This document shows, piece by piece, positions 1 through 64,000 of a DNA stretch of 64,000 bases. This DNA is from Escherichia phage PJNS034. A program made the translations under genes and the position numbers. Positions within the stretch are counted from its first letter, which is position 1. Each line of letters opens with the position of its first letter. The stretch lies in the sequence record PP391266.1; one strand, written 5' to 3'. The notes beneath the pieces are model-generated. The model was not told the origin of the DNA. It worked only from the letters and a program-made list of their open reading frames with translations, and did not search any database.

Positions 1-91
1 GTTTGAGCATGTCTCAGAGTTTACTACTGTGACGGAACGTGGTGATGGTGCCTTTGGTTCTACTGGTAACACAATTGAGGGTTCCAAGTGA
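1..91 (+). CDS. 3' end of a gene that starts upstream of the window (last 29 codons)
   Basis: Open frame from base 2 to TGA at 89-91; contains in-frame copy of ACTACTGTGACG. Confidence 0.3.
   Translation, partial: FEHVSEFTTVTERGDGAFGSTGNTIEGSK
23..34 (+). repeat. 12-mer ACTACTGTGACG, copy 1
   Basis: Exact match, in frame (TTVT) in partial upstream ORF. Confidence 0.9.
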
Positions 92-387
92 TTGATAAAG
101 TTCTTGAACAATGTGCGTCGATTAATCAGCCTCGTTCGCTGGCTTCTGTGGCTCTTAAAGTTTCCGAAGAGACTGGTGAACTCGCACAAGCGGTCAACAA
201 GAACATCGGGAATGTTGTCGAAGAAGCAGCAGATGTAATCATCGCAGCAACTGACACGGCATTCCTCTATATCCGTGAAAAGTATGGTGCTGAAGAAGCT
301 ACGGCTGCTGGTGCTTTACTTGAAATGGCTGTAGCTGATAAACTCCAGAAGTGGAAAAATCTTTATTCTTTAGAAGGAAAGCGCTAA
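88..387 (+). CDS. MazG-like nucleotide pyrophosphohydrolase
   Basis: 99 aa; EETGELAQAV and EEAADVIIA motifs typical of MazG NTP-PPase; GTG start with GAGGG upstream. Confidence 0.55.
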   Translation: MIDKVLEQCASINQPRSLASVALKVSEETGELAQAVNKNIGNVVEEAADVIIAATDTAFLYIREKYGAEEATAAGALLEMAVADKLQKWKNLYSLEGKR

Positions 388-623
388 TGCTGAAAGTATA
401 TACCTCCCCTATGTGTGGCCCGTGTCATGTCCTGAAGAACCGCATCAAAGCGGCAACTGAAGCTGGTAAAGAACTTCCAGAACATGAAATTGTGGATATC
501 ACGAAGGTAGATAAATCTACTCTACCTGAAGGTGTGCGTACCATTCCAACCATCATCGACGAAGAAACTGGTGATGTGTTCACTGGTATTCAGGCAACCT
601 CTGAACGTATGGGTGTGAAGTAA
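387..623 (+). CDS. glutaredoxin/thioredoxin-fold redoxin (CGPC active site)
   Basis: 78 aa from internal ATG (RBS AGGAAAG); VYTSPMCGPCHVLK then TIPTIIDEETGDVFTG, glutaredoxin-fold pattern. Confidence 0.55.
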   Translation: MLKVYTSPMCGPCHVLKNRIKAATEAGKELPEHEIVDITKVDKSTLPEGVRTIPTIIDEETGDVFTGIQATSERMGVK

Positions 624-847
624 TGGAAGTACGTGACCTCCGTAACGTTCCGATTGACTCGTTGACTCCGCAGGAGATAGCTGGACGTCTGGCTCTGATT
701 TCTGATAGAATGAAGGAAGTCAGCGAGGAGTTCAGCGAGTTACAAGACATGTACTCCGCCCTCGTTGAAGAAACTCAACGACGTGTAAAACGAAAGGCGG
801 AAGAATATGATTCCATTACTCGCAGCGGCGATTCCAGCCGTAGCTAA
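623..847 (+). CDS. hypothetical protein
   Basis: 74 aa ORF, ATG start overlapping preceding stop. Confidence 0.35.
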   Translation: MEVRDLRNVPIDSLTPQEIAGRLALISDRMKEVSEEFSELQDMYSALVEETQRRVKRKAEEYDSITRSGDSSRS

Positions 848-1253
848 AATGTTAGGTATGGCAGCAGGAGCAGCGGCTGCCGGAGGCGGAGCAGCAGCAG
901 GTGGTGCAGCAGCCGCAGGTGCTGGTGGAGCGGCGGCAGGGGGTGCTGCTGCTGGGGCTGGTGCTGGAGGTGCTGCCGCAGGTGGAGCCGCCGCTGGTGG
1001 TTCAGGTGGTGGCATCCTCGGTTCTCTGGGCAATATGTTCGGAGGCGGTGGTGGCGGAGGTGGAATGTCCTTTGAGATGGGTTCGAAGGAAGATGAAGCC
1101 GGAGCCGCTGCTGTCATGAACCAAGCTAAGCAAGGTGCTCAGGGTGGTGCTGGTGGCGGTAACATGGGTTCACTTGATGCTGTAATGGCAATGAATGAAC
1201 GCCAACGCCGTGAAGCCGAAGAAGCTGCCCGTCGCTATGGAGGTGTTCGATAA
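807..1253 (+). CDS. Gly/Ala-rich low-complexity protein
   Basis: 148 aa; ATG with RBS; hydrophobic N-terminus, about 80 residues of G/A repeats encoded by GCN/GGN repeat DNA, charged C-terminus. Confidence 0.4.
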   Translation: MIPLLAAAIPAVAKMLGMAAGAAAAGGGAAAGGAAAAGAGGAAAGGAAAGAGAGGAAAGGAAAGGSGGGILGSLGNMFGGGGGGGGMSFEMGSKEDEAGAAAVMNQAKQGAQGGAGGGNMGSLDAVMAMNERQRREAEEAARRYGGVR

Positions 1254-1376
1254 TGCCTGTCCATAAGGTGAAGGGTGGCTATAAGTGGGGTTCGAAGGGT
1301 AAGGTGTACAAGAAGAAGTCTGACGCTGAGAAGCAAGGACGTGCAGCTTACGCTAATGGTTATCGAGGAGTATTAG

Positions 1377-1685
1377 ATGCCGTCAAGTCCTAACTATGTT
1401 CGTGACTACGACCAAGAACGCAAGACAGCCAAAAAGCGTGGTGAGACTGGTGTTGGTAAAAAGTCTGGTGACGCTCAGCGTCATCGTGCTCGTCGTAAGT
1501 TTGAGAAGGCAACAGGTCGCAAACTCGACAAAGACGAACACGTAGACCACAAACGTACAATTAAGAATGGAGGGACTAACAATCCTAAAAATCTTCGAGT
1601 GCGTAGCGCTTCTGATAATATGGCTGCTGGTGGTCGCAGTGGTAGTAAGGCGGGGAAAGCCGCCGGTGGTCGCAAAGGCAAGTAA
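1377..1685 (+). CDS. HNH endonuclease
   Basis: 102 aa; DEHVDHKRTIKNGGTNNPKNLRV matches HNH core; RBS GGAG before ATG. Confidence 0.55.
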   Translation: MPSSPNYVRDYDQERKTAKKRGETGVGKKSGDAQRHRARRKFEKATGRKLDKDEHVDHKRTIKNGGTNNPKNLRVRSASDNMAAGGRSGSKAGKAAGGRKGK

Positions 1686-1697
1686 GTGAGGTTGTGA

Positions 1698-1982
1698 ATG
1701 GGTAAAACAATTCGTCGTAAAGATGTAAAAGGTAATGGCGGTTACTACGAACACAAAGATGAAATCAGCATGGGTAAATCTACTGCTTATTATCACAGTG
1801 ACATGCCTTCTCGTGGAGGCCGCTGGAGAATGACCGGCCCTGCTAAGGAGGACGAAAAGGTAACTCGTCGCAACTACATGCACAACGTCAATGCTCGTGA
1901 TTTGTTGGATGAAGATGTTGACCTTGTTAATTGTGATAAGGTTTCTCGGAAACAAACCAACAAACACTATGCCCATTACTAA
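1698..1982 (+). CDS. hypothetical protein
   Basis: 94 aa ORF with RBS. Confidence 0.35.
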   Translation: MGKTIRRKDVKGNGGYYEHKDEISMGKSTAYYHSDMPSRGGRWRMTGPAKEDEKVTRRNYMHNVNARDLLDEDVDLVNCDKVSRKQTNKHYAHY

Positions 1983-1988
1983 AATCAA

Positions 1989-2016
1989 GGCTGGCTGAAA
2001 AGCTGGCCTTTCTTGT
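1989..2016 (+). terminator. rho-independent terminator (GNRA-loop hairpin plus T-run)
   Basis: GGCTGGCT-GAAA-AGCTGGCC followed by TTTCTTGTCTCT directly after stop of 1698-1982. Confidence 0.5.
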
Positions 2017-2028
2017 CTCTGAGGTATT

Positions 2029-2226
2029 ATGAAAGTCAGCATTGATTATATTATACGTTCTGCCATTCTTAAACATGGTGAACGGAAGTGGGCTTTGCTA
2101 GAAATCCAGCATAGCTTAGGTGTCAGTCGAACTCGTGCAAAAGAACTCTTCTTTGCTTTTACCTATCATGCAAATGAAGAAAACTTACAACGTATTGCTC
2201 GTGGTGAAAAGGTAGGTAAAATTTGA
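2029..2226 (+). CDS. hypothetical protein
   Basis: 65 aa ORF. Confidence 0.3.
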   Translation: MKVSIDYIIRSAILKHGERKWALLEIQHSLGVSRTRAKELFFAFTYHANEENLQRIARGEKVGKI

Positions 2227-2474
2227 GTATACAACGCATTATCGGTGAACTTGAAGATATCGAAGTTCGCATGGATTCTCTTGAAACAGAGAATGCTGAG
2301 TTACGTGATGAACTTAACCGTCTCGCTGAAGAACGTGATGAAGCTATCGAGGAGCGTGATGAAGCATTAGAGCAACTGGAAGTCGTAAACGACGCTCTTG
2401 CTCAGGGTGCAGATATCATTGCTCGTCAAAACGACGTGATTCGTGAATTAGAAAACGAACTCCAAGGAAGTTAA
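2223..2474 (+). CDS. hypothetical coiled-coil protein
   Basis: 83 aa, heptad-rich acidic sequence. Confidence 0.35.
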   Translation: MSIQRIIGELEDIEVRMDSLETENAELRDELNRLAEERDEAIEERDEALEQLEVVNDALAQGADIIARQNDVIRELENELQGS

Positions 2475-2475
2475 T

Positions 2476-4161
2476 TTGGCAAATATTTGGACAACTCCGC
2501 TCGCTTTGGAAGCGAAGATAGCAAACATTATCTCCAATCAAGGGAAACATGGTGTTAACTTCAACAAGGCCAAAGCAGCGTTCGGTGTGTTTGTTCTTGC
2601 AGAGAAGATTATAAACATCGACAAAGAGCTTGTCCCTATGCTTCCCATGATGATGCACGTGGGCACTGAATATAAGGCTCCATTCAAAGCGAATGGCGAC
2701 TTTAAGGTGTTTGTGCAGAAATATGCGGATAAGGTAGGGTTAAGTCGTTGCGATGTTGGTGGGCCGTTTACAGCGGTTCATTTCACACCATTTGACCCTT
2801 CCAAGACTGACCGCATGAAGCACGTCATGGCTGACGCTGGATGGGTTCCGGCAGTTTGGAATATCAAGAAGAATCCGATTCAAGAGTTGGATGGTCTTGG
2901 TTATATAGAGCGTCAGAATGCGGAAGCATTGCTTCTTGATAAGTATATCGAGAAGAACATCTTAGGTCATGGTGCTGCATGGACTGAGTTGATGTTGAAA
3001 GAGCTTAAATTCCGTGGACAGCGGAAGATTAGTAAGCTCAAAGAACACATCAGAAAGGCTCGTTATTGGCCTACTTCACCGAAGATTACACCAGATGAAG
3101 ACAAGTTCGTTGGTGATTCAAGAATCGGTGAATTAATTCAATCTCGTATGGTATGGTCACATCGTCGGTCATTACTTGAAGGATTGATTAAACTTGTCAG
3201 ACCAGATGGGAAGATTAGCGCTGATGCAAACAGTTGTGCAACACCCACTGCTCGTATGCGGCATCGTGGTGTGGTCAACATTCCTGCCGCTCGTGCTCCT
3301 TTTGGTTATTGGTGCCGAAGTCTTTTCATGGGAGACTATGACAAGACGGTTAAGAAAGGTTCTGTGTTCTATCCGTTTGGTAAGGAATTGCCAGAAGGAT
3401 TAAGACGTAAACCGGGCACAAACATTGTCGAGGAATACGACAAGAAGAAAGATAAATGGAAACACGCTGGTAAATATCGGAAGTTTGTTCCAGCGGGTCA
3501 ACATATCTTTGTTGGTTATGATGGTGCAGGTCTTGAACTTCGTATGTTGGCTCACTATGTTGGTGATGAAAACTTTACGAACCAGATTCTTCACGGTGAT
3601 ATTCATAGCCACAACCAGTCACTTGCTGGTCTTCCAACTCGTGATAACGCAAAGACGTTTATCTACGCATTCCTGTATGGTGCAGGTGATGCGAAAATCG
3701 GTTCTATCATCGGTGGTACTGCTGATGATGGTGCAGAAATCAAAGCTCGATTCATGAAATCACTTCCGAAACTTGCAGCACTGATTGAGCGTGTTCAACA
3801 GATTGCAGGAACTGATGGTTATGTCGAAGCGATTGATGGTCGTCGTTTGTATCTTCGTAAAGGTACGAATGGTAAGTATCAGACTCACAAAGCATTGAAC
3901 GTCTTGTTACAAGGTGCAGGTGCAATTGTCATGAAGTATGCGATGGCTTGGTTGGATTCTCAGATTAAGAAACAAGGTCTGAGGGCTTACAAGGTTATCG
4001 ACATGCACGATGAAGGGCAATTCTCAGTGCATCCTGATGATGTTCCAGCGGTTCGTGAACTGATGGAAAGTTGTGTTAAATGGGCTGGTGAGTTCTTGAA
4101 AATGAACTGTCCACTGGCATCCGATTCAATTGTTGGTCATGACTGGTTTGACACGCATTGA
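2476..4161 (+). CDS. DNA polymerase, family A, polymerase domain only (T7 gp5-like)
   Basis: 561 aa; motif A GYDGAGLELRMLAHY, motif B RDNAKTFIYAFLYGAG, motif C DMHDEGQF, C-terminal HDWFDTH; N-terminus aligns to T7 gp5 after its exonuclease domain; TTG start with AGGAAG RBS. Confidence 0.88.
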   Translation: MANIWTTPLALEAKIANIISNQGKHGVNFNKAKAAFGVFVLAEKIINIDKELVPMLPMMMHVGTEYKAPFKANGDFKVFVQKYADKVGLSRCDVGGPFTAVHFTPFDPSKTDRMKHVMADAGWVPAVWNIKKNPIQELDGLGYIERQNAEALLLDKYIEKNILGHGAAWTELMLKELKFRGQRKISKLKEHIRKARYWPTSPKITPDEDKFVGDSRIGELIQSRMVWSHRRSLLEGLIKLVRPDGKISADANSCATPTARMRHRGVVNIPAARAPFGYWCRSLFMGDYDKTVKKGSVFYPFGKELPEGLRRKPGTNIVEEYDKKKDKWKHAGKYRKFVPAGQHIFVGYDGAGLELRMLAHYVGDENFTNQILHGDIHSHNQSLAGLPTRDNAKTFIYAFLYGAGDAKIGSIIGGTADDGAEIKARFMKSLPKLAALIERVQQIAGTDGYVEAIDGRRLYLRKGTNGKYQTHKALNVLLQGAGAIVMKYAMAWLDSQIKKQGLRAYKVIDMHDEGQFSVHPDDVPAVRELMESCVKWAGEFLKMNCPLASDSIVGHDWFDTH

Positions 4162-4577
4162 TTCACCCTAATCATTTTAAAGGTGCGGCATCTGAAATGA
4201 AGGCTGCTGCACACTTCCTATCGAAAGGTTACGAAGTATTCTTTCCAGCTATCACACAAAGTGCGGCTGACTTCGTTGTAAAAAGTGAAAGGGGTTATGA
4301 AGGTGTTCAAGTCAAATCTGCAACACCTTTGAAGTCTGGTGAGGCGAACTACCTCCAAATACGACTACAAGGGAAACCTACTCCATATGCTACCCACAAC
4401 TATTTAGAAGGTGATTTCGAACATCTGGTAGTGGTTTATGGTGATATGATGTGGGACTTTCCGTGGGAATTAGTCAAAGACAAAACATCAATGACCTTCG
4501 GACGCCTGAATGAAGATGGAACGATATCTACATCAGGGCGAGGTGGTTATAACCCAGAGGATTACAGACTACGATGA
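4158..4577 (+). CDS. PD-(D/E)xK-type nuclease-like protein
   Basis: 139 aa; AAAHFLSKGYEVFFP...ADFVVKS...GVQVKS resembles Hjc/restriction-endonuclease-fold core. Confidence 0.35.
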   Translation: MIHPNHFKGAASEMKAAAHFLSKGYEVFFPAITQSAADFVVKSERGYEGVQVKSATPLKSGEANYLQIRLQGKPTPYATHNYLEGDFEHLVVVYGDMMWDFPWELVKDKTSMTFGRLNEDGTISTSGRGGYNPEDYRLR

Positions 4578-4765
4578 TTCGTGTATACTATATGACTCGT
4601 GACTGTGGCGACGGTACTTCCGTCGTCGATTTCTTCACTGACTTAGCATTTGCTGAGAGCCTTCGTGAAAACGACGAAGAGTTCTTCATGAACGAAAGCA
4701 TTGATTACTTTGATGTTCCTGCTCTCGGTACTATCTCTATCTCAACTCCCAAGGATTATGAATAA
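4574..4765 (+). CDS. hypothetical protein
   Basis: 63 aa ORF, overlapping stop/start. Confidence 0.3.
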   Translation: MIRVYYMTRDCGDGTSVVDFFTDLAFAESLRENDEEFFMNESIDYFDVPALGTISISTPKDYE

Positions 4766-5019
4766 TGTCTCACTTATCTACTCAGAAAACTCTCAAATGG
4801 TCTGTAGCCTATCAGATTGATACTTCTAAAGCTGTGACACACAGCCTCTTCAATACTCGTGAGGAGGCTCGTGAGCATAAGCGTGGTATGCAGAAGCTGT
4901 TAGCTGGTATGCCTAACCAGAAGAATCACAAAGTCTGGCTGGAGCGTCATGAGACTGTGTACGACTTCAAAGATGGCAAACGCCACTTCACTATCACCAA
5001 CGTATCTCGTATTCGCTAA
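4765..5019 (+). CDS. hypothetical protein
   Basis: 84 aa ORF. Confidence 0.3.
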   Translation: MSHLSTQKTLKWSVAYQIDTSKAVTHSLFNTREEAREHKRGMQKLLAGMPNQKNHKVWLERHETVYDFKDGKRHFTITNVSRIR

Positions 5020-5312
5020 TGCAAAAGGAAACTACTGTGACGAACCCTATTAAACTGGAAGACGATGCAATCGCTGTTGTGGCATTCTCTGGCAAAGTTA
5101 TCAAGAAGTCCTTCGAAGACCTTGACCGACTGATTCCTGACGATGCTGTAGTATCTAACGAGCTTGTGGAGTTCATGAGCACTATGTGGGCAATCATCGA
5201 GAAAGGTGTTGAACCAGTGACACCTGAAATGATTGCTGAAATGGAGGCTGAGGAAGGTGAGATTCAGCCAGACGACCGTTCTGCAATTGAGGGAGAACGT
5301 AAAGATGGGTAA
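5019..5312 (+). CDS. hypothetical acidic protein
   Basis: 97 aa; contains in-frame 12-mer at codons 5-8. Confidence 0.35.
   Translation: MQKETTVTNPIKLEDDAIAVVAFSGKVIKKSFEDLDRLIPDDAVVSNELVEFMSTMWAIIEKGVEPVTPEMIAEMEAEEGEIQPDDRSAIEGERKDG
5031..5042 (+). repeat. 12-mer ACTACTGTGACG, copy 2
   Basis: Exact, codons 5-8 of ORF 5019-5312. Confidence 0.9.
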
Positions 5313-5438
5313 ATTCTTCCTGAAACTGGTTAAGATTTTCAACATGATGGTTGATATCTTTGTCCTGTATGTTCTGCTGTTTGGTCATATGTCAGCGAAC
5401 ATCGGTGGTAAACTTTACGAATTTAATGGACTGTTCCT

Positions 5439-5762
5439 ATGATTCTATCTGGCACTGTAAATCTTCAAACTGTTAACACTGAGAAGTTAGTAGAAATTGG
5501 TGAAGCTGTCTGCATCGCTATGGAGCAACGTAAGCAGCTCCTACGCAAGAAGTTCCGAAAGCATGGTAAGGATGCCCTTACTGACTTTGAACTCCGCCTG
5601 ATTGACGAGGCGCACGATTTGGGCACAGACTTCAACGAAGCACTGACTCTTGAATCAAAACGACACGATGAACAACTTGAATCTGACTTCGCTGCTATGA
5701 ACGCTGCTGATAACGTCGGTTCAGAAACATTAAAACTGTTAGACATTCCAGCAGAACGATGA
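5439..5762 (+). CDS. hypothetical protein
   Basis: 107 aa ORF. Confidence 0.35.
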   Translation: MILSGTVNLQTVNTEKLVEIGEAVCIAMEQRKQLLRKKFRKHGKDALTDFELRLIDEAHDLGTDFNEALTLESKRHDEQLESDFAAMNAADNVGSETLKLLDIPAER

Positions 5763-5805
5763 TACTCTAGGGCTTCCCGTTAGGGGAGAGTAAGAAATAA
5801 TATAA

Positions 5806-5831
5806 GGAATATTAGTAAGATATAATATTCC
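5806..5831 (+). promoter_or_regulatory. perfect 9-bp palindrome GGAATATTA-N8-TAATATTCC containing TATAAT
   Basis: Hairpin/operator-like element 25 nt upstream of ORF 5856 and the tRNA cluster; shares GGAATATTAsTAAGA with element at 47265. Confidence 0.4.
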
Positions 5832-5855
5832 TTAATATTACTCCTGAGGTGACTC

Positions 5856-6050
5856 ATGCTTGACTCAAAATGTTCACTATGCGGTTGCACTGGTATTCAT
5901 GCCTGTATGGGCAAGCCTTTAAGTGATGGTGTTATCTATTCAACTTACGGTAACACCGAAGTTAGAAAGTTAGCCGCGAAAGAGATTCAAGAAATCCAAG
6001 AATTATTGGAAAAGATTGTTGACACACAACCCAATAACTTGGTATCTTAA
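5856..6050 (+). CDS. hypothetical Cys-rich small protein
   Basis: 64 aa; RBS TGAGGTGA; CSLCGC...HAC. Confidence 0.35.
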   Translation: MLDSKCSLCGCTGIHACMGKPLSDGVIYSTYGNTEVRKLAAKEIQEIQELLEKIVDTQPNNLVS

Positions 6051-6137
6051 ATACATGGGGTGAGCAATCACCTCTTCCAGAAGTAGTTGGTGTCCACTGT
6101 CCCACAAGGGCTGAAACGGAACAGAACTTCTGGGTAT

Positions 6138-6215
6138 CTTGATGTAGCTCAGTTTGGTAGCAGCACTTGCTTTGGGAGCAAGGGGTCGAAGGTTCGAATC
6201 CTTCCATCAAGACCA
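6138..6215 (+). tRNA. tRNA-Pro (anticodon TGG)
   Basis: Manual cloverleaf: 7-bp acceptor CTTGATG/CATCAAG, anticodon arm CTTGC-TTTGGGA-GCAAG, T-arm GAAGG-TTCGAAT-CCTTC, 3' CCA. Confidence 0.7.
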
Positions 6216-6216
6216 A

Positions 6217-6298
6217 GTGGGATTGGCTGAGTGGTCGAAAGCACCTGACTGTAAATCAGGCATATCACGCGGTGGTTCGAATCCATCATCCCACACCA
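6217..6298 (+). tRNA. tRNA-Tyr (anticodon GTA)
   Basis: Acceptor GTGGGAT/ATCCCAC, anticodon arm CCTGA-CTGTAAA-TCAGG, long variable arm, TTCGAAT T-loop, CCA. Confidence 0.7.
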
Positions 6299-6300
6299 AA

Positions 6301-6377
6301 GCGTCACTAACTCAATTGGTTAGAGTAGCGGTCTTTTAAACCGCAGGTTCTGAGTTCGAGTCTCAGGTGGCGTACCA
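6301..6377 (+). tRNA. tRNA-Lys (anticodon TTT)
   Basis: Anticodon arm GCGGT-CTTTTAA-ACCGC, T-arm CTGAG-TTCGAGT-CTCAG, CCA. Confidence 0.7.
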
Positions 6378-6379
6378 AA

Positions 6380-6469
6380 GGAAGTTAGGGCTTTGTGGAA
6401 AGCAATCGGTCTTGAAAACCGACCCACTGTAGCGATATGGTGATGGTTCGACTCCATTAGCTTCCTCCA
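6380..6469 (+). tRNA. tRNA-Ser (anticodon TGA)
   Basis: Anticodon arm TCGGT-CTTGAAA-ACCGA, long variable arm, TTCGACT T-loop, CCA. Confidence 0.65.
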
Positions 6470-6471
6470 AT

Positions 6472-6548
6472 TGTTTCGTAGCTCAGTTGGTAAGAGCGTT
6501 CGGCTGATAACCGAAAGGTCACAAGTTCGAGTCTTGTCGAAACAACCA
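6472..6548 (+). tRNA. tRNA-Ile (anticodon GAT)
   Basis: Canonical cloverleaf: TGTTTCG/CGAAACA acceptor, GCTC-AGTTGGTAA-GAGC D-arm, TTCGG-CTGATAA-CCGAA, TTCGAGT T-loop, CCA. Confidence 0.8.
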
Positions 6549-6551
6549 AAT

Positions 6552-6640
6552 GACGGGTTGGCAGAGTTGGTTTATTGCAGCAGCTTGCTAAGTTGCCGAG
6601 TCGAAAGGCTCCGTGGGTTCGAATCCCACACCCGACGCCA
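6552..6640 (+). tRNA. tRNA-Ser (anticodon GCT)
   Basis: Anticodon arm GCAGC-TTGCTAA-GTTGC, long variable arm, GTGGG-TTCGAAT-CCCAC, CCA; one acceptor mismatch. Confidence 0.55.
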
Positions 6641-6641
6641 A

Positions 6642-6717
6642 GGACGATAAGCACATGTGGATGTGCGGCAGGCTGTTAACCTGATGGCAGTTGGTTCGAA
6701 TCCAACATCGTCCGCCA
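6642..6717 (+). tRNA. tRNA-Asn (anticodon GTT)
   Basis: Acceptor GGACGAT/ATCGTCC, loop CTGTTAA, T-arm GTTGG-TTCGAAT-CCAAC, CCA. Confidence 0.6.
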
Positions 6718-6719
6718 AT

Positions 6720-6794
6720 AGCGAGATAGTTCAGTGGTAGAATATCGGTTTCATACGCCGACCGTCGATGGTTCGATTCCATCTCTCGCTACCA
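6720..6794 (+). tRNA. tRNA-Met (anticodon CAT; elongator, initiator or lysidine-Ile not distinguishable)
   Basis: Acceptor AGCGAGA/TCTCGCT, anticodon arm TCGGT-TTCATAC-GCCGA, T-arm GATGG-TTCGATT-CCATC, CCA. Confidence 0.65.
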
Positions 6795-6810
6795 AACCTC
6801 TTTATCCGAT

Positions 6811-6882
6811 GGGAGTGTCCTTCTGGGAAGGATGTGGATTCCAACCCCACTAAGTAGAGTTCGATTCTTTACACTCCCGCCA
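6811..6882 (+). tRNA. tRNA, anticodon TCC (Gly) or alternatively CCA (Trp) depending on stem register
   Basis: Acceptor GGGAGTG/CACTCCC, loop region GGATTCCAACCCC, T-arm TAGAG-TTCGATT-CTTTA, CCA. Confidence 0.5.
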
Positions 6883-6889
6883 AATCCCT

Positions 6890-6966
6890 AGCCTTGTAGT
6901 GTAGTCTGGTTAGCACACGTGACTTTGACTCACGGAGCTTAGGTTCGAATCCTGACAGGGCTGCCA
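6890..6966 (+). tRNA. tRNA-Gln (anticodon TTG)
   Basis: Acceptor AGCCTTG/CAGGGCT, anticodon arm CGTGA-CTTTGAC-TCACG, T-arm TTAGG-TTCGAAT-CCTGA, CCA. Confidence 0.7.
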
Positions 6967-6982
6967 ATAAGAGGTAATATCA

Positions 6983-7273
6983 ATGTCTGTTCGTTGTTGG
7001 AATGCCGCTGGAAAGCTGGTAGCAGATGTTGGTGACTACAATGTCCGATACTTAGGACGTCAGACGATTACTTACCCTGCGAAAGCTGCTTCAGCAAGAG
7101 GCAACTTAGCGGGGTTAACTGCATCTGGCTCCTTTGGAGTCATTGTGGGAGCCAGTCAAGGTGCCTTTAATGATTATGTAGTAAAGGCAGTTAACGGTGG
7201 GTATGAAGTTCTGGCTAACAGGACAATCTACCAAAATACGACACTTACAGTGGATTTATATAGCTTCGTATGA
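6983..7273 (+). CDS. hypothetical protein
   Basis: 96 aa ORF starting 17 nt after tRNA cluster. Confidence 0.35.
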   Translation: MSVRCWNAAGKLVADVGDYNVRYLGRQTITYPAKAASARGNLAGLTASGSFGVIVGASQGAFNDYVVKAVNGGYEVLANRTIYQNTTLTVDLYSFV

Positions 7274-7935
7274 GTACCATTCAACTTCGTAATTCAGCAG
7301 GTGCGATAACGGTAGACTCAGATAACAAGGCTGCCCACTACCGTGACCACGTAGCCATGACCACTATTACTGACCGAGGGTATTATGTTTTACCCAATAA
7401 GTTAGGTGGTACTGGTGATATGGGTTATCCTGCAAGGAATCAGCAATTTAAAGCTGATGATAACCTTCAATGGTTCCGATTCAATAACAATGCCAAAGCA
7501 ATGTTCTGCATCAACCAATACCTTGGTGGTGGCTTAGTTACACAGAATGCTGGAGTGATGGCTCGTACACACTTCAACCTTCCGGTAGCTAAAGGCTATA
7601 TCAACATCTGGAATGCTCAAGGTCAGTTGATTTGGTCAGATGCTCAGGCAGCGAAGATTCCACGTATTGTGGGCTTCTTCACAATTCCTCCAAACTTTGA
7701 CTTAGACAACAACGTGTACTCCCAAAACATTGGTCTGGACAAGTTCATTCTTGCCAGTATGTGTCCGGGTGAAATCAGTGATGATGGTACAGTAGCAGGT
7801 TGGTCAGGCTTGTTCTTTCGAATGGTAAATGGAACGCTGCAAGTGCAGTGGCTCAACAAATACCAGAAAACATGGGCGCAAACTTTTAAGGCAACAGGGA
7901 TGAAAATCCCATATGCAATTTTTCCAAACTTATAG
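7270..7935 (+). CDS. hypothetical protein
   Basis: 221 aa ORF, ATG overlapping upstream stop. Confidence 0.4.
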   Translation: MSTIQLRNSAGAITVDSDNKAAHYRDHVAMTTITDRGYYVLPNKLGGTGDMGYPARNQQFKADDNLQWFRFNNNAKAMFCINQYLGGGLVTQNAGVMARTHFNLPVAKGYINIWNAQGQLIWSDAQAAKIPRIVGFFTIPPNFDLDNNVYSQNIGLDKFILASMCPGEISDDGTVAGWSGLFFRMVNGTLQVQWLNKYQKTWAQTFKATGMKIPYAIFPNL

Positions 7936-8136
7936 TTGACGCCAAAGGTTCAATTTAGTATATTGAACTTAACAGAGATGTGTTCCCTGTTACGGCATTG
8001 CGTTCGTCATCACAGCACATCCTTCAACAAATTACCTTGGGACTTAGCCTCTACGCTTCTTCGGAACTAGAGGCTTTTCTTCCCTCATGAGGTTGTCCAA
8101 GCGACAACAAAACAATCGACAAAGTGAGTATACATA

Positions 8137-8916
8137 ATGGCTAAGATTCCTTCTTCTCGTTCCGCTAAAGTTTCCAAAGTTCAGTACGAAGCAACCAAAC
8201 CGGGTCTGTACCCTGCACGTCTGGTTCGTTTCACCGGTCTGGGCACTCAGCCTCAGCCAGAGTTCCAAGGTCAGGCTAAAGACCCTGCACCGAAAGTAGC
8301 TGTAATGTTTGAGTTGTATGACCCGCAGACAGCGAAACCTCTGGATGTTATCGGTGTGAACATCGAAACGGAAGAGAAGGTGGCACGTCCTTCTTGTGTG
8401 TTCCAAGACTACTTCCTGTTCCCAGGCGCTACTCGTGGTAAAGTCTTCGAGTTGACTCAGGCTCTGGATGCAAGCATGGAAAAAGTTCCAGATGATTTCG
8501 AATGGTTCCTGTCTCGTCTCGGTGCTCCAGTTCAGGTTCAGGTAGGCAACTACAAGAAGAAAGATGGTTCTGTTGGTGTTAAAGTTGTTTCCGTAACAGG
8601 TGTCAACTCTTTCGTTTCCAACGCAATGGAACCTGCTCGTTCTGAACTGGTTGGCTTTGACCCATACGATGATAACGTTGAGAAGTTCGAACGTGCTTAT
8701 GCTCAGATGTTCCCATTCCAGCGTACCATGCTGAAAGATGCACTGGATGCGAAACACATTCCTCTGGCTGGTACTGAACCAGTTAAGATTGACGATAACC
8801 CAGCTAACACTGAAAACCGTCAGACTTCCAAGCCGGAAACTACTGTGACGCAAACTGGTTCTGCTCCAAGCGAACCGACTGGTAATTGGGAAGATGACGA
8901 CGACCGTCCTTTCTAA
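8137..8916 (+). CDS. single-stranded DNA-binding protein-like (acidic C-terminal tip)
   Basis: 259 aa; C-terminus WEDDDDRPF resembles the acidic DDD-IPF / terminal-Phe tail of SSB and T7 gp2.5; strong RBS. Confidence 0.5.
   Translation: MAKIPSSRSAKVSKVQYEATKPGLYPARLVRFTGLGTQPQPEFQGQAKDPAPKVAVMFELYDPQTAKPLDVIGVNIETEEKVARPSCVFQDYFLFPGATRGKVFELTQALDASMEKVPDDFEWFLSRLGAPVQVQVGNYKKKDGSVGVKVVSVTGVNSFVSNAMEPARSELVGFDPYDDNVEKFERAYAQMFPFQRTMLKDALDAKHIPLAGTEPVKIDDNPANTENRQTSKPETTVTQTGSAPSEPTGNWEDDDDRPF
8839..8850 (+). repeat. 12-mer ACTACTGTGACG, copy 3
   Basis: Exact, codons 235-238 of SSB-like gene. Confidence 0.9.
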
Positions 8917-8927
8917 TTAAATAATAA

Positions 8928-8952
8928 CCTCGCCTTCGGGCGGGGTTTCTTT
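8928..8952 (+). terminator. rho-independent terminator (UUCG tetraloop)
   Basis: CCTCGCC-TTCG-GGCGGGG then TTTCTTT, just after SSB stop. Confidence 0.6.
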
Positions 8953-8974
8953 GTCCCTAAATTCGAGGTAATAC

Positions 8975-9172
8975 ATGGCTGCTAAGCTGACAATTAAACG
9001 TACTGAAAAAGATAACTTCCACATTCGCTTTGGTAACTTCGAAACTTACCTGACCTTTGTTGAACTGAGCGAAATCAGTGAACAAATTCGTGAAGTGGTA
9101 AGTGATGAAGAGTCTCGTCTGCTACAGGCAGAACTGAGCGGTTCTCTGGTTTGTGATGGTTGCACTATTTAA
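8975..9172 (+). CDS. hypothetical protein
   Basis: 65 aa ORF with RBS. Confidence 0.35.
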   Translation: MAAKLTIKRTEKDNFHIRFGNFETYLTFVELSEISEQIREVVSDEESRLLQAELSGSLVCDGCTI

Positions 9173-9175
9173 GGA

Positions 9176-9475
9176 ATGAAGATGGAAAAGTTAAAGATTG
9201 CAGGTTGTGGTAAAGTTCATCGTGAAGGTCGTTTCATTCACTTCGAAGTAAAACAGAAATCTCCCGGTTCTGCTTACCTGAAGGTAGTAGGCCAGATTCT
9301 GAATATCGTTGATGCTACTGGTCAGCGTGAGAACATCATCATTGACGTGAACAGTGACCACCCTGAGTTACATGCAATGCGAGCTAACTTGCATCGTATG
9401 CACCGTCATACTGGCATCAAGGTAATGATTCGTCGTCATGGCGTACATGGCACTGTAACTGAGTTCGGGTGGTAA
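9176..9475 (+). CDS. hypothetical protein
   Basis: 99 aa ORF. Confidence 0.35.
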   Translation: MKMEKLKIAGCGKVHREGRFIHFEVKQKSPGSAYLKVVGQILNIVDATGQRENIIIDVNSDHPELHAMRANLHRMHRHTGIKVMIRRHGVHGTVTEFGW

Positions 9476-9476
9476 T

Positions 9477-9698
9477 ATGGAATTAGAGGTTGGTCGTCGC
9501 TATAAAGTGCTTTACCGTAATTACAAAGGTGAATGGGCTTGGCGTAAGATTGAAGTCATTGGCTTCAACTTCAAGGTCAACACATTCCATAGCCCACAGG
9601 AGGCTCTATACTTAACTGTGCTGGACGTAGAGCGTGAAGTAGTACGAGACTTCAAACCGTCTGACATTCGTGCTGTAACTCGCAAGGGAGCGAAATGA
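9477..9698 (+). CDS. hypothetical protein
   Basis: 73 aa ORF. Confidence 0.35.
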   Translation: MELEVGRRYKVLYRNYKGEWAWRKIEVIGFNFKVNTFHSPQEALYLTVLDVEREVVRDFKPSDIRAVTRKGAK

Positions 9699-9846
9699 CA
9701 GTATATGTCTTAATGGTTGAGAACCAAGTTGAAAGTGAGTGGGTGTTTGAGATGGACTCTATCTACTCCACTCACGAGAAAGCAACTGCGGCAGGGAAAG
9801 CCTTGCCAAGTGATTTTAATTTCTATGTCGAACCGATGGAGGTCGA

Positions 9847-10119
9847 ATGAGCGCATTAAATACTATGGTTGGTGGTTCACACTATCAGGCAGAAGGTGGC
9901 ATTCAGCCGATTCAGTTCTACCACGCAAATCCACAGTTGAACTTTCAACAGTGTAATATGATTAAGTATGCTTTCCGTCACAAAGATAAGAACGGTTTGC
10001 AGGACTTACTCAAGGTTGTGCATTATGCCATGCTGGAGGCAGAGTTCCATTATCCGAAAGAAGATGTTGAGAAGTGGAAGTTACAGGTAGCGAATCTGAT
10101 TGACCCACCTGCTTTTTGA
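9847..10119 (+). CDS. hypothetical protein
   Basis: 90 aa ORF. Confidence 0.35.
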   Translation: MSALNTMVGGSHYQAEGGIQPIQFYHANPQLNFQQCNMIKYAFRHKDKNGLQDLLKVVHYAMLEAEFHYPKEDVEKWKLQVANLIDPPAF

Positions 10120-10178
10120 TGTTACATTGGCTTTATTGATTCAGAACAATTTTAATTTCCATTCCAAGGTGGCAATAC

Positions 10179-10487
10179 ATGAACATGATTTACTCTAACG
10201 CACATTACGCAATCTACTTCGTACCGAACGGTACTCCTGAGAAAGAACACGACTTTACCAAGCAGTTCACCATCGTGAATATGCACCTCGGTACTGTCGA
10301 AGCTCAGGTTGGTTCTTTCCCACATGCTGTACAGTATTGCGATGTGTTTGCTGCTGATTGGGAAGCACTGGTAATGAATGCAAAAGGCCAGTTCAATCCT
10401 GAGATTCAGGGCAACGATAATGGTGCTGATAAAGCCGAAGCAAAAGCTGGTCTGAAACTGGCAACTGTGGATGGTGAAAACGTATAA
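10179..10487 (+). CDS. hypothetical protein
   Basis: 102 aa ORF. Confidence 0.35.
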   Translation: MNMIYSNAHYAIYFVPNGTPEKEHDFTKQFTIVNMHLGTVEAQVGSFPHAVQYCDVFAADWEALVMNAKGQFNPEIQGNDNGADKAEAKAGLKLATVDGENV

Positions 10488-11512
10488 TGAGCAAAATCCC
10501 CGTATGTAAGACAACACGACCTACGGTGGATTTAGCACTCATTGACGCAGACGTACTGCGTTACGAATTAGGGGCTGTGCAACTAGACCATCCTTATATC
10601 AAGGGTGAGAAGGTTCCAGCCCCTTCCTCGTTTGTTGAGGGCTTAGTTCAAGACCGTATTGAAACTATTCTGGACAGAACTGGTGCGAAAGACTTCTTAT
10701 TGTTCCTCACAGGGCCGGGAAACTTCCGGTTTGATATTGCCAAACAGCAACCATATAAAGGCAACCGAGAAGATTTTGAAAAGCCTTTCCATTGGAAGAC
10801 TGTTGACCGTTACCTCCGAACCGTTTATCCCTCCAAAATCCGTGAAGCATTCGGTAACGAGGCAGATGATGAATTGGGCATTACTCAATTACGTTCTGTC
10901 CTCGCAGGGGATAAGGATAACACCTGCATCGCTTCTCGTGACAAAGACCTGAGAACAGTGGAAGGATGGCATTACTCTTGGGCATGTGGTGAAGACCAGC
11001 CTGAGAAACCACTACGTTACATCACTCAGCTTGAAGGTTATCGCTTCTTCTTCCAACAGATGCTTACTGGTGATAACACTGATAACATCATTGGTTGTGG
11101 TAAAAAGAAAGAAGTGATGTGGGGTGGTAAGCTCATGATGCGGCGTAAAGGCGTGGGCAAGAAAACTGCTGAGAAGTTACTTGCAGAGCTTGAGAACCAA
11201 CAACAAATGTACGATGTTGTTCGTGAACAGTATGTCGAAGTGTTTGAGGATGAAGCTGATACAGTGATGCTCGAACAAGCTCGGTTATTGTTTATTGGAC
11301 AGACTGAGAAACAACAATTTAAATGGCACTGGATTGAGGTGGTTGAATATGGAATTGGCTCCGAAGAAAGCGAAGTTGTGGAAGGAAAAGAACCTGAAGG
11401 GACGTTGGATGTTCCTGAGGAAAATCGACGGAGTGAGAGCACTTCGGAACCTAGACCCAACGATTCCAGCGAAGTATGTGAGCCGGAATGCGAAACCTCT
11501 GTACAATCTTGA
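10487..11512 (+). CDS. 5'-3' exonuclease (T7 gp6-like)
   Basis: 341 aa; LALIDADVLRY, YKGNRE, EADDELG, SRDKDLRTV, TGDNTDNIIGCG align to conserved blocks of T7 gene 6 exonuclease; C-terminal about 55 aa overlap the ligase gene. Confidence 0.7.
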   Translation: MSKIPVCKTTRPTVDLALIDADVLRYELGAVQLDHPYIKGEKVPAPSSFVEGLVQDRIETILDRTGAKDFLLFLTGPGNFRFDIAKQQPYKGNREDFEKPFHWKTVDRYLRTVYPSKIREAFGNEADDELGITQLRSVLAGDKDNTCIASRDKDLRTVEGWHYSWACGEDQPEKPLRYITQLEGYRFFFQQMLTGDNTDNIIGCGKKKEVMWGGKLMMRRKGVGKKTAEKLLAELENQQQMYDVVREQYVEVFEDEADTVMLEQARLLFIGQTEKQQFKWHWIEVVEYGIGSEESEVVEGKEPEGTLDVPEENRRSESTSEPRPNDSSEVCEPECETSVQS

Positions 11513-12047
11513 CCACTTGGAGTTTGATGATGCTGAAATCTTTAATCAAAATTGGGAAACTTCCGTTTCAATGGTGCGTACTCATTGTGCGGCTCCTGTT
11601 CCTGCTGATTGCGTTTATCGTCTTGGTGATGGTCAGACCGATTCACGATTATACTTGTTCACGGTGCAAGACCCAACCGAAGAGTTCATTCGGAAGCATC
11701 TGGAAGAAGCTCTGGCGAAAGGTGATGAAGGCTTAATATTAAGGGAGGCCGATGTTGACGACCCGAAATGGCTCAAAGTCAAAAATAAAGAAACTCATGA
11801 CGTGGTGGTTACGGGTTATCAGCCGGGCACCGGTAAGCATGAAGGACGGATGGGTGCTCTACTTACGACGAGAGGCAAAGTTGGTACAGGCTTCACAGAC
11901 AGTGAACGAGACTACTGGCAGCAACGCTGGGAAGAGGGTACTGTCGTAGGTGTTACGATTGAGGTGGAATGTATGGAGTTAACTTCCACTGGTAAATTCA
12001 GACACCCACGCTTTATCCGTGAACGCCTTGATAAAGATGGCGAATAG
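11349..12047 (+). CDS. ATP-dependent DNA ligase (compact)
   Basis: Motif I KIDGVR, motif IV-like DEGLILR, motif V WLKVK, motif VI FRHPRFIRERLDKD; ATG at 11349 with GAGGTGG RBS; only about 233 aa. Confidence 0.7.
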   Translation: MELAPKKAKLWKEKNLKGRWMFLRKIDGVRALRNLDPTIPAKYVSRNAKPLYNLDHLEFDDAEIFNQNWETSVSMVRTHCAAPVPADCVYRLGDGQTDSRLYLFTVQDPTEEFIRKHLEEALAKGDEGLILREADVDDPKWLKVKNKETHDVVVTGYQPGTGKHEGRMGALLTTRGKVGTGFTDSERDYWQQRWEEGTVVGVTIEVECMELTSTGKFRHPRFIRERLDKDGE

Positions 12048-12267
12048 CAGTATATTAACTAAGGTCACTTCGGTGGCCTTTTCTTTCATCTAACTATAGG
12101 CAAAACAATGAAACAGGCTGTATTTGATTTCGCTTCTCGCATGGTCGATAAGCTGACTGCTGATTATGACAAAGCAGAAACCTCTGACGTTGCAGAACGC
12201 ATCATGTCAGAACTCAAAAACTACATCAAAATGCGTGATGATGCACAACGTTCTCTGGAGAAAGCTA

Positions 12268-12807
12268 ATGCGTAAGGTTTATATTGCAGGTCATATGTTA
12301 ACTCGTGGTGCTCAGATGCAACGTGCTGAGGAACGTGAGCTGGTATCTTCTTTGGGTCATCAACTCTACAACCCAATGGACAACAAGGAAATTAACGACA
12401 AGAAGCTCCACAAGGACGATACAGGGCTGGCTGAACGAATCGTTAAGCAAGACACCGACGCTATTTTCTGGGCTGATACAGTGCTGATTGAGCCGCTTGC
12501 TGAGGCAAATGGCACTCTGGTTGAGTTAGGACAGATTAAAGGTATGAAAGACCTCGCCAAGAAGCTGATGGAGTTACCTGCAACAAATGAGATTGAGTTC
12601 GCTGACCAAGCAATTGAATTGCTCAAACGAATCCTAGACCAGAAGGTTGTTGCTCACTTCGAAGATATCCGACGTGTCGAAGGTATCACCGAAACAGGCG
12701 ACCGTCGCTCTCTTGGCATTAACCAGTATGTATATGGTACTGTCCTTGACCTGACAGATGGCAAAGGCTTCACTGAGTTTAAAGACTTGCCGGAGGCTCT
12801 TGCTTGA
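12268..12807 (+). CDS. nucleoside 2-deoxyribosyltransferase / Rcl-like N-glycosidase family protein
   Basis: N-terminal VYIAGHM and C-terminal NGTLVELG match the NDT-family Rossmann and catalytic-Glu motifs; ATG 12268 with GGAG RBS. Confidence 0.55.
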   Translation: MRKVYIAGHMLTRGAQMQRAEERELVSSLGHQLYNPMDNKEINDKKLHKDDTGLAERIVKQDTDAIFWADTVLIEPLAEANGTLVELGQIKGMKDLAKKLMELPATNEIEFADQAIELLKRILDQKVVAHFEDIRRVEGITETGDRRSLGINQYVYGTVLDLTDGKGFTEFKDLPEALA

Positions 12808-13466
12808 ACTGGAGATTAATATGGTCAGTCTTTGCCGTGCTATCCATTCTGTTTGGGTGCGTTGTTTCAAAAGCAAGTTACGAAGTAATGGCGACGTCCC
12901 TAGTGGGCGTCATGTTCGTGATAGGGGTAGCCTTCAAGAAAGCAAGTGCGAATCTTTTGGGGGCTATACTGTGCGCTATGCTTGGGTTGATGAGCTGGCA
13001 AGCTGGATACTACATGAACGCGATTATCAACATCTTCTTATTGCTACCACTCCAGTTATTAGCTTACGCCAATTGGACGACAGGGGTGTCGAAGCGAGAG
13101 CATCACAGGTACTTGGTGGAAACGGTCTGTCGCAAACGATTCTTGATTTACACATGTTGGCTAATTCCTCTCTTGGTAGCCGCATACTTCTCAGGCAGCC
13201 GTTTGTGGGTACACGATGCTGTGACAGCCTCACTTGTGATTGTCGCAACACTTCTCCTCATGTTCAATACCAAAGAGCAATGGCAATTCTGGATTCCATA
13301 CAATCTGGTAGAAGTCTTCATGTGGTTCATCGCAGCGAGTACAGCCCCTGAAATGCTTGCAATTATGTTCATGCGTATTGTATTCTTCATTAACAGTCTG
13401 ATTGGCTATTACGAATGGAGGAACGATGGCAATCCACGGACGCTACTTTCGACAGAAACCCGCTGA
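12804..13466 (+). CDS. PnuC-like (nicotinamide riboside/nucleoside transporter family) membrane protein
   Basis: 220 aa, multiple TM segments, AYANW...KREHH region resembles PnuC signature; start codon uncertain (TTG 12804 or downstream ATG). Confidence 0.4.
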   Translation: MNWRLIWSVFAVLSILFGCVVSKASYEVMATSLVGVMFVIGVAFKKASANLLGAILCAMLGLMSWQAGYYMNAIINIFLLLPLQLLAYANWTTGVSKREHHRYLVETVCRKRFLIYTCWLIPLLVAAYFSGSRLWVHDAVTASLVIVATLLLMFNTKEQWQFWIPYNLVEVFMWFIAASTAPEMLAIMFMRIVFFINSLIGYYEWRNDGNPRTLLSTETR

Positions 13467-13887
13467 GTTAAAAGGTACTGACTATGACTCACGTCTTGAG
13501 AAAAGGCTGCATGAGGCGCTTCCCGTCCTCAACCACCATCCAGCGAAAAGGCCGTATGTTCGACACCATACCTACGAGCCAGATTTCGAAGTACAAGGAA
13601 ACAAGACATATCTTGTTGAAGCCAAAGGTTACTTCCAAGACCGTAACGAACTTGGCAAGTACCTCCCCATTGCGGAGTCTCTGGGCGATAGTGCTGAGTT
13701 GGTATTTGTGTTTGAGAATGCCGACAAACCAATCCACTTCCAAGCCAAACGTAAGGATGGAAGCAAAATGACACATCGTGAGTGGTGTGTTAAGAATGGA
13801 TTTCAAGTCTTTGACGAGGATGAGTTCCGAGTATGGATTCCAAGTGTTACTACTGTGACGGAATCGGGAGACACAGAGCTTTCGTAA
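13426..13887 (+). CDS. endonuclease I / Holliday-junction resolvase (T7 gp3-like)
   Basis: HTYEPDF and LVEAKG (T7: HTYTPDF, FVETKG) catalytic blocks, C-terminal HREWCVKNGFQVFD; ATG 13426 with GGAGGA RBS. Confidence 0.7.
   Translation: MAIHGRYFRQKPAELKGTDYDSRLEKRLHEALPVLNHHPAKRPYVRHHTYEPDFEVQGNKTYLVEAKGYFQDRNELGKYLPIAESLGDSAELVFVFENADKPIHFQAKRKDGSKMTHREWCVKNGFQVFDEDEFRVWIPSVTTVTESGDTELS
13849..13860 (+). repeat. 12-mer ACTACTGTGACG, copy 4
   Basis: Exact, codons near 3' end of endonuclease I gene. Confidence 0.9.
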
Positions 13888-13987
13888 TGAAAGTTCTTCT
13901 CTGCGAGAAATGTCATGCCGCTGAATTAGCCAGTGTTCGTAAAGAGTACATGCCGATTCGCAAATACCGCCCCTATTGATACAACAA

Positions 13988-14024
13988 AGCCCCAAGGGAT
14001 TTCTCCCAAGGGGCTTTTCTTTTA
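13988..14024. terminator. convergent (bidirectional) terminator hairpin
   Basis: AGCCCCAAGGGA-TTTC-TCCCAAGGGGCT with T-rich flanks on both strands, between converging + and - arms. Confidence 0.5.
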
Positions 14025-17000
14025 CGCCATTCCTGCCACAGAACCACCGAGATTCATGTACTCTGCAAGGTTAGTGCCGTAAGCATCAGTTGCTCGTAAG
14101 TTACGAGACTGGAGAGCTTTCTTAACAGCACCATGACCAAGCAAGTGAGCAGAAGCTCGGATGCCTTCCATAGTTACCGGAACACCATCAATAGTCTGAC
14201 CGATGTACTGGTCAAGACCCATGTTTTTGGTACGACGGTCTAACATCTTATTCCAATCTTCAAAAGCCTTTTCCTGTGCTTCTGGAGAGTTCAGGAACTC
14301 CTCTTTCGAGTTAACCCCATACTTACCAGTCCAGTTAGACTTCTCGTTCAGAATAGATTTCTGACCACGACCAACACGACCTTGTGACTTGATAATACCT
14401 AAGTCAACAAGAGCAGGCCATCCAAATTGGTACTTACCGACATAACCGAGAGTGTTCTCGATATCGTACTTACCACCGGATTCACGCTGGCCTAACACGT
14501 CACCATATGCACTCATCATACCTCCTGCATAAGCGCTACCAGCAAACATAGAAGTCAGACCAATTGCACTCAAACCTAATTTCTTAGCCAGTGCATTAGC
14601 TGATTTCTCGTTACGGGCATAACGAACGATAGTTTCTTTATCAGGGTCAACCATCGCATACTCATAGCCTTTATCAAAGGCTACCTCTGGTGAATCAACA
14701 CCTTCTGCCAGTTCGTATGGGTTTACCACTTTGATTTCTGGGTCAGATTCCAGTGCTTTACCATCCAGAGCTTCTGCTGCGGTGTCTACAACTTGCTTAA
14801 CCTGTTCGGTTGGCATGTCTTGCATAGCATCGAGCATATTCTCTACTGGTGCTTCTGGAGTAGGAGTCGGTTCAGGTTGTGGTTCAGTTACCACTGGTTC
14901 TTCACGTACTGGAGCAGCAAAGTCTTCCTCAGCCATAACTACTGGCTTCTGTACTGGTTCATCCATCATCGCCTTAGCAATTGGGGATTCATCAGCACGT
15001 AAGGCTTGTTTGTAGTCTTCCAGACTGTTGTAAACCTTCGGAGCACGTTCTGGGTCATACAGGCCGTAAGCAGATGCGATTGCTCGCTGGTTAGCTGGCC
15101 CCATATAGTTGGTAGTCTCACCTTTCCCGAACACTGCTTTAATCTGGTTACGCATGTCCATAGTGTACAGGCCGTTAGCCCCATTCACCATTTTATCGTA
15201 GCCTTTAGAGCGACGGTATTCGATAGCACCAAGTACATCACCCATCGTCTTCGCCTGAGTCATTACGTCAGTAACAGATTCAGAAGCCTTACCTGCGTTG
15301 ATTGCTTTCTTACCGAAGTTCTGAATTTGTTTCAGCATCGCATTGGATGCAGTAGCAATGTCAGCTTTCAGGGAATCAGCAATTGCAGCCACTTCTTCTG
15401 GAGTGTTACGGGCAATGATTTCATCCAACGATGCACGAGTCTGTGCAGCCGTTTCTTCCAGTGACTTAACTTGCTCTTTCAGTGCCTTGATTGGAGCATC
15501 CAGTTGAGTTGCTTTCTTCTCAAGAATTTCCAGCTTACGTTCGTGTGCTTCTTTGCGTTTCTGCTCAGCAGCTTGTTCACGTTTCTGTTTGTCTTGGAGA
15601 GCCTTCTCTTCCTTCGCCTGTTTATCACGGAGAGCTTTGTCAGCAGCTTCTTGCTTATCGTGCATCTTCTGATATTCAGCAGCCAGTTTACGTTGTTCAC
15701 GTTCCCAAGCCATATCAGCTTTCTCACGAGCAGCTTCGTCTTTCGCTTGAGCTTTCGCTTCATCACGTTTAACACGAGCAGCATCTAACAGTTCTTTCTC
15801 ACGGGCTTTGAAAGCAGCAATTTCCTCAGCATGTGAATCACGCTGTAAACGTTCTTCTGCACGTTGAGTTTCTTTCAGACGTTTCTGTTCAGCACTTGCT
15901 TGTTCTTTCTTCAGACGGTCGCCACGTTGTAACAGCTTGTTAGCAGTTGCACGAAGTTCTTTCTGAGTCAGTGGAGCAGTAGAGCCGAAGGTCTGTGCTT
16001 CAACAACTTGTAATGCTTGTTCTTTCGGAATGCCAAGTGAATCAGCAAAGTCCATCAGGTTTTCATGCTGAGCATAAATCTGATTAACTGCATCATCTTC
16101 AGCTTTACGGGCTACAGTCTCTTCTGGAGTCTCAGCACCTTTAGCCAGAGCATCACGCTCACGTTGCATTGCCTTAATCAGTGAAGCCTTCTCACTATTC
16201 GTAAGCTGACGCATAGAGCCAGTTACAGGGTCAATGTAAGGTGAAGTCAGGTCGTCCATTACGAACTGGTCAAGGCCGTACTTACTTGCCAAACCGGAAA
16301 TATGTTCGTTCTGGGTTGTGATGTTTTTAGCTGCTTCATCACGGATACCTGCTTTAACTTCCTCTGCCTCTGTCTTAGCTTTCTCAGCCTGTGCATTACG
16401 AGCTTCCTCACGAGCACGTTGAGCCAATTCAGTAATCTCACCAGCATCACGGATGTTAGCGATTTGGTCTTCCGGTACACCTGCACGACGAGCACGTTCT
16501 TCCAATGCTTGACGTTCAACTTGTGCTGCACGGTTACGAATGGTTTCAGTTTCACGAATAGCTGCACCCAATACTGCATCCAGACCACGAGGTGCTGGAG
16601 CATTTGGAGCAGGAGCCGCTGGAGTAGGTTCACCAGTTGCCAGTGCTTGCAGGTCAGATGGGTCACGAACTACAGGGGCAGGTTCTGGAACAACAGTAGG
16701 CTCTACAACCGTTGGTTCAGGAGTACGAGCGTATTCCATTGAAGCCAGAGATTGTAATGCTGCTTGTTCTTCTGCACGACTAATGAATCGAGCAGCCTGT
16801 TCAGAGTTAACTTCCGCAATCTGAGCATCAGACCAACCTTTGTTACGAAGCACTTCTGCCTGTACAGGAGAAACACCACCATCAGGTGCTGGCTGAGTCA
16901 TTTCTGGAGTAACAACTGGTTCAGGAGTTACAGTCTGTTCTGGAGCTACAGGTGGTACATCTGGAGTCGGCTCTGGAGCAACATCTGCTGGTGGCGGAGT

Positions 17001-18854
17001 TGGTTCTTCTGGAGCACGAGCAGCCATAACACGGTTCTGAGCATCTGAGTCACGAGCGATTGCACGTAAGCCTTCGAAGTCCTGAGCCATACGAGCACGA
17101 GCTTTACCTTCACGAGAACGAGCGATGATACCCGGTAATTCAGTTGCACCGAAGGTTTTCAGAGCTACTACTGGCTTAGCCACTTTACCGATTGTCGCTG
17201 GTTGTGAAGCATAATCTTCAATACCGTAACGATAAGCAGGGTCTTGGTTTGCCAACATCTTATCTTTGTAGATAAAGGATGCAGCATTCATTGCTGGGTT
17301 AAAACCTTTGTCACCAACAGTGAAACCATAGGTATCAAGTTGACGAGAGAGGTTTTCAGCACGTTGACCAATTGCATCGTAAATCAGTGAACGGTCAGAA
17401 GCGGTATCACGCATTGCTTTCACAATAGCGTTTGCATCGTTCATCATGTTACGCAGATTACGTTGCTGAGATATAGAAGCAGCAGGGTCAATCTCACCCA
17501 TATCTTGACGCAGTTTCAGTTCCTGAATTGAATCATTCAACTGGTTAACTACATCTTCGAAAGCTGATACGTCTTGTGCTTGTGCTTTCTTACCATTACG
17601 ACGGGCAGTAGCCAATTCTTCTGGAGAGAACACGCGAGAACCGAAGTCCAAGTCACCAAGTGCTGATGCACCTGAAATCTTACGACGACGAGCAGCAGAG
17701 CGAATGTCACCTTCAGTCAGACCCATCATAGCTGCGGCAGAGCCGTAATCATCAGACAGTTCAGACAAGCCACGTTTCACACCAATGTCACGCATTGCTT
17801 CTGGAGAAATATCAACACCAGCATCTTTCAAATCACCAAACGCTTTATAGAAAGCAGATGGGCCGATGTTTTCATTTACCTGAGCACGTTCCGTTACCAG
17901 TGCTTCACGCTGTTCTGGAGTAAGGTCTTTACCTACGAGGCTATTCAGTTCTTCATCACGGTGAAGGTTACGCATAGCTTCAACTTGGTCACGTTCAGTC
18001 AGGGCTGGATTACCACCTGCTTCACGGATGTTACGGTCATTACGACCTGCAAAGCTACGAACTGCTGGAGCAATTTCCATTGGGGCACGAATACCACCAG
18101 AAACCAGACCACCAGTTACTGCATAATCCAACAGGTTTTGTGGGTCAACAGCAAGTTCCTGACGACGACCCATTTCGTATGCTGCACCAGAAGCGCCTGC
18201 ACCGATTGCACCAGTTGCTACGGTTTCCGCCATTCGTCCAAGAGCAGTTTTACCGACAGTTGCAAAAGGCTTCCCATAGGGAATAAGCCCTAGAGCGGCT
18301 GCGGCAGTACCAGCAGTACGAGCGATATCCGTGTTACCAGCACCCTCTTGTTCAGCGTAGATAGAACCAGTGGTAGGGCCATATGAAGTAGCACCGAATG
18401 CTAAGTCACCAGCCATTGTTGGTAAGCCAGATGCAGTTTGTTCTGCAACAAACGTACCCAAGTCACCTAAACCACGAATGTCACGCCAGTTTTCCACGGC
18501 ATAACGTTGGTTCTTCTCACCATGCTCACGTAACTTACGGGCAAGTTCACGGTCATGATAAGACTGTTTAGTAACTTCACCTTCTTGCGTCTGACCAGCT
18601 TTCTGAGCCAAATCAGCCTGACGTGCTGCTGCTGCACCAAACAAACCTGATGCCAGTTCAGTACGTCCACGAGTAAACGCATTAGAGATGTTACCGAAGA
18701 ATCCACGGTCTTCTGTTGGAGCTTCTTGTACAGGCAGGGGAGCCTGAGAGATGTTTTGTTCCTGAGCCATTGGGACATTGCCCGTAGGTTGTGGAGAGCC
18801 ACCGCTTCCACTTTCCAATTGACGCAGTAATTCTGGGTCTGTAATTGGAGTCAT
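14022..18854 (-). CDS. large virion protein (tape-measure/internal-core-like) with C-terminal lytic transglycosylase-like domain
   Basis: 1610 aa; Pro-rich linkers, long Lys/Glu coiled-coil, C-terminal RESGG...GYVGKYQFG resembling SLT E-S...G-x-x-G-x-x-Q-F catalytic block (compare T7 gp16 N-domain). Confidence 0.55.
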   Translation of the reverse strand: MTPITDPELLRQLESGSGGSPQPTGNVPMAQEQNISQAPLPVQEAPTEDRGFFGNISNAFTRGRTELASGLFGAAAARQADLAQKAGQTQEGEVTKQSYHDRELARKLREHGEKNQRYAVENWRDIRGLGDLGTFVAEQTASGLPTMAGDLAFGATSYGPTTGSIYAEQEGAGNTDIARTAGTAAAALGLIPYGKPFATVGKTALGRMAETVATGAIGAGASGAAYEMGRRQELAVDPQNLLDYAVTGGLVSGGIRAPMEIAPAVRSFAGRNDRNIREAGGNPALTERDQVEAMRNLHRDEELNSLVGKDLTPEQREALVTERAQVNENIGPSAFYKAFGDLKDAGVDISPEAMRDIGVKRGLSELSDDYGSAAAMMGLTEGDIRSAARRRKISGASALGDLDFGSRVFSPEELATARRNGKKAQAQDVSAFEDVVNQLNDSIQELKLRQDMGEIDPAASISQQRNLRNMMNDANAIVKAMRDTASDRSLIYDAIGQRAENLSRQLDTYGFTVGDKGFNPAMNAASFIYKDKMLANQDPAYRYGIEDYASQPATIGKVAKPVVALKTFGATELPGIIARSREGKARARMAQDFEGLRAIARDSDAQNRVMAARAPEEPTPPPADVAPEPTPDVPPVAPEQTVTPEPVVTPEMTQPAPDGGVSPVQAEVLRNKGWSDAQIAEVNSEQAARFISRAEEQAALQSLASMEYARTPEPTVVEPTVVPEPAPVVRDPSDLQALATGEPTPAAPAPNAPAPRGLDAVLGAAIRETETIRNRAAQVERQALEERARRAGVPEDQIANIRDAGEITELAQRAREEARNAQAEKAKTEAEEVKAGIRDEAAKNITTQNEHISGLASKYGLDQFVMDDLTSPYIDPVTGSMRQLTNSEKASLIKAMQRERDALAKGAETPEETVARKAEDDAVNQIYAQHENLMDFADSLGIPKEQALQVVEAQTFGSTAPLTQKELRATANKLLQRGDRLKKEQASAEQKRLKETQRAEERLQRDSHAEEIAAFKAREKELLDAARVKRDEAKAQAKDEAAREKADMAWEREQRKLAAEYQKMHDKQEAADKALRDKQAKEEKALQDKQKREQAAEQKRKEAHERKLEILEKKATQLDAPIKALKEQVKSLEETAAQTRASLDEIIARNTPEEVAAIADSLKADIATASNAMLKQIQNFGKKAINAGKASESVTDVMTQAKTMGDVLGAIEYRRSKGYDKMVNGANGLYTMDMRNQIKAVFGKGETTNYMGPANQRAIASAYGLYDPERAPKVYNSLEDYKQALRADESPIAKAMMDEPVQKPVVMAEEDFAAPVREEPVVTEPQPEPTPTPEAPVENMLDAMQDMPTEQVKQVVDTAAEALDGKALESDPEIKVVNPYELAEGVDSPEVAFDKGYEYAMVDPDKETIVRYARNEKSANALAKKLGLSAIGLTSMFAGSAYAGGMMSAYGDVLGQRESGGKYDIENTLGYVGKYQFGWPALVDLGIIKSQGRVGRGQKSILNEKSNWTGKYGVNSKEEFLNSPEAQEKAFEDWNKMLDRRTKNMGLDQYIGQTIDGVPVTMEGIRASAHLLGHGAVKKALQSRNLRATDAYGTNLAEYMNLGGSVAGMA

Positions 18855-18920
18855 TTAAAGTCCTCACTCGTTAGGTCGTTTTAGAGAGTTTATTGGGTAA
18901 TTATACACCGTACTCTACAA

Positions 18921-18944
18921 ATAAGAAAGCCCTCCGAAGAGGGC
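18921..18944 (-). terminator. rho-independent terminator (minus strand)
   Basis: On minus strand GCCCTC-TTCG-GAGGGC followed by TTTCTTATTT; a TATAAT lies just downstream. Confidence 0.5.
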
Positions 18945-18950
18945 AGTATA

Positions 18951-20444
18951 TTATTTACGATGCGTTGGGTCGCCACCAACAAGGTCAGAAACTTTGTACC
19001 AGTTTCCATCTTCCAGTTTAACAGCACCTGCACCACGGTTGTAATCACGCACTTTACCAGCGTAACCAGCCATTTCCTGAACGACTTTCTCACCTTGGTT
19101 ATCAGACATGTTACCAGACTGAGCAAGGTTATACAGACTCTGAACAGTCATGTCACGTAACCACTGTTTCTGTCGGATAGATTGCTGAGTATCACCACGA
19201 CGAGGGAAGTAGATGTGACCGTAGTTCTTCCATTCAGCCAAGCCGATAGCAGAACCAGATTCAGGACGCAGAACACCAGCCAGATAACCCATTTCGTTAT
19301 CACGAGCTTTGATGATTTCTGGATACACCGCTTTGAGAGCCGCAGGAATCATTCCCGGTTTCCAGTCAGAGACTTCATCCATGTACATCGCTGGAAGCGT
19401 TGCAAGTGGGTAGTCTTTAACATCCTGAGCAACATCACCATAGCTTTCCATCCAACGGTTCTGAGAAGCCAGAGCACGGTCAGCACCGAACTGAGCTTTC
19501 GCTTGTTGTTCAGTTAAACCTTTCGCACCTTTAGCCTGAGCAGCAGCCAGCTTGTCTTGAGCCATTTGCAGCTTAGTAGCTGATGGAATTTCAGGAAGAA
19601 CACCTTCGTGAACGTAGTTATTAATCTCCGCAGAGTTATAACCTTTGCCATAAAGTTCTTTGGCATCTTGTTCACGTTGACGCATACCTTCTGTACCAGC
19701 CCAAGCAGCACCAGCGGCAGCAAGAGCAAATGGAATACCTGCACCAGTAGCAATGAACCCACCAAAGGTTGCCAGAGTAGCAAGGCTAGATACCAGTTTG
19801 GCACCGAAACTTTCACGCTGTACATCGGCATCTTTCCCGGTCAGTACACCCTCTTTTCCCGGAGCTTGTTGAGCCTTTTGTGCTTCTGCCATCTTAGCGT
19901 TAGCTAAATCTTTAGCAAATGCAGTTGAGTCTGCAACAGTCTGAGCAGCAGGGTCGTCTACAGCGGCACGTTCAGCATTAGCCTGAGCGGTACGAGTAGG
20001 GTCAGTCGGGGTCAGAGGCTTAGCACCAATTGGTGATGGAGTACCAACCTCAGCTTCTGCTGCTTCGAGAACACCTTTAGGTGCAATTCGAGTTGCAACA
20101 CCACGCTGTAAATCAGTCAACCAGTCACCTGAGCCACTCTCACCATACTGCTTATTCAGATAGGCTTGTTCATCCGCTGGCATACCACCTTGTGCCTTGA
20201 CAGCCATTTGCCCTTCTGGAGTAGCCAGTTGAGCTTGAGCAGCAGGAGATAACTTCCCACCACCAGTAGCAATCATCAATTTACGTTGACGTGCTTCTTC
20301 ATCCTCACGAGCTTTCTTCTGCTTCTGCATTTCGAGGACAGTAGGGTCAGTAGAACGCTTCTCGTACTTCAATCCCGTTTCAGGGTCAGTTGGACTCCAA
20401 TCAGGCATCCAACCTTTAATTGTATCGAGTACACCGCCAGCCAT
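18951..20444 (-). CDS. virion structural protein (hypothetical)
   Basis: 497 aa ORF in structural arm, ATGA overlap with next gene. Confidence 0.45.
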   Translation of the reverse strand: MAGGVLDTIKGWMPDWSPTDPETGLKYEKRSTDPTVLEMQKQKKAREDEEARQRKLMIATGGGKLSPAAQAQLATPEGQMAVKAQGGMPADEQAYLNKQYGESGSGDWLTDLQRGVATRIAPKGVLEAAEAEVGTPSPIGAKPLTPTDPTRTAQANAERAAVDDPAAQTVADSTAFAKDLANAKMAEAQKAQQAPGKEGVLTGKDADVQRESFGAKLVSSLATLATFGGFIATGAGIPFALAAAGAAWAGTEGMRQREQDAKELYGKGYNSAEINNYVHEGVLPEIPSATKLQMAQDKLAAAQAKGAKGLTEQQAKAQFGADRALASQNRWMESYGDVAQDVKDYPLATLPAMYMDEVSDWKPGMIPAALKAVYPEIIKARDNEMGYLAGVLRPESGSAIGLAEWKNYGHIYFPRRGDTQQSIRQKQWLRDMTVQSLYNLAQSGNMSDNQGEKVVQEMAGYAGKVRDYNRGAGAVKLEDGNWYKVSDLVGGDPTHRK

Positions 20445-20770
20445 TACTGTAACTCCCGTGCAATGAACAACTGAACTTGACGTTTGGCTTCGTCAGGAGA
20501 AATGTTCGGGTTAGTCTCACGAAGACCTTCTGCGAATTGCTGAACCTTCTGCATAGCGTTCTGTAAATCAGGGTCGCTATTCATATAGTTCTCAAACTGA
20601 GAAGCCTTCTCTTGGGTATCAACGTGTCGGGATAAGGCACTTGGAGGTTCCATCATCCCTTCCATACCAGATACATTGGGACGGGAAGTTTGATAACCTG
20701 CGTTGCCTGAAGTGATTTGTTGTTGACGAACACTTGCATTACCACGAATGCGGTCATAAATATCTGGCAT
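20444..20770 (-). CDS. hypothetical protein
   Basis: 108 aa; RBS AAGGAGG. Confidence 0.45.
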   Translation of the reverse strand: MPDIYDRIRGNASVRQQQITSGNAGYQTSRPNVSGMEGMMEPPSALSRHVDTQEKASQFENYMNSDPDLQNAMQKVQQFAEGLRETNPNISPDEAKRQVQLFIARELQ

Positions 20771-20830
20771 GTTGCCTCCTTCTTTTTAGTTATTATATCC
20801 CAACGGATTTACAAACTCAAAATTATATGG

Positions 20831-20867
20831 TATTTTAAGCTTCTAGCGTCCGAAGGGAAATAATAGG
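20831..20867. promoter_or_regulatory. conserved intergenic element, copy A
   Basis: TATTTTAAGCTTCTAGCGTCCGAAGGGAAATAATAGG; near-identical copy at 34719-34754, core copies at 47255 and 43104. Confidence 0.45.
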
Positions 20868-20911
20868 TAATAATATAGAAGGGAGAGATGTTACTCCCTC
20901 CCAACATACTA

Positions 20912-21928
20912 TTACTTAAATGAACCTGTAGCACCCATAGAGGTATTCGAGGTAGAGCCAGAGGTTTTGCCAGAGCCAGTGGTGGTTTTGTCCATCAGTG
21001 GGTTCATCTTATTCAGAATATCCATGATAGTGTTAATATCCGTCACACCTGCATCTTTCAACTGCTGACCGACTTGGTTCATGTAGCCAGTGTCCAGTTC
21101 CTTCTGACCTTGTTGCTGCTGGAGATTACCAGACAGTAACTGGTTGAGGATAGACTGCTGACCTGCACCACTGATACGGTCAAGCTGGCCTAACGCCGAA
21201 GTACCACCTGAGATGGAGCCTAACAGACCTTGCAGACGGTTTTGAACGTTCTGCTGGTTCATGTTCTGAGAGATACCAAGACCTTGCTGATACATCTGAG
21301 AAGTCAAGTCAGCTTTCTGCTGGTTCGCTTGGTTCAAGATGTTTTGAGCAACATTGGAACTCTGCTCCATAGCTCCACGAGCAGCCACACCTTGAGCGAT
21401 AGCAGAACGACTAGAGCCAACGTTGCCTTCGCCAACACCCTGACGGTAGATTGAGGGCATTGTGTTTTCTTGGAGGTTACGCTGGATAAGGCGGTTTGCT
21501 TGCTCAACTGAGCTTTGTGCAGACTGGTCGATTGCATCAGTTTGGTTCTTGAGAAAGTCACTGTTGACCATATCAAGAGCGCCCTGAGTCAGCTTACCAG
21601 TGGTCTGGTCAAAAGCACCTTCACCCATTTGGTTCAGGCTATCAACTGTACCCCACAGCTTATCAATACCGCCCTGAGTTTGGTCAAGAACAGATTGTAA
21701 GTGACCTGACTGATTGAGACGTTGAAGCGCAGCAAGCTGTTCTTCATTCATGCTCTCAATCTGTTTCTCAGTATAGCCTTGTTCTTTTAGCTTGTTATAG
21801 ACACCATTGGCATCACCTTTAATGGCATCAATGACGTCTTTTGGCAAGCCGGTTTGAGAAGTAGAAGTCGAAGACGACTTGCTGCTGCTCTTACCTTTAC
21901 TCTTACCGAAACTTAATCCGAAACCCAT
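20912..21928 (-). CDS. Gln/Asn/Ser-rich virion protein (hypothetical)
   Basis: 338 aa, low-complexity Q/N-rich. Confidence 0.4.
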   Translation of the reverse strand: MGFGLSFGKSKGKSSSKSSSTSTSQTGLPKDVIDAIKGDANGVYNKLKEQGYTEKQIESMNEEQLAALQRLNQSGHLQSVLDQTQGGIDKLWGTVDSLNQMGEGAFDQTTGKLTQGALDMVNSDFLKNQTDAIDQSAQSSVEQANRLIQRNLQENTMPSIYRQGVGEGNVGSSRSAIAQGVAARGAMEQSSNVAQNILNQANQQKADLTSQMYQQGLGISQNMNQQNVQNRLQGLLGSISGGTSALGQLDRISGAGQQSILNQLLSGNLQQQQGQKELDTGYMNQVGQQLKDAGVTDINTIMDILNKMNPLMDKTTTGSGKTSGSTSNTSMGATGSFK

Positions 21929-24198
21929 TATGGAGTCTCCTCGTTGTTGATAGGAGGAGCCTCCGTAGAGACTCCATTCATCTTGTCATTATACAACGCA
22001 TCCAGCTTCATCTCAAGCACTTGGACTCGTTCGTCAATCAGCCCCTTCACATTACTCTGTAACAGCTCTAAGGTCGTCCTGAGTGTCTCATTGTCGGCTT
22101 TGAGTTGTCGGTTCTGAGCAGAAAGTTCCTTGATAGCCTCGATGTGCAAAGCATGTAGCTGGTTGTAATCTACAGTGTAATAGTCCTCTTCATCCTCTTC
22201 GTCATTTGGATTGTTCCCAACGAAGACGGCATTGTCATATACTCCAAGCAATTCCTGAGCAATAACGCCTGCACTTGGTACATCGGAACCGTTATACATG
22301 AACGTATAACCATTCAGCTTCTCTACAGTTTCCAAGGCATTATCAACCTTTGTAACACTGTGTTTGAGACGTTCATCCGAGGCATTAACAACCTGACCAG
22401 TAATCTGACCATTCACAGATAACTTAGATTGGTTATTTGCCAGACCTGTATTACGCTCCAGATACATGCCGTAGGGAAGACCTTCCCAACCCCATTCCAG
22501 AACAGTCTCACGAGCACCAGAGCCCCACAAACGAAGGTTAGCCTCACGACCAGCACCATTAATACGTTTCCAGTATTGAGTAGAGTTGTAGTAAGTTGCA
22601 CCATTCAAATGCGTAGGACAACCAAAAGAGGTAGCACCGTCGGTCATATTGATAGTGATAGGACGATGCCCTGTCCAGCCTCCCCAGCCGCCATCTGTAT
22701 GAGATAACAGGAAGTACATGTTTGCACCATCCTGACGGAATATGAAACCTTTGTTACCGTAGACAGCTCGGAATGAGTCAGCATGGGTCGAAGCTACACC
22801 GTAATACACAAACTTGTTAGGGTCGAAGTAACCTTTAACTGCACTGTTTGACCAGAGGTTTACTGCACCATCTGCTCGGAAGCCAAAACCTGAGTCATTA
22901 TCGCCAATAGCTAACTGTAAGGTGTTGTTAGCTTTGCTCTCAAGTTGGATTCGATTCCCAACATTCACAATGTCCTTGATGTTTGCATTACCTGAAGATG
23001 TAATGCTACGGTTGCAGATGTAACTATCTGTAGAAGTCTTCAGGTCAACTAACAAGTTGGCATTGGTTGGAGTTGTTACAGGGCCGACAGGAAATACAGC
23101 AGCATTAGGGGCAGTTCCCAACGATACTTGAGCTTTATGCAGAATTGGTGGAGTCTGAGACTCAATGTGGTATACATTATCTCCACGGACATAAACTACA
23201 AAACCGTAAAAATCCCTGCTACCAGCGAAAATGCCACCAAGTGTACGTTCATTATAATCGTAGACTGACAAAACACCGGAAACTACTTGAGGTGTATCAG
23301 ACCAACCAGATGCTTGTACAAAACCAATAAATGAGTTCTGGTTGAAGGGGTCAGTACCGCCACGAGCTGTAGATTTGATACTCAGTCGAGTAGAGTTCCA
23401 AGTTTGGTCAAGGTTAAACTGGATTGGATAGAACCAGTCTTTATTCAATCCACGGGTATCAATTACATACCGTTTACCAATGTCCTGAGAAGCAGCATTC
23501 AATTCATCAAGAGAAGGTTTACGGCCTGTATGGTACACATCTTGGTCACTGTAAGTAAGGCGCCCATCATCTTTTAGTTGAAGGTACTTATTGGTTGCAC
23601 CATTCTTCAGATAAATGTCACCAGAACCAACGCCAAGGTCAAGAACTTTATTACCAGTTAGTTGTAGGTTCCCACCCTTCGGGATGTACTTACTGTCAGA
23701 TTCACCTTTGGTATAAACACTAATCTTAGCCGCATATCCATTATCTGACTGAGCTTTAGTGTAGTATCGACCATCAGCTTCTGCTTTTGAATAGTATTGT
23801 TTGAGAGCTACCTGTACTCGTGATTCTAGGTCTTGAATCCCTTCCGCTTGCTTGTTGAAATATGCAATAGCTGCTGAGATACGTTTAGCAAAGTCAGCAA
23901 TTGTTTCATTCAGTGTGTTGATAATTGCATACTCCGTATCAGTCACACTGTCTTTGTTGAAAGCGGTACGAAGTTCAATCTCTGTGTTGGAGTTGACAGT
24001 CTTAATCTCTGCCATCATGACATTATCGTCAGCAATAGAAATCAACACCAAGTCACCCGGAGTGATTCCCATCTTATCATCAGCCCACAAGGTATTTTTA
24101 CCAGTGATTAAGGCTGAACCTGCCTTGTACGTTACCGTACCAGTTTTATACCACATACTACCTCCGAGGGAAGAAAGGCTCCAGAAGGAGCCAGTCAA
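21928..24198 (-). CDS. tail fiber/spike protein with C-terminal intramolecular chaperone (peptidase S74-like) domain
   Basis: 756 aa; C-terminal SDERLKHSVTKVD...LNGYTFMY...AQELLGVY block typical of self-cleaving chaperone domains of endosialidase-type fibers. Confidence 0.55.
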   Translation of the reverse strand: MTGSFWSLSSLGGSMWYKTGTVTYKAGSALITGKNTLWADDKMGITPGDLVLISIADDNVMMAEIKTVNSNTEIELRTAFNKDSVTDTEYAIINTLNETIADFAKRISAAIAYFNKQAEGIQDLESRVQVALKQYYSKAEADGRYYTKAQSDNGYAAKISVYTKGESDSKYIPKGGNLQLTGNKVLDLGVGSGDIYLKNGATNKYLQLKDDGRLTYSDQDVYHTGRKPSLDELNAASQDIGKRYVIDTRGLNKDWFYPIQFNLDQTWNSTRLSIKSTARGGTDPFNQNSFIGFVQASGWSDTPQVVSGVLSVYDYNERTLGGIFAGSRDFYGFVVYVRGDNVYHIESQTPPILHKAQVSLGTAPNAAVFPVGPVTTPTNANLLVDLKTSTDSYICNRSITSSGNANIKDIVNVGNRIQLESKANNTLQLAIGDNDSGFGFRADGAVNLWSNSAVKGYFDPNKFVYYGVASTHADSFRAVYGNKGFIFRQDGANMYFLLSHTDGGWGGWTGHRPITINMTDGATSFGCPTHLNGATYYNSTQYWKRINGAGREANLRLWGSGARETVLEWGWEGLPYGMYLERNTGLANNQSKLSVNGQITGQVVNASDERLKHSVTKVDNALETVEKLNGYTFMYNGSDVPSAGVIAQELLGVYDNAVFVGNNPNDEEDEEDYYTVDYNQLHALHIEAIKELSAQNRQLKADNETLRTTLELLQSNVKGLIDERVQVLEMKLDALYNDKMNGVSTEAPPINNEETP

Positions 24199-24450
24199 TT
24201 ACTGCAACTTGCTGGCTAAGTCGCCATACAGATTATTCAATTCCATCATCTGATTAGTCAGGTCGAAAATTTGATTAGAGGTTTCAATTTTAAATGAAAC
24301 CAACTGAGAGTTAAGTTCATCCACTTCTTTCTGAAGCTTACGGTTATTCTCAGCATTACTCTCAATCAAATCACGAAGTTCTTGAAGACGGCTATCGTGA
24401 GAAGACAGGGAATTTTCGATACCTGACAAGCGAAGTTCTAGTTCAGTCAT
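24199..24450 (-). CDS. small coiled-coil protein
   Basis: 83 aa ORF. Confidence 0.35.
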   Translation of the reverse strand: MTELELRLSGIENSLSSHDSRLQELRDLIESNAENNRKLQKEVDELNSQLVSFKIETSNQIFDLTNQMMELNNLYGDLASKLQ

Positions 24451-24479
24451 TATTCACCTCAATGTTGTTGATAAATTAA

Positions 24480-27362
24480 TTATAACGAAATTTGTACACG
24501 CAGTACACCGGCATTGTCGTAGAGTCGGATTGCATTATTAGAAATCTTCAGACCACGGTTTGCGGCAGTGTTATCTTGAATCAAGATATTACCATTTGAC
24601 TCCACCTTCATTCGGTTTGAAATATTCAAAGTACCACCTGTGATGTTAGTACCATTGATATTACCTCCATTAATGTTAGAGCCAGTGATGGTTGCACCAT
24701 TCAAGTTCTTAACATTAATCTGCTGTGCTGCAAGGTTCACAATAGCAGCAGTATCGATGTAGGCAGTCTTGATTCGGACTGTACCATTGATAATCTCAAA
24801 TGGATTGATGGAGTTCTTTGAGTCTCGGTTACGAACAATGAATCGGTCAGCATCAACCACAAATGCAGAGTTAGCACCACCGTTAATCAAGCCAAAACCA
24901 GCAGGTACACCAGCCACATTTGAACGAACAGCCCAAAGAGCTTCGTGCTTGTTGTTAGCACTAGATGCAACACTTGAGACTTGCTGTAAGGTAGTTTTAG
25001 TACCATTCAGGTCAGTCTGTAAAGTGTTTGCCTGAGAGGTAAGTGCATTCGTCTTATCAGTCAGAGTTTTTACCTCGTTCGTGATTCGAGAAGTGTTTGC
25101 ATTCACCTTAGCATCAACGGAAGATACACGAGATGCCATTGCGGTATCTTTGGCAGTCACCACCTTTTCCAGTGCGGCAATCTGAGCCTTAACAGAAGTG
25201 TTCACTGTTGACTCAAGGCTGTTCAGTCGAGAGGTTACGTTACCATCGAGAGTAGAAACAGATTTCTTCACATCGTTGATAGAACCTTCGGCTGTACCTA
25301 AACGAGTGCTCAGTCCAGATACCTGAGTAGCGGTTGCGTTGGCTTTATCTGCTGTTGCCTTAACATCAGTTGTCACTTGTGCAATAGTTTTGCTCTGTGA
25401 ATCTAAATTAAGAGCATTATTAACTCCCGCTTTAGAAGCAGAATCAACACTAGCAACAAGATTGTCAACCCGCTGTGCAAGAGAAGAAGTGGAATCAGCA
25501 ACTGTCTTCTTGAGTGCTTGTACCGATGCGTCATTGTCATTTACCGTTGATTGCATCGCTTCTACTTGCTTTGAAATAGCCAAGATAGCAGTAGAACGAG
25601 CTTCGCTTTCCGCCTGAATCTTAGATTCGTTACCGGCAACACGAGAATCCATGCTGTCTACTTTCTTAACTGCTGCATCCATTTTGGTGGTTACAGTGCT
25701 TTCCAGTTCGGTAACTTTAGCGATAGTCTCGCCAATACGAGATTCAGCCCCAGATACTTTCTCAGTCACAGCTTTCAGTGCATCAGCCTGAGTCTGAGTT
25801 TGTTCTTTGATTGCAGCCTCATTGTGGTTAGCTTTTGCCTCGACACCACTTAACTGAGTAGCCAGAGAACCCATAGCATCTGAGCGAGCTTTGCTTTCAT
25901 CAGTAATTCGAGTATTAGCTAACTGCACTTCTTTCTCAAAGCGTTCAGCCTGAGAGTTGATACGGTCTTCAATCTCTTGGAATTGAGTAGCGGTAAAGCC
26001 ATCTAAACCAGTCAATTGGTCACGATACATAGAAGTGGTAACGTTGATTTTACCATCCATTTCAGGACGACCCACATGCTCCATACCTTGACCAGCGGGG
26101 ATAGTGTCATATCCCATCAGGGCATAAGAACCACCTTCTGCAACTGAGTCGATGCCAATTTCCGTACCACCAAGAGCAATCAGAGATTCTTTCAGTTTTG
26201 GAAGGAACTCACCAGCATACTGATAAGTATAAACCATCTGTAAGTAATCACGATTGAAGGATGCTACACGGTCTTTGAAATCTTGAACCCATTTAGCATC
26301 ATCACCATCATTGAACGACCAGTTGTAAGCACCAGTACGTTCCTGAGTCTTACGATTGATAACGACTAAGTTAATACCGGGTTTTGCAGTTGACAGGACA
26401 GTTTCTTCACGCAGTTCACGTACACCAAAGAACTCAGGGGCAGCCGCTTCACGTGAGGATGAAGCCACTTCTTCGTGAGGAGCACCGGCAGTAGACATAT
26501 TATATGTCTTCATGAACTCAGTGCTGTTCATTGCCATCTCTCCAGCTTTCTTCGCCTCGACAAAGGCTTGGTTCGCTGTATCGTTGACGTTGGTGTACTT
26601 GGTTTCTAGATTATCAATCTTCTGAGCAGTTGATTCCTTGTCAGTAGTGATAGTCTGCTTCATCTGCTCAATGTCAGCTTTGTTGGTGTTGGACTGTGAC
26701 TTAACACCTTCAATCTGAGTAGCTGTAGCTTTGTCCTGTTCAGTTACAACCTGTTGGAATGCAGCCAATTGAGCCAGAACCAAATCATCACCAGCTTTCA
26801 CCTTCTCAGCGATATCAGATGATAGCGCATCCTTAATCCCCTGAAGGGCTTCCCCATCTGCACCAATGTTATCCCATTTCTCTTGAGCCTCTGTTGCTGA
26901 CTTATTCAGATTCGAAATCTGTTCAGACAGTTTGGTTTGAGACTCTTTAAGAGCTTCACGAGCTTCATTGGTTTCTTTCAGGAGTTGGTTAACGACTTCA
27001 TCCTGAGCGTGGGAGATATCTTCACGGAGAAACTCACTCAACTTCTTGGTAAGGGCATCTTCATCAGTAGAGATTGCATCAAGTTGCTTTTTAACTTCAT
27101 CAACTTGCTTTCCAATGTCACCAAGTTCTGTCCCATTCAGTTTGTTGATAGCCTCCCAAAGTTTCTTGATTTCTTCCTTGAGAGCTTCAATAGCAGCGGG
27201 GTCGCCTCCCGAAGAAGAGAGGCGCATCAGTTCATCAATAGCGATTTCGAGTTTGTCGAACTCAGCCATTACGTCTGCCACCGACTGAGTTAAGTCGTTA
27301 GCGGTAATAAAACCACGACGATATGGTAACGCTACTTCTAAACGCTTATTAGTGGCAGCCAT
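24480..27362 (-). CDS. long coiled-coil fiber/structural protein
   Basis: 960 aa, extensive Ser/Thr/Ala-rich helical repeats, Asn/Gly-rich C-terminal beta region. Confidence 0.45.
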   Translation of the reverse strand: MAATNKRLEVALPYRRGFITANDLTQSVADVMAEFDKLEIAIDELMRLSSSGGDPAAIEALKEEIKKLWEAINKLNGTELGDIGKQVDEVKKQLDAISTDEDALTKKLSEFLREDISHAQDEVVNQLLKETNEAREALKESQTKLSEQISNLNKSATEAQEKWDNIGADGEALQGIKDALSSDIAEKVKAGDDLVLAQLAAFQQVVTEQDKATATQIEGVKSQSNTNKADIEQMKQTITTDKESTAQKIDNLETKYTNVNDTANQAFVEAKKAGEMAMNSTEFMKTYNMSTAGAPHEEVASSSREAAAPEFFGVRELREETVLSTAKPGINLVVINRKTQERTGAYNWSFNDGDDAKWVQDFKDRVASFNRDYLQMVYTYQYAGEFLPKLKESLIALGGTEIGIDSVAEGGSYALMGYDTIPAGQGMEHVGRPEMDGKINVTTSMYRDQLTGLDGFTATQFQEIEDRINSQAERFEKEVQLANTRITDESKARSDAMGSLATQLSGVEAKANHNEAAIKEQTQTQADALKAVTEKVSGAESRIGETIAKVTELESTVTTKMDAAVKKVDSMDSRVAGNESKIQAESEARSTAILAISKQVEAMQSTVNDNDASVQALKKTVADSTSSLAQRVDNLVASVDSASKAGVNNALNLDSQSKTIAQVTTDVKATADKANATATQVSGLSTRLGTAEGSINDVKKSVSTLDGNVTSRLNSLESTVNTSVKAQIAALEKVVTAKDTAMASRVSSVDAKVNANTSRITNEVKTLTDKTNALTSQANTLQTDLNGTKTTLQQVSSVASSANNKHEALWAVRSNVAGVPAGFGLINGGANSAFVVDADRFIVRNRDSKNSINPFEIINGTVRIKTAYIDTAAIVNLAAQQINVKNLNGATITGSNINGGNINGTNITGGTLNISNRMKVESNGNILIQDNTAANRGLKISNNAIRLYDNAGVLRVQISL

Positions 27363-27365
27363 AAT

Positions 27366-29090
27366 TTATCGAACTCCTCCTGCGACAATATCTAAGTCGT
27401 AGCCTGTAAATGCCCAACGACCGATATTATCATCTGTGAATCGCATAGCGATGTATTTATTGTTGGTTCGGAATGAAGTTTGGTACTGCTGACCAATGGT
27501 AAACATTTGCTGTTCTTTCCAATTTGGTGCCGAGTTAGAGTCATTAACACCACCAACTTCGATACGAACTGAACCCTCACCAGTGAATTGAGGGTAGCAT
27601 TTACGAACCTTCACATTCCCCCAAGTCTGTAGGCCAACCTCGTCAAAGTCCAACTGACGACGTTCCATTCGTGCCAGAAGAGGCTTCTGAACACTTTGAT
27701 AAACATCCTGAGTAATTGGGATAATAGCACCTGAGTCGGGCTTGTTATATGCCTCTGTGAACTCGTCGTTATAGAATCGCTCACCAGTATCAATCTGGAA
27801 TACTGTACCGAACTTGCCCATAGCAACAAAGTGTTGAGATGCAAAGTTCTGAGAAGTGATTTCCCACTGTTCAAGAGGGTCAACATTTGCCCAAGAGTGT
27901 TTCGGGTCGTTAACATCCTGACCATCATAGTCTTCCCATTTACGGGTATCAACTGCCAGAGGTGCTACGAGGTTTACGTCTGTGTTATCTGGAAGGTCAT
28001 AGAAAGTCCAAGTATCGAACTCCCAATTCCATACAGCAGCACGGTTCGTAGTCCAGTCACCTTCGTTACGTAAGTCAGTACCGGGACGTGCATAACACAC
28101 CCAAATCTCTTTCTTTGGATAAATGGTGAATACACGAGTTGCCAGTGGGTTAACAGAGGTAATCTCACGCATCAATCGTTCACGAATACGACCAGCAACA
28201 ATAGACTTACGAGAAGAACCGTCATGAACGTATACGTCGTTGTTAGAGATTACGAAGTGCTTACCATCGAACTCTGCAACACATTGACGTCCAAGAATAC
28301 CGGAACCAGAGAACAGCTTGGTGAAACGGAAGATAGAGTTACCACCGATGAACTGCATCTGGAAGGTATCTTCTGTAGTGTAGATGATGAATGAGTCACG
28401 CATAGGCAGACCATCAATAATCTCACCAGTTGCATCAGTCAGGTCGTTAAAACCAGCACTGTTAGTTGTAGAGCGGTCATCCCAATCTTGTGGAAGGTCG
28501 TTTACATCGGCAATGTCACTCCAGCGAATACGCTGTGGATACTCTTTACCATCCTCGAAGGTGTTCAGAGCAATCAGGAAGTTTTTGTATGAACGCATCA
28601 GATAGGTACGCCATTCCAACTTCACCTTCTTACCATCTGCACCAGTAACCATACCCCACTCAGGTAATGGCTGGAACTTCTCTTCTGTTGGACGAATGCC
28701 TTGAGGTTCATCACCAAGGTTGTTCATTACCAAGCAGTTTGACAAGGTTGTATAGTACCAAGTCTGAGAAGGACGAGCATTGTATCCATCGAGAGTAGAA
28801 GAAGCAATAATTACATCTGTTGGAGATTTAATTTTGTAGAGATTCTTGGTTGTACCGATAATCCATGAAGAGTCTGTACGGGTATCACGAAGCCCTGCAA
28901 TTGCCAGAGTTACTTCACCATCCTTAACCTTACGCTCCATTGCACGGGAGTTACCACCAAACTTCTCAACCTTAGAACCTTCAAAGCGAACGTTCTGAGC
29001 ATCATTCCACGCATTAGGTGGAAGGTCATATGGAGGGATATCTGAGATAACTCCCACCTGACCAACATTTCGAACTTTATACGTTGGCAT
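27366..29090 (-). CDS. virion structural protein (tail/baseplate-like)
   Basis: 574 aa; RBS AAAGGA. Confidence 0.4.
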   Translation of the reverse strand: MPTYKVRNVGQVGVISDIPPYDLPPNAWNDAQNVRFEGSKVEKFGGNSRAMERKVKDGEVTLAIAGLRDTRTDSSWIIGTTKNLYKIKSPTDVIIASSTLDGYNARPSQTWYYTTLSNCLVMNNLGDEPQGIRPTEEKFQPLPEWGMVTGADGKKVKLEWRTYLMRSYKNFLIALNTFEDGKEYPQRIRWSDIADVNDLPQDWDDRSTTNSAGFNDLTDATGEIIDGLPMRDSFIIYTTEDTFQMQFIGGNSIFRFTKLFSGSGILGRQCVAEFDGKHFVISNNDVYVHDGSSRKSIVAGRIRERLMREITSVNPLATRVFTIYPKKEIWVCYARPGTDLRNEGDWTTNRAAVWNWEFDTWTFYDLPDNTDVNLVAPLAVDTRKWEDYDGQDVNDPKHSWANVDPLEQWEITSQNFASQHFVAMGKFGTVFQIDTGERFYNDEFTEAYNKPDSGAIIPITQDVYQSVQKPLLARMERRQLDFDEVGLQTWGNVKVRKCYPQFTGEGSVRIEVGGVNDSNSAPNWKEQQMFTIGQQYQTSFRTNNKYIAMRFTDDNIGRWAFTGYDLDIVAGGVR

Positions 29091-29150
29091 CTAATAAATC
29101 CTTTGGGTTTGTGTCAAGTTTTATTTTAGCACATTTGCTGTCGTTGTATA

Positions 29151-29174
29151 CAAGAAAACCCTCCGAAGAGGGTT
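29151..29174 (-). terminator. rho-independent terminator (minus strand)
   Basis: On minus strand AACCCTC-TTCG-GAGGGTT followed by TTTCTTG. Confidence 0.5.
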
Positions 29175-29180
29175 AACTTA

Positions 29181-30065
29181 TTAGGCAGTACGTTGCCAGA
29201 TGAACATCGCAAAGCCTGGGTCATATGTATCGAAACGAGCGTTACCACCAGTGTTCTGAGAACGGAAGTCGATTCGGTGTGAGTGATTACCAGCCGCAGA
29301 GGTGTTGGTATCAATATACAGGAATCGGTCGTTATCGTTATCTGAACCTTTGGAACCGAGGTTACGGTTATAGCCACCCGGAGTTGGTTCGATAAAAGGC
29401 AGTGACCATACAGTCGTGTTTGCTTCGATGTAGTAACGGTCACGGTATGGGTGGGTGTGGTTCCCAGCATCCTGGGTCTGACCTACAACTTGGTGGCTGT
29501 GAGCAGGTAAGTTACCTTCAACCAACTGAGTTTTATAGAAGCCCGGAGTCTTACCAACGTTAGGGAAGTTGATAGAATCACGACCATCTGAGTCAGAGCC
29601 TTGACCTACAATATAACGACCAGCAGCAATACGAACCCAAGTACCTACGCCAAGTAACTGAGCAGGGTTTTGGTTTACCATAGTGAAGTACACAGAGCCT
29701 ACAGGCCATGCTTGTCCACGAGCTGCTGCTGAGTTGAAGTAAGCAAGAGTTACTGCATCCTGAGGAGCAGCAGGGTTGGATACGTTCTGAAGACGGTTGC
29801 CACCACAGTTCATGGTCTTATTAGCTGCCATCGTTACAGAACCATTGATAGTCACATCACCATTCGTGTTAGTAGCTGAGAACGTCTTATCAAGGTTATT
29901 CAACTTGTCAGCACTCATTGTGACAACTTTGTTGATATTCGGGAAGGTAGTTTTCAGTACCTGCTTAATCAAACGGAGGTGGTCATCACCTTCTTTAATC
30001 AAGTCAACGTTACGCGGGAATGATGGATTGAGTTGGTCAATAGTGTTAGCTACTTCTACACTCAT
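29181..30065 (-). CDS. tail fiber protein
   Basis: 294 aa; DAVTLAYFN and G-rich beta region reminiscent of phage fiber/collar domains. Confidence 0.45.
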   Translation of the reverse strand: MSVEVANTIDQLNPSFPRNVDLIKEGDDHLRLIKQVLKTTFPNINKVVTMSADKLNNLDKTFSATNTNGDVTINGSVTMAANKTMNCGGNRLQNVSNPAAPQDAVTLAYFNSAAARGQAWPVGSVYFTMVNQNPAQLLGVGTWVRIAAGRYIVGQGSDSDGRDSINFPNVGKTPGFYKTQLVEGNLPAHSHQVVGQTQDAGNHTHPYRDRYYIEANTTVWSLPFIEPTPGGYNRNLGSKGSDNDNDRFLYIDTNTSAAGNHSHRIDFRSQNTGGNARFDTYDPGFAMFIWQRTA

Positions 30066-30310
30066 TTGCGTTTGTCCTCTTTCAGTTCTCGAAGTGCATC
30101 TTTCACTGCATCAAGAGCTTGGTTATTCAGGGCGACTTGCTTTTCCAGAGAAGCTACAACAGTAGACAAACTTGATTGCTGCTCTTGCTTCGCTTTCAGG
30201 ATTTGCACGTCAGTATAGAGAGTTAAGGCTAATCCAAGAGTAATAACAGATAGGGATGTTGCCACCCCTACCAACCACTCTTTCATAACCCCTTGTGGTT
30301 TGTTGTCCAT
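30062..30310 (-). CDS. small membrane protein
   Basis: 82 aa; TM segment WLVGVATSLSVITLGLALTLY, coiled-coil tail. Confidence 0.4.
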   Translation of the reverse strand: MDNKPQGVMKEWLVGVATSLSVITLGLALTLYTDVQILKAKQEQQSSLSTVVASLEKQVALNNQALDAVKDALRELKEDKRK

Positions 30311-30314
30311 TCGA

Positions 30315-33182
30315 TTACTTGTTCGTTTTGTCAGGTTTGATAGTCAGGTCGTACATGTCGTCGCCGACGTTCATCTGTTTCGTCAACAGATACAAGGCCA
30401 TTCCTCGGAGAATCTCACCAGACCAGAAACCGAAGAACATACCGTTGTCAGTGCCCAGACGTACTGCTGGACTCCAAGAACCATTCATGATTTGGTCAGG
30501 TACACCAGTGTTAATGAAGTTGTTTTCCAACTCAGTCACACAAGTTTCAATGAGGAAATCAAGACCTTCAACCTTACTACCAGCCAGCTTAGCGAAACAA
30601 GAACCTGCTAACCACAGACCACACATGTGACCAGTGAAGTCATTCGGGTCAGGCTTAGGAAGGCTTTCTGGTGGGAAGTCAGTTGGAGTGATACCACCAC
30701 TGTCCTTCACGAACTGTACAAGCCATTTAATCCAGTTCTCGGAATAATCTTTGAGCTTCTGAGGGATGGGCTTGCCTTGCAGCATAAGCTCATACCAAGC
30801 TCGACATGCACCCATCATAGCACGAGGTTGGTATCCAGACCAAGCAGTTCCATCACCCCAATGGTACATTGTCCACGTATCAGGTTTACCATATTTCAGG
30901 TTATCCCAACGGTTCCAGATGTAAGCACTCATGCCCGGCCCAACGACACCAAATTTCTTCGTGTATGCAACCTGAGAGTCCCACAACATGTTAACCATCT
31001 GTGTCATGTGTCCCGCCCACTCGTTTGGAGTCTGGTCAATGGTGTAGATGAATGGATACTGATATCCCGGATAAGGCATACCACGCCAACCATCGAACTG
31101 AGCAGTATCAGGAACAGAGATGTTCGAGAATGGAATAGTTCCCGGTGTGTACGCCAAGTTATTCTCTTTGAAGTCAACAATCGTACAGTCACCAACCTTA
31201 GCTACGAAGTCTTTCTGACCACTAATAGTTAAGGAGAATAGGAGAGTGTAAGTATCATTGGTAGTGAATCGACGAGGCAGTTCGTTTACAGAGTACCACT
31301 GGAAATAGCAATCCTTCTCGGTGTCCAGAATCACAGCAACAACTTGTTTCAGCTTGGTGTAATTAGGACGAGAAGGACGAGGAGGTGGAACCCAACCCGG
31401 AGGCTTGCCTTCTGGGTCTTCATTTGGCTGATACTCATTCAGAATCAAAGAAGAGCGAGGTAATGATTTATTTACCCACTTATCTTTTGTATCCTGCATC
31501 ACCCAATGCCAACGCCAACCATCATCATCGACAACACGAAGCTCGAATGAGTTGTTAGTCTTGAACGACATTGCTGTTACATCCAGCGCTTCATCATCTA
31601 GAAGCCAGAAGCCGATAATCAAGCCATCACTGAATTTAGACATATCCACTCGGTTAGTCAAGGCAGAGCGAGTATCAACAACATTGTTCTCATACACCAT
31701 GTCTGATTTGGCATCACCATAGACTACCACAGAACGAGAATCTGACAGGACGAATGATGAACCATCTGCTTTAGTTGCTTCAACCAAGCCAGAGAACGGA
31801 ATATCAAAAGTATTAACTGCACTCGTCTTTGAAACAGGGAAAGGGGCAGCCCAACGAGTTGAACCCGGAGCATCTGAATCTTTAACTGAGTTTAAGCGTA
31901 ATACAGCACGAGCCTCTAATGCACTACCATCTGATGCAACACCACCGTATTGAACACGCAGTTTGGAGTTCTGACCAGCACGGAACCAAATAGCCTGTTG
32001 CTCAATCGTAACCTGAGCACCAGTTGGCTCTTTAATTTGGATGTTGATATAACCTTCTTCATCACGAGTGTAGATGGGTTCTACTTCAGATGGGTAGGTG
32101 TAATCGTAGGAGATGCCATCAGTGAATGGGGTATTATCGTTGACTGACTTACGGAAGAATTTATCTTTGCTGTCAATCTCTGAATAAGCACGACATGTTT
32201 CAAGGGCACATTGCCAACCCATCCAATACTTATCTTCGCCAGTAACACGCCACATCAGGTAACAAGCATCCGCCCACCATAACTCAGCATCCGCAGCATT
32301 ACCAAGATAGTCAGGAGGTACAGGAACGTTCAAGGGGCGGTTGTGCCAAGGTTGGTTACGTTCGATATACTCACCACCAAACTCGATAGGTTGACGGTTA
32401 GCGAAGTTAGTTTTGTGTTCACCATTCACAGTGGTGTCTTGAAGTTTAATCAGACCTTTCTGGTCTTCAGGTAAACCTTCCTCAATTACATCACCATCCC
32501 AATTGATTTTCTTCCCTTCCCAATTGACAATCCAATCCACTGGATAAACAACACCGTCGTGATTCCAGTCAGTTGAACCATCTTCATTGATAGCCTGTAC
32601 ACTTGCGTTGATTGCATCCCAAGCAAGAGCACCATCAAATGCGAAGGTAGCTTTATCAAGGAACTGACCGAAGTATTTATCATCGTGTGGAATCTGAGTG
32701 ATACCATTATTGTAGAACATCATCTCACCCTTAAAACCTGAGTGAGTTGGAGCCTTACGGTCAATAGGCCAGTTAGCAAGGATAGGCTCCTTACCATTCA
32801 CAATCCAGTTACAAATGAACGGTTGTGGTGAGGTCGGCATCTTCTGACCCCAATAGAAGAAGTTGAAGTAAGCATCCCAACACCACTTCGCTTTCTCCAA
32901 CCAAACTTCATCACGAGTTGCAATGTACATGTACACATAACCCATCACCTGAAGAGACTGACCTTCCGTGGTCGCGTCTCCATTAGGCTGTGCTTCCATC
33001 TGTGATGCAGCAATGAAGTGACGGTTGTTTGCAAGTACGCCATCAGGGTTAAACACAAAGTGGTCTACCTGAGCGTCATTAGTCAGGCCAGTGTTACGGT
33101 CGAGAAAGTATTGGTGGCCTTTAGCCATTTGCAATACACCTGCCGTATCACTAATGTTCTCGAAGCACAGCGATTTAATCAT
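30315..33182 (-). CDS. large Trp-rich virion protein (possible carbohydrate-active tail protein)
   Basis: 955 aa, aromatic-rich; no specific motif recognised. Confidence 0.4.
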   Translation of the reverse strand: MIKSLCFENISDTAGVLQMAKGHQYFLDRNTGLTNDAQVDHFVFNPDGVLANNRHFIAASQMEAQPNGDATTEGQSLQVMGYVYMYIATRDEVWLEKAKWCWDAYFNFFYWGQKMPTSPQPFICNWIVNGKEPILANWPIDRKAPTHSGFKGEMMFYNNGITQIPHDDKYFGQFLDKATFAFDGALAWDAINASVQAINEDGSTDWNHDGVVYPVDWIVNWEGKKINWDGDVIEEGLPEDQKGLIKLQDTTVNGEHKTNFANRQPIEFGGEYIERNQPWHNRPLNVPVPPDYLGNAADAELWWADACYLMWRVTGEDKYWMGWQCALETCRAYSEIDSKDKFFRKSVNDNTPFTDGISYDYTYPSEVEPIYTRDEEGYINIQIKEPTGAQVTIEQQAIWFRAGQNSKLRVQYGGVASDGSALEARAVLRLNSVKDSDAPGSTRWAAPFPVSKTSAVNTFDIPFSGLVEATKADGSSFVLSDSRSVVVYGDAKSDMVYENNVVDTRSALTNRVDMSKFSDGLIIGFWLLDDEALDVTAMSFKTNNSFELRVVDDDGWRWHWVMQDTKDKWVNKSLPRSSLILNEYQPNEDPEGKPPGWVPPPRPSRPNYTKLKQVVAVILDTEKDCYFQWYSVNELPRRFTTNDTYTLLFSLTISGQKDFVAKVGDCTIVDFKENNLAYTPGTIPFSNISVPDTAQFDGWRGMPYPGYQYPFIYTIDQTPNEWAGHMTQMVNMLWDSQVAYTKKFGVVGPGMSAYIWNRWDNLKYGKPDTWTMYHWGDGTAWSGYQPRAMMGACRAWYELMLQGKPIPQKLKDYSENWIKWLVQFVKDSGGITPTDFPPESLPKPDPNDFTGHMCGLWLAGSCFAKLAGSKVEGLDFLIETCVTELENNFINTGVPDQIMNGSWSPAVRLGTDNGMFFGFWSGEILRGMALYLLTKQMNVGDDMYDLTIKPDKTNK

Positions 33183-33997
33183 TTAAACCAACCTCCATTG
33201 AAGAATCCTAACCAAGTTTTACCTTCGTCATAAGTCAGGAGCGTAACAACATCCTTACGTCCCATTTCCAATGATAACACAGGTTTACGGTCTTGACTCC
33301 ACTTAATCTTGCTGTCCCAATTTGGAATCTTGTTCGCACCAGTACCTTGTTCCAGAATAACAGTCAACTGACGTGCTACTGTAGGCTCTGTCTTGAACTC
33401 AGCAAAACTGACAGAGGTTTCTGCTTCCATGAGTACATGGTGAGATACAGAACCCTTAGTTGGGTCTAGTACGATGAAGTTGGATGCGTCTTCTTCCCAG
33501 AAAGAGTAAGCAGAAGCAAGGGCGTAAGACTTAATCAAAGCTAAGGTTTCATTTACTTCTTTTCGGAAGTTAGCCATCTGAACTTCAAGGGCATTCATCT
33601 CACCCTTCAGTTCTTCTGACATTTGACGAATCACAACAACTTGAGCATCAATGTAAGGCTTCTGAACATTAACAATGTCGTCGTACACTTCCATGATGTT
33701 ATCCAGAACACCGAGCTTATCAATGATTTCTTCCAGACGAGGATAGTAATCATCAATCAGCTTCATATAGTCCTGCATCTTTTCATCAATCTGACGAACC
33801 TCTTTAAGCGTATCCTCAATCAACTGAGTCTTATACAGCAGAGAAATGATATCCATAATCTCTGCTGTGTTATTCCCGAACTGACCAACGTTTGCCTCAT
33901 AACGTTCGATGATTGCACGTTGCTCAGCATCGAGAGCTTCAGCGGGCATGATTGAGTTGGGAGCATAAGATTCGACAGTACGTGAATATAAGCCCAT
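33179..33997 (-). CDS. virion protein (hypothetical)
   Basis: 272 aa ORF. Confidence 0.4.
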   Translation of the reverse strand: MGLYSRTVESYAPNSIMPAEALDAEQRAIIERYEANVGQFGNNTAEIMDIISLLYKTQLIEDTLKEVRQIDEKMQDYMKLIDDYYPRLEEIIDKLGVLDNIMEVYDDIVNVQKPYIDAQVVVIRQMSEELKGEMNALEVQMANFRKEVNETLALIKSYALASAYSFWEEDASNFIVLDPTKGSVSHHVLMEAETSVSFAEFKTEPTVARQLTVILEQGTGANKIPNWDSKIKWSQDRKPVLSLEMGRKDVVTLLTYDEGKTWLGFFNGGWFK

Positions 33998-34006
33998 CTC
34001 TAGTCC

Positions 34007-34672
34007 TTACCAGTAAACGCGAGAACGAGTCTCACTATAGAATTGAGTATTCTTCTCAACCACCTGAGGAGAACCTGACATGTCATCGTCTTCGAGTTGT
34101 TGCTTAACTTCACCCATGACGTTATCTGCACGTTGTTCCCAAATCGCAGCCTTCTCCATGTCTTCCGCGTAAACAGAACCATGACGTAACGCTGTGAACA
34201 AAAGCAGGTCAGGGGATAGAGTCAGGAGGGGAGTTACTTGGTTGTTATAGCTCAACTCTTCTGGGTCACAGAAATAGTGACAATATACTTCCAACTTCCC
34301 TTCATCACCCGGAGCACTATCCATGTCCTTGAAGAAGTGGTACTCGTTACCAACACGAGAGAAATAGAACTGCTCATGCAGAACATCATCTGATTGGTGA
34401 CGAATCAATTCTCGGTGTGAGGTATGACGACCGACACGTTTGTCGTTTGTATAAATCTCGATAAGCTGGACGAGGTTAAATGGAACCTCTGCACGACCAT
34501 TCTTAATAGTCAGTTGCACTACCGATTCATAAACAGGAAGTTTCAGAACACGATAGATTTCCTTCTCAGCGAAGTTGATGAACGTTGGGATTCGGTTGAT
34601 TGTGTCAGGGTCATCTCGGTTGAGCCAAGCCTTAACTTCTTCAACCAGTTCCGCATAGTTAGTTGCTGCCAT
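34007..34672 (-). CDS. virion protein (possible head-tail adaptor)
   Basis: 221 aa, position downstream of capsid genes. Confidence 0.35.
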   Translation of the reverse strand: MAATNYAELVEEVKAWLNRDDPDTINRIPTFINFAEKEIYRVLKLPVYESVVQLTIKNGRAEVPFNLVQLIEIYTNDKRVGRHTSHRELIRHQSDDVLHEQFYFSRVGNEYHFFKDMDSAPGDEGKLEVYCHYFCDPEELSYNNQVTPLLTLSPDLLLFTALRHGSVYAEDMEKAAIWEQRADNVMGEVKQQLEDDDMSGSPQVVEKNTQFYSETRSRVYW

Positions 34673-34718
34673 GTTTCACCTCGTTGAAATAACACTTCCC
34701 TTCTTCAACTTTTCATGC

Positions 34719-34754
34719 TATTTTAAGCTTCTAGCGTCCGAAGGGAATAATAGG
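34719..34754. promoter_or_regulatory. conserved intergenic element, copy B
   Basis: TATTTTAAGCTTCTAGCGTCCGAAGGGAATAATAGGG, 35/37 identical to copy A. Confidence 0.45.
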
Positions 34755-34929
34755 GTATGTATTACCAACCCATAGTTTTCTTCACCTTCTCCCACACTTC
34801 ATCATCGTATGGGGTCTTGGTGTTCTTCACTAACACATCAATTGATGCTTTAGCGATAGCTTGAGTCAGTTGCAAACCAAGAGCCTTCATAGCCCAAGTC
34901 AGAACGATTGGCATAATGCCTCCTACAAT

Positions 34930-35193
34930 TTAGATTTCATCCCACCAGTTTACACCCATCTCACTAAAAGGTACACCCGACATTGAGGGATTGTTGACGT
35001 ACTGTTTGTACGCTTTCAAAGCTCGCTTACGCCATTTCAGTTTGTAACCGTAACGTTGCAAGTTGTCTGCTGCATTACTCTCATCCAGTGAGAATGCGAT
35101 GATTGCTTTCACTTGGTTAAGGATATGAGGTGATGCCCAGAATTTCTGAGCTTCGGGAGTTTCAATTGGAAAGTTGAGAATGGTCTTTGCCAT
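34930..35193 (-). CDS. hypothetical protein
   Basis: 87 aa ORF. Confidence 0.35.
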   Translation of the reverse strand: MAKTILNFPIETPEAQKFWASPHILNQVKAIIAFSLDESNAADNLQRYGYKLKWRKRALKAYKQYVNNPSMSGVPFSEMGVNWWDEI

Positions 35194-35208
35194 ACAAACC
35201 TCATAAAC

Positions 35209-35247
35209 GAAAAAAGGGAGGCGGAGAGATTAACCCTCCAACCTCCC
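35209..35247 (-). terminator. rho-independent terminator (minus strand)
   Basis: On minus strand GGGAGG...CCTCCC hairpin followed by TTTTTT. Confidence 0.55.
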
Positions 35248-35295
35248 ATTCAGGTTGTTACTCCTATTAACTCCATAGAGTTATTTAAGAGCTTC

Positions 35296-35511
35296 TTAGT
35301 GTGAAACCACACACTTACTTGACTCTACCGACCCATGCAGAGGTGCGGAGGCTACGAAATGAACCGTACCTACGCGGTTGTCGATAAGAGTATCCTGTAG
35401 TGTCTCTAATGACTCGTCTCGAATAAGACTCCCATCAAGGAACCACTGGAAAGTAGAACGCTTATCTACTACTCCTGTTAGCTGCCAGTTCTCCCCTTCC
35501 GTTGCTTTCAA
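35296..35511 (-). CDS. hypothetical protein
   Basis: 71 aa ORF. Confidence 0.3.
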   Translation of the reverse strand: MKATEGENWQLTGVVDKRSTFQWFLDGSLIRDESLETLQDTLIDNRVGTVHFVASAPLHGSVESSKCVVSH

Positions 35512-35531
35512 CGTTGGAGGAAGGTCGGTTA

Positions 35532-35993
35532 CTACATTACCGCTTCAAGGTCTTCCGCAGGGATTACATTCACTCGGCTACCACCAGTAGGGCCGGTAGT
35601 CCACTCGCTACCATCAACGGTAACTTTAAAACCAATACGACCACCGCCACCCGCTGTAACACCAGTTAGGTCACAAGACTTACCATCAGCAGATTGTTTG
35701 AAAGTGAAGCTTCCTTCTTGCCCAGAGTCATAAGTAGCGAACCACTCATACACAGCAGAATCAGGAAGAGTACCACCAGAAATAACCACTTTGTCAGTTT
35801 TAGTCTCACCTACTTTGAGGTCTTGACCAATACCATCAGTATCAATTGAAATGTCTAACACTTCAACTTCGATTGAATCTTTCTTAGTTGCATCACTCAC
35901 AGACTCTACAGTAATAGTGCTGGTGCCCTTATCGACACCAGTCACTTCAAGAGCCTGAGTAGCGAGAGCAGCTTTAGCTTGACGCTTCGCCAT
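35532..35993 (-). CDS. bacterial Ig-like (Big_2-type) domain protein, probable capsid decoration or fiber
   Basis: 153 aa; own RBS GAGGAA; beta-rich TITVESVSD...KVTVDGSEW pattern. Confidence 0.45.
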   Translation of the reverse strand: MAKRQAKAALATQALEVTGVDKGTSTITVESVSDATKKDSIEVEVLDISIDTDGIGQDLKVGETKTDKVVISGGTLPDSAVYEWFATYDSGQEGSFTFKQSADGKSCDLTGVTAGGGGRIGFKVTVDGSEWTTGPTGGSRVNVIPAEDLEAVM

Positions 35994-36005
35994 TCACGAT
36001 TCCTC

Positions 36006-37303
36006 TTATGCTACAGTTGCAGCAGCAGGGTCGCTAGAGGTTGCTTTAATTTCCTGAGGAGCACCATCTGGAGAGACAGTTACTGACAGAGGAAGTTTAG
36101 CACCCTTCTTAACGTACCGCTTTTTTGCACCGGCTATTGCCACACTTTCTACGGCTGGTTGTTCGTCGTTGACTACCACAGTTGCTGCATTGGTAGGAGT
36201 AGTACCAACTTTGTTAGTAAACTCGGCTACATACGAACCTGCATCTTCTTTCTGAGCATTAGCTTTGGTGAAAGATGGAGAGGTTGCACCTTCGATTGCA
36301 GCCCCATCCTTTTTCCACTGCACGGAGTCAAAGTTCTCCGCAGCAGCAGTTAAGGTAAAACTACCGCCAACAACGACGGTAGCATTACTTGGATGGGTTA
36401 GGATTTTGGGGCAGTATCTCCACCCGCTTTAGCAGTAATCATAGCCGCTGCTTTAGGGTTGTTCAGACGCAGACCAACTTCCTGCTCAATCATGAACTTC
36501 TCAGCAGAACCAGATTTCGCCAGAGCTACTTTCTTAGGAGCACGCAGTACAGCCATACCGAGGTCAGATGGGTTGAAGATGTAGATAACATCTTTCGGCA
36601 TCCAACGGTTAGGAATGCACTTCAGTTCCTGGCCCAGCGGGTCAACGATGTACTCAACCTGCTTAACAAAGCGTTTGTCGTTCTCGAAGATACGCATACG
36701 AGTACCAGACTTCTCTTGCAGTGAAGCGAAGAAGTCAGCTTTGCTTGGGTGGTACATGATGATGCTTGGGTCAGCACCTTCGGTGTACAGCAGAGCAGTA
36801 GTTTCGAACAGCAGTTCTTCTTTCAGCTCGCCAGTTTTCTTCATGGTTGCATCAATCATCGTACCGAAAGAAGCAGTCAGACGAGCAGTACCAGCAGCAC
36901 CCGGAGTTGCTTTCTGGTCAGCCAACAGGAAGATACCTTCGTTGTCACGCTTCAGCTCTTTAGCAGCTTTCTTCAGTTGATAGAACAGCTCTTTCTCACG
37001 ACCATGAGAACTAACGGCGTTAGCAGAGTCAGATACGAACACAACTTTACGCATAATCTGAGTGTAGTTCTGAACCACAGTGGTTGGGGTCAGGTCTACG
37101 TCTTCAGCATCAGATGCTTCAGCGAATGCGTTGCCGGTGTTGATATCACTCAGCTTATCCCACTGCCACTGGAACATAGTGTTGTGAACAGGGAATTTGC
37201 GAATCATGGAAATCAGCGGAGTGTATTCAGGAGAGATGTTGCTGACCCAATCAGCAAAGTCTTCCTTGATGCCAGCCATCTTGTAAGTCTGGTAAGTTGC
37301 CAT
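36006..37303 (-). CDS. major capsid protein, long form (MCP-Ig fusion via -1 frameshift)
   Basis: -1 frame is open across the MCP stop and encodes a complete Ig-like domain; slippery CCCAAAA sits two codons before the stop. Confidence 0.5.
36398..37303 (-). CDS. major capsid protein (short form)
   Basis: 301 aa; between scaffold and Ig-extension, size and position typical of T7-supergroup MCP. Confidence 0.65.
36404..36410 (-). other. -1 programmed ribosomal frameshift slippery heptamer C_CCA_AAA
   Basis: X_XXY_YYZ heptamer in zero frame (gcC CCA AAA tcc TAA); -1 frame continues as [16 protein letters not shown]... Confidence 0.5.
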
Positions 37304-37324
37304 GAGTTTGTTTCCTCAATAGTG

Positions 37325-38344
37325 TTAAATGAATTTCAAGAACTCGGTAAACTCAGAGGCTTCCGAACCTTGTAGGCCAGTAGTATTCACAGGCTTCTTA
37401 GAAGCAGTGGATTTCTTGGCTTGAGCAGAGACTACACGTGATGGAGACTTAACAGCCTTCTTCACTTTCGCCTTAACAACATTCTCGCCCTTAGCTAAAC
37501 GCATAGAGTCGTAGAACGCCTTGAGTACGCTGGCATCAGTACAGGTGGTAATGTATTTTTCATCCACACCTGAGTTCACAGCATATTCTAGGATTTGGTG
37601 ATACAGACCATTGCTCCAGCCCGGAATGTTCTTCTGAAGAGAACGAACACACTCTACAGCTTTCGCTTGGTTTTCTGTTTCGGCTTTCTTAGCTTCTTTA
37701 GCATTAAGGTCAGCCATTGCTTTCTGAATGTCTTGGGAACGCTTCTGATAGCGCTCGACAAACATTTTAGTTTTGCCAAACTCTTCTGGCGATTCTTGCA
37801 GGAGTGCATTCCAGTCGAAGCCTTCAAACTTCTCTAGCACATCATCTGCTTCCAGCTTAGCCAGTTTCAGCTTATCGGACAGGTCAGCATACTGAGAAGC
37901 ATATTCATCTTCTTTTGCTTTCAGAGCTTGTTCACGTTCAGCGATAAGGGTGTTATCGGCAAAGCCTTGAGTCAATTCTTCAATAGTACGTTCAGTACCA
38001 TCGGGCAGAGTAATAACGGTATCGAGGTCAACTTCGAGAGGGGAATCATCCTCCTCAGCCTCTTCTTCATCGTTTTCTTCTGCGGGGAGTTCTTCTTCCT
38101 CTTCCTCAGTTTCAGACTCTTCTTCGTCTTCATCTGCTGGGAGTGGTTCATCGTTTTCTTCATCGACCGCTTCATCAGGGTCAACAGGAATTTCGTTTTC
38201 GTCGGACTCAGGTTCAGCAGTGACGGATTCACCGTTCATCATTGCTAGGAAACCTTCATAGTCGTCTTCGGGGCGAATCACGCTATCGGTGATTACTTCG
38301 TTTTCGTCATCCATCGTTTCAACCTTCGTCGTCTTCAAGTTCAT
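37325..38344 (-). CDS. scaffolding protein
   Basis: 339 aa, strongly acidic Glu/Asp runs, helical, between portal and MCP. Confidence 0.55.
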   Translation of the reverse strand: MNLKTTKVETMDDENEVITDSVIRPEDDYEGFLAMMNGESVTAEPESDENEIPVDPDEAVDEENDEPLPADEDEEESETEEEEEELPAEENDEEEAEEDDSPLEVDLDTVITLPDGTERTIEELTQGFADNTLIAEREQALKAKEDEYASQYADLSDKLKLAKLEADDVLEKFEGFDWNALLQESPEEFGKTKMFVERYQKRSQDIQKAMADLNAKEAKKAETENQAKAVECVRSLQKNIPGWSNGLYHQILEYAVNSGVDEKYITTCTDASVLKAFYDSMRLAKGENVVKAKVKKAVKSPSRVVSAQAKKSTASKKPVNTTGLQGSEASEFTEFLKFI

Positions 38345-38537
38345 TCATGACATTTTGGATTTCAGATTCAAGTGCTTTCAACCCACGAATCATATTGATA
38401 GTATCGTCTAATGCCTTCGGATTGTCAATAGTTAATTTGAAGGAATTGTAACATTTTTTATCAATGATTGATGTTAGGGTTGAAAGGGCACCCGACTCTA
38501 CAAGATTGCGAATACACGCACGTTGGTAGTCGTTCAC
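38319..38537 (-). CDS. hypothetical protein
   Basis: 72 aa ORF. Confidence 0.3.
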   Translation of the reverse strand: MNDYQRACIRNLVESGALSTLTSIIDKKCYNSFKLTIDNPKALDDTINMIRGLKALESEIQNVMNELEDDEG

Positions 38538-38550
38538 CCTTTCTTACCTC

Positions 38551-40731
38551 TTATTGTGGAAGTGTGGTTGTTGGTTTGCGAGTTCCCATAGACAGGGCTA
38601 CAGGTCGCTGTTGAGCCATTTCAAGTTGAGCTTCAATCTCAATCTGACGAGCCTTGAGGTCTAACTCTTGCTTCATCAGCTCAAGCTCCAGCATCTTGAG
38701 TTCCAGCTTACGTTCTTCAAGTTCCAATCCACGTTCAGCAACAAACGAATCACTAGCCATCTTACTCTGACGAGATTCAGATTCAGCTTGGTCAATGTTC
38801 ATCTTATCACCTGCAACCGCTTCATCCAACTCAGCACGTTTCAGCTTAGCTTGCGCTTCCATCTGCTCAGCCTGCATACGACCAGTTGCAACTTCCATCT
38901 CATTCTGAATCTTCTGGAGTTCAAGTTGAACACGTTGTGATTCGAGTTCGATACGTTGCTGCTCAGCTTGCTGTTCTGGAGTCGGGCCTTGAGGTTGAAC
39001 TTGTTCCATCGGAGTGATGAAGTTGTTCACATCATAGAATCCCATTGCCAGTGTAAGTTCACGAGCAAGGTGGTTTGCATTCTCAGCGGTGAAAGTAGTA
39101 CCAGCCAGTAACGGGTTCTGGGTCAAGAACTGAGAGAGTTGTACAAGGTTGTTAGCACGTTCACGACGTTCGTTCTGACCAATCGCAACTGCAACAATCA
39201 CTTTGTCTCGGTCAGGCCAATTCGCTGGCATGACTTCCTTCATCTCACCATTAACTTCAATACGGAGGGTGTTTGTTTCACTCTCTTTCAGAAGACGGTA
39301 GATAGCAAGGAACAGTTGAGTCATGAAGTTCTGAGCGATGTTACGAGCAACCATACGCATACGGTTCTGTGCAGCACTCATCATCATATCAACAGTAGCG
39401 TAGCTGTTGTCGTTCTTAAACACTTCAGGGGACAAGCCCATGCCGATACGGGTTACACCAGTACGACGTTCTTTAGCTTGTTCGATTTGTTCAAGGATAT
39501 TATCAACACCTGCTGGCAGGGGGTGATGTGGGAACAGGTCTACCATCCCTACAGCATTCTCTTCTACTACACCACCCGGACGGTTATCCAGAAGGGAGCG
39601 CTTATCATACTGACCTTTAACAGCACGGAAGCGACCATAGTTAGCAGACATGATGTTATCAATGTAACCACGAACCAGTGCAGTCTTAACGTTCTGAATG
39701 TCACGAGTAATATCGAAGACTGACTCACCAATGATGCTGCCCGGAACAGGGAATGGGGTACAGACGTCGAATGGAATCTCACTCACTTCCTCGTAACTGA
39801 CAATCTGGTTGTTCACTTGGAACACCTGATACAGACGAGTCTTACGTCCTTTCAGATTAGTACGAACATAGACTTCATCTACGATGTACTTCTCAAAGTC
39901 ACGTGGGTCGCCAAAGTCCAGACCAGTCATGTCTTGGTCACGAGTCATTTCGATATCTTCTGCCACAAGGTCAGTTGAACCTGCACGAGCACGTTCGATA
40001 TCTTCTTCATCAAAGCCAAGGTCTACCAGTTCGTTACGAGTCTTCTGAACACGATGGCGGAAGTATGAACATTCCTGAATATTCTTGGAGAATTGGTCGA
40101 AGTCGATTTCCTCAGCGGGAACAAACTCAACACGTACACCAGAGGTATTCACTGGAATGGAGATAGTAGCAGAAACAGTACCATCGTCATTCTTCTCAAT
40201 CGTCAACATTGAATCGTCAACTTCATCATTGTCGTCATATTCAGACAGGATGATTTTCAGTTCGTCTTCAGTGACATGCTCCACCTTACGAACGTCTTGT
40301 TCAACAGAATGCTGCCAGTAACGTTTAACAAACGAAACTTTAGACAGGAGACACTCTTTGAATGCGTCGTGAAGTGTGATGTAACCGGGGTTGTCACGCA
40401 GCAGAACTTTGTTAACCATTGCAGTAGCAGCACGGGCACCATCTGCATCGTAACTGTTTAGAGGAGCAAATCGAACAGCATCTTCACCTGATGTAAATAC
40501 ATTGAGCAGGTCTTGAAGAGTACCGTTAACTGATTCCCATACAGTTCGGTCAACATAAGAACTACCACCGCGAGTATAAGCAGCAGGAAGTTCACCATAG
40601 TAATACTTGTATGCCTCCTTGATTGATTCACCCAACTTACCTTCCGTAATCGTCAGACTACGACCAGTAAATTGGGTGATGGCTGACTTGAGTTTAGTTA
40701 ACTCTTTCGTGTCACGTTTAATCGCCATCAC
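38551..40731 (-). CDS. portal protein
   Basis: 726 aa, directly downstream of terminase large subunit, C-terminal Gln/Glu coiled-coil. Confidence 0.6.
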   Translation of the reverse strand: MMAIKRDTKELTKLKSAITQFTGRSLTITEGKLGESIKEAYKYYYGELPAAYTRGGSSYVDRTVWESVNGTLQDLLNVFTSGEDAVRFAPLNSYDADGARAATAMVNKVLLRDNPGYITLHDAFKECLLSKVSFVKRYWQHSVEQDVRKVEHVTEDELKIILSEYDDNDEVDDSMLTIEKNDDGTVSATISIPVNTSGVRVEFVPAEEIDFDQFSKNIQECSYFRHRVQKTRNELVDLGFDEEDIERARAGSTDLVAEDIEMTRDQDMTGLDFGDPRDFEKYIVDEVYVRTNLKGRKTRLYQVFQVNNQIVSYEEVSEIPFDVCTPFPVPGSIIGESVFDITRDIQNVKTALVRGYIDNIMSANYGRFRAVKGQYDKRSLLDNRPGGVVEENAVGMVDLFPHHPLPAGVDNILEQIEQAKERRTGVTRIGMGLSPEVFKNDNSYATVDMMMSAAQNRMRMVARNIAQNFMTQLFLAIYRLLKESETNTLRIEVNGEMKEVMPANWPDRDKVIVAVAIGQNERRERANNLVQLSQFLTQNPLLAGTTFTAENANHLARELTLAMGFYDVNNFITPMEQVQPQGPTPEQQAEQQRIELESQRVQLELQKIQNEMEVATGRMQAEQMEAQAKLKRAELDEAVAGDKMNIDQAESESRQSKMASDSFVAERGLELEERKLELKMLELELMKQELDLKARQIEIEAQLEMAQQRPVALSMGTRKPTTTLPQ

Positions 40732-40740
40732 CGCTCCTAA

Positions 40741-42240
40741 TTAATAAGCGTTATTGAAGTTATTCCAGTTGTCATTATAACTCATTGAGCCATTAAGTCC
40801 AGCATGTTCTGAAATACCTCGATGGGTAACAGACAATGCTGCATAACGCATAGCATCCACAGAGTCATCTTCGACCTTTTTAATCTTACCTTCTTTACGT
40901 TGGTAAGAGCGCATTTCTTCGAAGATTTTATGACAAGTGTTGAAGATTTTGAATCGACCGGTTTTCATTCGCTGGAGAATTTCCATGATGCCGGGTTCAA
41001 CAAAGTTATTTTTCTTCCCATCAAACCCGATTGGGTTGTAGAAAGTGTCTGGCTGTACGTTCACACCAGCTTCACGATAGTACATAGCAACACTACGTCC
41101 AGAACCACGTTCAACGTTGTCAGCGTCGTGAGGCAGAACAACAGGAATCCAAGTCCCTCGTTGGTTAATGGCGTGTGCGTGGATGGCTGGGATGCCTTCG
41201 GCTGCTGCATAGTGGTCATAGATGTAAATCGTGTCTGTATCGACGTCATAAGCCGCCCAAGAAGCCGCAGTATCGTGGTTGATACCGATATCAACACCAC
41301 ATACACGAGGCCAATGGTCTGGAATTTTGAAGGGTTCCACCTTAATGGATTCTTCACTAACTGGATACACGAGTCCGCTCCCCAAGATTGGTAAACCTTT
41401 AGAACGCATGTCATGTTGCCACTCAGGAATAGACGCCAGAAGCTCTTTCTTCGTCTCTTCACTCAGGTGAGGTGCATCATCCCACGTTGCGTTCTGCCAA
41501 TACAGTGCTCCAGACTCATCATTCATGAACTTCTTAACCAGTTCAGTCAGACCGTTCTCAGGAGTAGCTGTGATAGTTACAAGACCGCCTGTAGTAGCTG
41601 TACGAGTAACACATTGTGCATAAATCTGCATTGAACGATAAGGGTCTTCTTCGTCAATCCAGATAAAATCAACTGTAGCACCCATCAGAACGTGTTCACC
41701 CTGCTGGGTAGAACGAAATTCGATAGTGCTGTAACCATCTTGACGTCCTTTCGCATCAAAATGCTTAATTCGACAGGCCAGAATACGTTGACCGTCTTTT
41801 GCCAGCGAATCAAAGTCGATATATTTCTTCGGAATAGCACCAGTACCAATAGCTTTTGTATCACGCACGTCAGCAGTACCGAACAATTCCTTCTGAAGCA
41901 CCTTCTGGGTTGATTCACCAGTAATACCAACACACCAAGCTAGAATCGGCTTCTCAAAACGATGCCCATCCCACCAATCCTTATATACGCCTGTAAGGTG
42001 CTGAGACACTTCCTGTGCCTCTGAAAAGGATTTACCAATACGGTTAGCTGCACAAAGAAAACGTCGCTTAAAACGCTTCCCAGCCGCATAGAAATCGCGT
42101 TGGAATTTGTAAGGTTTGAAGTAATCCAGCGAGTTGTAGCGTTGATACTGCTCTCGCATCTGGATTAGCTCCAGTAACTCAATCTTGTCGTCAGGAGATA
42201 AGGCTGACAGGTCGAGTCCTTGCAGAATTTCATCAATCAT
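40741..42240 (-). CDS. terminase large subunit
   Basis: 499 aa; Walker A CAANRIGKS, Walker B DFIWIDEE, C-terminal RNase-H-like nuclease block GVDIGINHD. Confidence 0.85.
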   Translation of the reverse strand: MIDEILQGLDLSALSPDDKIELLELIQMREQYQRYNSLDYFKPYKFQRDFYAAGKRFKRRFLCAANRIGKSFSEAQEVSQHLTGVYKDWWDGHRFEKPILAWCVGITGESTQKVLQKELFGTADVRDTKAIGTGAIPKKYIDFDSLAKDGQRILACRIKHFDAKGRQDGYSTIEFRSTQQGEHVLMGATVDFIWIDEEDPYRSMQIYAQCVTRTATTGGLVTITATPENGLTELVKKFMNDESGALYWQNATWDDAPHLSEETKKELLASIPEWQHDMRSKGLPILGSGLVYPVSEESIKVEPFKIPDHWPRVCGVDIGINHDTAASWAAYDVDTDTIYIYDHYAAAEGIPAIHAHAINQRGTWIPVVLPHDADNVERGSGRSVAMYYREAGVNVQPDTFYNPIGFDGKKNNFVEPGIMEILQRMKTGRFKIFNTCHKIFEEMRSYQRKEGKIKKVEDDSVDAMRYAALSVTHRGISEHAGLNGSMSYNDNWNNFNNAY

Positions 42241-42460
42241 AGAAGCCTCTCACTTCTGTATCGACGGCTCGACACCGCCAACCTTTAACTTTCACATCAC
42301 AGTGCATTAAAAGGGTTAAGTCTTCATCCTTAATCCCTTGTTCCAGAGCAAATTTTCGAGGGTGGCTGACGACGACATGTTCAAATGGGTCAGCATCCTT
42401 GTAGAACTCATAGGTGCGTACAGTCAGAATACCATCATCCGAGTAAATCATCGCCAGCAC
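42233..42460 (-). CDS. hypothetical protein
   Basis: 75 aa ORF between terS and terL. Confidence 0.3.
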   Translation of the reverse strand: MLAMIYSDDGILTVRTYEFYKDADPFEHVVVSHPRKFALEQGIKDEDLTLLMHCDVKVKGWRCRAVDTEVRGFYD

Positions 42461-42463
42461 CTC

Positions 42464-42919
42464 TTAGTTACTTTCTGGAACAGCAACAGTCAGCTTAATA
42501 CCAGCCAACTTGTCTGCAATCATCTTGTCCAGCTCTTCAGCAGTCAGTTCTTCATCATTCTTAATGTCCACTTCAACAGAAGCAGCTTTAGGATAGACGA
42601 TATCGACCAGCTTCATAGCAGCCATCAGACGCTCTTTAGGAGTAGCTGTGGGGCTTTCCATCACATCAATGAGGTATTCATCAGGGCGAATACGAGCGTT
42701 TGCTATAGCGTCTAACATTTGCTGTGTGAGCTTGTTACGGGAGCCTTTCTTACGACCGCGACCAAAATTATTGCCGGGTAAGAAGGTGTTTTTGACAAGA
42801 TTTCGACCTTTCGAGCAGGGATGGCCTTCTTCACTGAAAAATTCAATGGTTTTGCCTTTATACTCGTCTCCTACGCTGAGATGAGAGTAATCATCCACAT
42901 AAGTCTTTTCATTAGACAT
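42464..42919 (-). CDS. putative terminase small subunit
   Basis: 151 aa, basic GRGRKKGSRNK region, first gene of late arm. Confidence 0.4.
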   Translation of the reverse strand: MSNEKTYVDDYSHLSVGDEYKGKTIEFFSEEGHPCSKGRNLVKNTFLPGNNFGRGRKKGSRNKLTQQMLDAIANARIRPDEYLIDVMESPTATPKERLMAAMKLVDIVYPKAASVEVDIKNDEELTAEELDKMIADKLAGIKLTVAVPESN

Positions 42920-42920
42920 T

Positions 42921-43048
42921 CATGCCACCTAATAATGGGGTTAGTTGAAAGATACACTGTAAGATGGAACCATTCATGCCAGTTCATCTACATGCCATGT
43001 CATAAGTATACACTGATAAGAGGCTATCATGCCACCTCATACATGCCA
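42921..43048. repeat. five direct repeats of CATGCCA (minus strand TGGCATG) upstream of terS
   Basis: Copies at 42921, 42975, 42991, 43028, 43042 with similar flanks. Confidence 0.55.
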
Positions 43049-43103
43049 GTCCATACTTCTGTGGGGATATAGGTAAGAGATGCTACATCTTACACTACTT
43101 ATA

Positions 43104-43125
43104 CCTATTATTTCCCTTCGGAATA
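43104..43125 (-). promoter_or_regulatory. conserved intergenic element, copy D (inverted)
   Basis: Minus strand reads TATTCCGAAGGGAAATAATAGG; contains TATTCC-GAAG-GGAATA hairpin. Confidence 0.4.
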
Positions 43126-43793
43126 TAATGTTTAGGGTACAGGAAGAAGTGCCATATGACAAGACTTATTTACCAATTGAATTACAAATTCAGTGAATTT
43201 ATAAGTGTGAGATAACAAAGTGTGGATATTGCTCACTTTTTAACCAGAAACGTAAATTTCACTTGAGCGGTATGTGGCATATCAGCTTTAGCATAATGTT
43301 CAAAAAGGGGGAACGGGTTCCGCTCATGTTCCGGCGTGTGAATGAGGCGTGTAGACTACCACTAGCCCCTACCCTGAGTCAATACCCTCACTGGTCTGAT
43401 GAGTGTGACTGCTCAAGTAGTAACCGTGTGATGCCGTGTGATGAGTACCCATCGTGCATAGTTATTCATGATAATTTATTTTTGGATAGCCTGAATAAAT
43501 AATAGCCAGTGACCCGTTAGAATCTGCGTGCGTGTCTGATACTGCCTGAGTTATACCTCCATAACGCCAACGTTTAAACGGTGTATTGATAACGGGTAAC
43601 AAGCCAGCGACAAGTGAATAAATATTCCAAGAGATAGCATATCTAATCAATCTATCTTCTCTTTATTCCTTTTACAGTGTAATTCTTATTTGTTTATAAG
43701 TAATAATTCTCCTCGACCTATTGACAATTACCGTCGAGTAAATTACGCGTGTGTTTCATTACGTCTTAAAGAAATGATTTGTTTGTTTTGCTA

Positions 43794-43821
43794 TTGACTT
43801 TTTAACTCATTCGTTTAATAT
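43794..43821 (+). promoter_or_regulatory. sigma70-like promoter candidate
   Basis: TTGACT, 16-17 nt spacer, TAATAT. Confidence 0.4.
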
Positions 43822-43876
43822 AGCTCCCCGTTGAAACGCAGAACATCGCGGAGTAAACAAGTTAATCACTAAGTGG

Positions 43877-43905
43877 TTGACTGAATCGGGTTAGTATGTT
43901 TTAAT
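43877..43905 (+). promoter_or_regulatory. sigma70-like promoter candidate
   Basis: TTGACT, 17 nt spacer, TTTAAT. Confidence 0.35.
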
Positions 43906-44086
43906 GCTTACCGATTCAAACGCTCTTTAAAAATGTGGTCTGTCTTTAGGTGGTGTTTAACATCATTACTACAAGGCGCTTAGTTAGTTATCTGGTTTTG
44001 ATTCCTGTTTCATTAGTGATTCAGGCGGATTGATAAAGCATCTTCAATAAGTCTTTAACAGTTCGATACTTCGAAGAAATTAACGA

Positions 44087-44114
44087 TTGACAGCGTACTA
44101 GATTCCTGTAAGAT
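44087..44114 (+). promoter_or_regulatory. sigma70-like promoter candidate
   Basis: TTGACA, 16 nt spacer, TAAGAT. Confidence 0.4.
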
Positions 44115-44232
44115 AGACCACGTTTTAACGCTCTTTAACAATATGAATCATTAACGCTTAAACGTTAGTTTAATCAGACGTTATCAAGTGAAGCTGAAAA
44201 GTAACACGATAACAAATGATGAAAATAAACGG

Positions 44233-44260
44233 TTGACAGCGTGAAATGATTCGGTATAAT
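44233..44260 (+). promoter_or_regulatory. strong sigma70-like early promoter
   Basis: Consensus TTGACA, 16 nt spacer, consensus TATAAT, about 480 nt upstream of first early gene. Confidence 0.6.
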
Positions 44261-44741
44261 GAGCGCCATCGAATGACAGAACGTTGTCAGACGATAGCCG
44301 GATAAGTGGATAACTTATAACGGCAGTTCGATAAAGTAGTGTGGTAGCGGGTAGCGGTATGTAACACGGATAATCTACGGATTAACGGCTTATTTGTTGC
44401 TTGCTTAAAGCATAAAACGTCGGGCGGCACGATGGGAGAAGTGCATAAAATCAATTAGGCTCCCTGACTCTTTAACAATTAGGAAACTACGCACCACAAT
44501 TAACGTTGGATAACGTAAAGAGTGGGTTAATTTAGGGTGATTCCCTGCGTAGGCTTGTCGAGCTGATAACAGCGGTATGTGATGGACGCTTATATACTCC
44601 CTCCATGATAGTGTATGACTGATTCCACCTAGGCCAAAGTGAAAGGGCGATAACGAATAGCAAGTAACAATCTCGTTTGATATGGGCATTTAATAGTGAG
44701 TGTCCAGATTAAACGATAAAACTGAATTGAGGATTAAACCT

Positions 44742-45323
44742 ATGTCTATCTTAATTGCTGACCTGATTCGTAACGCTGACGGTGTTAACTCTCTGGCTGA
44801 CTCTATCCAGTCCGAAGGTAAAAAGCTGGATAACATGATTCATCTGGCGCTGGCTTCTGCTACTGTTCTGGTGCATGAGCATGGCGATGTTACCGTGTTA
44901 AACCGTGTCATTAACAAGCTGTCTTCTGGTGTCCGTACCAATGCGGCTCGTGCTTTCGCTGAAACTTTCGCTCCGGTAACTTTCGATAAGAAAGCAAAAG
45001 AGTTCCGCTTCAACAAACACAAACGCAATGAAGCATTCATTGACAGTGAAGCGGCGAAAGAAATGTGTGAAACTGTCTGGACTAAATTCCGTCCTGAGCC
45101 TGAGTATAAGCCAATGAATCTGGCTGACTCTTTCACTAAGCTGATTGACCGTGCCGCTAACGATATGGATAAGAACGACACCATTTCCGAAGCACAAATC
45201 GCTCTGCTGCGCTCTTTCCAAGAGCAATTGGTAACACTCCAGACCAAAGAAGCGGCTGAACGTGATGCGGCAAAGGCACAAGCTGCAATCGCTGACGCTC
45301 CGGCTGAGGAAGTAGCGGCATAA
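44742..45323 (+). CDS. first early protein (hypothetical)
   Basis: 193 aa from ATG with RBS GAGGA. Confidence 0.5.
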   Translation: MSILIADLIRNADGVNSLADSIQSEGKKLDNMIHLALASATVLVHEHGDVTVLNRVINKLSSGVRTNAARAFAETFAPVTFDKKAKEFRFNKHKRNEAFIDSEAAKEMCETVWTKFRPEPEYKPMNLADSFTKLIDRAANDMDKNDTISEAQIALLRSFQEQLVTLQTKEAAERDAAKAQAAIADAPAEEVAA

Positions 45324-45348
45324 GATAGGCGATAGTCTATAAACATCT

Positions 45349-45387
45349 AGCCCCTTGCATTGAATAAATGTGAGGGGCTTTTTGTTT
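45349..45387 (+). terminator. rho-independent terminator
   Basis: AGCCCCT-N17-AGGGGCT followed by TTTTTGTTT. Confidence 0.55.
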
Positions 45388-45396
45388 ATGTACTGA

Positions 45397-45717
45397 ATGG
45401 AATTAATCCGCATGACTCCTTTACAGATTAGACGTAACGCCAAACGTAAGGCGGCAGCAATGAAACAAGTTGTAACTCTCAAGTCTAAGCGTGAGAAAAC
45501 TTTACTCATTACTCCACCTGACGATGTTAAAAAGATTGTGGATAACTTTAAGTTCCCATCTGGTAAAACGTTTCGGGCTGTTCCCACTCGCAACAAAGGC
45601 ACTGATGCGAAAGGTGCTAGCAGTGCTGATAAGATTGCTTGCCGTGGTAAACAGAAGTGTAAAGGGTCTAGCGTTAGGCCGTCTGGTTGGTATAGCAAGT
45701 CACAATTAGCGGGGTAA
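45397..45717 (+). CDS. hypothetical basic protein
   Basis: 106 aa, Lys/Arg-rich. Confidence 0.35.
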   Translation: MELIRMTPLQIRRNAKRKAAAMKQVVTLKSKREKTLLITPPDDVKKIVDNFKFPSGKTFRAVPTRNKGTDAKGASSADKIACRGKQKCKGSSVRPSGWYSKSQLAG

Positions 45718-45718
45718 C

Positions 45719-45979
45719 ATGGCTGCGGGATATTTAGGCGGTGATTGTGTACACGGTGAGATTCAAGCCGTTGTAGATAACGCCGTTGACTTTGCCCGTT
45801 CTCAATTGAATTGTGGCGAGTCAGAAATGTTTTGTCTTGAATGTGATGAAGAAATCCCACAAGCAAGGCGTGAGGTTGCGAAAGGCTGCAAGTATTGTAT
45901 TACCTGCCAGTCTAAGCACGATAGAAAACAAGCCAGCCAATTCAACAGGCGAGGCAGTAAAGATAGTCAATTGAGGTAA
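45719..45979 (+). CDS. TraR/DksA-family C4 zinc-finger protein
   Basis: CLEC-x17-CITC spacing matches TraR/DksA C-x2-C-x17-C-x2-C finger. Confidence 0.5.
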   Translation: MAAGYLGGDCVHGEIQAVVDNAVDFARSQLNCGESEMFCLECDEEIPQARREVAKGCKYCITCQSKHDRKQASQFNRRGSKDSQLR

Positions 45980-45983
45980 TAGA

Positions 45984-46565
45984 ATGAGTCAGTGGTCTGA
46001 GTTTTACAAAGGGCGTCTAGGTGGACGCTATCAAGCCCACGTTTTAAAGCAGTATGCCCCATTCATCAATCGAATCATTCAGGCTGGGCGTGGTATCAGT
46101 TCGCCAGTGGTTAACTTCCGTGAGGAGGGCGCTGGTATTGGTACGGTTACGGCTATCCTGCAACAATATGCTGAGTCTCGCTTTGACTTAGACAACTGGA
46201 AGTTTGAAATGGTTGACCGTTGCCCTGAAATGGCTGAGTTAGCTTTTCAAAATACCGGTGTACGCTGTGAGATATTCGATATCCTTAAACGGCGTGAAAT
46301 GCTGGATTCTTTACGGCCTCACATTATCCATTCTCATGGTGTACTTGAACACTTCGAGGACGATGATATACGGGCAATCATTGACAATCAGCGTACACTT
46401 GCAAAGTCTTGTGTAATTGCATACGTTCCCACTAACGGCTATGAAAAGCCTAGCTTCGGTGATGAACGGCTCTTAGATGTGAAACATTGGGTCAAAGAGT
46501 TTAGACCTACAGATGTTCACGCTTTCAACAATGGCTGCGACCTGATGCTTTACTGGCGGGCGTAG
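45984..46565 (+). CDS. putative SAM-dependent methyltransferase
   Basis: 193 aa; FREEGAGIG resembles class-I MTase motif I, acidic FEMVD motif II; substrate unknown. Confidence 0.35.
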   Translation: MSQWSEFYKGRLGGRYQAHVLKQYAPFINRIIQAGRGISSPVVNFREEGAGIGTVTAILQQYAESRFDLDNWKFEMVDRCPEMAELAFQNTGVRCEIFDILKRREMLDSLRPHIIHSHGVLEHFEDDDIRAIIDNQRTLAKSCVIAYVPTNGYEKPSFGDERLLDVKHWVKEFRPTDVHAFNNGCDLMLYWRA

Positions 46566-46568
46566 TTT

Positions 46569-46580
46569 ACTACTGTGACG
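46569..46580 (+). repeat. 12-mer ACTACTGTGACG, copy 5
   Basis: Exact, 3 nt after stop of methyltransferase-like gene. Confidence 0.9.
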
Positions 46581-46688
46581 GGTGGCTCTTATGGTCGAGT
46601 ATGGTGAAGAAGATTTTGTTAAGGCGGCTAATCGCTTCTGGCTTTGGGTCGCTATCGTTGGGACTGTAATTATCTGGGCGGTGTGCTG

Positions 46689-46886
46689 ATGGAAGTATTA
46701 ACAATGTTCGCTGTGTTCGTCATAGAGCTTCTCTGGGTGCATCCTATGGCATTCTTCGCAGACTTAGGTGCTGCGGGTCACTTTGGCTGGTCTTTGGCCT
46801 TCCTGATGGTGTACGGGCTGTTTATCGCTACGTTGCCATACAATATCCTCAAGCTATTCATTAAACGTAAGGAAATCCCTGCATGA
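46689..46886 (+). CDS. small membrane protein
   Basis: About 65 aa, two hydrophobic helices; start uncertain. Confidence 0.35.
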   Translation: MEVLTMFAVFVIELLWVHPMAFFADLGAAGHFGWSLAFLMVYGLFIATLPYNILKLFIKRKEIPA

Positions 46887-47209
46887 TTACTATCGGAGAC
46901 CGTGTACTGTATCGTTATTCACCTGCTGGCTTACCTGTGTATGGTGTGGTAGCTGATGTGTTTCAAGGTGTTGCGGCTGTAAGGGTTAACATTGAGAACC
47001 CAAACCAGACAAGAAGCGGCACTAAGGCGCTAGTCATGTATCGTAAGGTGGAAAGCTGGGAGCCTTTGAGTGAGAAGTCGCCTCTTCACGATGATTTTGT
47101 GTTGCTTGTACTGCCTCATAACGTTCGTATTTGGATTGTTAAGCAGTTGAAACGACACTCCGTAACACCCGTCATGCTTGAAAAGCTGATGGATATGAGC
47201 CGAGTTTAA
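46883..47209 (+). CDS. hypothetical protein
   Basis: 108 aa ORF, ATGA overlap. Confidence 0.4.
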   Translation: MITIGDRVLYRYSPAGLPVYGVVADVFQGVAAVRVNIENPNQTRSGTKALVMYRKVESWEPLSEKSPLHDDFVLLVLPHNVRIWIVKQLKRHSVTPVMLEKLMDMSRV

Positions 47210-47217
47210 TCCGGCTA

Positions 47218-47246
47218 TTGACAACCTTCGGATGTGACGGTAAGCT
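47218..47246 (+). promoter_or_regulatory. weak sigma70-like promoter candidate
   Basis: TTGACA, 17 nt spacer, TAAGCT (poor -10). Confidence 0.3.
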
Positions 47247-47263
47247 AAGCCCAAGCGTCCGAA

Positions 47264-47331
47264 GGGAATATTACTAAGAAATAATATAAGAAAGATTATA
47301 TCTAACTATATTACTTCTTATTAATATTCCC
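47264..47331 (+). repeat. long inverted repeat: 17-bp stem (1 mismatch) with 34-nt AT-rich loop
   Basis: GGGAATATTACTAAGAA ... TTCTTATTAATATTCCC; left arm overlaps conserved element copy C. Confidence 0.55.
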
Positions 47332-47349
47332 TTACTTATTGGAGGAGTT

Positions 47350-47436
47350 ATGTTATCTCTTATCAAACTTCATCAAGATAAACTAATCATTGCACTGGTT
47401 GTGATTCTGTCCTGCTTGAACATGGATGGTGTGTGA
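47350..47436 (+). CDS. small hydrophobic peptide (28 aa)
   Basis: Strong RBS GGAGGAG then ATG; MLSLIKLHQDKLIIALVVILSCLNMDGV; TGATG coupling to next gene. Confidence 0.3.
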   Translation: MLSLIKLHQDKLIIALVVILSCLNMDGV

Positions 47437-47792
47437 TGCAGGGTGTTTATCTTAAACCTCGCATTCAAGACCACATTAAAGCGACTCTGGACTTTCACTC
47501 TGCGGGTGGCAAGATTAACGAGGTGATGGTGTTGGAGTTGTGTGATGTGATGCTGACCTTCGGCATATGTCTGCGAAATCATCCACCAGAAGCTCAAGGA
47601 CAGGCTCTAAAGGGTTGCGCTAGGGAAATGCTCAAGCGGATTAAATATCCTGCCCTGCGTATTCTGGTGCGTAAAATGCTAGTGCCTTTCGCTTTACCTA
47701 AAGGTGTGTTTAACGAGTTGGAACACATCATGGAATCCTGCATCAACGGGATGAATGAAACAACTCACCAAACGATTGAACAAAAGGATTAA
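47436..47792 (+). CDS. hypothetical protein
   Basis: 118 aa ORF. Confidence 0.4.
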   Translation: MQGVYLKPRIQDHIKATLDFHSAGGKINEVMVLELCDVMLTFGICLRNHPPEAQGQALKGCAREMLKRIKYPALRILVRKMLVPFALPKGVFNELEHIMESCINGMNETTHQTIEQKD

Positions 47793-47796
47793 TAAC

Positions 47797-48051
47797 ATGG
47801 CTAAGATTGCAACTGTGTGGTTTAACAAAACTGGTACTAACACTGTGTACCTCAAGCTGAATGGTAAGCTGCACAAGACTGAGGTGACTATCCCTCGTAC
47901 TCACCTTATCAGCGGTCACATGCTAAATGATGCTGTTAAGAAGAAGCTGGTCGAAGAAGCGATTCGTGCTGACCTCGGCTGTGGCGTAGTTATCGCTGAC
48001 AACCTCAAGAACTATCAACACAATGGGGTACGCTTCCAGTATGGAAAATAA
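47797..48051 (+). CDS. hypothetical protein
   Basis: 84 aa from ATG with RBS AAGGA. Confidence 0.4.
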   Translation: MAKIATVWFNKTGTNTVYLKLNGKLHKTEVTIPRTHLISGHMLNDAVKKKLVEEAIRADLGCGVVIADNLKNYQHNGVRFQYGK

Positions 48052-48052
48052 A

Positions 48053-48469
48053 ATGAAGCGTGTGCTTAACCTGTCTGCCGATAAGGTGAACGGGTATGTG
48101 TTTAAAGATAGCCCGTCTATCTACTGGTCATGGTGGCATGTATTGCTCACCGTGGCCTTTGTTGTATTGGTGGTGTTCGCTTTGTGTGCTCCATTCAGTA
48201 AGGCACACGCTGCATCATTCCCTGCTGGTGAGCATTTACAATGCCGCATTGAATTAGAAAGTGTTGGTGGTGGTCGTAAGCTGACGTTTAAATCTTACGA
48301 TGATTCACACATCAAACTTGCTAATAGTAATACTCTGGTGCTTCGCGGTGATGCTCAAGTGCCTGAGTCAACTGTTAACCTGAACAATGGTGAGTTGTTC
48401 GCAACAAGGGGTAGCTGGACTTATCGCGGCCTCTGTAAAAACGTAGATAATATCAGGATAAACCCATGA
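48053..48469 (+). CDS. membrane-anchored protein (N-terminal TM)
   Basis: TM segment WSWWHVLLTVAFVVLVVFALCAPF then soluble domain. Confidence 0.4.
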   Translation: MKRVLNLSADKVNGYVFKDSPSIYWSWWHVLLTVAFVVLVVFALCAPFSKAHAASFPAGEHLQCRIELESVGGGRKLTFKSYDDSHIKLANSNTLVLRGDAQVPESTVNLNNGELFATRGSWTYRGLCKNVDNIRINP

Positions 48470-48789
48470 AAAAGATTTTTACTACTGTGACGATTCTGGC
48501 TGGCCTGTTTGCTTCATCGGCTAACGCCTTTGTTTGCACTGGTACTGCTACCCATAAAGACGGTGGCACGGCTGACATTATCGTTAACACCAACGATATG
48601 GTGTTTGATGATGCTGTCGGTCTGTATCGTGCTGAAACTCAGTGGCATCCTAAGCTGGCCTCTACGCTGTATGTAGACCAGTCTGAAAAGACAATCGAAG
48701 GTGTTGGCTTCCGTGGCATGTACACCGCCGTAGCAGTCGATAGCAAAGACGTTATCATGATTGCTGACGACCTTGTTTGCTATGAGTAA
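48466..48789 (+). CDS. secreted/periplasmic protein (signal peptide)
   Basis: MKKIFTTVTILAGLFASSANA-F: Sec signal with AxA cleavage site. Confidence 0.45.
   Translation: MKKIFTTVTILAGLFASSANAFVCTGTATHKDGGTADIIVNTNDMVFDDAVGLYRAETQWHPKLASTLYVDQSEKTIEGVGFRGMYTAVAVDSKDVIMIADDLVCYE
48481..48492 (+). repeat. 12-mer ACTACTGTGACG, copy 6
   Basis: Exact, codons 6-9 of signal-peptide protein. Confidence 0.9.
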
Positions 48790-49174
48790 ACTTGAGTGGG
48801 CTTGGTATATCTTTGCAATTACTGCCATAGTTGCATGGGGTGTATGGCTCAATAGTCTGCTGTAAGCTGCCTAATGCCTGCCTCATTGGTGGGCATTGTG
48901 AAGCATACCGCTTCAAACAACATTCTCATTAATTCCCTTTAGGGACTATCGCTATGTCTGAATGGCAATCCGATAGCCAACTTGGAACCTGTCCGTGAGT
49001 TGAAAAGAATCCTCTATATGAGGGGTTTTGGGATAAGTAACGCAATATGGTAATCAACCTCAGGGGTGGGGTTGGTTATCTAAGTGTGTTTACGGAAATC
49101 ATTGGTCATTGAGCTAAAGTACCAGTGGTAACTGATAAGCATACTTAGACAACCAACTAAATAAGGAATCCCCA

Positions 49175-49453
49175 ATGAAAAGAATTGCAATGCTGTTAAG
49201 TGCTGTAATGCTGACTGGCTGTGTATCACTGACTGAGCAGACTGATAAAGAGTTGTGCTTTGGTTATGGTCGTGCTGAGTCAGAAGCGATGCGTGATGCT
49301 ATCTTGCAAGAGATGCAAGAGCGTCAGGATGCTGGTATGTTCCCGATTGCTATCGAGGAATGTAAGAAGCAAGTGTTTCGTGGTATTCAATCACGGAATG
49401 AATCAAACCTTCTATCTGCGAGCATGATTGGTGCTCGTTACCAACAACAATAA
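49175..49453 (+). CDS. lipoprotein
   Basis: MKRIAMLLSAVMLTGC lipobox (L-T-G-C); 92 aa. Confidence 0.5.
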   Translation: MKRIAMLLSAVMLTGCVSLTEQTDKELCFGYGRAESEAMRDAILQEMQERQDAGMFPIAIEECKKQVFRGIQSRNESNLLSASMIGARYQQQ

Positions 49454-49463
49454 GGATGTAACA

Positions 49464-49913
49464 ATGTCTCAAGTTCTGAATGATGTAAACCGCAGCTTTG
49501 GTTATGAGTTCTACGAAGAATCAAAAGCTCTGTCTGGTGTTCAAGGCTATCTGGCTGACCAGCCTAAGTTTCGTGTGTTCCTCAAGCTGCGTCGTCGCAT
49601 GATTGAAGGTGAACTGCGTCAACTGAAAGTGATGCTGAAAACTGCCTCTGGTCTGGATGCTGCCGCTATCTACAAGCTGCGCTCTGCACTGAAAGATGAT
49701 TTGCGTCGTATCGGTCAGCAACTGAAAGACCTGCGACTGCATACGCTGGGTGCTAAGAAAGCAGAAGCACAGCGTTACCTGAACGTAATGGCAATGCACG
49801 ACCAGTGTGAGAAGGTCGGTGTTGATGGTACAAAACTCCTGAATGAAGTACATGCTGAAATTCAGGCTCGTAAGGCTTTGGATAATGAGTCTCGCAAACT
49901 GGTTTCTGAATAA
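49464..49913 (+). CDS. hypothetical protein
   Basis: 149 aa from ATG with RBS AAGGATG. Confidence 0.4.
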   Translation: MSQVLNDVNRSFGYEFYEESKALSGVQGYLADQPKFRVFLKLRRRMIEGELRQLKVMLKTASGLDAAAIYKLRSALKDDLRRIGQQLKDLRLHTLGAKKAEAQRYLNVMAMHDQCEKVGVDGTKLLNEVHAEIQARKALDNESRKLVSE

Positions 49914-50102
49914 GATGGAAGCAGGGGTTGATTTGACCCCTGTTAAAAATGTAGGGCTGGTTAAGGCCAGCACCTCACACAATGGCGGCGTTAACTTATC
50001 TGAGAAAGAACGTTATCGTCGTCGTGAATTATCTGGAGGGATTGCTGAGCATCATTGCACACATCCCGGTTATCAAATCTTCCCTTCATAAGAGAGTACA
50101 AA

Positions 50103-50774
50103 GTGAAACGTCCTGAAACTGCAATCCGACCGTTTATGAAGTCCAGCATTGAGAAGCTGGAAGCTGGTCAACTGTTCTATGTTCGCAATGAGAAAGGTAG
50201 TGGTTATCGTCCTCGTTGCTTTGTTGGTGTGTTGCCTGATGGTAAGACGTATCAGTATCAGTCTTACATGAACAACGATATCTTTGATTCGGTTTATGAA
50301 GAACCGCATCTTGACGACCAGCCTGTGTTTGTCCCGAAACCATTTGCAATGAAAATCATGCAACGTGGTAAGGCACTGGCTGAGGAAGTTGCTGAGGTAT
50401 TCAGCGAGATTCCAGCGAACGAAATTCAACGTTCGAATCTGGATGAACTGTTCGACCGTCTGCCTGATGAAGTTATCGACTACGACGCTTATGAAGCGAT
50501 TCGTCAGGCTGTACGTCGTTTGGGTTGGCAGGACGCATCAATTGTTCGTCGTCAGAATGGCGGCTGGATGGTTGATGATGAAGCGTTTGAATATATGTAC
50601 AACGCTGTGACTGGCAAGGCTGAGCGTGAAGCAGCGGATACTACTGTGACGATTGCTCCGGTGGTTGATGTGGTTGATAGCTCGATTAGCCGACCAAAAG
50701 CTAATTCATTCGTTAAGAAGCTGAGCGGTTTCTTGTTTGGTAATTCTAAGCAAGGGGATAGCTGCGGCATCTAA
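50103..50774 (+). CDS. hypothetical protein
   Basis: About 223 aa; start uncertain (GTG 50103 or ATG 50136); contains in-frame 12-mer. Confidence 0.4.
   Translation: MKRPETAIRPFMKSSIEKLEAGQLFYVRNEKGSGYRPRCFVGVLPDGKTYQYQSYMNNDIFDSVYEEPHLDDQPVFVPKPFAMKIMQRGKALAEEVAEVFSEIPANEIQRSNLDELFDRLPDEVIDYDAYEAIRQAVRRLGWQDASIVRRQNGGWMVDDEAFEYMYNAVTGKAEREAADTTVTIAPVVDVVDSSISRPKANSFVKKLSGFLFGNSKQGDSCGI
50640..50651 (+). repeat. 12-mer ACTACTGTGACG, copy 7
   Basis: Exact, within ORF 50103-50774. Confidence 0.9.
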
Positions 50775-50785
50775 ACGGTGATTGT

Positions 50786-51235
50786 ATGAGTGTTGCAGCA
50801 ACAGCAGCATTTCTGTGTATGACGTTAGTTATTCACGAAGAAGCACGAGGCGAGCCTATCGCTGTGAAATACGAGGTAGGCCACGTGGTGAAGAATCGGA
50901 TGGATTCACGCCAGTATCCAGATACATGCGAGGCGGTTGTACTGCAACCCAAACAGTTCTCGTGGACAAAAACAAAAGGTGTACAAGATGAGTACGATTT
51001 GCGACAACGTTATTATCGCGTCCTTGACTCGCTCGACACTCCCCAAAAGCGACTTTCGTTTGCTGCTTCTCAAAGAGCGGCAGATGAAGTGCTCAGTGGT
51101 AAGCATAAATCTCGAATCGGAGCTGCGCTCCACTTCGTTACTCGCGGTCACTCAACTCATTGGGCGTCCAAATTTAAACGCCATACTATAGCAGGTATGG
51201 ATTTCCTACTCCCAAGGAAGAAGAAAAATGCTTAA
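50786..51235 (+). CDS. cell-wall hydrolase, SleB/CwlJ-like (Hydrolase_2 family); candidate endolysin
   Basis: HEEARGEPIAVKYEVGHVVKNRM...YPDTCEAVVLQPKQFSW matches Hydrolase_2 signature. Confidence 0.55.
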   Translation: MSVAATAAFLCMTLVIHEEARGEPIAVKYEVGHVVKNRMDSRQYPDTCEAVVLQPKQFSWTKTKGVQDEYDLRQRYYRVLDSLDTPQKRLSFAASQRAADEVLSGKHKSRIGAALHFVTRGHSTHWASKFKRHTIAGMDFLLPRKKKNA

Positions 51236-51431
51236 ATGGCTGTTCCGTCAGGGAAAAGACCTGAACTCTATTCTGGCTCCGCTTCGTAAGATGAAGCTGG
51301 AACTGGAAGAACGCCTCCACAAGAATGCTGATGATATTGTGGAAGCACAAAAGACCATCACCGAAAAGACCAAAGAAAATGGTTCTATTGGTGAAGCCCT
51401 GCAAACTGACCTGTTCAAATCTATCAAGTGA
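51228..51431 (+). CDS. hypothetical small protein
   Basis: 67 aa; RBS AGGAAG. Confidence 0.35.
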   Translation: MLKWLFRQGKDLNSILAPLRKMKLELEERLHKNADDIVEAQKTITEKTKENGSIGEALQTDLFKSIK

Positions 51432-51442
51432 GACAAACGACT

Positions 51443-52360
51443 ATGATTCGCACCCCATTCGGTAACTTCTCTGGTAAGACTATCGGTATCACTGCTGGCG
51501 TGATTGTGTTCCTCTTCATCCTGCTGCTGTTGAAGCCGTTCAAAGTTATCTCTGACACCGAGGAGGGTGTGCAGAAGTCGTGGTCAGGCCAGATTTACAG
51601 TCAACCAATGACTGCTGGCTTCCACTGGATGAACCCGTTCAACAGCGTCACAACGTTCCCAATGACGTATAAGAACGTTCAACTGACAAATATCGGCGTT
51701 CCTGCTCAGGACGGTTTCAAAACCACGATGGATATCAGCGTAACTGGTAAATTTATTCCGGGCATGACCCCTGCTGTCCTGAAGTCTACCGGTAATTCTG
51801 AACAGTTTGCAGCAGTGCATATCTCTAAACGTATCACAGCTAAGCTGATTGATGCTGGTAAGAAGCACGCTGTAATCAGTCAGAACTTCTACGATGAAAG
51901 CACTCTGAACAAAGTTCGTGAAGAAATCATCGTAACGGCTAACCAAGAGCTTGAGCCTCTGGGTTGGAAAGTGACTGCGGTTGAAATCAGCAACATCGAC
52001 CTGCCGGACGTTATCAAGAACGCTATCAGCGAGTCCAAGGTTCGTGCTGAACAGGTTAAGCGTCAGAAAGAATCCTTAGCAATTGCTGCTCTGAAAGCAC
52101 AAGAGATTGAGAAAGTTGCAGAGTCTAACTCTAAAGCAACTATCCTCGATGCTGATGCTAACGAGTACAAAGCTAAGAAAGAAGCTGATGCTAAAGTGTA
52201 TGCTGCTGCTCAGGAAGCAAAAGGTAACAAAGAAGTTGCTGCCTCTGTAACTCCTGCTCTGGTTGAATACATGAATGCTCAAGCTAAGATGAAGTGGGAT
52301 GGTCAGATGCCAACAACGAATGTTGGTTCTAACACTCCTGTCATCATGAGCATGAAGTAA
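51443..52360 (+). CDS. SPFH/band-7 (HflK/HflC-like) membrane protein
   Basis: N-terminal TM, SPFH core ...VTAVEISNIDLPDVIKNAISE..., C-terminal Ala/Lys coiled-coil. Confidence 0.5.
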   Translation: MIRTPFGNFSGKTIGITAGVIVFLFILLLLKPFKVISDTEEGVQKSWSGQIYSQPMTAGFHWMNPFNSVTTFPMTYKNVQLTNIGVPAQDGFKTTMDISVTGKFIPGMTPAVLKSTGNSEQFAAVHISKRITAKLIDAGKKHAVISQNFYDESTLNKVREEIIVTANQELEPLGWKVTAVEISNIDLPDVIKNAISESKVRAEQVKRQKESLAIAALKAQEIEKVAESNSKATILDADANEYKAKKEADAKVYAAAQEAKGNKEVAASVTPALVEYMNAQAKMKWDGQMPTTNVGSNTPVIMSMK

Positions 52361-52368
52361 TATACTCA

Positions 52369-52393
52369 AGCCCATCTATATGGTGGGCTTTAT
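52369..52393 (+). terminator. terminator/attenuator hairpin in conserved cassette
   Basis: stop-TATACTCAAG, AGCCCATC-TATAT-GGTGGGCT, TTTATGAAT. Confidence 0.45.
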
Positions 52394-52730
52394 GAATGTT
52401 ACTTAAACGAGGAACTAAAAGATGTTTGAATTTATCGGTGATTGTATTGCAACAACACTCAAGGCTGGATTGGGTGTGGTATTCATTGTGCTTATCTGGG
52501 TTGGCTTCCAGATGGCATGGAACTGGACGCTTGACCGTATTCGCTGGGGATTCAAATGAAAATTGAGTTCACTGGAATGAAAGGTGGTCAGCATTGCTTC
52601 AAGAAAGGGGCATTGACTTACCGCTTTAGCGAGGACGAACTCGCACAAATCGTTGGCTATGCTGTACGTATGGCAAAGGCTAACAACAACAAAACCCTGA
52701 AACAAACTAACTCCAAAAAGGACAAATGAA

Positions 52731-54128
52731 ATGCCAATCGTAACTATCGTAACTAACCGTAATAACTCTGAAACTAAGCGTGTTGAAGCTCAGTCAGGCG
52801 GTTGCTTCGGCTTTATGGCATCAACCTCTTTCTTCCGTGACCATCGCCGCGATGTTGAGTACGTTGGTTATCATATGGAGTCATCCAATCAGGCTAAGCA
52901 TTGTAGCGAAGTCTTTGATGGTAAGAATAAGTTATTCCCGTATCACAAATTCATGACCAACAATGAGTTCCATGCTATGTTCGGTGAGAACTTTGTGGAT
53001 ACTCGCCACGGTACTGTTAGTCACCACGGTTATGTGGTTGTTGAAATGCAGCCAGAAGGTTTTGAAGGTGTTGGTATTCCACAGGACATGTTCATCTCTG
53101 GTCTGTTCACTGCTCGTCAGTTGAGCTATGGCCTGTATCCGAACATGCGTGACACCATTAAGAAAGGTGTTCACCCAATGATGGCTTACGTTATCAGTGA
53201 GCTGATTCAGTGGGAAGATACAAGCACTGCTCTTGCTGCACAGCTTCGCTGGAAACGTCAGCGTGTTAGTTCTTCCAACATCGACAGCACAGCGTTCGGT
53301 AAGAAGAACCTGATTAACATGTTCAACTGCCTGAAAGGTAAGAAGCATGTGCCTTACTTCGGTCACGAAGGTGGCATCATTCAGCGTGGTGGTTACAAGC
53401 GTGACCATAACTTCAACACCTCTGCTGATAATCGTCCGGGTATTTATCAGACAATCACGGCGAACATGAACACTTCATCTGCACCGATTGAAGCTGATGA
53501 ACCAATCATCAACCCGTTCCACTTCTCTCCAGCTTACCTCGGTCATGTACTGAATGAACTGCTGGGTTGTGAAGTATTTGATATGTCGAAGATGCTTGAC
53601 CGTCAGGGTATGAAAGTTAACCCAAAATCTTCGGTGTACAAGTTCTACCAGATGCGTGATGTGAAGTTCCGTAAGTCATATCGAAAAGGTGATATGGTTG
53701 AAGTTCGTGCTGATATGTTCGGTGCTGACCAGTACATCAACCGTCACAACACTCCGCTGAGCAATCTGGTTTCTTATCGTCATGGTGAGAACAACACCAC
53801 TAACCGTGTTGGTTTCGTACCGGTTAAGACTCATGTTGAGAAGGTCAGCGTGAAGAACGGTGTGGAAAGCGTTAAGCTGGAAAACGGTTGCTGGGTATCT
53901 CCACGTTACATCAAAACTGCTGGTACTCATGCGGTTGAAGGTGTGAAGATTCAGGCAGGTACTGACACTCCGGTAAATGCACTGTATACAGTTCGTAATT
54001 CAAAAGAAGTGTATGCTGCACGTACCTTTGACTTGTTCGAAGCATCTGTTCGACTGATTCAGGTTACTGGTAACAGTATCGGTCAAGAGATTATCAAGCG
54101 TCCACGTGACCTGATTCCAGCGCTCTAA
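52731..54128 (+). CDS. hypothetical protein (first gene of amidoligase module)
   Basis: 465 aa; no motif recognised. Confidence 0.45.
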   Translation: MPIVTIVTNRNNSETKRVEAQSGGCFGFMASTSFFRDHRRDVEYVGYHMESSNQAKHCSEVFDGKNKLFPYHKFMTNNEFHAMFGENFVDTRHGTVSHHGYVVVEMQPEGFEGVGIPQDMFISGLFTARQLSYGLYPNMRDTIKKGVHPMMAYVISELIQWEDTSTALAAQLRWKRQRVSSSNIDSTAFGKKNLINMFNCLKGKKHVPYFGHEGGIIQRGGYKRDHNFNTSADNRPGIYQTITANMNTSSAPIEADEPIINPFHFSPAYLGHVLNELLGCEVFDMSKMLDRQGMKVNPKSSVYKFYQMRDVKFRKSYRKGDMVEVRADMFGADQYINRHNTPLSNLVSYRHGENNTTNRVGFVPVKTHVEKVSVKNGVESVKLENGCWVSPRYIKTAGTHAVEGVKIQAGTDTPVNALYTVRNSKEVYAARTFDLFEASVRLIQVTGNSIGQEIIKRPRDLIPAL

Positions 54129-54282
54129 TGGGTATTAATAAGACCATGACTACAGCGTTCTTTATCCTCGCTGTAGCATCGCCAATACTTGCCTGTTTCA
54201 ATACAACAGCAGCAGCATTTAGTGCTGGCATGGCTGTCTTCGCAATGCTTTGTTATGTTGTAGCGAACGGTTGATATACTCA

Positions 54283-54312
54283 AGGTCATTCACAAAGTGA
54301 GTGGCCTTTATG
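54283..54312 (+). terminator. terminator/attenuator hairpin in conserved cassette
   Basis: stop-TATACTCAAG, GGTCATTCAC-AAA-GTGAGTGGCC, TTTATGAAT. Confidence 0.45.
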
Positions 54313-54360
54313 AATATCATCTGCCAATAACGGCAACTTAAACTGAACGAGGAAACTACT

Positions 54361-55170
54361 ATGACGATTCGCCTGATTACTCTTGGTGCTGACCCTGAAA
54401 CTATTGTTGCTCGCAACGGTGTTCCAACTCACGCTATTGGTCTTATCGGCGGTACTAAGGAAGAACCACGTAAGATTATCCGTGGTGGTCGTGAAGTTGG
54501 TGCGGTGCAGGAAGATAATGTCCTGTATGAGTTCAACATCATGCCACACGATACTCGTCAGGGATTCATTGACAACATTCAGCAGATGTTGGAAGTGGGT
54601 CGTGAGATTCTGGGTGATGGTTACGAAATCACTAATAAGACTTCTCACATCTTCTCTGATGAAGACATGGCTCATTTCCCTGACTCAGCGTTTATCTTCG
54701 GTTGTGAACCGGATTTCTTCGCTGGTAATGGTGAGATGAATCCGAAGCCTGCTGCACCGTGGCCGGGTCTGCGTACCGCAGGTGGTCATGTTCACTTCGG
54801 GTTCGATGAGCGTGTAGTTCGTGATGATGAGAATGTTCGTTCTCTGATTCAACTGTGCGATATGTATATGGCGTTGCCGTCAATGCTTCTGGACACTGAC
54901 GACCTGCGTAAAGAACTGTATGGTAAGGCCGGTGCATTCCGTCCGAAAGCATATGGTGCTGAATATCGTACACTGTCAGGTTTCTGGATTCATAATCCTG
55001 AAAATACTGGCTTCGTGTTTGACCAAGCGCAGAAAGCGTATGATGCGTTGGCAACTGGTCTGGGTCGTGAGATGTTGGCACGTTTCCCATACGAACTGGT
55101 TGTCGATATCATCAACAGCAATGACCGTGGACGTGCTGAACGTGCCCTGAAAGTTATGCAGGTTGCATAA
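54361..55170 (+). CDS. amidoligase-like (GCS2/carboxylate-amine ligase-like) protein, divergent paralog
   Basis: 269 aa; GGHVHFGFD (H-x-H) and GAEYRTLSGFW (E-x-R) as in GCS2-type ligases; N-terminal E-x-E replaced by D-P-E. Confidence 0.4.
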   Translation: MTIRLITLGADPETIVARNGVPTHAIGLIGGTKEEPRKIIRGGREVGAVQEDNVLYEFNIMPHDTRQGFIDNIQQMLEVGREILGDGYEITNKTSHIFSDEDMAHFPDSAFIFGCEPDFFAGNGEMNPKPAAPWPGLRTAGGHVHFGFDERVVRDDENVRSLIQLCDMYMALPSMLLDTDDLRKELYGKAGAFRPKAYGAEYRTLSGFWIHNPENTGFVFDQAQKAYDALATGLGREMLARFPYELVVDIINSNDRGRAERALKVMQVA

Positions 55171-55352
55171 TGGAAGAAGGTCTGCTGATTAGCTGGGTTG
55201 AATCTCCAGCGAACCGTAAGACCAAGACTCATACCCTCTTCTTCGAAAGCCTGGACGAGGGTTATGAGTTCATGGCCTCTAAAAGTTGTGTAATTCAAGT
55301 ACAACGCATTCCACTGGTGAGAAAGAATGGCGAAACTGGTAACGGTAAATAA
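55170..55352 (+). CDS. hypothetical small protein
   Basis: 60 aa, ATG overlapping upstream stop. Confidence 0.3.
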   Translation: MEEGLLISWVESPANRKTKTHTLFFESLDEGYEFMASKSCVIQVQRIPLVRKNGETGNGK

Positions 55353-55518
55353 CGCAGATAAAACTGTAACTCGTCGTGTCTTTATGGACAACGAAGAGGG
55401 TATCATGTGGGCAGTTGACCAAGCCCGCACAGCACTGTCAGTCGTGACTGATGATGTGGAAGTGGTCGAGGCTTCCAGCCGTAAAGGTTGGGAAGGTCAT
55501 ATCGCATGTGATTGCTAA
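55327..55518 (+). CDS. hypothetical small protein
   Basis: 63 aa ORF. Confidence 0.3.
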   Translation: MAKLVTVNNADKTVTRRVFMDNEEGIMWAVDQARTALSVVTDDVEVVEASSRKGWEGHIACDC

Positions 55519-55542
55519 TTTAAACTGAACGAGAGAACTAAA

Positions 55543-56151
55543 ATGTCAATCAATATGTCAAGTGGTGATTTACGTCTGTATTGGGGTGGGTGTTATGCAC
55601 CTGTTGCATGGGATGCAGCAGATAGTGGCGTAGCAACACTGGTAATTCACGACGTTCGTGTGATAAATCCAATGTCACGTGACTACACCGAAGCACGAGT
55701 TCAAGGTGAACTATTCTTCATTCGTAATGGAGAAGAGGCTCGTGGTAATTTTGAAGGTCGTATGTCTGACCTCCTCGGTGATGGGTTCACCACTCCTCAA
55801 CGCAATATCGGTTATATCCGTGTTCACGGTCAACCGTATTGGATTACCTTCAAACGTCGTCGTACAAATCGTAAAGGCATCACCAATGACCGTCTGGCTG
55901 TGTATGTAGCTGGGCATCGTGGTGAAGCAGGTTTGAACTTCGGTAGTGATGTGTTGTGTCGTCTGTATGCAACCTTTGATGGTCGTATCTCTGATGATTT
56001 CTGTATTCATCAGAACATGATTCATTATAAAGGTGTGGTTGTCGGACGTTATGAGCGTCACAATCGTATTGTATTAGCTGAACGTTTTGCGTATCTTAGC
56101 TGGTCGCTGGAACGTATCGGTGGTTACGACGTAACGGTGGAGGTTGAGTAA
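55543..56151 (+). CDS. hypothetical protein
   Basis: 202 aa; RBS GAGAGAA. Confidence 0.4.
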   Translation: MSINMSSGDLRLYWGGCYAPVAWDAADSGVATLVIHDVRVINPMSRDYTEARVQGELFFIRNGEEARGNFEGRMSDLLGDGFTTPQRNIGYIRVHGQPYWITFKRRRTNRKGITNDRLAVYVAGHRGEAGLNFGSDVLCRLYATFDGRISDDFCIHQNMIHYKGVVVGRYERHNRIVLAERFAYLSWSLERIGGYDVTVEVE

Positions 56152-56975
56152 TGATTATTGCTGACATTTTAGGGCATGGTCGTGGGTCGGATGTTGTTGA
56201 TACGCATCCGTTGATTGTTGGTCGAGGCCGTGTAGGACTCGAATTAGAACTGGAGAATATGCCAAATGCTCGACAAGCTGCTGGTTGGACAGTTACTGGT
56301 GACGGTTCTCTGCGTAATAGCGGCGTGGAATATGTACTCCGTGGTGCTCAGGGAGGTATGGAGTTATTTAATTCGATACTTTCTCTGGAAGAAGCACTCA
56401 TGGCACATCAATGTGATGCTAACCTTCGCTGCTCTACTCACGTTCACCTTGATATACGTCGGCTCACTGTGGCTCAACTCAAGCGTTTACTTCTGGCTTA
56501 TACAGTCTTTGAGCCATTAATCTTTGAGTTGTCCGGTGCGCATCGTCGTACTAACAACTTCTGTCCGTCGTTTAGTTTCGCTCAGCAACAAATTCGTAAG
56601 CTGAGTAACAACTGGCATCATGATGGTGAACGATTCCTTGCTCGTATTGTGGAAGGTCGTGACCGCCAATCCAGTGATAAGTATTCAGCACTGAATCTGG
56701 TTCCAATCTTCACTCAGGGTTCTGTAGAGTTCCGTGGTGCAGAAGCGAAGCCAAGTGCAGGTAAGATGATTCGTCTGGCTAACCGTATTCTAAGTCTGTA
56801 TGACTTAGCGGTTAACTCTGATATGAATCAGTCTGATGCTGAGTTCATTAACTCACTGGCGAACCTTGATGTTCAACAGGCATTGATGGGTACGATTCCT
56901 CGTGACTTCGAACTCAGCGAAGAACTGGTGAATGAAGGACGTGTCTTAGCGTTCGATATTATCTCTCTGGGGTGA
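56151..56975 (+). CDS. amidoligase (GCS2-like carboxylate-amine ligase)
   Basis: 274 aa; VGLELELE (E-x-E), CSTHVHLD (H-x-H), GSVEFRGAE (E-x-R): the three signature blocks of gamma-glutamyl-cysteine-synthetase-2-like amidoligases. Confidence 0.55.
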   Translation: MIIADILGHGRGSDVVDTHPLIVGRGRVGLELELENMPNARQAAGWTVTGDGSLRNSGVEYVLRGAQGGMELFNSILSLEEALMAHQCDANLRCSTHVHLDIRRLTVAQLKRLLLAYTVFEPLIFELSGAHRRTNNFCPSFSFAQQQIRKLSNNWHHDGERFLARIVEGRDRQSSDKYSALNLVPIFTQGSVEFRGAEAKPSAGKMIRLANRILSLYDLAVNSDMNQSDAEFINSLANLDVQQALMGTIPRDFELSEELVNEGRVLAFDIISLG

Positions 56976-56976
56976 C

Positions 56977-57192
56977 ATGAGCTGGAACGAACGAGAGTAT
57001 CGTAAACCAAAGTTGGGCACTGTATGTGTCCACTTCGAACCTTCGTATAAGTCAACCTTTGGAAGTACGAAGAAGTTCCCTAACGCATCGTTCTACTTGA
57101 GTACGAACGGTGTAATCATCATCCGTGATATGGATGGTGACAACATCTGTGCATACCCTGAAGGTGTGTGGCTGAATGTTGAAATGAAGTGA
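56977..57192 (+). CDS. hypothetical small protein
   Basis: 71 aa ORF. Confidence 0.3.
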   Translation: MSWNEREYRKPKLGTVCVHFEPSYKSTFGSTKKFPNASFYLSTNGVIIIRDMDGDNICAYPEGVWLNVEMK

Positions 57193-57202
57193 TTAACTCA
57201 AG

Positions 57203-57224
57203 CCCTTCTTCGGGAGGGTTTTAT
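57203..57224 (+). terminator. terminator/attenuator hairpin in conserved cassette (UUCG loop)
   Basis: stop-TTAACTCAAG, CCCTTC-TTCG-GGAGGG, TTTTATGG. Confidence 0.5.
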
Positions 57225-57278
57225 GGTAATCATTACCACAAACTATTGAAACTAACTATTGAACTTGAGGAAAGTATT

Positions 57279-58871
57279 ATGTGCGGAATCGTTGGAATTA
57301 TGCGTGGCGTTATGACTGAAGGTATGGTGGACATGTTTGAACAACTGCTGTATGCAGATGTGTTCCGTGGCCCGCACTCCACTGGCGTCTATCGTGTTAA
57401 TAAAGATGGTCAATCAGGGTTGTATAAGGATGCAGTACCTGCGTCTTTATATCTTGGCTCGAAAGGCTGGGATGATTTACGTGGGAATCTGAATGGAACT
57501 GCTGGTCATCAGGCACTGTCTCAAGTTTATGTTGGTCATAACCGTTGGGCAACTGTAGGTGCAGTTAACGCTGTGAACTCACATCCATTCAAGTGCGGTA
57601 ACATCACGATGGTACACAATGGTACTGTTGCGAAGTGGCGTTTGAATGACCACCTGAAGTATGACGTTGATAGTCATGCGGTGTGTGCGATGTTGGATTC
57701 ACATGGTCTGGCTGAAACTCTGAAAGTTCTGGATGGTAAGTTTACTCTGGTGTGGCATGACGCATCTGATAACACCATGAACTTTATCCGTAATGCAGAA
57801 CGTCCTCTGCACATGGTTGAGTTCACTGATGGTGGTTGGGCGTTTGCATCAGAAGGTGAGATGTTAACGTGGATTAATGGTCGTCGTAAGACCCCGTTTG
57901 GTATTAAACGTGCTTTCGAACTGCCAGTTGGCTTCCATCATAAATTCCAGTTATCCGCGAGCAAAGTAGAGCTTGCGGAGGTCGTTAAGTACGAACTCCC
58001 AAAGTTCACCAGCTACGCCAGCAACAGCACGTATTATCCAAACCGAAGCTCAGTCGCAAGCAGCAGCGCAAGCTCAACAAACTCAGAAAGCGCAACCGCT
58101 AGACGTGTGCGTCTGATGAAAGAGTGGGGCATTGACGTTGGAGACCGCAAAGATGTAGAGAACATGATTGTGTCTCTGGATAACATCGCGTTCACAGCGT
58201 ACTCAACCAATGCAGCATCAGGTCGTATTGATGCAGACGCATGGGGTTACGATGAAGCTGTTGATGCCTGTGATGCTGGTCATATGGAAATTGACTGTAA
58301 GCGTGGTGGTAAAACTGAAGATGTTCAGGTAACAGTTTACGGTGTTGATACTGTTAAGTGGAAAGACAACTACTCTCAGGGCGACCGTCTGTACGGTAAG
58401 ATTGACAGTGTGTTTGAATCCACTGAGCATGGCAAGACTCGTCTTCGTATCACTTTGAAACCACTGACTCTGTGTACTGAGTTGGCTGATGGCGTTGAAG
58501 CCTTTAATGAGAAAGTGTTCCCGCTCCTCATTAAGAAAGAGGCCGAAAAGGTTGATGCCGACAAAAGTAAATCAGATGTTGCAGGAAGCACTGGAAGCGC
58601 AGGAACTGCAACTGGTCAGGGAACTCAGTTATCGGTTGTAGTGGATAACACTGCAAAAAAGCCGGAAGGTACGGACTCATCAAGCGGCTCGCCGAACTTG
58701 TTCAACATGTCCGCAATTCCAATGAGTCTTAAAGACTTGCGTGAAGACAAGCTGAGTTGTGCTTGGTGCGGAAATGCAATCCACGAACATAACTACGAAA
58801 TGTCTGATATGTTCTTTAAATCTCACATCTGCCCAGATTGTGCCAAGGAGTTACCGGGTTATGGCGACTGA
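57279..58871 (+). CDS. class-II glutamine amidotransferase (Ntn hydrolase) domain protein with C-terminal extension and Zn-ribbon
   Basis: N-terminal Met-Cys-Gly-Ile-Val-Gly (catalytic Cys after Met removal), Ser-rich linker, C-terminal CAWCG...CPDC. Confidence 0.55.
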   Translation: MCGIVGIMRGVMTEGMVDMFEQLLYADVFRGPHSTGVYRVNKDGQSGLYKDAVPASLYLGSKGWDDLRGNLNGTAGHQALSQVYVGHNRWATVGAVNAVNSHPFKCGNITMVHNGTVAKWRLNDHLKYDVDSHAVCAMLDSHGLAETLKVLDGKFTLVWHDASDNTMNFIRNAERPLHMVEFTDGGWAFASEGEMLTWINGRRKTPFGIKRAFELPVGFHHKFQLSASKVELAEVVKYELPKFTSYASNSTYYPNRSSVASSSASSTNSESATARRVRLMKEWGIDVGDRKDVENMIVSLDNIAFTAYSTNAASGRIDADAWGYDEAVDACDAGHMEIDCKRGGKTEDVQVTVYGVDTVKWKDNYSQGDRLYGKIDSVFESTEHGKTRLRITLKPLTLCTELADGVEAFNEKVFPLLIKKEAEKVDADKSKSDVAGSTGSAGTATGQGTQLSVVVDNTAKKPEGTDSSSGSPNLFNMSAIPMSLKDLREDKLSCAWCGNAIHEHNYEMSDMFFKSHICPDCAKELPGYGD

Positions 58872-59154
58872 TAAAATTGTAATTCGTATGCCGAAAGACG
58901 ACATTGAATGTGAGCGGAAATATCCGTTCACTTACTTCATGAATGCAGCGCTGCGTGGTATGCAGCGTCGCTACTCTGAACAAGCGTCGGCAAAGTTTGG
59001 TAGTGAAGTTGAGATTCTATTCCCAACTGCATTATCAAAAATGATTCATGACCACATGGTCACTCTGTATCAACAGGAAGGATTCGAACTCGCTGAAGAA
59101 GATTTCGAAGACTCCGAACAATACCGCAAATATCTGAAACTAATTAAGGGCTAA
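58861..59154 (+). CDS. hypothetical protein
   Basis: 97 aa from ATG overlapping upstream stop. Confidence 0.35.
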   Translation: MATDKIVIRMPKDDIECERKYPFTYFMNAALRGMQRRYSEQASAKFGSEVEILFPTALSKMIHDHMVTLYQQEGFELAEEDFEDSEQYRKYLKLIKG

Positions 59155-59159
59155 AACAA

Positions 59160-60653
59160 ATGCTGCGTATCTTCAACTACAACAACGGTTCTCAAGGTCT
59201 GGGTGCTCTGCGTGAACATGTAGAGCCATTGATTCGTGAGATGAATACTCATCGTGGTTTCCGTAACATTCGTCCGGTTATGGGTAGCGAGAATGGTTCT
59301 GCTCGTCTGTTTCAGGCGACTAACCGCTTCATTATGAACTGGGGTTCTTCGCAACCCCTGAACACTGATGAAAGCAACTTCGTTCTCAACAAACCGGAAG
59401 CTGTTGGTTTAGCAACTCATAAACTCCGCTTCTTCCAACATGTTCACCAGTGGAACCAAGAGAAGATTGCTCAGGGTGTGAATGGCCTGACTGTTCCGAT
59501 TCCTGAGTGGACAACTTCTCGTGATGAAGCTCAGACTTGGGCAGGGCATGACCATCTGGTTTATGCCCGTCAACGTCTGCAAGGTCATAGCGGTGAAGGT
59601 ATCGAAGTATACGGTATCAATCAGGTTGTTGAACGTGCTCCACTGTACACCAAAGGCATCATCGGTGCTCGTCGTGAGTATCGTGTTCATGTCATTGCTG
59701 GTCAGGTGGCACTGGTTCAGTTGAAGAAACGCCGCAATGGTGGTGAGGCTGTGGGCAATGGTAATGACCATGTTCGTAACCTCGGCTCTGGTTGGGTGTA
59801 TGCAGTAAGTGATGCTCGTCCATCACCAGTCGTATTGAGTGCAGCACAGAATGCAGTTCGTGCTCTGGGTCTGGACTTTGGTGCGGTAGACATTATCGCT
59901 AAAGGTCGTAAAGGTCAGGAGCGTGAGTGCTGGGTGTTGGAAGTTAACACTGCACCGGGTCAGCGTGGTGATACTACTGTGACGCTGTATGCTCGTGCTG
60001 TTGCATCGGCATATGCAATCTGGATGAATCGTGATAGCGTTGACGTCCGTGATTTAGGAGGTGTCAAAGCTGCATGGGAAACACTTCCTTGGCTGAACGA
60101 TGAAACCTTCCTTGCTCTGATGCGTGATGAAGGTGCAGATGGTTCGGTACTTCTGCGTTCTCAGCGTGAAACTCAGGCAGCAGAGGCAGAAATGCCTAAC
60201 ACTGACGATGATGTGGCGGCAGATGAAAACTTTGCCCTTCCTGCTGATGAACTGACACCTGCTCGTGCAACCTCTGGTGCTCATGTAGTTCACACTGGTA
60301 CTCGTTGGGTTGATGTAGAAGCAGCACCTCAAGTTCGTGCTGAGCCTGTACGTCGTCGTGACGGTGAGCCAATGCCGTTCAATGGTAATCCATTCGATGC
60401 ACGTATTCGTCGTGAACCTGCACCACGTCCTGCACCTGAACCGGTTGTAATGCCAGAACGTCGTGTCATGTTGTCTCGTCTGGGACAGAATGACCCACAG
60501 AACGAACAGTTCGTGGTATTCACATGGAACGGTCGTCGTGAAGTCGGTGTAGTCAATACTCGTCTGGGTGTTGTTTACATGGCTGGTAGCGAAGTTCAAC
60601 TTCCACTGGCTCAGGTTGATTTGATTGCGGTAGTTGATACCGAAATTCGTTAA
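59160..60653 (+). CDS. ATP-grasp family ligase (RimK-like) with C-terminal extension
   Basis: 497 aa; GEGIEVY, EYRVHVIAG, LGLDFGAVDII, WVLEVNTAPG (E-x-N) ATP-grasp blocks; about 200-aa extension. Confidence 0.5.
   Translation: MLRIFNYNNGSQGLGALREHVEPLIREMNTHRGFRNIRPVMGSENGSARLFQATNRFIMNWGSSQPLNTDESNFVLNKPEAVGLATHKLRFFQHVHQWNQEKIAQGVNGLTVPIPEWTTSRDEAQTWAGHDHLVYARQRLQGHSGEGIEVYGINQVVERAPLYTKGIIGARREYRVHVIAGQVALVQLKKRRNGGEAVGNGNDHVRNLGSGWVYAVSDARPSPVVLSAAQNAVRALGLDFGAVDIIAKGRKGQERECWVLEVNTAPGQRGDTTVTLYARAVASAYAIWMNRDSVDVRDLGGVKAAWETLPWLNDETFLALMRDEGADGSVLLRSQRETQAAEAEMPNTDDDVAADENFALPADELTPARATSGAHVVHTGTRWVDVEAAPQVRAEPVRRRDGEPMPFNGNPFDARIRREPAPRPAPEPVVMPERRVMLSRLGQNDPQNEQFVVFTWNGRREVGVVNTRLGVVYMAGSEVQLPLAQVDLIAVVDTEIR
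59973..59984 (+). repeat. 12-mer ACTACTGTGACG, copy 8
   Basis: Exact, codons 272-275 of ATP-grasp gene. Confidence 0.9.
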
Positions 60654-60682
60654 TTGCTTTAGGGTATTCTTCGGAGTACCCT

Positions 60683-60904
60683 ATGTCGATTGAACCGAAC
60701 GAGGAATATATGAAAGTATGGGTAGTTATGTTCCAAGAGTATGACCTAGCCGAAGTGCTGGAAATCTACTCGAAGGAAGAAGATGCTATAGCACATCGTC
60801 AGGCTGAAATTGATAAGAGCTTGTCATACGCTAAGAAGTGGAATGTCAAACCACACCCTGCGCTCGAACAGTTTTATACAATTCACGAAAAAGAGGTAAA
60901 GTAA
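60683..60904 (+). CDS. hypothetical small protein
   Basis: 73 aa ORF. Confidence 0.3.
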   Translation: MSIEPNEEYMKVWVVMFQEYDLAEVLEIYSKEEDAIAHRQAEIDKSLSYAKKWNVKPHPALEQFYTIHEKEVK

Positions 60905-61311
60905 TGAGCAATTTAGTCGCTGTATATGGTTCCCTTCTGTCTGGTCTGCATAACCACGGTGTTATGGAACGTGCAAAGGGTAAGTTGATTGGTGCTGGTG
61001 AATCGGTGCAGAACATCAACATGTATTCTCTGGGTGGTTTCCCTTCCATCTCTCTGGAACACTCCAGCCACGGTAATACAATTCGTGTTGAAGTATATGA
61101 AGTACCGGATGAAGGTATGCGTCCTCTGAATGCACTGGAAGGTTATCGTGGTGAAGATGGCCCGAACTTCTACAACCGCACTCCAATCAAAATTAAGATG
61201 GACAACGGTGATATGCTGGAAGCGTTCATCTATCACATCGACGAAACTCAATCCCATCCGGTTATTGATGGTGACTGGCGTAAATATCTGGAACAGCGAG
61301 GTCGTGCATAG
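60904..61311 (+). CDS. gamma-glutamyl cyclotransferase (AIG2/GGCT-like)
   Basis: 135 aa from ATG 60904; N-terminal VAVYGSLLSG (YGSL motif) and size typical of AIG2-like cyclotransferases. Confidence 0.5.
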   Translation: MSNLVAVYGSLLSGLHNHGVMERAKGKLIGAGESVQNINMYSLGGFPSISLEHSSHGNTIRVEVYEVPDEGMRPLNALEGYRGEDGPNFYNRTPIKIKMDNGDMLEAFIYHIDETQSHPVIDGDWRKYLEQRGRA

Positions 61312-61523
61312 TGGAATATGATGCAATCCTTGAAGACCCAAGACTCTCACCAATTAGTAAGAGCAAGAAGGTCGCCGTAGGTTATATCTACGAAGATAAG
61401 AAAGGCCGCTGGCCTGATGGAACTTTCATTCGTACCTCTCTGATTGAAAAGGAAATCAAAGAAGGGAATGATGTTTACATCAAAACAATGAACACTGTGT
61501 ATAAGGTGCGTGAGAATGCCTAA
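61311..61523 (+). CDS. hypothetical protein
   Basis: 70 aa ORF. Confidence 0.3.
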   Translation: MEYDAILEDPRLSPISKSKKVAVGYIYEDKKGRWPDGTFIRTSLIEKEIKEGNDVYIKTMNTVYKVRENA

Positions 61524-61935
61524 TGTTGTAATTTTCCAGAAGCGTAATGGTCTGTATGTTCAATTCAATGAACGTGGTGAGCGTATTGCAACACCGTACA
61601 TTCATCTGGCTAAACGTTACGAAGCTGGTGAGGAAACTCGTCGTGTCATTACGCAGTTGAATGCGAATGGTCATGAGTTCTCCGCTGTAGTGGTAACTAA
61701 TCCGCCGTATTACAGTGAACGTGGTGGCTGGCACCTGACGTCAGTGAAGGAAGCTAAGAAATTAGCTGAAGCTCTGGGAATTAAGAATGTATCCCGTTTC
61801 ATTAACCAAATCCCACACATGCGAGCATTAGCCGATGCTGGGAAGATTGAGGAGTTAAACGAGTATGTCTTATCCATCAAATCTAGTCGGGTCGCAATCG
61901 GTTATCCTAACTCGTATACCTACTACAACGGTTGA
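61516..61935 (+). CDS. hypothetical protein
   Basis: 139 aa from ATG 61516. Confidence 0.4.
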   Translation: MPNVVIFQKRNGLYVQFNERGERIATPYIHLAKRYEAGEETRRVITQLNANGHEFSAVVVTNPPYYSERGGWHLTSVKEAKKLAEALGIKNVSRFINQIPHMRALADAGKIEELNEYVLSIKSSRVAIGYPNSYTYYNG

Positions 61936-62111
61936 GTTTCTCAGAGACTTAGCTGATGTATGTAACAAACATGGGATGGGCATTCACCCGTCCCACGAAC
62001 CACTTGAAGTGTACAAATTTGACCGGATGGATTTTCACTTTGACTTCCGGTTCTCTAACTCCAGTGAATTGGTAGATAAATTTCTACCGTCCCTTTTCCC
62101 AATCCAAGGTA

Positions 62112-62570
62112 ATGATAATGAATCTGTCTAAAATCGAAAACAAAGCTGACTTCCTGCGTCGTGTCTCTGCTGGTAAGTTCATTGTTCGTAAGCGTGGTGT
62201 GAGTGTTCTGGGCTTCTATAAGGTTCGCTCTGTCACTGAGCGTCATATCATCACTGATACCCGTACCTTTACCTATCAGGAGCTGTTCAACTTCGCTAAG
62301 GTGTTCCTGCTGACTGGCGAGATTGCACCGAAGGAAGAGACAGCACCTCAATTCAAGAAAGATGCGAAGTTCATCCTGTGGGCACCGAAGTCAAACAAGC
62401 CACCTCGTGTAGTGCTGGAAGATGGTATCGACGCTGCCCTGCATGTAGCGAATGATATGGCTCGTCGTCACGGTGGCAAGTTCTACGTTGCCCATCTGGT
62501 CGCTGAGGCTGAGAAGAAAGTAACTCGTCGTGTTATCGAAGATGTTACTCAAACCTCTCGTATGCTGTAA
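62112..62570 (+). CDS. hypothetical protein
   Basis: 152 aa ORF. Confidence 0.4.
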   Translation: MIMNLSKIENKADFLRRVSAGKFIVRKRGVSVLGFYKVRSVTERHIITDTRTFTYQELFNFAKVFLLTGEIAPKEETAPQFKKDAKFILWAPKSNKPPRVVLEDGIDAALHVANDMARRHGGKFYVAHLVAEAEKKVTRRVIEDVTQTSRML

Positions 62571-62737
62571 GGAGCCATCATGCTACCATTATCTTGCCTC
62601 CTAATTGGAGGCTTGATTGGCTTCTTTATCAGCGGTATGATTGTCTCCTCTGTCTACAAGCGTCAGATTCGTGATGGCTATGTGGAAATCAAAGGTGTGG
62701 TCTACCGTACCTATAAAGCAAGCAAGTGAGGTAAACA

Positions 62738-64000
62738 TTGTCCCAAGAGTATCAAGGTGGTAAACGATTAACGCACGACGGCCCATGTCCAACATGTCGT
62801 TCTCATGGACGTGACAGAACTGGCAACCACTTACAGTTCTGGGAGAATGATAAAGGCGAGCATTGGGCTTTCTGTAACCGATGCGGTCACTACGAAGACG
62901 ATGGAAACAAACTCGGCTCGTATGAAAAGAAAGAACGTCGTGAGTTAAGCGATGAAGAAGTAGCGGAGGTGTTGTCAGAGATTGCCGAACTTCCGTATCA
63001 AGCGTTGGGTAGTCGTGGTATCACATTAGCAGTTGCCGAACGTTATGGTGTTCGTGTTGGATTAAGTCCACAGGACGGACAAACTCAAGTCTCTCACTTC
63101 TATCCGAAGATGAAGGGCAAGGATATCACTGGTTACAAAGTACGTCAGTTGAATCCGAAGTTCTTTTATCATCAAGGTCGTGGTGGTGGATGTGACTTGT
63201 TTGGTATGCAGCAAGCGTTGTTGAAGGATGTGTTTAAACATTCGTTGTATATCTTCGAAGATGAGTTGTCGGCAATGTCTGGTTTTCAGGTATTGAAACA
63301 ATTCGCAAAAGAGGGTTACAAGAACTACTCACCAGCGGTTGTTTCATTGCCAGATGGAACGAAATCAGCAGCACGAGTGTGTGGTCAGAACCGTGAGTTC
63401 ATCCAGAGTTTCAAAGAAGTTGTTGTCTGTATGGATAACGACAAAGCTGGTGATGATGCGGTTGAAGTGATTCGTTCACTTTATCCTGACAAAGTAAAAG
63501 TGGTACGACTTCCGCTGAAAGATGCGAACGATATGCTTATGGCAGGTCGTGAAATGGAGTTGTATCAGCACTTACGATTCAATGCCAAGACTGAGACGCC
63601 AGACGGTGCAGTATCCATTATGGATTGCATTGAAGATGCGTTGAAGAAACCGGAATGGGGTTTATCATTCCCGTGGCAGGGTCTTACGAACTTAACTTAT
63701 GGCATTCAGTACGGTGAGATTATCGCTGTTGGTGGTGGTGTAGGTTTGGGTAAGACCTTGATTGGTCATGAGTTGTGTGCTCACTTGATTAATGTCGAGA
63801 AACAACGAATCGGCATGTTCATGCTGGAGGAAACTGTTGGCAATACCATCAAGAACATTTCTGGTAAGGTTGCTAATATTCCTTTCCATCGCCCAGATGT
63901 TGAGTATGACCCTCAAACCCTTCGTGACGTAGCAATGTCGTTTGGCGACAATGTAGCGTTGTGGCAGAACAAAGGTCAGAACTCATGGGAGAACATTAAG
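62738..64000 (+). CDS. DNA primase-helicase (T7 gp4-like), 5' part; continues beyond window
   Basis: TTG start after GAGGT RBS; Zn-ribbon CPTCRS...CNRCGH, TOPRIM-like VVVCMDNDKAGDDA, helicase Walker A GGGVGLGKT; open to window end. Confidence 0.8.
   Translation, partial: MSQEYQGGKRLTHDGPCPTCRSHGRDRTGNHLQFWENDKGEHWAFCNRCGHYEDDGNKLGSYEKKERRELSDEEVAEVLSEIAELPYQALGSRGITLAVAERYGVRVGLSPQDGQTQVSHFYPKMKGKDITGYKVRQLNPKFFYHQGRGGGCDLFGMQQALLKDVFKHSLYIFEDELSAMSGFQVLKQFAKEGYKNYSPAVVSLPDGTKSAARVCGQNREFIQSFKEVVVCMDNDKAGDDAVEVIRSLYPDKVKVVRLPLKDANDMLMAGREMELYQHLRFNAKTETPDGAVSIMDCIEDALKKPEWGLSFPWQGLTNLTYGIQYGEIIAVGGGVGLGKTLIGHELCAHLINVEKQRIGMFMLEETVGNTIKNISGKVANIPFHRPDVEYDPQTLRDVAMSFGDNVALWQNKGQNSWENIK

What the first reader, a model, noticed from the sequence alone, without database searches (positions are those of the whole stretch)
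42921..43048. Five direct repeats of CATGCCA immediately upstream of the terminase small-subunit gene
Within about 130 bp just upstream of the terS start, the heptamer CATGCCA (TGGCATG on the coding strand) recurs five times with similar flanks; the first copy overlaps the terS ribosome-binding site. Repeat arrays next to terS are typical of terminase recognition sites (pac or cosB-like) or of binding sites for a late-gene activator.
Basis: partly seen in the sequence, partly recalled or inferred. Interest (0 to 1): 0.5.

Follow-up and report, generated by a model that had tools for sequence, protein, structure and literature searches.

The report
Repeat-studded late promoter upstream of terminase
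The five heptamer repeats are real and conserved in related phages. They most likely belong to a duplicated control region (promoter plus protein-binding repeats) that switches on the phage's packaging and head genes, rather than marking the site where the genome is cut for packaging. This makes it a moderately interesting variant of an ordinary kind of element.

Summary
Observation confirmed. CATGCCA (TGGCATG on the terS-sense minus strand) occurs five times in 42921-43048. This is the only such cluster in the window and in the closest relative, Pantoea phage TacPo2.

The real unit is larger than the heptamer. It is a ~55-nt module holding two TGGCATG copies followed by a pyrimidine-rich "TCTTAYCAGTGTAT" box, and it is present twice in tandem.

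Nine loci (about five lineages) with TerS 55-96% identical keep GGCATG copies in the same orientation, and most copies are paired with a CAG(T/C)G box. The RBS-overlapping copy is not conserved.

The boxes closely resemble the experimentally defined late promoters of phiEco32, and they sit at homologous positions (upstream of the terS homolog and of the giant virion gene). The array keeps a fixed distance to the first late start codon (54-64 nt). Its distance to a conserved element that aligns with the phiEco32 terminal repeat varies from 100 to 563 nt.

Best reading (about 0.5): tandem late promoters whose -30 to -55 regions carry GGCATG direct repeats bound by a sigma-like or activator protein. 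A TerS/pac recognition site remains a rival (about 0.2).

Open puzzle: no homolog of the phiEco32 sigma factor gp36 or its co-activator gp79 is detectable. The terS assignment itself is only weakly supported.

The parts
43042..43048 (-). TGGCATG copy 5 (distal copy of upstream module A)
   Evidence: Conserved as AGGCATG in TacPo2 and GGGCATG in L004.
43028..43034 (-). TGGCATG copy 4 (proximal copy of module A). It ends 12 nt upstream of CAGTG in box A.
   Evidence: Identical in TacPo2 and L004.
43006..43021 (-). Box A, TCTTATCAGTGTATAC: promoter-like core. Compare phiEco32 P26, CTTCTATAATGTATATA.
   Evidence: (CAGTGTAT occurs exactly only twice in the window).
42991..42997 (-). TGGCATG copy 3 (distal copy of downstream module B)
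42975..42981 (-). TGGCATG copy 2 (proximal copy of module B). It ends 15 nt upstream of CAGTG in box B and starts 61 nt upstream of the terS ATG.
   Evidence: The homologous copy lies 54-64 nt from the ATG in six of the nine loci.
42951..42964 (-). Box B, TCTTACAGTGTATC: the proximal promoter-like core. CAGTG starts 40 nt upstream of the terS ATG.
   Evidence: This distance is 33-43 nt in six of the nine loci.
42921..42927 (-). TGGCATG copy 1. It overlaps the Shine-Dalgarno AGGTGG of the terS-like gene and is probably incidental.
   Evidence: Not conserved: TGGCATT in TacPo2, absent in L007, L008 and L009.
42464..42919 (-). 151-aa gene, the putative small terminase subunit (homolog of phiEco32 gp6 and YF01 gp3). 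It is the first gene of the late block on the minus strand.
   Evidence: PMC9965538. Support is weak: no Pfam hit, AF2 pLDDT 64, no fold match.
40741..42240 (-). Large terminase subunit (Terminase_6N/6C). A conserved 75-aa ORF lies at 42233-42460 and the SU10-type portal gene at 38551-40731.
43062..43128 (-). Possible degenerate third module: GATGTAGCATC followed by TCTCTTACCTATATCC. Weak evidence.
   Evidence: Comparison by eye with module A. The MAFFT alignment of the three units is poor.
43230..43445 (-). Conserved block that is colinear with the phiEco32 terminal repeat. It holds CACACGG x2 (43424-43443), CATGAGC, TCCCCCTTTT (43303-43311, which is also a minus-strand terminator at 43311-43325) and the palindrome TATGCCACATA. 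The predicted right edge of the terminal repeat is near 43281.
   Evidence: This placement is an inference; local alignments to phiEco32 are not significant on their own.
18903..18911 (-). GGTGTATAAT box after a terminator and upstream of the 1610-aa gene. It is the positional counterpart of phiEco32 late promoter P26 and has no GGCATG nearby.

Best explanation
The region 42947-43060 (minus strand) is the control region of the late operon (packaging, head and tail genes). It consists of two tandem copies of a ~55-nt promoter module.

Each module has two parts:
- A core box, Y-rich plus CAGTGTAT, which is the counterpart of the AATGTA element centred at -11.5 in phiEco32 middle and late promoters.
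- Upstream of the box, two direct TGGCATG repeats 14-16 nt apart. If the box is taken as the -10 region, the repeats cover roughly -30 to -55.

Proposed mechanism (inferred): a sequence-specific protein binds the GGCATG repeats and recruits or positions host RNA polymerase at the boxes. That protein would be either the -35-reading domain of an unrecognised phage sigma-like factor or a dedicated late activator. Transcription would then start ~12-14 nt downstream of CAGTG and produce a 20-30-nt leader ahead of the terS-like gene.

What is shown: the repeat is real, it is conserved, it is coupled to the box, it is anchored to the start codon, and the box resembles validated promoters.

What is inferred: promoter activity, the transcription start site, the existence and identity of the binding protein, and activation rather than repression.

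The RBS-overlapping fifth copy is probably coincidental.
For: 1. Conservation. GGCATG copies (1-6 per locus), always in the terS-sense orientation, persist in noncoding DNA upstream of the first late gene in nine loci (about five lineages) whose TerS is 55-96% identical, while the flanks diverge.

2. Coupling. 13 of 36 CAG(T/C)G sites in these noncoding regions have a GGCATG ending 3-26 nt upstream. Random placement gives 1.4 on average and at most 7 in 2000 permutations.

3. Anchoring to the gene. The proximal GGCATG lies 54-64 nt and the proximal CAGYG 33-43 nt from the first late ATG in six of the nine loci. The distance to the terminal-repeat-like TCCCCCTTTT element varies from 100 to 563 nt.

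4. Resemblance to validated promoters.
- phiEco32 gp36-dependent promoters have the motif tAATGTATAtA/AATGTA at -11.5 (PMC4281155; PMC12276001).
- phiEco32 P26 reads CCTTCTATAATGTATATA. Window box A reads CCTCTTATCAGTGTATAC and box B reads CCATCTTACAGTGTATC.

5. Positional homology.
- phiEco32 has TGATAATGTAG directly upstream of gp6, the terS homolog.
- The window has GGTGTATAAT upstream of its 1610-aa gene, as P26 does upstream of phiEco32 gp26.

6. No sigma-70 consensus promoter is found on the minus strand next to terS, so some non-canonical promoter is needed there.

7. In L014 an extra gene lies between the array and terS. The array stays upstream of that first gene of the block, and terS acquires its own TTGACA-N17-TACTCT promoter.
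Against: 1. No gp36 or gp79 homolog is detectable in the window or in the complete TacPo2 genome. This was tested by tblastn, by profiles of gp36 relatives, and by a profile search of 1.84 billion proteins followed by BLAST and HMM searches back against the window ORFs.

2. The spacing between GGCATG and the box is loose (12-24 nt, and 3-4 nt for the distal pairs in L007 and L008). This is not expected for a strict -35/-10 pair.

3. The other late-promoter-like box, at 18903, has no GGCATG. The repeats are therefore not a general late-promoter element.

4. The sequence after CAGTG is not always -10-like: TCATCC in TacPo2 box B and CCAAAC in L007.

5. The whole ~100-nt core is more conserved among the three closest genomes than simple promoters would require.

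6. There are no transcript data.
Confidence: 0.5

Rival explanations
1. Terminase recognition site (pac/cosB-like). The ring-shaped TerS encoded immediately downstream binds the TGGCATG direct repeats to nucleate the packaging complex at the concatemer junction. The CAGTGT boxes would be cleavage or nicking sites, or flank a short terminal repeat.
For: - The array is a unique site in the genome and lies adjacent to the putative terS.
- It sits in the divergent noncoding region where Kuravirus-type genomes have their 193-bp terminal repeats.
- The predicted terminal-repeat edge is only ~230 nt away.
- The phiEco32 terminal repeat itself carries three ACGGGGA heptamers 13-15 nt apart.
- The T7 concatemer junction has CCTAAAG heptamer arrays, and it has CTATCAGTGTC, TCTCACAGTGTA and TGTTACAGTC boxes 90 nt before, and right at, the two terminal-repeat edges.
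- The distance between the two window boxes (57 nt) is close to the 53-bp repeat reported by PhageTerm for SU7.
Against: - The array tracks the start codon, not the terminal-repeat-like element: 54-64 nt versus 100-563 nt.
- L014 has 4-5 modules. Only two cut sites would be needed.
- L016 has a TerS with the same N-terminal domain but no GGCATG.
- TerL and TerS show no similarity to T7 gp19 and gp18, so the T7 resemblance is a post hoc analogy.
- A better counterpart of the phiEco32 terminal-repeat heptamers exists further upstream: CACACGG x2 at 43424-43443.
- The boxes match promoters validated in phiEco32.
Confidence: 0.2
2. Operator for negative control or autoregulation. The repeats bind a repressor (possibly TerS itself or an early protein) that keeps the late promoters off early in infection. 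Under this reading copy 1 at the RBS could add translational or roadblock control.
For: - The geometry is the same as in the best explanation: the repeats overlap the -30 to -55 region of both boxes, and box A's +1 region overlaps copy 3.
- Copy 1 overlaps the SD in the window and in L004.
Against: - Copy 1 is lost in TacPo2 and in more distant relatives.
- Nothing distinguishes repression from activation computationally.
- No candidate repressor was identified.
Confidence: 0.12
3. Iteron-type replication origin or another DNA-organising site. The four 14-16-nt direct units next to an AT-rich TAAG-repeat stretch would bind an initiator.
For: - There are direct repeats next to AT-rich, repeat-rich DNA (43062-43130 in the window; TAAGGTATAG-type repeats in the relatives).
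- The site is unique in the genome.
Against: - The units are shorter than typical iterons.
- No initiator gene was recognised among about 30 ORFs scanned.
- The fixed distance to the start codon and the coupling to promoter-like boxes are not expected for an origin.
Confidence: 0.07
4. No function of the heptamer as such. A recent tandem duplication of a ~55-nt segment, plus an internal duplication, produced the copies.
For: The copies lie in a 53-56-nt periodic arrangement. Copy 1 is explained by the SD sequence.
Against: GGCATG survives in lineages whose surrounding sequence is unalignable (L007-L014), and with different copy numbers and spacings. This requires selection on the hexamer.
Confidence: 0.05

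Closest known systems
phiEco32 (Kuravirus) gp36-dependent middle/late promoters, especially P26 and the promoter upstream of gp6
   Same: - There is a single conserved element around -11.5 (AATGTA/tAATGTATAtA), compared with AGTGTA(T) here.
- A pyrimidine-rich stretch lies just upstream (CCTTCTAT compared with CCTCTTAT).
- The genomic positions are the same: upstream of the terS homolog and of the giant virion gene.
   Different: - No gp36 or gp79 homolog is present.
- The phiEco32 promoters carry no GGCATG repeats. Upstream of gp6 the -35 region is the descending arm of a terminator hairpin.
- Here the promoter module is duplicated in tandem.
Activator-dependent phage promoters with repeats replacing the -35 element (lambda cII sites TTGC-N6-TTGC at pRE; T4 MotA boxes at -30)
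   Same: Short direct repeats or boxes lie over the -30 to -55 region of a promoter that lacks a sigma-70 -35 hexamer, and they are used for a temporal switch. (The properties of these families are from my own knowledge.)
   Different: - The repeat sequence differs, as does the spacing (14-16 nt, about 1.5 helical turns).
- The binding protein is unknown.
- The repeats occur at only one locus of the genome.
TerS-binding repeat arrays: lambda cosB R1-R3, SPP1 pacL/pacR boxes, P1 pac hexamers
   Same: These are arrays of short direct repeats close to or inside the small-terminase gene, unique in the genome. (The properties of these families are from my own knowledge.)
   Different: - Those arrays flank a mapped cleavage site. 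Here the predicted terminal repeat is ~230 nt or more away, and the array is anchored to the start codon.
- Binding has not been tested.
Short heptamer repeats flanking the T7 terminal repeat (CCTAAAG arrays), and the ACGGGGA repeats in the phiEco32 terminal repeat
   Same: Heptamer direct repeats lie at irregular 13-16-nt spacing in the concatemer-junction region of a phage with short terminal repeats. T7 also has CAGTGT-type boxes at the repeat edges.
   Different: - The sequences differ and the terminase proteins show no homology.
- The function of the T7 and phiEco32 repeats is itself unknown.

Membership tests
phiEco32-type (gp36-dependent) late promoter | AATGTA-like element where -11.5 would fall, with a conserved context | tested here: met
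   AGTGTA(T) is present in both boxes. Of the 17 aligned positions, 14 match between box A and phiEco32 P26 when one gap is allowed. Variants in the relatives are AGCGTA and AGTGTC.
phiEco32-type (gp36-dependent) late promoter | The phage encodes the gp36 sigma factor (and the gp79 co-activator) | tested here: not met
   - tblastn found nothing.
- gp36-family HMMs against all ORFs of the window and of complete TacPo2 gave a best E of 0.1-0.8.
- Pfam and PHROG scans of about 30 ORFs found no sigma domains.
phiEco32-type (gp36-dependent) late promoter | Located upstream of the same late genes as in phiEco32 | tested here: met
   The boxes lie upstream of the gp6/terS homolog and of the giant virion gene.
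phiEco32-type (gp36-dependent) late promoter | A late transcript starts 6-8 nt downstream of the motif | not testable with these tools
   No transcript data are available.
Terminase recognition site (pac/cosB) | Lies at or next to the packaging cleavage site or genome terminus | tested here: inconclusive
   - Termini cannot be mapped without reads.
- By colinearity with the phiEco32 terminal repeat, the edge is predicted near 43281, about 230 nt away.
- The distance varies from 100 to 563 nt among relatives.
Terminase recognition site (pac/cosB) | Unique site in the genome | tested here: met
   It is the only CATGCC cluster in the window and in TacPo2.
Terminase recognition site (pac/cosB) | Bound specifically by TerS, with the motif co-varying with the TerS DNA-binding domain | tested here: inconclusive
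   - Binding is not testable here.
- The motif is invariant across TerS proteins 55-96% identical.
- It is absent in L016, whose TerS keeps the same N-terminal domain.
Sigma-54 promoter (TGGCAC-N5-TTGC) | A GC dinucleotide (TTGC) 5 nt downstream of TGGCAY | tested here: not met
   The five copies are followed by GTATGAGGT, GATAGCCTC, GTAGATGAA, GAATGGTTC and GAATGTCTA. None has TTGC at the required spacing.
Sigma-70 promoter | TTGACA-like -35 element 16-18 nt from a TATAAT-like -10 element | tested here: not met
   The consensus scan finds no minus-strand site next to terS. TATACT and TATCTT follow CAGTG, but the -35 position holds GGCATG or ATGAAT.
Iteron-type origin | Three or more iterons of 17-22 bp, an AT-rich unwinding region, and a cognate initiator gene | tested here: inconclusive
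   There are four 14-16-nt units next to AT-rich repeats. No initiator was recognised.

The most novel reading that the evidence does not exclude
TacPo2-like phages may have lost, or never had, the gp36/gp79 sigma system of their Kuravirus relatives while keeping gp36-type promoter cores. In that case the GGCATG direct repeats would be the docking site of an unrecognised late regulator, possibly TerS itself. Such a regulator could couple late transcription to initiation of packaging at the left end of a genome with short terminal repeats.
Probability: 0.15. Interest if true: 0.6.

Novelty: new variant of a known kind. Interest (0 to 1): 0.35.

Why it matters
For this uncharacterised lineage of C3-morphotype (Kuravirus-like) Pantoea and enterobacterial phages, the array marks the single control point of the ~29-kb late gene block.

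If the promoter reading is right, the region provides:
- a compact, phage-specific regulatory cassette (GGCATG repeats plus a CAGTGTA core);
- a concrete handle for finding the missing late transcription factor. phiEco32-like promoter cores are present without a detectable gp36 sigma factor.

If the packaging reading is right, it would be the first candidate packaging signal for this phage group.

In either case it is a defined fragment for EMSA, pull-down and reporter experiments. It is not surprising in kind, because repeat arrays in phage control regions are common.

Tried and rejected
1. Rfam at gathering thresholds found only nine tRNAs and nothing in the region. TRF found no tandem array there, because the copies are interspersed.
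2. A scan of viral contigs with the TerS protein found no relatives. Relatives came from the protein search plus contig look-ups.
3. Sigma-54 and sigma-70 readings of TGGCATG were rejected on spacing and consensus.
4. Direct nucleotide homology between the phiEco32 concatemer junction and the window or relatives' noncoding regions did not exceed shuffled controls. Only short colinear motifs (ACACGG, CATNAGC, TCCCCCTTTT, AATTT) support the placement of the terminal repeat.
5. The search for the gp36 sigma factor and gp79 was negative.
6. Confirmation of TerS by structure failed. The AF2 model was poor (pLDDT 64), Foldseek against the PDB gave nothing, and only weak sequence-profile hits to PaP3-type TerS were found.
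7. Homology to the T7 terminase proteins was absent, so the T7 box resemblance is kept only as an analogy.
8. A 15-17-codon mini-ORF starts at the ATG inside copy 4. Its end is frameshifted in L004 and its SD is not conserved (sequences), so it was dismissed.
9. A third, degenerate module upstream (43062-43128) is suggested by eye but not by MAFFT.
10. No paper mentions TacPo2. The Pavlova 2012 promoter paper is not held in the library.

Full report
**1. The observation**

CATGCCA occurs on the + strand at 42921, 42975, 42991, 43028 and 43042. These are 5 of only 14 matches on both strands in the 64-kb window. On the minus strand, which is the coding strand of the gene at 42464-42919, the motif reads TGGCATG.

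The flanks are also alike: 16-nt units are 75-88% identical, with consensus ATGRNNTGGCATGNAN.

In 100 first-order Markov simulations of the window, no 7-mer reached five copies within 130 nt (maximum 4, in 2 of 100). The only other real cluster of that kind is a coding repeat at 16903-17014.

Copy 1 overlaps the Shine-Dalgarno AGGTGG and ends one base before the ATG.

**2. The anatomy is larger than a heptamer**

The minus strand reads:

...ATGGAC-TGGCATG-T-ATGAGG-TGGCATG-ATAGCC-TCTTATCAGTGTATAC-TT-ATGACA-TGGCATG-TAG-ATGAAC-TGGCATG-AATGGTTCCA-TCTTACAGTGTATC-TTTCAACTAACCCCATTATTAGG-TGGCATG-A-ATG.

- The four upstream heptamers form two pairs, 14 and 16 nt apart.
- Each pair is followed, after 12 or 15 nt, by a pyrimidine-rich CAGTGTAT box.
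- CAGTGTAT occurs exactly only at these two places in the window.
- The feature is therefore a ~55-nt composite module present twice in tandem.

**3. Context**

*The phage.*
- The window is almost a whole phage genome. About 1.7 kb of the ~65.7-kb circular map is missing.
- It is 81% identical to Pantoea phage TacPo2.
- It has an SU10/Kuravirus-type portal and a Terminase_6 large subunit.

*Gene layout.*
- Genes on the minus strand from 42919 down to 14022 form the structural (late) block.
- Genes on the plus strand start at 44700.
- Between the two lies a 1.78-kb ORF-free gap.

*The 151-aa gene.*
- It is homologous (46%) to phiEco32 gp6, the gene immediately upstream of TerL.
- The equivalent YF01 gp3 was called putative TerS from HHpred similarity to PaP3 TerS (PMC9965538).
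- A profile of 22 homologs hits two PaP3-type TerS structures, but only at E = 0.018 and 0.047, colinearly over the oligomerisation region.
- There is no Pfam hit. The AlphaFold model is poor and Foldseek finds nothing.
- 'terS' is therefore a reasonable but weakly supported label.

**4. Comparative evidence**

A protein search gave relatives at 51-96% identity. Their contigs were fetched.

*Conservation of GGCATG.*

| Locus | TerS identity | GGCATG copies upstream of the late block |
|---|---|---|
| TacPo2 | 95-96% | 4 |
| L004/5/6 | 93% | 4, plus the RBS copy |
| L007, L008 | about 70% | 2 |
| L009/10/11 | 69% | 3 |
| L012, L013 | 65-69% | 1-2, plus GGCATA/GGCATT variants |
| L014/15 | 55% | 4-5 |

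- The copies persist in noncoding DNA upstream of the late block and are always in the terS-sense orientation, although the surrounding sequence becomes unalignable.
- L016 (51%) and phiEco32 have none.
- The RBS copy is TGGCATT in TacPo2 and absent from L007-L009, so it is not part of the conserved element.

*Coupling to the box.*
- Nearly every GGCATG or GGCATG pair is followed by a Y-rich stretch plus CAG(T/C)G(T)A.
- 13 of 36 CAGYG sites have a GGCATG ending 3-26 nt upstream. Random placement gives 1.4 on average and at most 7 in 2000 permutations.
- The loci are related, so these are about five independent lineages rather than nine.

*L014.*
- L014 has 4-5 whole modules at a 50-70-nt period.
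- They lie upstream of an inserted 126-aa gene rather than next to terS.
- terS there has its own TTGACA-N17-TACTCT promoter.

**5. What the boxes are**

- phiEco32 middle and late promoters are read by the phage sigma gp36 through a single element, tAATGTATAtA/AATGTA, centred at -11.5 (PMC4281155; PMC12276001).
- The validated P26 promoter reads CCTTCTATAATGTATATA. Window box A reads CCTCTTATCAGTGTATAC and box B reads CCATCTTACAGTGTATC.
- phiEco32 has TGATAATGTAG right upstream of gp6, the terS homolog.
- The window has GGTGTATAAT, after a terminator, upstream of its 1610-aa gene. This is exactly where P26 sits relative to phiEco32 gp26.
- The boxes therefore match experimentally defined late promoters in both sequence and position.
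- No sigma-70 consensus promoter is found for terS.

**6. Terminus or gene start?**

*A terminal-repeat-like block is conserved upstream.* Every GGCATG-bearing relative has exactly one TCCCCCTTTT in the upstream gap.
- Before it come ACACGG-type repeats and a CAT(T/G)AGC motif.
- After it comes a conserved GTATGCCACATACC...GTGAAATTT block.
- The same order of motifs is seen in the 193-bp phiEco32 terminal repeat: ACACGGGG/ACGGGG x3 at 65-100, CATATGAGC, and TCCCCCTTTTT at 160-171, with the repeat ending at 193.
- In Kuraviruses, positions ~130-170 are the most conserved part of the repeat.
- By colinearity, the window's terminal repeat would end near 43281, about 230 nt upstream of the outermost heptamer.
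- This is an inference. Unguided local alignments to phiEco32 are not significant.

*The array tracks the gene start, not this block.*
- The distance from TCCCCCTTTT to the array varies from 100 to 563 nt among relatives.
- The proximal GGCATG stays 54-64 nt, and the proximal CAGYG 33-43 nt, from the first late ATG in six of the nine loci.
- The array is anchored to the gene start, not to the terminus-like element.

**7. Best explanation (about 0.5)**

The region holds tandem late promoters. The CAGTGTA boxes are the core elements, and the GGCATG direct repeats cover about -30 to -55, where they would bind a sigma-like -35-reading domain or an activator.

Weak points:
- No gp36 or gp79 homolog is found in the window or in complete TacPo2.
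- The spacing between GGCATG and the box is loose (12-24 nt).
- The other late box, at 18903, lacks GGCATG.
- There are no transcript data.

**8. Rivals**

*TerS/pac site (about 0.2).* In favour:
- the site is unique in the genome;
- it lies adjacent to the putative terS;
- the predicted terminal repeat is nearby;
- phiEco32 and T7 have heptamer arrays in their junctions;
- T7 has CAGTGT-type boxes at both terminal-repeat edges.

Against:
- the positional anchoring to the start codon;
- the 4-5 modules in L014;
- L016, which keeps the TerS N-terminal domain but has no GGCATG;
- the lack of terminase homology to T7.

*Other rivals.*
- A repressor or autoregulatory operator (about 0.12) cannot be separated from activation in silico.
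- An iteron-type origin (about 0.07) and a functionless duplication (about 0.05) are disfavoured by the coupling, the anchoring and the deep conservation.
- The sigma-54 reading (TGGCAC-N5-TTGC) fails on the -12 element.

**9. Novelty and verdict**

This is a lineage-specific variant of a known kind of element: a phage late-promoter and operator region. The interesting twist is that phiEco32-type promoter cores occur without a detectable gp36 sigma factor and with an added GGCATG repeat element.

Interest is 0.35. Of its two interpretations, the late-activator option is the better supported, and the terminase-site option remains open.

Noticed in passing
window 43700-44500 (+ strand); phiEco32 NC_010324 73147-74273 (L003 648-1774, minus strand): The ORF-free gap carries a cluster of sigma-70 consensus promoters facing the plus-strand genes: TTGACA-16-TATAAT (12/12) at 44233-44260, TTGACA-16-TAAGAT at 44087-44114, and TTGACT-16-TAATAT at 43794-43821.

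Three copies of GCTCTTTAACAA with at most 1 mismatch lie at 43922, 44130 and 44467. This sequence equals the E. coli rrn boxA antitermination box (from my own knowledge). They are the only matches of that quality in the window.

The noncoding early leader of phiEco32 has 6 such copies where 0.8 are expected. No held paper mentions boxA together with phiEco32. This may be rrn-type antitermination of early transcription.
   Followed up: partly
window 43921-44115: A ~190-nt noncoding stretch is 73-76% identical to an unannotated stretch in about 43 Kuravirus genomes (for example phiEco32 73978-74165). It spans the first boxA-like box and the next early promoter. This is unusually deep nucleotide conservation for noncoding DNA across genera.
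   Followed up: partly
window 43230-43445 (minus strand); same block in TacPo2, L004, L007, L008, L009, L012, L013, L014: A conserved noncoding block holds CACACGG x2 (a tandem 10-mer at 43424-43443), then CATGAGC, then TCCCCCTTTT (also a minus-strand intrinsic terminator at 43311-43325), then the palindrome TATGCCACATA, then GTGAAATTT. The order of motifs is colinear with the phiEco32 193-bp terminal repeat, which suggests that the physical genome ends lie here.
   Followed up: partly
whole window; complete TacPo2 genome (L018+L019): No homolog of the phiEco32 sigma factor gp36 or of gp79 is detectable, even though phiEco32-like promoter cores are present. The profile used came from a search of 1.84 billion proteins. 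How late genes are transcribed in this lineage is unexplained.
   Followed up: yes
window 43108-43128, also near 47250-47270 and 34720-34740; L007, L009, L013 upstream regions: A hairpin motif, TCCGAAGGGAA(T)AATAGG (TTCC-GAAG-GGAA stem-loop), recurs in several intergenic regions in both orientations and is conserved upstream of the heptamer array in the relatives. It is followed by AT-rich TAAGGTATAG/TAAGAGATAG-type repeats. Its function is unknown.
   Followed up: no
T7 NC_001604 1-180 and 39679-39790 (L020, L021): The T7 concatemer junction has boxes resembling the window boxes: CCTATCAGTGTC about 90 nt before the terminal repeat, TCTCACAGTGTA at its first base, and ATCTGTTACAGTC immediately after its last base. 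phiEco32 has TGTACAGTGCT immediately before its repeat. This may be coincidence, because the terminase proteins show no similarity.
   Followed up: partly
window 16903-17014: There are five copies of TCTGGAG within 112 nt inside the 1610-aa minus-strand ORF (14022-18854). This is the only other five-copy 7-mer cluster in the window and is presumably a coding repeat.
   Followed up: no
window 6138-6963: A cluster of nine tRNA genes lies on the plus strand. TacPo2 has eleven at the homologous place.
   Followed up: no
window 45719-45979: An 86-aa early gene encodes a TraR/DksA-type C4 zinc finger (Pfam zf-dskA_traR on the L004 homolog). Proteins of this family bind the RNA polymerase secondary channel, so it could take part in reprogramming host transcription.
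   Followed up: no

What the first reader, a model, noticed from the sequence alone, without database searches (positions are those of the whole stretch)
43550..44700. 1.1-kb AT-rich non-coding hub with multiple sigma70-type promoters and short repeat families
Between the divergent late and early arms there is no convincing ORF but at least four plus-strand promoter-like elements, including a consensus TTGACA-16-TATAAT at 44233-44260. The region also holds repeated CTCTTTAAC(A)A (43921, 44123, 44467), at least five TTAACG and about seven GATAAC motifs. This resembles a host-RNAP early promoter array and could also contain a replication origin or regulator-binding iterons.
Basis: partly seen in the sequence, partly recalled or inferred. 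Interest (0 to 1): 0.5.

Follow-up and report, generated by a model that had tools for sequence, protein, structure and literature searches.

The report
Phage early promoters with boxA antiterminators
The "non-coding hub" is the early control region of a virulent coliphage. It holds tandem host-type promoters, each followed by a copy of the bacterial rRNA-operon boxA antitermination signal, and it drives a long, conserved, highly folded untranslated RNA that includes a 185-nt RNA module shared with unrelated phiEco32-like phages.

Summary
The gap is non-coding, somewhat AT-rich, and larger than reported (42920-44741). It contains a perfect TTGACA-16-TATAAT promoter.

The "CTCTTTAAC(A)A repeat" is the Nus-factor boxA element of rRNA operons. 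There are three copies (43922, 44130, 44467), all on the early strand. Two match the published consensus GYTCTTTAANA exactly, and these are the only exact matches in 64 kb.

The same promoter-then-boxA units are conserved in five relatives of this phage and occur 3-5 times in every phiEco32-like Kuravirus fetched. Phage T7 has the same layout: promoters A1-A3, then boxA.

Between boxA1 and boxA2 lies a 208-bp insert that four relatives lack. It is about 75% identical to Kuravirus non-coding DNA and folds into a covariation-supported RNA (49 pairs, 12 with compensatory changes). No Rfam family matches it.

The 475-nt leader downstream of the strongest promoter is also structurally conserved.

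I found no evidence for an origin or DNA iterons.

Best reading: a T7-like, rrn-mimicking early transcription unit using Nus/boxA antitermination, plus an accessory, horizontally exchanged structured RNA of unknown role.

Transcription starts, Nus dependence and RNA processing are inferred, not shown.

The parts
42920..44741 (.). Whole non-coding gap between the late (minus) arm and the early (plus) arm
   Evidence: ORF list and sequence. Gaps of equivalent length (1573-1661 nt) occur in TacPo2 and in the Logan contigs L030-L032.
43877..43905 (+). Promoter P1: TTGACT-17-TTTAAT with an extended -10 TG (TGtTTTAAT). The predicted start lies about 10 nt before boxA1.
   Evidence: Conserved as TTGAC(T/G)-17-TTTAAT in the window, L001, L030, L031 and L032. 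Read directly from the sequence. The start site is not mapped.
43922..43933 (+). boxA1 (GCTCTTTAAAAA)
   Evidence: Exact match to GYTCTTTAANA. 18/20 identical to the T7 boxA flank. Same sequence as Kuravirus boxA copies.
43936..44120 (+). 185-nt structured RNA module. The closing stem pairs 43936-43951 with 44105-44120; there are 8 helices in all.
   Evidence: About 75% identical to non-coding DNA of 43 Kuravirus records. Of 49 pairs, 98.4% of cells are paired and 12 pairs carry compensatory changes, against 0-2 in slid controls and 0/500 shuffles. MFE -53 kcal/mol, z = -3.3. The covariance model scores 176.7 bits, with a single copy in the window.
43922..44129 (+). 208-bp insert (boxA1 plus module) bounded by boxA direct repeats. 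It is absent from TacPo2 and L030-L032.
   Evidence: Deleting it restores collinearity with TacPo2. The model finds no copy in L001 or L030-L032, and finds the 3' part in the truncated contig L033.
44087..44114 (+). Promoter-like site P2 (TTGACA-16-TAAGAT, 10/12), inside the 3' part of the module
   Evidence: also present in L033. The homologous Kuravirus sequence TTGAAA..AAAGAC is not promoter-like, so its function is uncertain.
44130..44141 (+). boxA2 (GCTCTTTAACAA), 12/12 identical to E. coli rrn boxA
   Evidence: The extended form GCTCTTTAACAATATGAATCATTAAC is invariant in six relatives and near-identical in Kuravirus boxA3.
44218..44267 (+). Promoter P3: an A-rich upstream element, TTGACA (44233) -16- TATAAT (44260), and the G+C-rich discriminator GAGCGCC
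   Evidence: 12/12 match. Conserved at 11-12/12 in all relatives. Aligns to T7 A3. Its upstream/-35 part resembles rrn P2 and its -10/discriminator part resembles rrn P1.
44268..44741 (+). Structured, untranslated leader of about 475 nt running from P3 to gene 1
   Evidence: Six-sequence alignment A6: 98 pairs, 94.7% paired, 26 pairs with changes on both sides, against 0-3 in slid controls and 0/500 shuffles. MFE z = -2.6.
44467..44478 (+). boxA3 (ACTCTTTAACAA), a weaker copy
   Evidence: One mismatch to the consensus. The core CTTTAACAA is conserved in all relatives. It is predicted to pair with the Shine-Dalgarno region 44728-44733, but those pairs are invariant, so this is untested.
44673..44716 (+). 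19-bp hairpin 26 nt upstream of the gene 1 start codon. Candidate RNase III site or mRNA stabiliser.
   Evidence: dG -21.1 kcal/mol, z = -6.5. Kept in TacPo2 and four other relatives with three compensatory pairs.
44742..45323 (+). Early gene 1 (phrog_1448, function unknown)
   Evidence: Homologues are first early genes of several T7-like phages.
45349..45379 (+). Strong intrinsic terminator directly after gene 1, which early transcription must read through
   Evidence: 13-bp stem followed by a T-run.
45412..45717 (+). Early gene 2: a 101-aa basic protein with an Arg/Lys-rich N-terminus. This is only a lead for an N-like factor.
   Evidence: Identical to a hypothetical protein of Escherichia phage PJNS034. 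A 14-aa local match to the lambda N C-terminus has E = 6e-4, but there is no Pfam or PDB-profile support.
45719..45979 (+). Early gene 3: DksA/TraR-type zinc-finger protein
   Evidence: Pfam PF01258, E = 1.9e-7; phrog_54, E = 8e-19.

Best explanation
The region is the early transcription control region of a virulent coliphage. The window encodes a protein identical to one of Escherichia phage PJNS034.

Proposed mechanism:
1. Host sigma70 RNA polymerase starts at two or three tandem rightward promoters: P1 (43877-43905), P2 (44087-44114, doubtful) and P3 (44233-44260, consensus).
2. Each transcript soon carries a boxA element (43922, 44130, 44467).
3. By analogy with rRNA operons, CRISPR arrays, lambda nut sites and the T7 early leader, boxA RNA recruits NusB/NusE and, with NusA, NusG and SuhB, converts the polymerase into a termination-resistant complex that also chaperones RNA folding.
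4. That complex can cross about 0.5-0.9 kb of untranslated, highly folded leader, pass the terminator after gene 1 (45349-45379), and continue into an early arm that has almost no internal sigma70 promoters.

The leader itself is functional RNA. The 475-nt segment from P3 to gene 1 has a conserved fold ending in a 19-bp hairpin just before the ribosome-binding site. That hairpin probably controls processing, stability or translation, like T7 R0.3.

The 185-nt module after boxA1 is an accessory, horizontally exchanged structured RNA. Its long closing stem starts 2 nt after boxA, the same arrangement as the rRNA leader-trailer helix. It may be excised by RNase III.

Shown here: the sequence elements, their conservation and the RNA covariation.
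Inferred: promoter use, Nus-factor binding, antitermination and RNA processing.
For: boxA statistics and identity:
- Three same-strand copies against 0.1 expected.
- The only two exact matches to the published consensus GYTCTTTAANA (PMC5725501) in the 64-kb window.
- boxA2 is identical to the E. coli rrn boxA.

Conservation:
- The promoter-then-boxA units are kept in TacPo2 and four Logan contigs.
- They recur 3-5 times, always co-oriented with the early genes, in 17 Kuravirus loci.
- T7 has A1-A3, then ACGCTCTTTAACAATCTGGT, and P3 aligns with T7 A3.

Need for read-through:
- A terminator sits at 45349-45379.
- Promoter-like sites are depleted in 44700-64000 (14 vs 30.9+-5.6), with none at 10/12 or better on the + strand.

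RNA structure: module; leader.

Non-coding status.

Context: a DksA/TraR gene lies in the same operon, and TraR homologues inhibit rrnB P1 (PMC9239242).
Against: - No transcription start, Nus-factor dependence or RNA species has been measured for this phage.
- The count of promoter-like hits in the region is not above chance.
- P1 has a T at the critical -11 position. P2 is not promoter-like in Kuravirus homologues.
- boxA3 deviates from the consensus here (A at position 1) and more so in four relatives (GTACTTTAACAA).
- The leader is G-rich rather than C-rich (208 G vs 153 C), so it is not an obvious Rho loading site.
- From textbook knowledge, rrn-type antitermination acts mainly on Rho-dependent terminators, so read-through of the intrinsic terminator at 45349 may need another factor.
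- The leader structure was predicted on the same six sequences used to count covariation.
- The module is missing from four relatives, so it cannot be essential to the core mechanism.
Confidence: 0.7

Rival explanations
1. Lambda-type, phage-factor-dependent nut sites. boxA works together with an adjacent boxB-like hairpin and a phage N-like protein. The candidate is gene 2: 101 aa, basic, with an Arg-rich N-terminus.
For: - Gene 2 has the size and charge of N proteins and sits early in the operon.
- Its C-terminus IACRGKQKCKGSSV matches lambda N ITCSGRQKIKGKSI (BLASTP E = 6e-4).
- That C-terminal motif is invariant in nine homologues.
- An intrinsic terminator follows gene 1. N-type complexes suppress intrinsic terminators better than rrn-type complexes do (textbook knowledge).
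Against: - No Pfam family matches.
- A profile of nine homologues finds no lambda N chain in the PDB at E <= 10.
- I spotted the similarity by eye, and it covers only 14 residues.
- No hairpin is shared by the three boxA copies or conserved next to boxA2 in relatives.
- Gene 2 lies downstream of the terminator it would have to overcome.
Confidence: 0.15
2. Nus-factor decoy. Massive early transcription of RNAs carrying several boxA copies titrates NusB/NusE away from host rRNA operons and helps shut the host down. Antitermination of phage transcripts would be secondary.
For: - There are multiple boxA copies behind strong promoters: 3 here and 3-5 in Kuraviruses.
- The promoters resemble rrn promoters.
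- A TraR-like inhibitor of rRNA promoters is co-encoded.
- From my own recollection, not verified here: competition for a host factor by over-transcribed boxA was reported for lambda.
Against: - Four relatives have only one exact copy plus one degenerate copy.
- Nothing here measures abundance.
- The placement of each boxA directly after a promoter and before long RNA is what a cis-acting signal needs.
Confidence: 0.08
3. Replication origin or DNA-level iterons. The repeats are binding sites for an initiator or repressor on double-stranded DNA.
For: - The region is the most AT-rich part of the window, and cumulative GC skew has its minimum near 43000.
- Short repeat families exist.
Against: - The significant repeat is strictly on one strand and identical to an RNA signal.
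- There is no DnaA box in the gap.
- There is no regularly spaced iteron family within 43550-44700.
- The skew switch coincides with the switch in gene orientation.
- Compensatory base changes show selection at the RNA level.
Confidence: 0.05
4. The folded leader is mainly a post-transcriptional control device for gene 1, acting through RNase III/RNase E processing, mRNA stability and masking of the ribosome-binding site. In this reading the boxA copies act as Nus-dependent translational or attenuation regulators, as in suhB, rather than as antiterminators for the whole arm.
For: - A conserved 19-bp hairpin lies 26 nt before the start codon.
- The boxA3 core is predicted to pair with the Shine-Dalgarno region.
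- BoxA-mediated repression of suhB is documented (PMC5725501).
Against: - The boxA copies lie 265-820 nt from the start codon, far beyond the 50 nt used for suhB-type sites.
- The boxA3-SD pairs never vary, so they carry no covariation support.
- The arm-wide lack of promoters argues for a processive signal.
Confidence: 0.12

Closest known systems
Phage T7 early control region (E. coli promoters A1, A2, A3, then boxA, then RNase III site R0.3 before gene 0.3)
   Same: - Tandem strong sigma70 promoters at the start of the early arm.
- An exact rrn-type boxA shortly downstream. The T7 sequence ACGCTCTTTAACAATCTGGT at nt 811-830 is 18/20 identical to the window's boxA1 flank.
- P3 and its upstream region are 27/34 identical to T7 A3.
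- A stable hairpin lies just before the first gene.
   Different: - T7 has one boxA and a leader of about 175 nt. This phage has three boxA copies, a leader of 0.5-0.9 kb with a conserved fold, and an extra 185-nt RNA module.
- The covariance model of the module does not hit T7.
- The genome here is about 65 kb with divergent arms and a T4-type terminase, so it is not a T7-like phage.
E. coli rRNA operon leader (P1/P2 promoters, boxB-boxA-boxC, leader-trailer helix cut by RNase III)
   Same: - boxA2 is 12/12 identical to the rrn boxA.
- P3 has a 16-bp spacer and a G+C-rich discriminator, TATAATGAGCGCCA, against rrn P1 TATAATGCGCCA.
- Its upstream/-35 part AAAATAAACGGTTGAC resembles rrn P2 AAAATAAATGCTTGAC.
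- A long helix starts right after boxA and closes a large structured RNA.
   Different: - There is no detectable homology beyond these short elements: blastn against 5,426 E. coli genomes finds nothing, and each local match is within the shuffle range.
- The product is a leader or non-coding RNA plus mRNAs, not rRNA.
- boxC and boxB equivalents were not identified.
phiEco32-like Kuravirus 'spacer region' with sigma70 early promoters
   Same: - A homologous 185-nt RNA module.
- The same order of elements: boxA, module, boxA(TATGAATCAT), strong promoter (..ATGATTC.TAATGAGC), boxA, long leader.
- A non-coding gap of 1.9 kb.
   Different: - The flanking genes are unrelated.
- The rest of the leader shows no sequence similarity.
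- Kuraviruses carry 3-5 exact boxA copies.
- The papers I could read describe only the promoters (PMC4281155). None that I could search mentions boxA or an RNA there. The two primary phiEco32 papers were not readable.
[quoted passage not shown]
   Same: A single rrn-type boxA without boxB or N protects a long untranslated RNA from Rho, or regulates a downstream gene (PMC7665894, PMC5725501).
   Different: Those are host loci with one boxA. Here the element is viral, multiplied, and coupled to strong promoters and structured RNA.
Lambda nut/N and HK022 put RNA antitermination
   Same: Cis-acting RNA signals placed just after early promoters make the polymerase termination-resistant. Lambda nut contains boxA.
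   Different: No conserved boxB and no verified N homologue were found. put RNAs are about 70-nt two-hairpin elements without boxA. The module here is 185 nt, follows a boxA, and is dispensable in relatives.

Membership tests
Nus-factor BoxA element (rrn type) | Sequence matches the gamma-proteobacterial consensus GYTCTTTAANA | tested here: met
   43922 and 44130 match exactly and are the only exact matches in 64 kb. 44467 has one mismatch. The consensus is taken from PMC5725501.
Nus-factor BoxA element (rrn type) | Lies on the transcribed strand, downstream of a promoter and upstream of long RNA | tested here: met
   All copies are on the + strand, 10-200 nt after predicted promoters, and precede 0.3-0.8 kb of ORF-free sequence. 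The promoters are predicted, not mapped.
Nus-factor BoxA element (rrn type) | Conserved in relatives at the same position | tested here: met
   boxA2 is invariant in six relatives. The boxA3 core is conserved. Kuraviruses have 3-5 copies.
Nus-factor BoxA element (rrn type) | Binds NusB/NusE and confers resistance to Rho termination | not testable with these tools
   This needs binding or ChIP assays and read-through assays in nus mutants.
Lambda-type nut site with N protein | A conserved boxB hairpin a few nucleotides from boxA | tested here: not met
   No hairpin is common to the three boxA copies or conserved after boxA2 in relatives.
Lambda-type nut site with N protein | A phage-encoded N homologue | tested here: inconclusive
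   There is a 14-aa match to the lambda N C-terminus with E = 6e-4, but no Pfam hit and no PDB-profile hit.
T7-type early control region | Tandem sigma70 promoters followed by boxA at the head of the early genes | tested here: met
   Direct comparison with NC_001604 nt 440-940 is.
T7-type early control region | An RNase III processing hairpin before the first gene | tested here: inconclusive
   A conserved 19-bp hairpin lies at 44673-44716. Cleavage cannot be tested here.
Any described RNA family (Rfam 15) | A covariance-model match to the module or the leader | tested here: not met
   Only tRNAs reach the gathering threshold. In 42900-44800 nothing scores below E = 0.6.
Replication origin | DnaA boxes, or regularly spaced iterons next to an AT-rich unwinding element | tested here: not met
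   There is no TTATNCACA in the gap. The repeat families are boxA copies and duplicated promoter flanks.
rrn P1-type (DksA/TraR-sensitive) promoter | 16-bp spacer, G+C-rich discriminator, A/T-rich upstream element | tested here: met
   P3 reads AAAATAAACGG-TTGACA-16-TATAAT-GAGCGCC. Its kinetic behaviour and response to TraR are not testable here.

The most novel reading that the evidence does not exclude
The 185-nt boxA-adjacent element may be a new class of mobile phage RNA. It would be a self-contained 'boxA + structured RNA' cassette that moves between unrelated coliphages by recombination at boxA. It would act either as an RNA-based enhancer of Nus-dependent antitermination (a protein-free counterpart of N, or a put-like element) or as an abundant non-coding RNA, excised by RNase III, that targets a host function specific to E. 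coli. More broadly, virulent phages of at least three lineages (the T7 group, Kuraviruses and this group) would mimic rRNA operon control regions, including promoter, boxA and leader helix, to capture the host's rRNA transcription machinery.
Probability: 0.25. Interest if true: 0.75.

Novelty: new variant of a known kind. Interest (0 to 1): 0.55.

Why it matters
Processive antitermination in phages is textbook for lambda, where it needs the N or Q proteins. N-independent use of the host's rRNA-type boxA system by virulent phages is barely studied, although the sequence sits in T7. Here it appears multiplied and conserved in two further phage groups. It is tied to long, covariation-supported leader RNAs and to a structured RNA module that is exchanged horizontally and that no RNA database describes.

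If the inference holds, three things follow:
- It explains how a promoter-poor early arm of at least 19 kb, possibly over 30 kb, is transcribed from one control region.
- It predicts that these phages depend on nusB, nusE and suhB, a host-factor vulnerability relevant to phage therapy and to resistance.
- It provides compact natural parts (strong promoter plus boxA) for expressing long non-coding RNAs.

It also supplies a well-defined new RNA motif for experimental study.

Tried and rejected
- **CsrA-sponge idea.** GGA is not enriched in the leader: 12.0 vs 11.3 per kb.
- **GATAA as a conserved RNA motif.** It is strand-biased here (10 vs 2), but counts in relatives range from 1 to 6.
- **Gene 2 as a ribosomal S10/NusE mimic.** Only one of nine homologues gives a sub-threshold Pfam hit, E = 0.03. 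Rejected.
- **Host origin of the module.** blastn finds no match in 5,426 E. coli genomes.
- **More diverse module homologues.**
  - Three IMG/VR pattern scans and one metagenome scan returned only Kuraviruses, plus one AT-rich false positive, L016.
  - A fourth IMG/VR scan, the search for related loci with gene 1, found nothing.
- **T7-like phages with a gene 1 homologue.** The two I fetched have no boxA.
- **A second module between boxA2 and P3.** A closing stem TATGAATCAT/ATGATTCATA is present, and weak model hits exist (E = 0.005-0.03). The covariation term is positive, meaning no support.
- **Leftward sigma70 promoter in 43300-43800.** Nothing convincing by eye.
- **Primary phiEco32 papers (PMC2587145, PMC3275717).** Not held in the library. 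I therefore cannot exclude that boxA was noted there.
Full report
**What is there**

The finding lies inside a 1.8-kb ORF-free gap, 42920-44741. To the left is a leftward late arm: a small ORF at 42464-42919 and the large terminase at 40741-42240 (Pfam Terminase_6N/6C). To the right is a rightward early arm beginning with the ATG at 44742.

GC content is 0.38-0.41 in the gap, against about 0.45 elsewhere in the window. No + strand ORF of 20 aa or more exists in 44034-44699. Relatives differ here by 1-2-nt indels.

The window encodes a protein identical to a 'hypothetical protein' of Escherichia phage PJNS034, from a 65.7-kb contig. In the annotated phage collection the only close relative is Pantoea phage TacPo2. 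Four more relatives with all or part of the gap were recovered from Logan assemblies (L030-L033).

**Checking the motifs**

- **Promoters.** The consensus promoter at 44233-44260 is real (12/12). The number of promoter-like sites, however, is not above chance: 6 found versus 9.1+-2.9 expected.
- **CTCTTTAAMAA.** It occurs three times (43923, 44131, 44468), always on the + strand, against 0.10 expected in 64 kb.
- **TTAACG.** The five copies form a local cluster only. The whole-window count is at chance.
- **GATAAC.** It is over-represented across the whole window (75 vs 27.8). The strand-biased GATAA excess in the leader is not reproducibly kept in relatives.

**Identity of the main repeat**

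With one more base on the 5' side, the repeat reads GCTCTTTAAAAA, GCTCTTTAACAA and ACTCTTTAACAA. The published gamma-proteobacterial boxA consensus is GYTCTTTAANA (Baniulyte et al. 2017, PMC5725501).

The first two copies match that consensus exactly and are the only exact matches in the window. The third has one mismatch. The second copy is identical over 12 nt to the boxA of an E. coli rRNA operon leader that I fetched for comparison.

BoxA RNA is the loading site for NusB/NusE. Together with NusA, NusG and SuhB, these make RNA polymerase resistant to Rho on rRNA and CRISPR transcripts (PMC7665894).

**Conservation of promoter-then-boxA units**

All relatives with a complete gap share four elements:
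1. TTGAC(T/G)-17-TGtTTTAAT, about 10 nt before a boxA (window 43877-43905).
2. An invariant GCTCTTTAACAATATGAATCATTAAC.
3. TTGACA-16-TATAAT-GAGCGCCA (P3).
4. A downstream boxA-like core, CTTTAACAA.

A 'distant' BLAST unexpectedly linked window 43921-44113 to non-coding DNA in 43 phiEco32-like phages. In all 17 Kuravirus loci fetched, a 1.9-kb spacer holds 3-5 exact boxA copies. These sit downstream of promoters that have an A-rich upstream element and read TTGACA-16/17-YATAAT-GAGCAC. All are co-oriented with the early genes.

The SU10 genome paper states that this spacer carries sigma70 promoters, as in phiEco32 (PMC4281155). No paper I could search mentions boxA there.

A sequence search of the literature showed that T7 itself has ACGCTCTTTAACAATCTGGT downstream of its A1-A3 promoters (PMC11863960; NC_001604). 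P3 with its upstream region aligns to T7 A3 at 27/34 identity, better than any of 200 shuffles. The boxA1 flank is 18/20 identical to T7.

Against the rrn leader, the five best local matches of the window's leader are the three boxA copies, the P3 upstream/-35 part (to rrn P2), and the P3 -10/discriminator part (to rrn P1). Each of these is too short to be significant alone.

**A structured RNA module**

TacPo2 and L030-L032 lack window 43922-44129. Removing these 208 bp, which are bounded by boxA direct repeats, restores collinearity with TacPo2.

The insert is the segment shared with Kuraviruses. I aligned 18 sequences: the window, 14 Kuraviruses, two divergent Kuraviruses (TH34 and Bas88) and one metagenome contig. 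The consensus fold has 49 pairs in 8 helices and begins 2 nt after boxA with a 14-pair closing stem (43936-43951 with 44105-44120).

Support for the fold:
- 98.4% of cells are paired, against 37-40% when partners are slid.
- 12 pairs carry compensatory double changes, against 0-2 when slid and 5.2+-1.4 in shuffles (0/500 reach the observed value).
- One hairpin loop is GNRA in five different spellings in 14 of the 15 Kuravirus-type sequences aligned.
- The window copy folds at -53 kcal/mol, z = -3.3.

A covariance model built from the alignment finds exactly one copy per genome. It finds none in TacPo2, L030-L032, T7 or the rrn leader, and it finds the 3' part in the truncated contig L033. Rfam has no matching family.

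The 10/12 'promoter' at 44087-44114 overlaps the module's 3' arm. It is not promoter-like in the Kuravirus homologues.

**The rest of the leader**

Six sequences covering the stretch from the P3 start to the gene 1 ATG give a consensus of 98 pairs. Of these cells 94.7% are paired, and 26 pairs have changes on both sides, against 0-3 when slid and 0/500 shuffles. There is a caveat: the structure was derived from the same small alignment.

The leader ends in a 19-bp hairpin (44673-44716; -21.1 kcal/mol, z = -6.5), 26 nt before the start codon.

**Context**

Gene 1 (phrog_1448) is followed by a strong intrinsic terminator at 45349-45379. The next 19 kb of the + arm is depleted in sigma70-like sites (14 vs 30.9+-5.6), with none at 10/12 or better on the + strand. 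Early expression therefore plausibly depends on read-through from the gap.

Gene 3 is a DksA/TraR zinc-finger protein. Phage TraR homologues inhibit rrnB P1 (PMC9239242). P3 shares the 16-bp spacer and G+C-rich discriminator typical of such promoters. Feedback shut-off of P3 by the TraR-like protein is therefore conceivable, but I did not test it.

**Mechanism proposed**

Host polymerase starts at the tandem promoters. boxA in the nascent RNA assembles a Nus-factor complex. That complex allows transcription through the long folded leader, past the terminator after gene 1, and along the promoter-poor early arm, and it may assist folding of the leader helices.

The module is accessory, since four relatives lack it. 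It has been exchanged between coliphage lineages, probably by recombination at boxA. Its role is unknown. A substrate for RNase III, a stable non-coding RNA, or an antitermination enhancer are the options.

**Rivals considered**

- **N-type system with gene 2 as the factor.** There is a 14-aa match to the lambda N C-terminus, but no profile support.
- **Nus-factor decoy.**
- **Post-transcriptional control of gene 1 only.**
- **Replication origin or iterons.** No DnaA boxes and no iteron family were found, and the main repeat is strand-specific.

**Verdict**

The 'early promoter array' reading is right. The 'origin/iterons' reading is unsupported. The repeat was not recognised for what it is.

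The architecture is a variant of a known kind, the T7/rrn-type boxA early region. What appears undescribed is the multiplied boxA copies, the long conserved leader fold, and the mobile structured RNA.

Noticed in passing
window 42917-43054: Four to five copies of CATNCATGCCA(S)NTNAT lie directly upstream of the first late-arm ORF. One copy overlaps that ORF's RBS and start codon. A 25-nt block at 42991-43015 is invariant in five relatives. This could be a late-promoter, activator or packaging-recognition repeat.
   Followed up: partly
window 43240-43325 (minus strand): A terminator-like hairpin with a T-run reads leftward (43325-43311) and is conserved in all five relatives. Just downstream of it on the minus strand is a 35-nt invariant block, 43240-43274. 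This suggests a short leftward transcript, or an attenuator ahead of the late genes in the style of lambda pR'-tR'. No convincing leftward sigma70 promoter was found.
   Followed up: partly
window 6138-6966: A tight cluster of ten tRNA genes (Pro, Tyr, Lys, Ser, Ile, Ser, Asn, Met, Trp, Gln) lies on the + strand. A 10/12 extended -10 promoter-like site sits just upstream at 6019-6048.
   Followed up: no
whole window: The hexamer GATAAC is 2.7-fold over-represented across the whole window: 75 vs 27.8+-5.4, with 0/100 shuffles reaching the observed count. The cause is unknown.
   Followed up: no
window 44700-64000: Sigma70-like promoter matches are strongly depleted in the early arm, 14 vs 30.9+-5.6. 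This is consistent with selection against internal host promoters.
   Followed up: no
window 45412-45717: Gene 2 encodes a 101-aa basic protein. Its N-terminus is Arg/Lys-rich (MTPLQIRRNAKRK) and its C-terminus ADKIACRGKQK.KG...PSGWYS.SQLAG is almost invariant in nine homologues. It has a short resemblance to the RNA-polymerase-binding C-terminus of lambda N and weak hits to phrog_6352/32970.
   Followed up: partly
window 44472-44477 with 44728-44733: The boxA3 core CUUUAA is predicted to pair with UUGAGG at the Shine-Dalgarno sequence of gene 1 in all six relatives. The pairs never vary, so there is no covariation test.
   Followed up: partly
L022 1786-2050 and L023 1786-2050 (Kuraviruses TH34 and Bas88): In these divergent Kuraviruses the module is shortened (one inner hairpin is replaced). 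It is followed by another boxA and then a small ORF found in no other Kuravirus examined. This suggests that boxA copies are mosaic joints where cassettes are swapped.
   Followed up: partly
L002 3698-3848, L023 2391-2542, L030-L032 from boxA to P3: The interval from boxA(TATGAATCAT) to the next strong promoter gives weak full-length hits to the module model (E = 0.005-0.03). It also has a 7-10-nt complement (ATGATTCATA) inside the next promoter's spacer and -10 region. It may be a degenerate paralogue of the module.
   Followed up: partly

Follow-up and report, generated by a model that had tools for sequence, protein, structure and literature searches.

A DksA/TraR-family zinc finger and a small methyltransferase in an early phage gene block

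TraR-like proteins give mobile elements their best-understood route to a stringent-like transcription programme without ppGpp. Functional regulators of this type bind RNA polymerase in its secondary channel and inhibit promoters of rRNA and ribosomal proteins. Work from the Gourse laboratory has defined the functional features of TraR homologues as a DxxDxA tip, an R48/R49 pair and a C-terminal helix, and has tied the arginine pair to contacts with the rim helix and beta-prime Si3 of RNA polymerase (RNAP) (PMC9239242). The DxxDxA motif is needed for the activity of TraR, lambda Orf73 and the TraR of VP882 (PMC9239242; bioRxiv 10.64898/2026.07.27.740977). In the VP882 study, an NxxNxA variant was inactive, and VP882 TraR was found to act as part of a complex with a protein encoded next to it (bioRxiv 10.64898/2026.07.27.740977). 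Relatives of intermediate length that lack DxxDxA and other DksA features show no DksA-like action (PMC9239242). Another branch of the family is represented by YbiI of Escherichia coli, which has no established function. Our literature search for YbiI function returned a single study, in which overexpressed YbiI rescued the auxotrophy of a dksA mutant ('data not shown') and in which Blankschien et al. considered a role in iron metabolism more likely (PMC2613031).

Among methyltransferases, two types serve for comparison below. Hen1, the RNA 3'-terminal 2'-O-methyltransferase of the bacterial Pnkp-Hen1 system for RNA repair (3JWG/3JWI; plant enzyme 3HTX), has a metal site composed of E-x2-E-H and a distal (D)H, corresponding to E796/E799/H800/H860 in the plant protein. 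The carboxyl O-methyltransferases CysG/BelI have a His-His-Asp metal site after beta-4 and an N-terminal Arg (PMC11408123).

Here, we analyse a locus of Escherichia phage PJNS034 (PP391266.1) in which a zinc-finger gene of the DksA/TraR family is followed by a small methyltransferase gene. The whole stretch of DNA that was analysed, 64,000 nucleotides, is referred to as the window. We regard the two as accessory genes that act independently and lie in the early arm, transcribed by host RNAP, of a virulent phage resembling Pantoea phage TacPo2; taken together with the functions proposed below, this reading is slightly more likely than not. Their annotation is correct and fairly ordinary, and it carries one testable lead. 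What deserves attention beyond the annotation is a sizeable, uncharacterised and almost phage-exclusive methyltransferase family, which has a sharply conserved active site and a recurrent RNA-repair neighbourhood, and a widespread but uncharacterised YbiI subtype of zinc finger, which is found in about 600 virulent phage genomes and many bacterial chromosomes and lacks the tip motif thought essential for TraR action.

The early arm of PJNS034

The structural genes of PJNS034, including those for portal, terminase and tail proteins, lie on the minus strand between about 14 and 43 kb of the window. They are followed by a non-coding stretch of about 1.8 kb that contains the repeated putative promoter units, and beyond it the plus-strand genes start (Table 1). 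The region from 44.6 to 47.3 kb shares 81 per cent nucleotide identity with TacPo2, in which every gene of the matching region is annotated as hypothetical.

Table 1. Features of the early arm of PJNS034 around the zinc-finger and methyltransferase genes (window coordinates)
Feature	Coordinates	Strand	Evidence and remarks
Two repeated, putative sigma-70-type early promoter units with AAATTAACGATTGACAGCGT-type -35 boxes at 44077 and 44223	44077..44260	+	Function presumed
First early gene, 207 aa	44700..45323	+	phrog_1448, E 3e-31; CDS annotated at the equivalent position of TacPo2
Terminator-like hairpin with a stem of 13 bp, then a run of T	45349..45379	+	Terminator scan; between the first gene and the three-gene block
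Very basic ORF, 106 aa	45397..45717	+	ORF list; CDS at the same place in TacPo2
Zinc-finger ORF, 86 aa, ATG start	45719..45979	+	YbiI-type DksA/TraR-family C4 finger, by sequence; starts 1 nt past the preceding stop
Methyltransferase ORF, 193 aa, ATG start	45984..46565	+	Minimal class I SAM-dependent enzyme, by family and predicted fold; 4-nt gap after the zinc-finger ORF
12-mer TACTACTGTGAC, copy five of 8	46568..46579	+	Intergenic, between the methyltransferase ORF and the 35-aa ORF
Hydrophobic ORF, 35 aa	46582-46689		Directly 3' of the 12-mer copy

The putative promoter units make up direct repeat family D2. In a promoter scan, the unit at 44233-44260 scored 12/12, with a perfect TTGACA-16-TATAAT arrangement, and its sister at 44087-44114 scored 10/12. 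The plus strand contains no ORF of RNA polymerase size, the longest being 561 aa. Additionally, a scan of the ten largest ORFs of the window, nine of which are on the minus strand, identified DNA polymerase, exonuclease, tail, portal and terminase proteins. Since no ORF of the size of a phage RNA polymerase is present, the host RNAP is presumably used throughout. The window also carries ten tRNA genes at 6138-6966, and an Rfam scan of the window detected nothing beyond these tRNAs.

The ORF list places both genes of interest exactly where the initial annotation had put them, but the accompanying statement that the zinc-finger gene comes right after the first early gene is incorrect: it is the third plus-strand gene, and the hairpin and the 106-aa ORF intervene. 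A gene similar in size to the 207-aa first gene occurs in the early region of Escherichia phage ECO319P1, the likeness being one of size and position. The 106-aa basic ORF has only weak matches in PHROG. Because its stop lies 1 nt before the start of the zinc-finger ORF, co-translation of the two is probable. Shine-Dalgarno-like sequences are found 5' of both the zinc-finger and the methyltransferase ORFs (GCGGGG and GAGG).

A YbiI-type zinc-finger protein

The C-x2-C-x17-C-x2-C finger reported in the initial annotation is real (C39, C42, C60 and C63), and profile searches of Pfam, PHROG and NCBIfam all support it. Specifically, the protein matches the Pfam family zf-dskA_traR (PF01258) with 31.4 bits (gathering threshold of 24.9), phrog_54 ('DksA-like zinc-finger protein') with an E-value of 8e-19, and, over residues 1-86 of 86, the NCBIfam equivalog NF008243 (YbiI) with 100.1 bits (cutoff of 96). 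Its scores fall far under the curated equivalog cutoffs for TraR (23 vs 108) and DksA (20 vs 105). In a PDB search, the alignment with YbiI of E. coli (2KGO; E 1.4e-17) covered the full length, whereas F-plasmid TraR aligned through the finger region only (E 1.5e-4). By sequence, the protein is therefore assigned to the YbiI subtype of the DksA/TraR-family C4 zinc fingers. With its TacPo2 homolog it shares 93 per cent protein identity at a dN/dS of 0.07, and the gene is a real coding gene under purifying selection.

The phage protein and YbiI (NF008243/PRK11019) are of similar length (86 vs 88 aa) and share the C4 finger, the IPQARRE segment and an identical C-terminal NRRGSKDSQLR sequence. 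They differ at the N-terminal tip, which is ANDDAV in YbiI and LGGDCV in the phage protein, and in genomic setting, YbiI being encoded on a bacterial chromosome and the phage protein in the early gene block of a virulent phage. With TraR and lambda Orf73 (PDB 5W1S, 6N57), the phage protein has in common the Pfam family, the C4 finger, the arginine pair and the succession of N-terminal helix, zinc ribbon and C-terminal helix, as well as carriage by a mobile element and early placement. Unlike TraR and Orf73, it has no DxxDxA motif, and it has three extra N-terminal residues and an invariant 11-residue tail.

Conservation among 122 relatives follows the same lines. The four cysteines and I46-P47 are invariant or nearly so. 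R50 and R51, the equivalents of R48 and R49 of TraR, are kept in 122/122 and 117/122 relatives, respectively, within the IPQARRE segment that aligns to IPEARRK of TraR. In the tail, N76 to Q84 and R86 are invariant (122/122) and L85 is present in 116/122. The N-terminus conforms to M-A-x-G-[WFY], with G4 invariant and position 5 aromatic in 122/122 relatives, and position 8 or 9 is acidic in all of them. None of the 122 has DxxDxA within the first 14 residues. The one tip residue of the PJNS034 protein that matches TraR is D9 (D6 in TraR), which is situated 30 residues before the first Cys, compared to 31 in TraR. A DxxDxA-like string at residues 21-26 of the family consensus is illusory: it occurs in 3/122 sequences, lies in the middle of a helix and reads NAVDFA in PJNS034. 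An AlphaFold2 (AF2) model of moderate confidence (mean pLDDT 72) predicts a helix at residues 8-28, a zinc ribbon, a helix at residues 61-75 and a floppy tail.

The gene is widespread. A tblastn search recovered it in 648 phage records, 596 of them near full length, with carriers that include T4-like Klebsiella phages, jumbo phages of Erwinia, Yersinia and Serratia, the approximately 90-kb Proteus phage Privateer and similar records, and GAP52/Crifsvirus phages. The last of these harbour the closest relatives (66 per cent identity). In the one GAP52/Crifsvirus phage examined, Escherichia phage ECO319P1, the gene is located near the genome end, among early genes. Given full-length relatives in about 600 phage records, we consider the zinc-finger gene an ordinary one.

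From these features, we infer that the most likely mechanism of the zinc-finger protein is TraR-like, by docking on the secondary channel of the host RNAP. It would bind at the channel rim via the conserved Arg-Arg pair and the zinc domain. Because the tip is mostly unlike that of TraR, the arginine pair and helices are kept, and a single report exists for YbiI, we rate binding to RNAP only slightly above even odds. The reprogramming of host RNAP that the initial annotation suggested is thus plausible, but the case is weaker than was implied, given the YbiI subtype, the lack of DxxDxA and the added C-terminal tail. With G-[WFY]-x2-3-[DE] in place of the DxxDxA tip and with the additional invariant NRRGSKDSQLR tail, the protein may affect RNAP differently from TraR.

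A less probable, though still substantial, alternative is that the protein does not regulate RNAP through the secondary channel at all, that its tail and G-[WFY] N-terminus serve another target, and that its likeness to TraR is one of fold only. The eleven C-terminal residues, (near-)invariant among the relatives and absent from TraR, would fit such a target, as would the missing DxxDxA and the scores under the curated TraR and DksA cutoffs. The lack of DksA-like action in relatives without DxxDxA and other DksA features (PMC9239242) and the suggested involvement of YbiI in iron metabolism (PMC2613031) point the same way. On the other hand, the Arg-Arg pair and the layout of helix, zinc ribbon and helix are retained, all relatives have an acidic residue at the helix tip, and overexpressed YbiI is reported to rescue a dksA deletion (PMC2613031). 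Additionally, host takeover would be in line with the presence of the gene in about 600 virulent phage genomes and with its early location in both genomes that were examined. Docking on RNAP thus stays our preferred reading, and YbiI-type fingers bear on the question of whether regulators of the secondary channel can work with another tip or these proteins have a distinct activity.

A family of minimal methyltransferases found almost only in phages

The identification of the second gene product as a methyltransferase draws on its relatives and its predicted structure. Its own best Pfam match, Methyltransf_23, is below threshold (15.6 bits against a gathering score of 27; E 0.013), and a direct search of the PDB with the sequence returned nothing meaningful (E above 0.5). 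Searches with the single sequence fell short of the proposed assignment, but those based on the family did not: 27/33 of the nearest relatives match Methyltransf_12/25, and the family profile matches solved SAM methyltransferases in the PDB (E 3e-8). Structure prediction bore out the proposal, with an AF2 model (pLDDT 95.1, pTM 0.91) that has a Rossmann-like seven-stranded fold and a Foldseek match at an E-value of 4e-10. A search of the viral folds in BFVD yielded generic methyltransferases only. Since the Pfam matches of the protein itself are below threshold, its assignment as a class I SAM-dependent methyltransferase rests on the family and on the predicted fold. The gene is a real coding gene under purifying selection, as the protein is 91 per cent identical to its TacPo2 homolog at a dN/dS of 0.14.

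The EEGAGIG string that had been read as motif I corresponds to residues 47-53 and does align with motif I (E/D-x-G-x-G-x-G) of the family. Among 177 family members, E47 is found in 171, G49 in 175 and G51 in all, and D78, the acidic residue at the end of beta-2 that would hold the SAM ribose, is found in 174. With all cofactor motifs intact (E47-x-G-x-G-x-G, D78 and D99), the enzyme looks active on sequence grounds. Y24, G51, H118, H123, G159, L163 and W169 are invariant in the 177 members, and E122, P149, E161, S157 and D160 are conserved in 97-99 per cent of them.

The family is marked by two unique invariant motifs, HSHGVLEH and PSFGDERL. According to the standard topology of the fold, HSHGVLEH, after beta-4, and the PSFGDERL loop, after beta-5, should line the acceptor pocket. 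This pocket would be formed by the family-specific invariant residues W4, Y8, R11, Y16, Y24, H118, E122, H123 and S157-F-G-D-E161. The PDB contains no counterpart of the invariant N-terminal W/Y/R/Y/Y set or of the PSFGDERL loop, and a profile of the C-terminal half, which includes PSFGDERL, found no sequence relative there, Hen1 included. In the longer members of the family, no fused domain is recognizable. The fold neighbours include carboxyl O-methyltransferases (CysG/BelI), N- and C-methyltransferases, and RNA enzymes (METTL6, CmoA, Bud23 and Hen1), and they do not discriminate between acceptor classes. Enzymes of the Methyltransf_11/12/25 type (RPA2492, 3E23; cg3271, 3H2B; CysG/BelI, 9FCE; MM_2633, 3DTN) share 9-18 per cent identity with the phage protein, which differs from them in having no lid or substrate domain and in occurring almost exclusively in phages.

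At an E-value of 1e-30 or better, the family comprises 261 clusters (50 per cent identity), nearly all of proteins of 170-200 aa; it is larger than a word-based search had suggested. We found it at 84 IMG/VR loci and in 13 records of isolate phages. Eight of these are Aeromonas phage records, of which the one examined is a chasevirus; the others are TacPo2 and T7-like phages of Aeromonas and Escherichia. In 185,579 species genomes there were 8 loci, all in metagenome-assembled genomes (MAGs), and the family is almost entirely restricted to phages. It has no characterized member, and none of its cluster names is informative. To describe its neighbourhoods, we grouped 89 loci into 35 lineages at 60 per cent identity. 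Clustering of the neighbours at the blastp level gave no partner in more than 3/35 lineages, which indicates that the methyltransferase gene moves on its own.

Candidate methyl acceptors

The initial annotation had proposed methylation of nucleic acid or protein. RNA and protein are still candidates, joined by small molecules, but DNA is not a likely one. Methylation of phage DNA to evade restriction would be in keeping with the frequent carriage of orphan DNA methylases by phages, and a C5 DNA methylase lies nearby on the contig of one homolog. However, the protein lacks the (D/N/S)PP(Y/F/W) motif and even a single PP dipeptide, and PC and ENV motifs are absent as well; at 193 aa it has no room for a target-recognition domain; and all Pfam matches are of the Methyltransf_11/12/23/25/31 type, with none to N6_N4_Mtase or DNA_methylase. 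Because DNA-methylase motifs are lacking and the closest folds belong to enzymes that methylate small molecules and RNA, we regard DNA as an extremely unlikely acceptor.

A host or phage protein, such as RNAP or a translation component, is also improbable as the acceptor, if less so than DNA. The class I fold does include protein methyltransferases, weak matches were obtained to NRMT2, PCMT and Pfam families of lysine methyltransferases, and the enzyme would be expressed early, alongside a putative RNAP binder. Against these observations, the protein shows no specific similarity to any family of protein methyltransferases, its gene has no conserved partner, and the pairing with the zinc-finger gene is specific to one clade.

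Tentatively, RNA is the single most likely acceptor class. Here the acceptor is inferred from genomic context, which is the only directional signal available. RNA-repair or tRNA genes (RlaP, RtcB, Rnl1, Pnkp, Ro60) are found near the methyltransferase gene in at least 7 lineages, a lead rather than a proof. RlaP, an RNA-ligase-associated nucleotidyltransferase, is encoded within 0-2.1 kb in 4/35 lineages. One locus has the order SpoU methylase-methyltransferase-RlaP-x-RtcB and another the order methyltransferase-x-Pnkp-RlaP-Rnl1, the last being a T4-type RNA ligase 1. Other lineages have, within about 3.5-5 kb, a gene for a T4-like Pnkp, for an RNA ligase, for a Ro60/TROVE protein or for a protein with a class I tRNA-synthetase catalytic domain. 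When 241 neighbouring ORFs were compared with Pfam, no annotated family recurred more often than RlaP and DNA ligase, which were level, and Thg1 and a CCA-adding-type enzyme were also present. RlaP loci are rare in IMG/VR, with about 290 pattern-detected in 2.9 million contigs, so that 3 RlaP genes among 80 methyltransferase loci exceed random expectation by orders of magnitude; the estimate is rough, and the patterns used in the search came from these very sequences. The ten tRNA genes of the window also count in favour of RNA.

Several observations weigh against an RNA acceptor. Scans of the window found no RNA-repair gene, and about 80 per cent of the methyltransferase lineages show none nearby. 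In the reverse direction, the methyltransferase was found at 0/80 of the best RlaP loci out of about 290. The family is mildly acidic (median pI 6.3), which is atypical of stand-alone RNA binders, and the nearest solved folds are mostly small-molecule methyltransferases.

Among RNA enzymes, Hen1 serves as a comparison, and the family profile matches it weakly (E 0.014), probably with E122-H123 over the E-H of Hen1. However, the first Glu of the Hen1 E-x2-E-H corresponds to G119 in the phage protein, D160-E161 is no more than a candidate for the distal ligand, and both the Pnkp-binding domain of Hen1 and any sequence similarity in the C-terminal half are missing. As the C-terminal-half profile has no relative in the PDB, we do not claim homology to Hen1 and use the likeness as a working analogy, not as membership.

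If RNA is the acceptor, the methylated molecule may be a tRNA of phage or host origin or else a repaired RNA end, and the modification would protect the translation apparatus against host ribotoxins. A broader hypothesis, which is more speculative than the choice of RNA as such and to which we give low odds, is that the HSHGVLEH/PSFGDERL methyltransferases are phage-specific RNA modifiers that shield phage or host tRNA, or the repaired anticodon-loop junction, from host anticodon nucleases and that, separately, YbiI-type fingers might act on RNAP or another target in a manner unlike TraR. Were it true, the family would be a stand-alone functional analogue of Hen1, used by phages both alongside RNA ligase, RlaP or Pnkp modules and in their absence. 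A role in RNA protection would represent a new counter-measure in the arms race over tRNA nucleases.

The closest competitor of RNA, which we consider possible but doubtful, is a small molecule. Candidates would be metabolites of the host and immune signals derived from nucleotides; their methylation would alter host metabolism or blunt a defence signal, and such an activity would be new as well. The reaction envisaged is a metal-assisted O-methylation of a carboxylate, phosphate or diol. The PDB matches of the family profile are led by phosphoethanolamine N-methyltransferases and similar enzymes, and the invariant or nearly invariant residues H118, E122, H123, D160, E161 and R11 appear to occupy positions comparable to those of the CysG/BelI metal site and N-terminal Arg. 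The acidic pI of the family would also suit a small substrate, as would the small size of the protein and its lack of an extra binding domain. However, an LEH motif after beta-4 is generic to Methyltransf_11-type enzymes, UbiG for example, and the metal site is one proposed from sequence positions. Moreover, the comparison of the 35 lineages found no metabolic gene as a conserved partner, and RNA repair is the only recurrent functional theme among the neighbours. We therefore retain RNA as the tentatively preferred acceptor.

The zinc-finger and methyltransferase genes as neighbours

Only 4 nt separate the two genes, TacPo2 has conserved both of them, and VP882 TraR provides a precedent for a complex between proteins of adjacent genes (bioRxiv 10.64898/2026.07.27.740977). 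It might thus be supposed that the two proteins work as one unit, with the finger, for instance, targeting the methyltransferase to RNAP. The distribution of the genes makes this very unlikely. In none of the 34 other lineages is a TraR/DksA finger encoded closer than 10 kb to the methyltransferase, and hundreds of phages carry the finger but not the methyltransferase (648 finger records vs 13 methyltransferase records). Since the adjacency is confined to the TacPo2 clade and the finger is far more widely spread, the gene pair of the initial annotation should not be read as a functional unit, and we treat the two genes as independent. Purely as speculation, if the finger has a partner at all, the upstream 106-aa basic ORF would be a better candidate, by analogy with QisA-TraR of VP882.

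A 12-mer repeat downstream of the methyltransferase gene

As had been noted, copy five of the 12-mer TACTACTGTGAC follows the gene pair, starting two bases past the methyltransferase stop codon. The window contains 8 copies (6 exact and 2 with one mismatch), all on the plus strand, where 0.47 would be expected by chance. Because most copies lie within ORFs in a single frame, the repeat is not a simple intergenic promoter or terminator: at least six of the other copies are inside ORFs and are read in one frame, xxT ACT ACT GTG ACx, which encodes T-T-V-T.

Conserved tail of the finger protein and neighbours of the methyltransferase homologues

The finger protein, a YbiI-type member of the DksA/TraR family, ends in the sequence NRRGSKDSQLR (residues 76-86), which is invariant or nearly so across the 122 YbiI-type proteins compared, from bacteria and phages (including relatives P0033-P0152). 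Two phage-contig loci, L009 and L024, carry homologues of the methyltransferase encoded by the next gene of the window. The single run of genes that includes the homologue in L009 is a dense block of counter-defence and RNA-repair genes. In L024, a Ro60/TROVE and vWA gene lies 3.5 kb upstream of the homologue and adjoins a DNA ligase.

Repeats, tRNAs and other genes of the window

The divergent arms are separated by a non-coding region of 1.8 kb, with repeats at 42917-43054 and 44077-44516. At least six copies of the 12-mer listed in the table are located within separate ORFs, where they share a common reading frame (xxT ACT ACT GTG ACx, encoding T-T-V-T), and two of the in-ORF copies fall in the first 10 codons. 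The 12-mer looks like a signal at the DNA or RNA level that is set within coding sequence; it does not look like a promoter or a terminator.

The tRNA cluster comprises Pro-UGG, Tyr, Lys-UUU, Ser-UGA, Ile, Ser-GCU, Asn, Met/Ile-CAT, Trp and Gln-UUG, several of which belong to the classic targets of anticodon nucleases. In the DNA polymerase ORF, the match to the phrog_17 polymerase profile is restricted to positions 836-1233; the N-terminal part of the polymerase must be encoded apart, upstream of this ORF, and the gene may be split or interrupted. The gene cluster at 54361-61311 is similar to phage systems that are predicted to tag peptides or metabolites, and the deoxyribosyltransferase-transporter gene pair suggests that the phage salvages NAD or nucleosides.

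Coordinates of features in the window and in loci with methyltransferase homologues
Feature	Location	Details
12-mer TACTACTGTGAC	22, 5030, 8838, 13848, 46568, 48480, 50639, 59972	all copies on + strand
219-aa ORF	1383-2042	strand opposite to polymerase ORF
DNA polymerase ORF	2476-4161	
tRNA cluster	6138-6966	ten genes (ARAGORN, 10; Rfam, 9)
Nucleoside 2-deoxyribosyltransferase-like protein, then PnuC-type nicotinamide mononucleotide transporter	12166-13466	
Iteron-like repeats CAT(T/A)CATGCCA	inter-arm non-coding region	n = 4; spacing ~53 bp
20-nt promoter unit AAATTAACGATTGACAGCGT	inter-arm non-coding region	n = 3 copies
Finger protein C-terminus	45944-45976	
COOH-NH2 ligase, amidoligase, GlmS-like glutamine amidotransferase, ATP-grasp RimK-like ligase, gamma-glutamyl cyclotransferase	54361-61311	
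Acb2/Tad1-hairpin protein, RNAP alpha-CTD-like protein, zinc-finger DUF3268 protein, SpoU methylase, methyltransferase homologue, RlaP, RtcB	L009 3572-9045	62.8-kb phage contig
Ro60/TROVE and vWA protein	L024 4941-6503	58-kb phage contig
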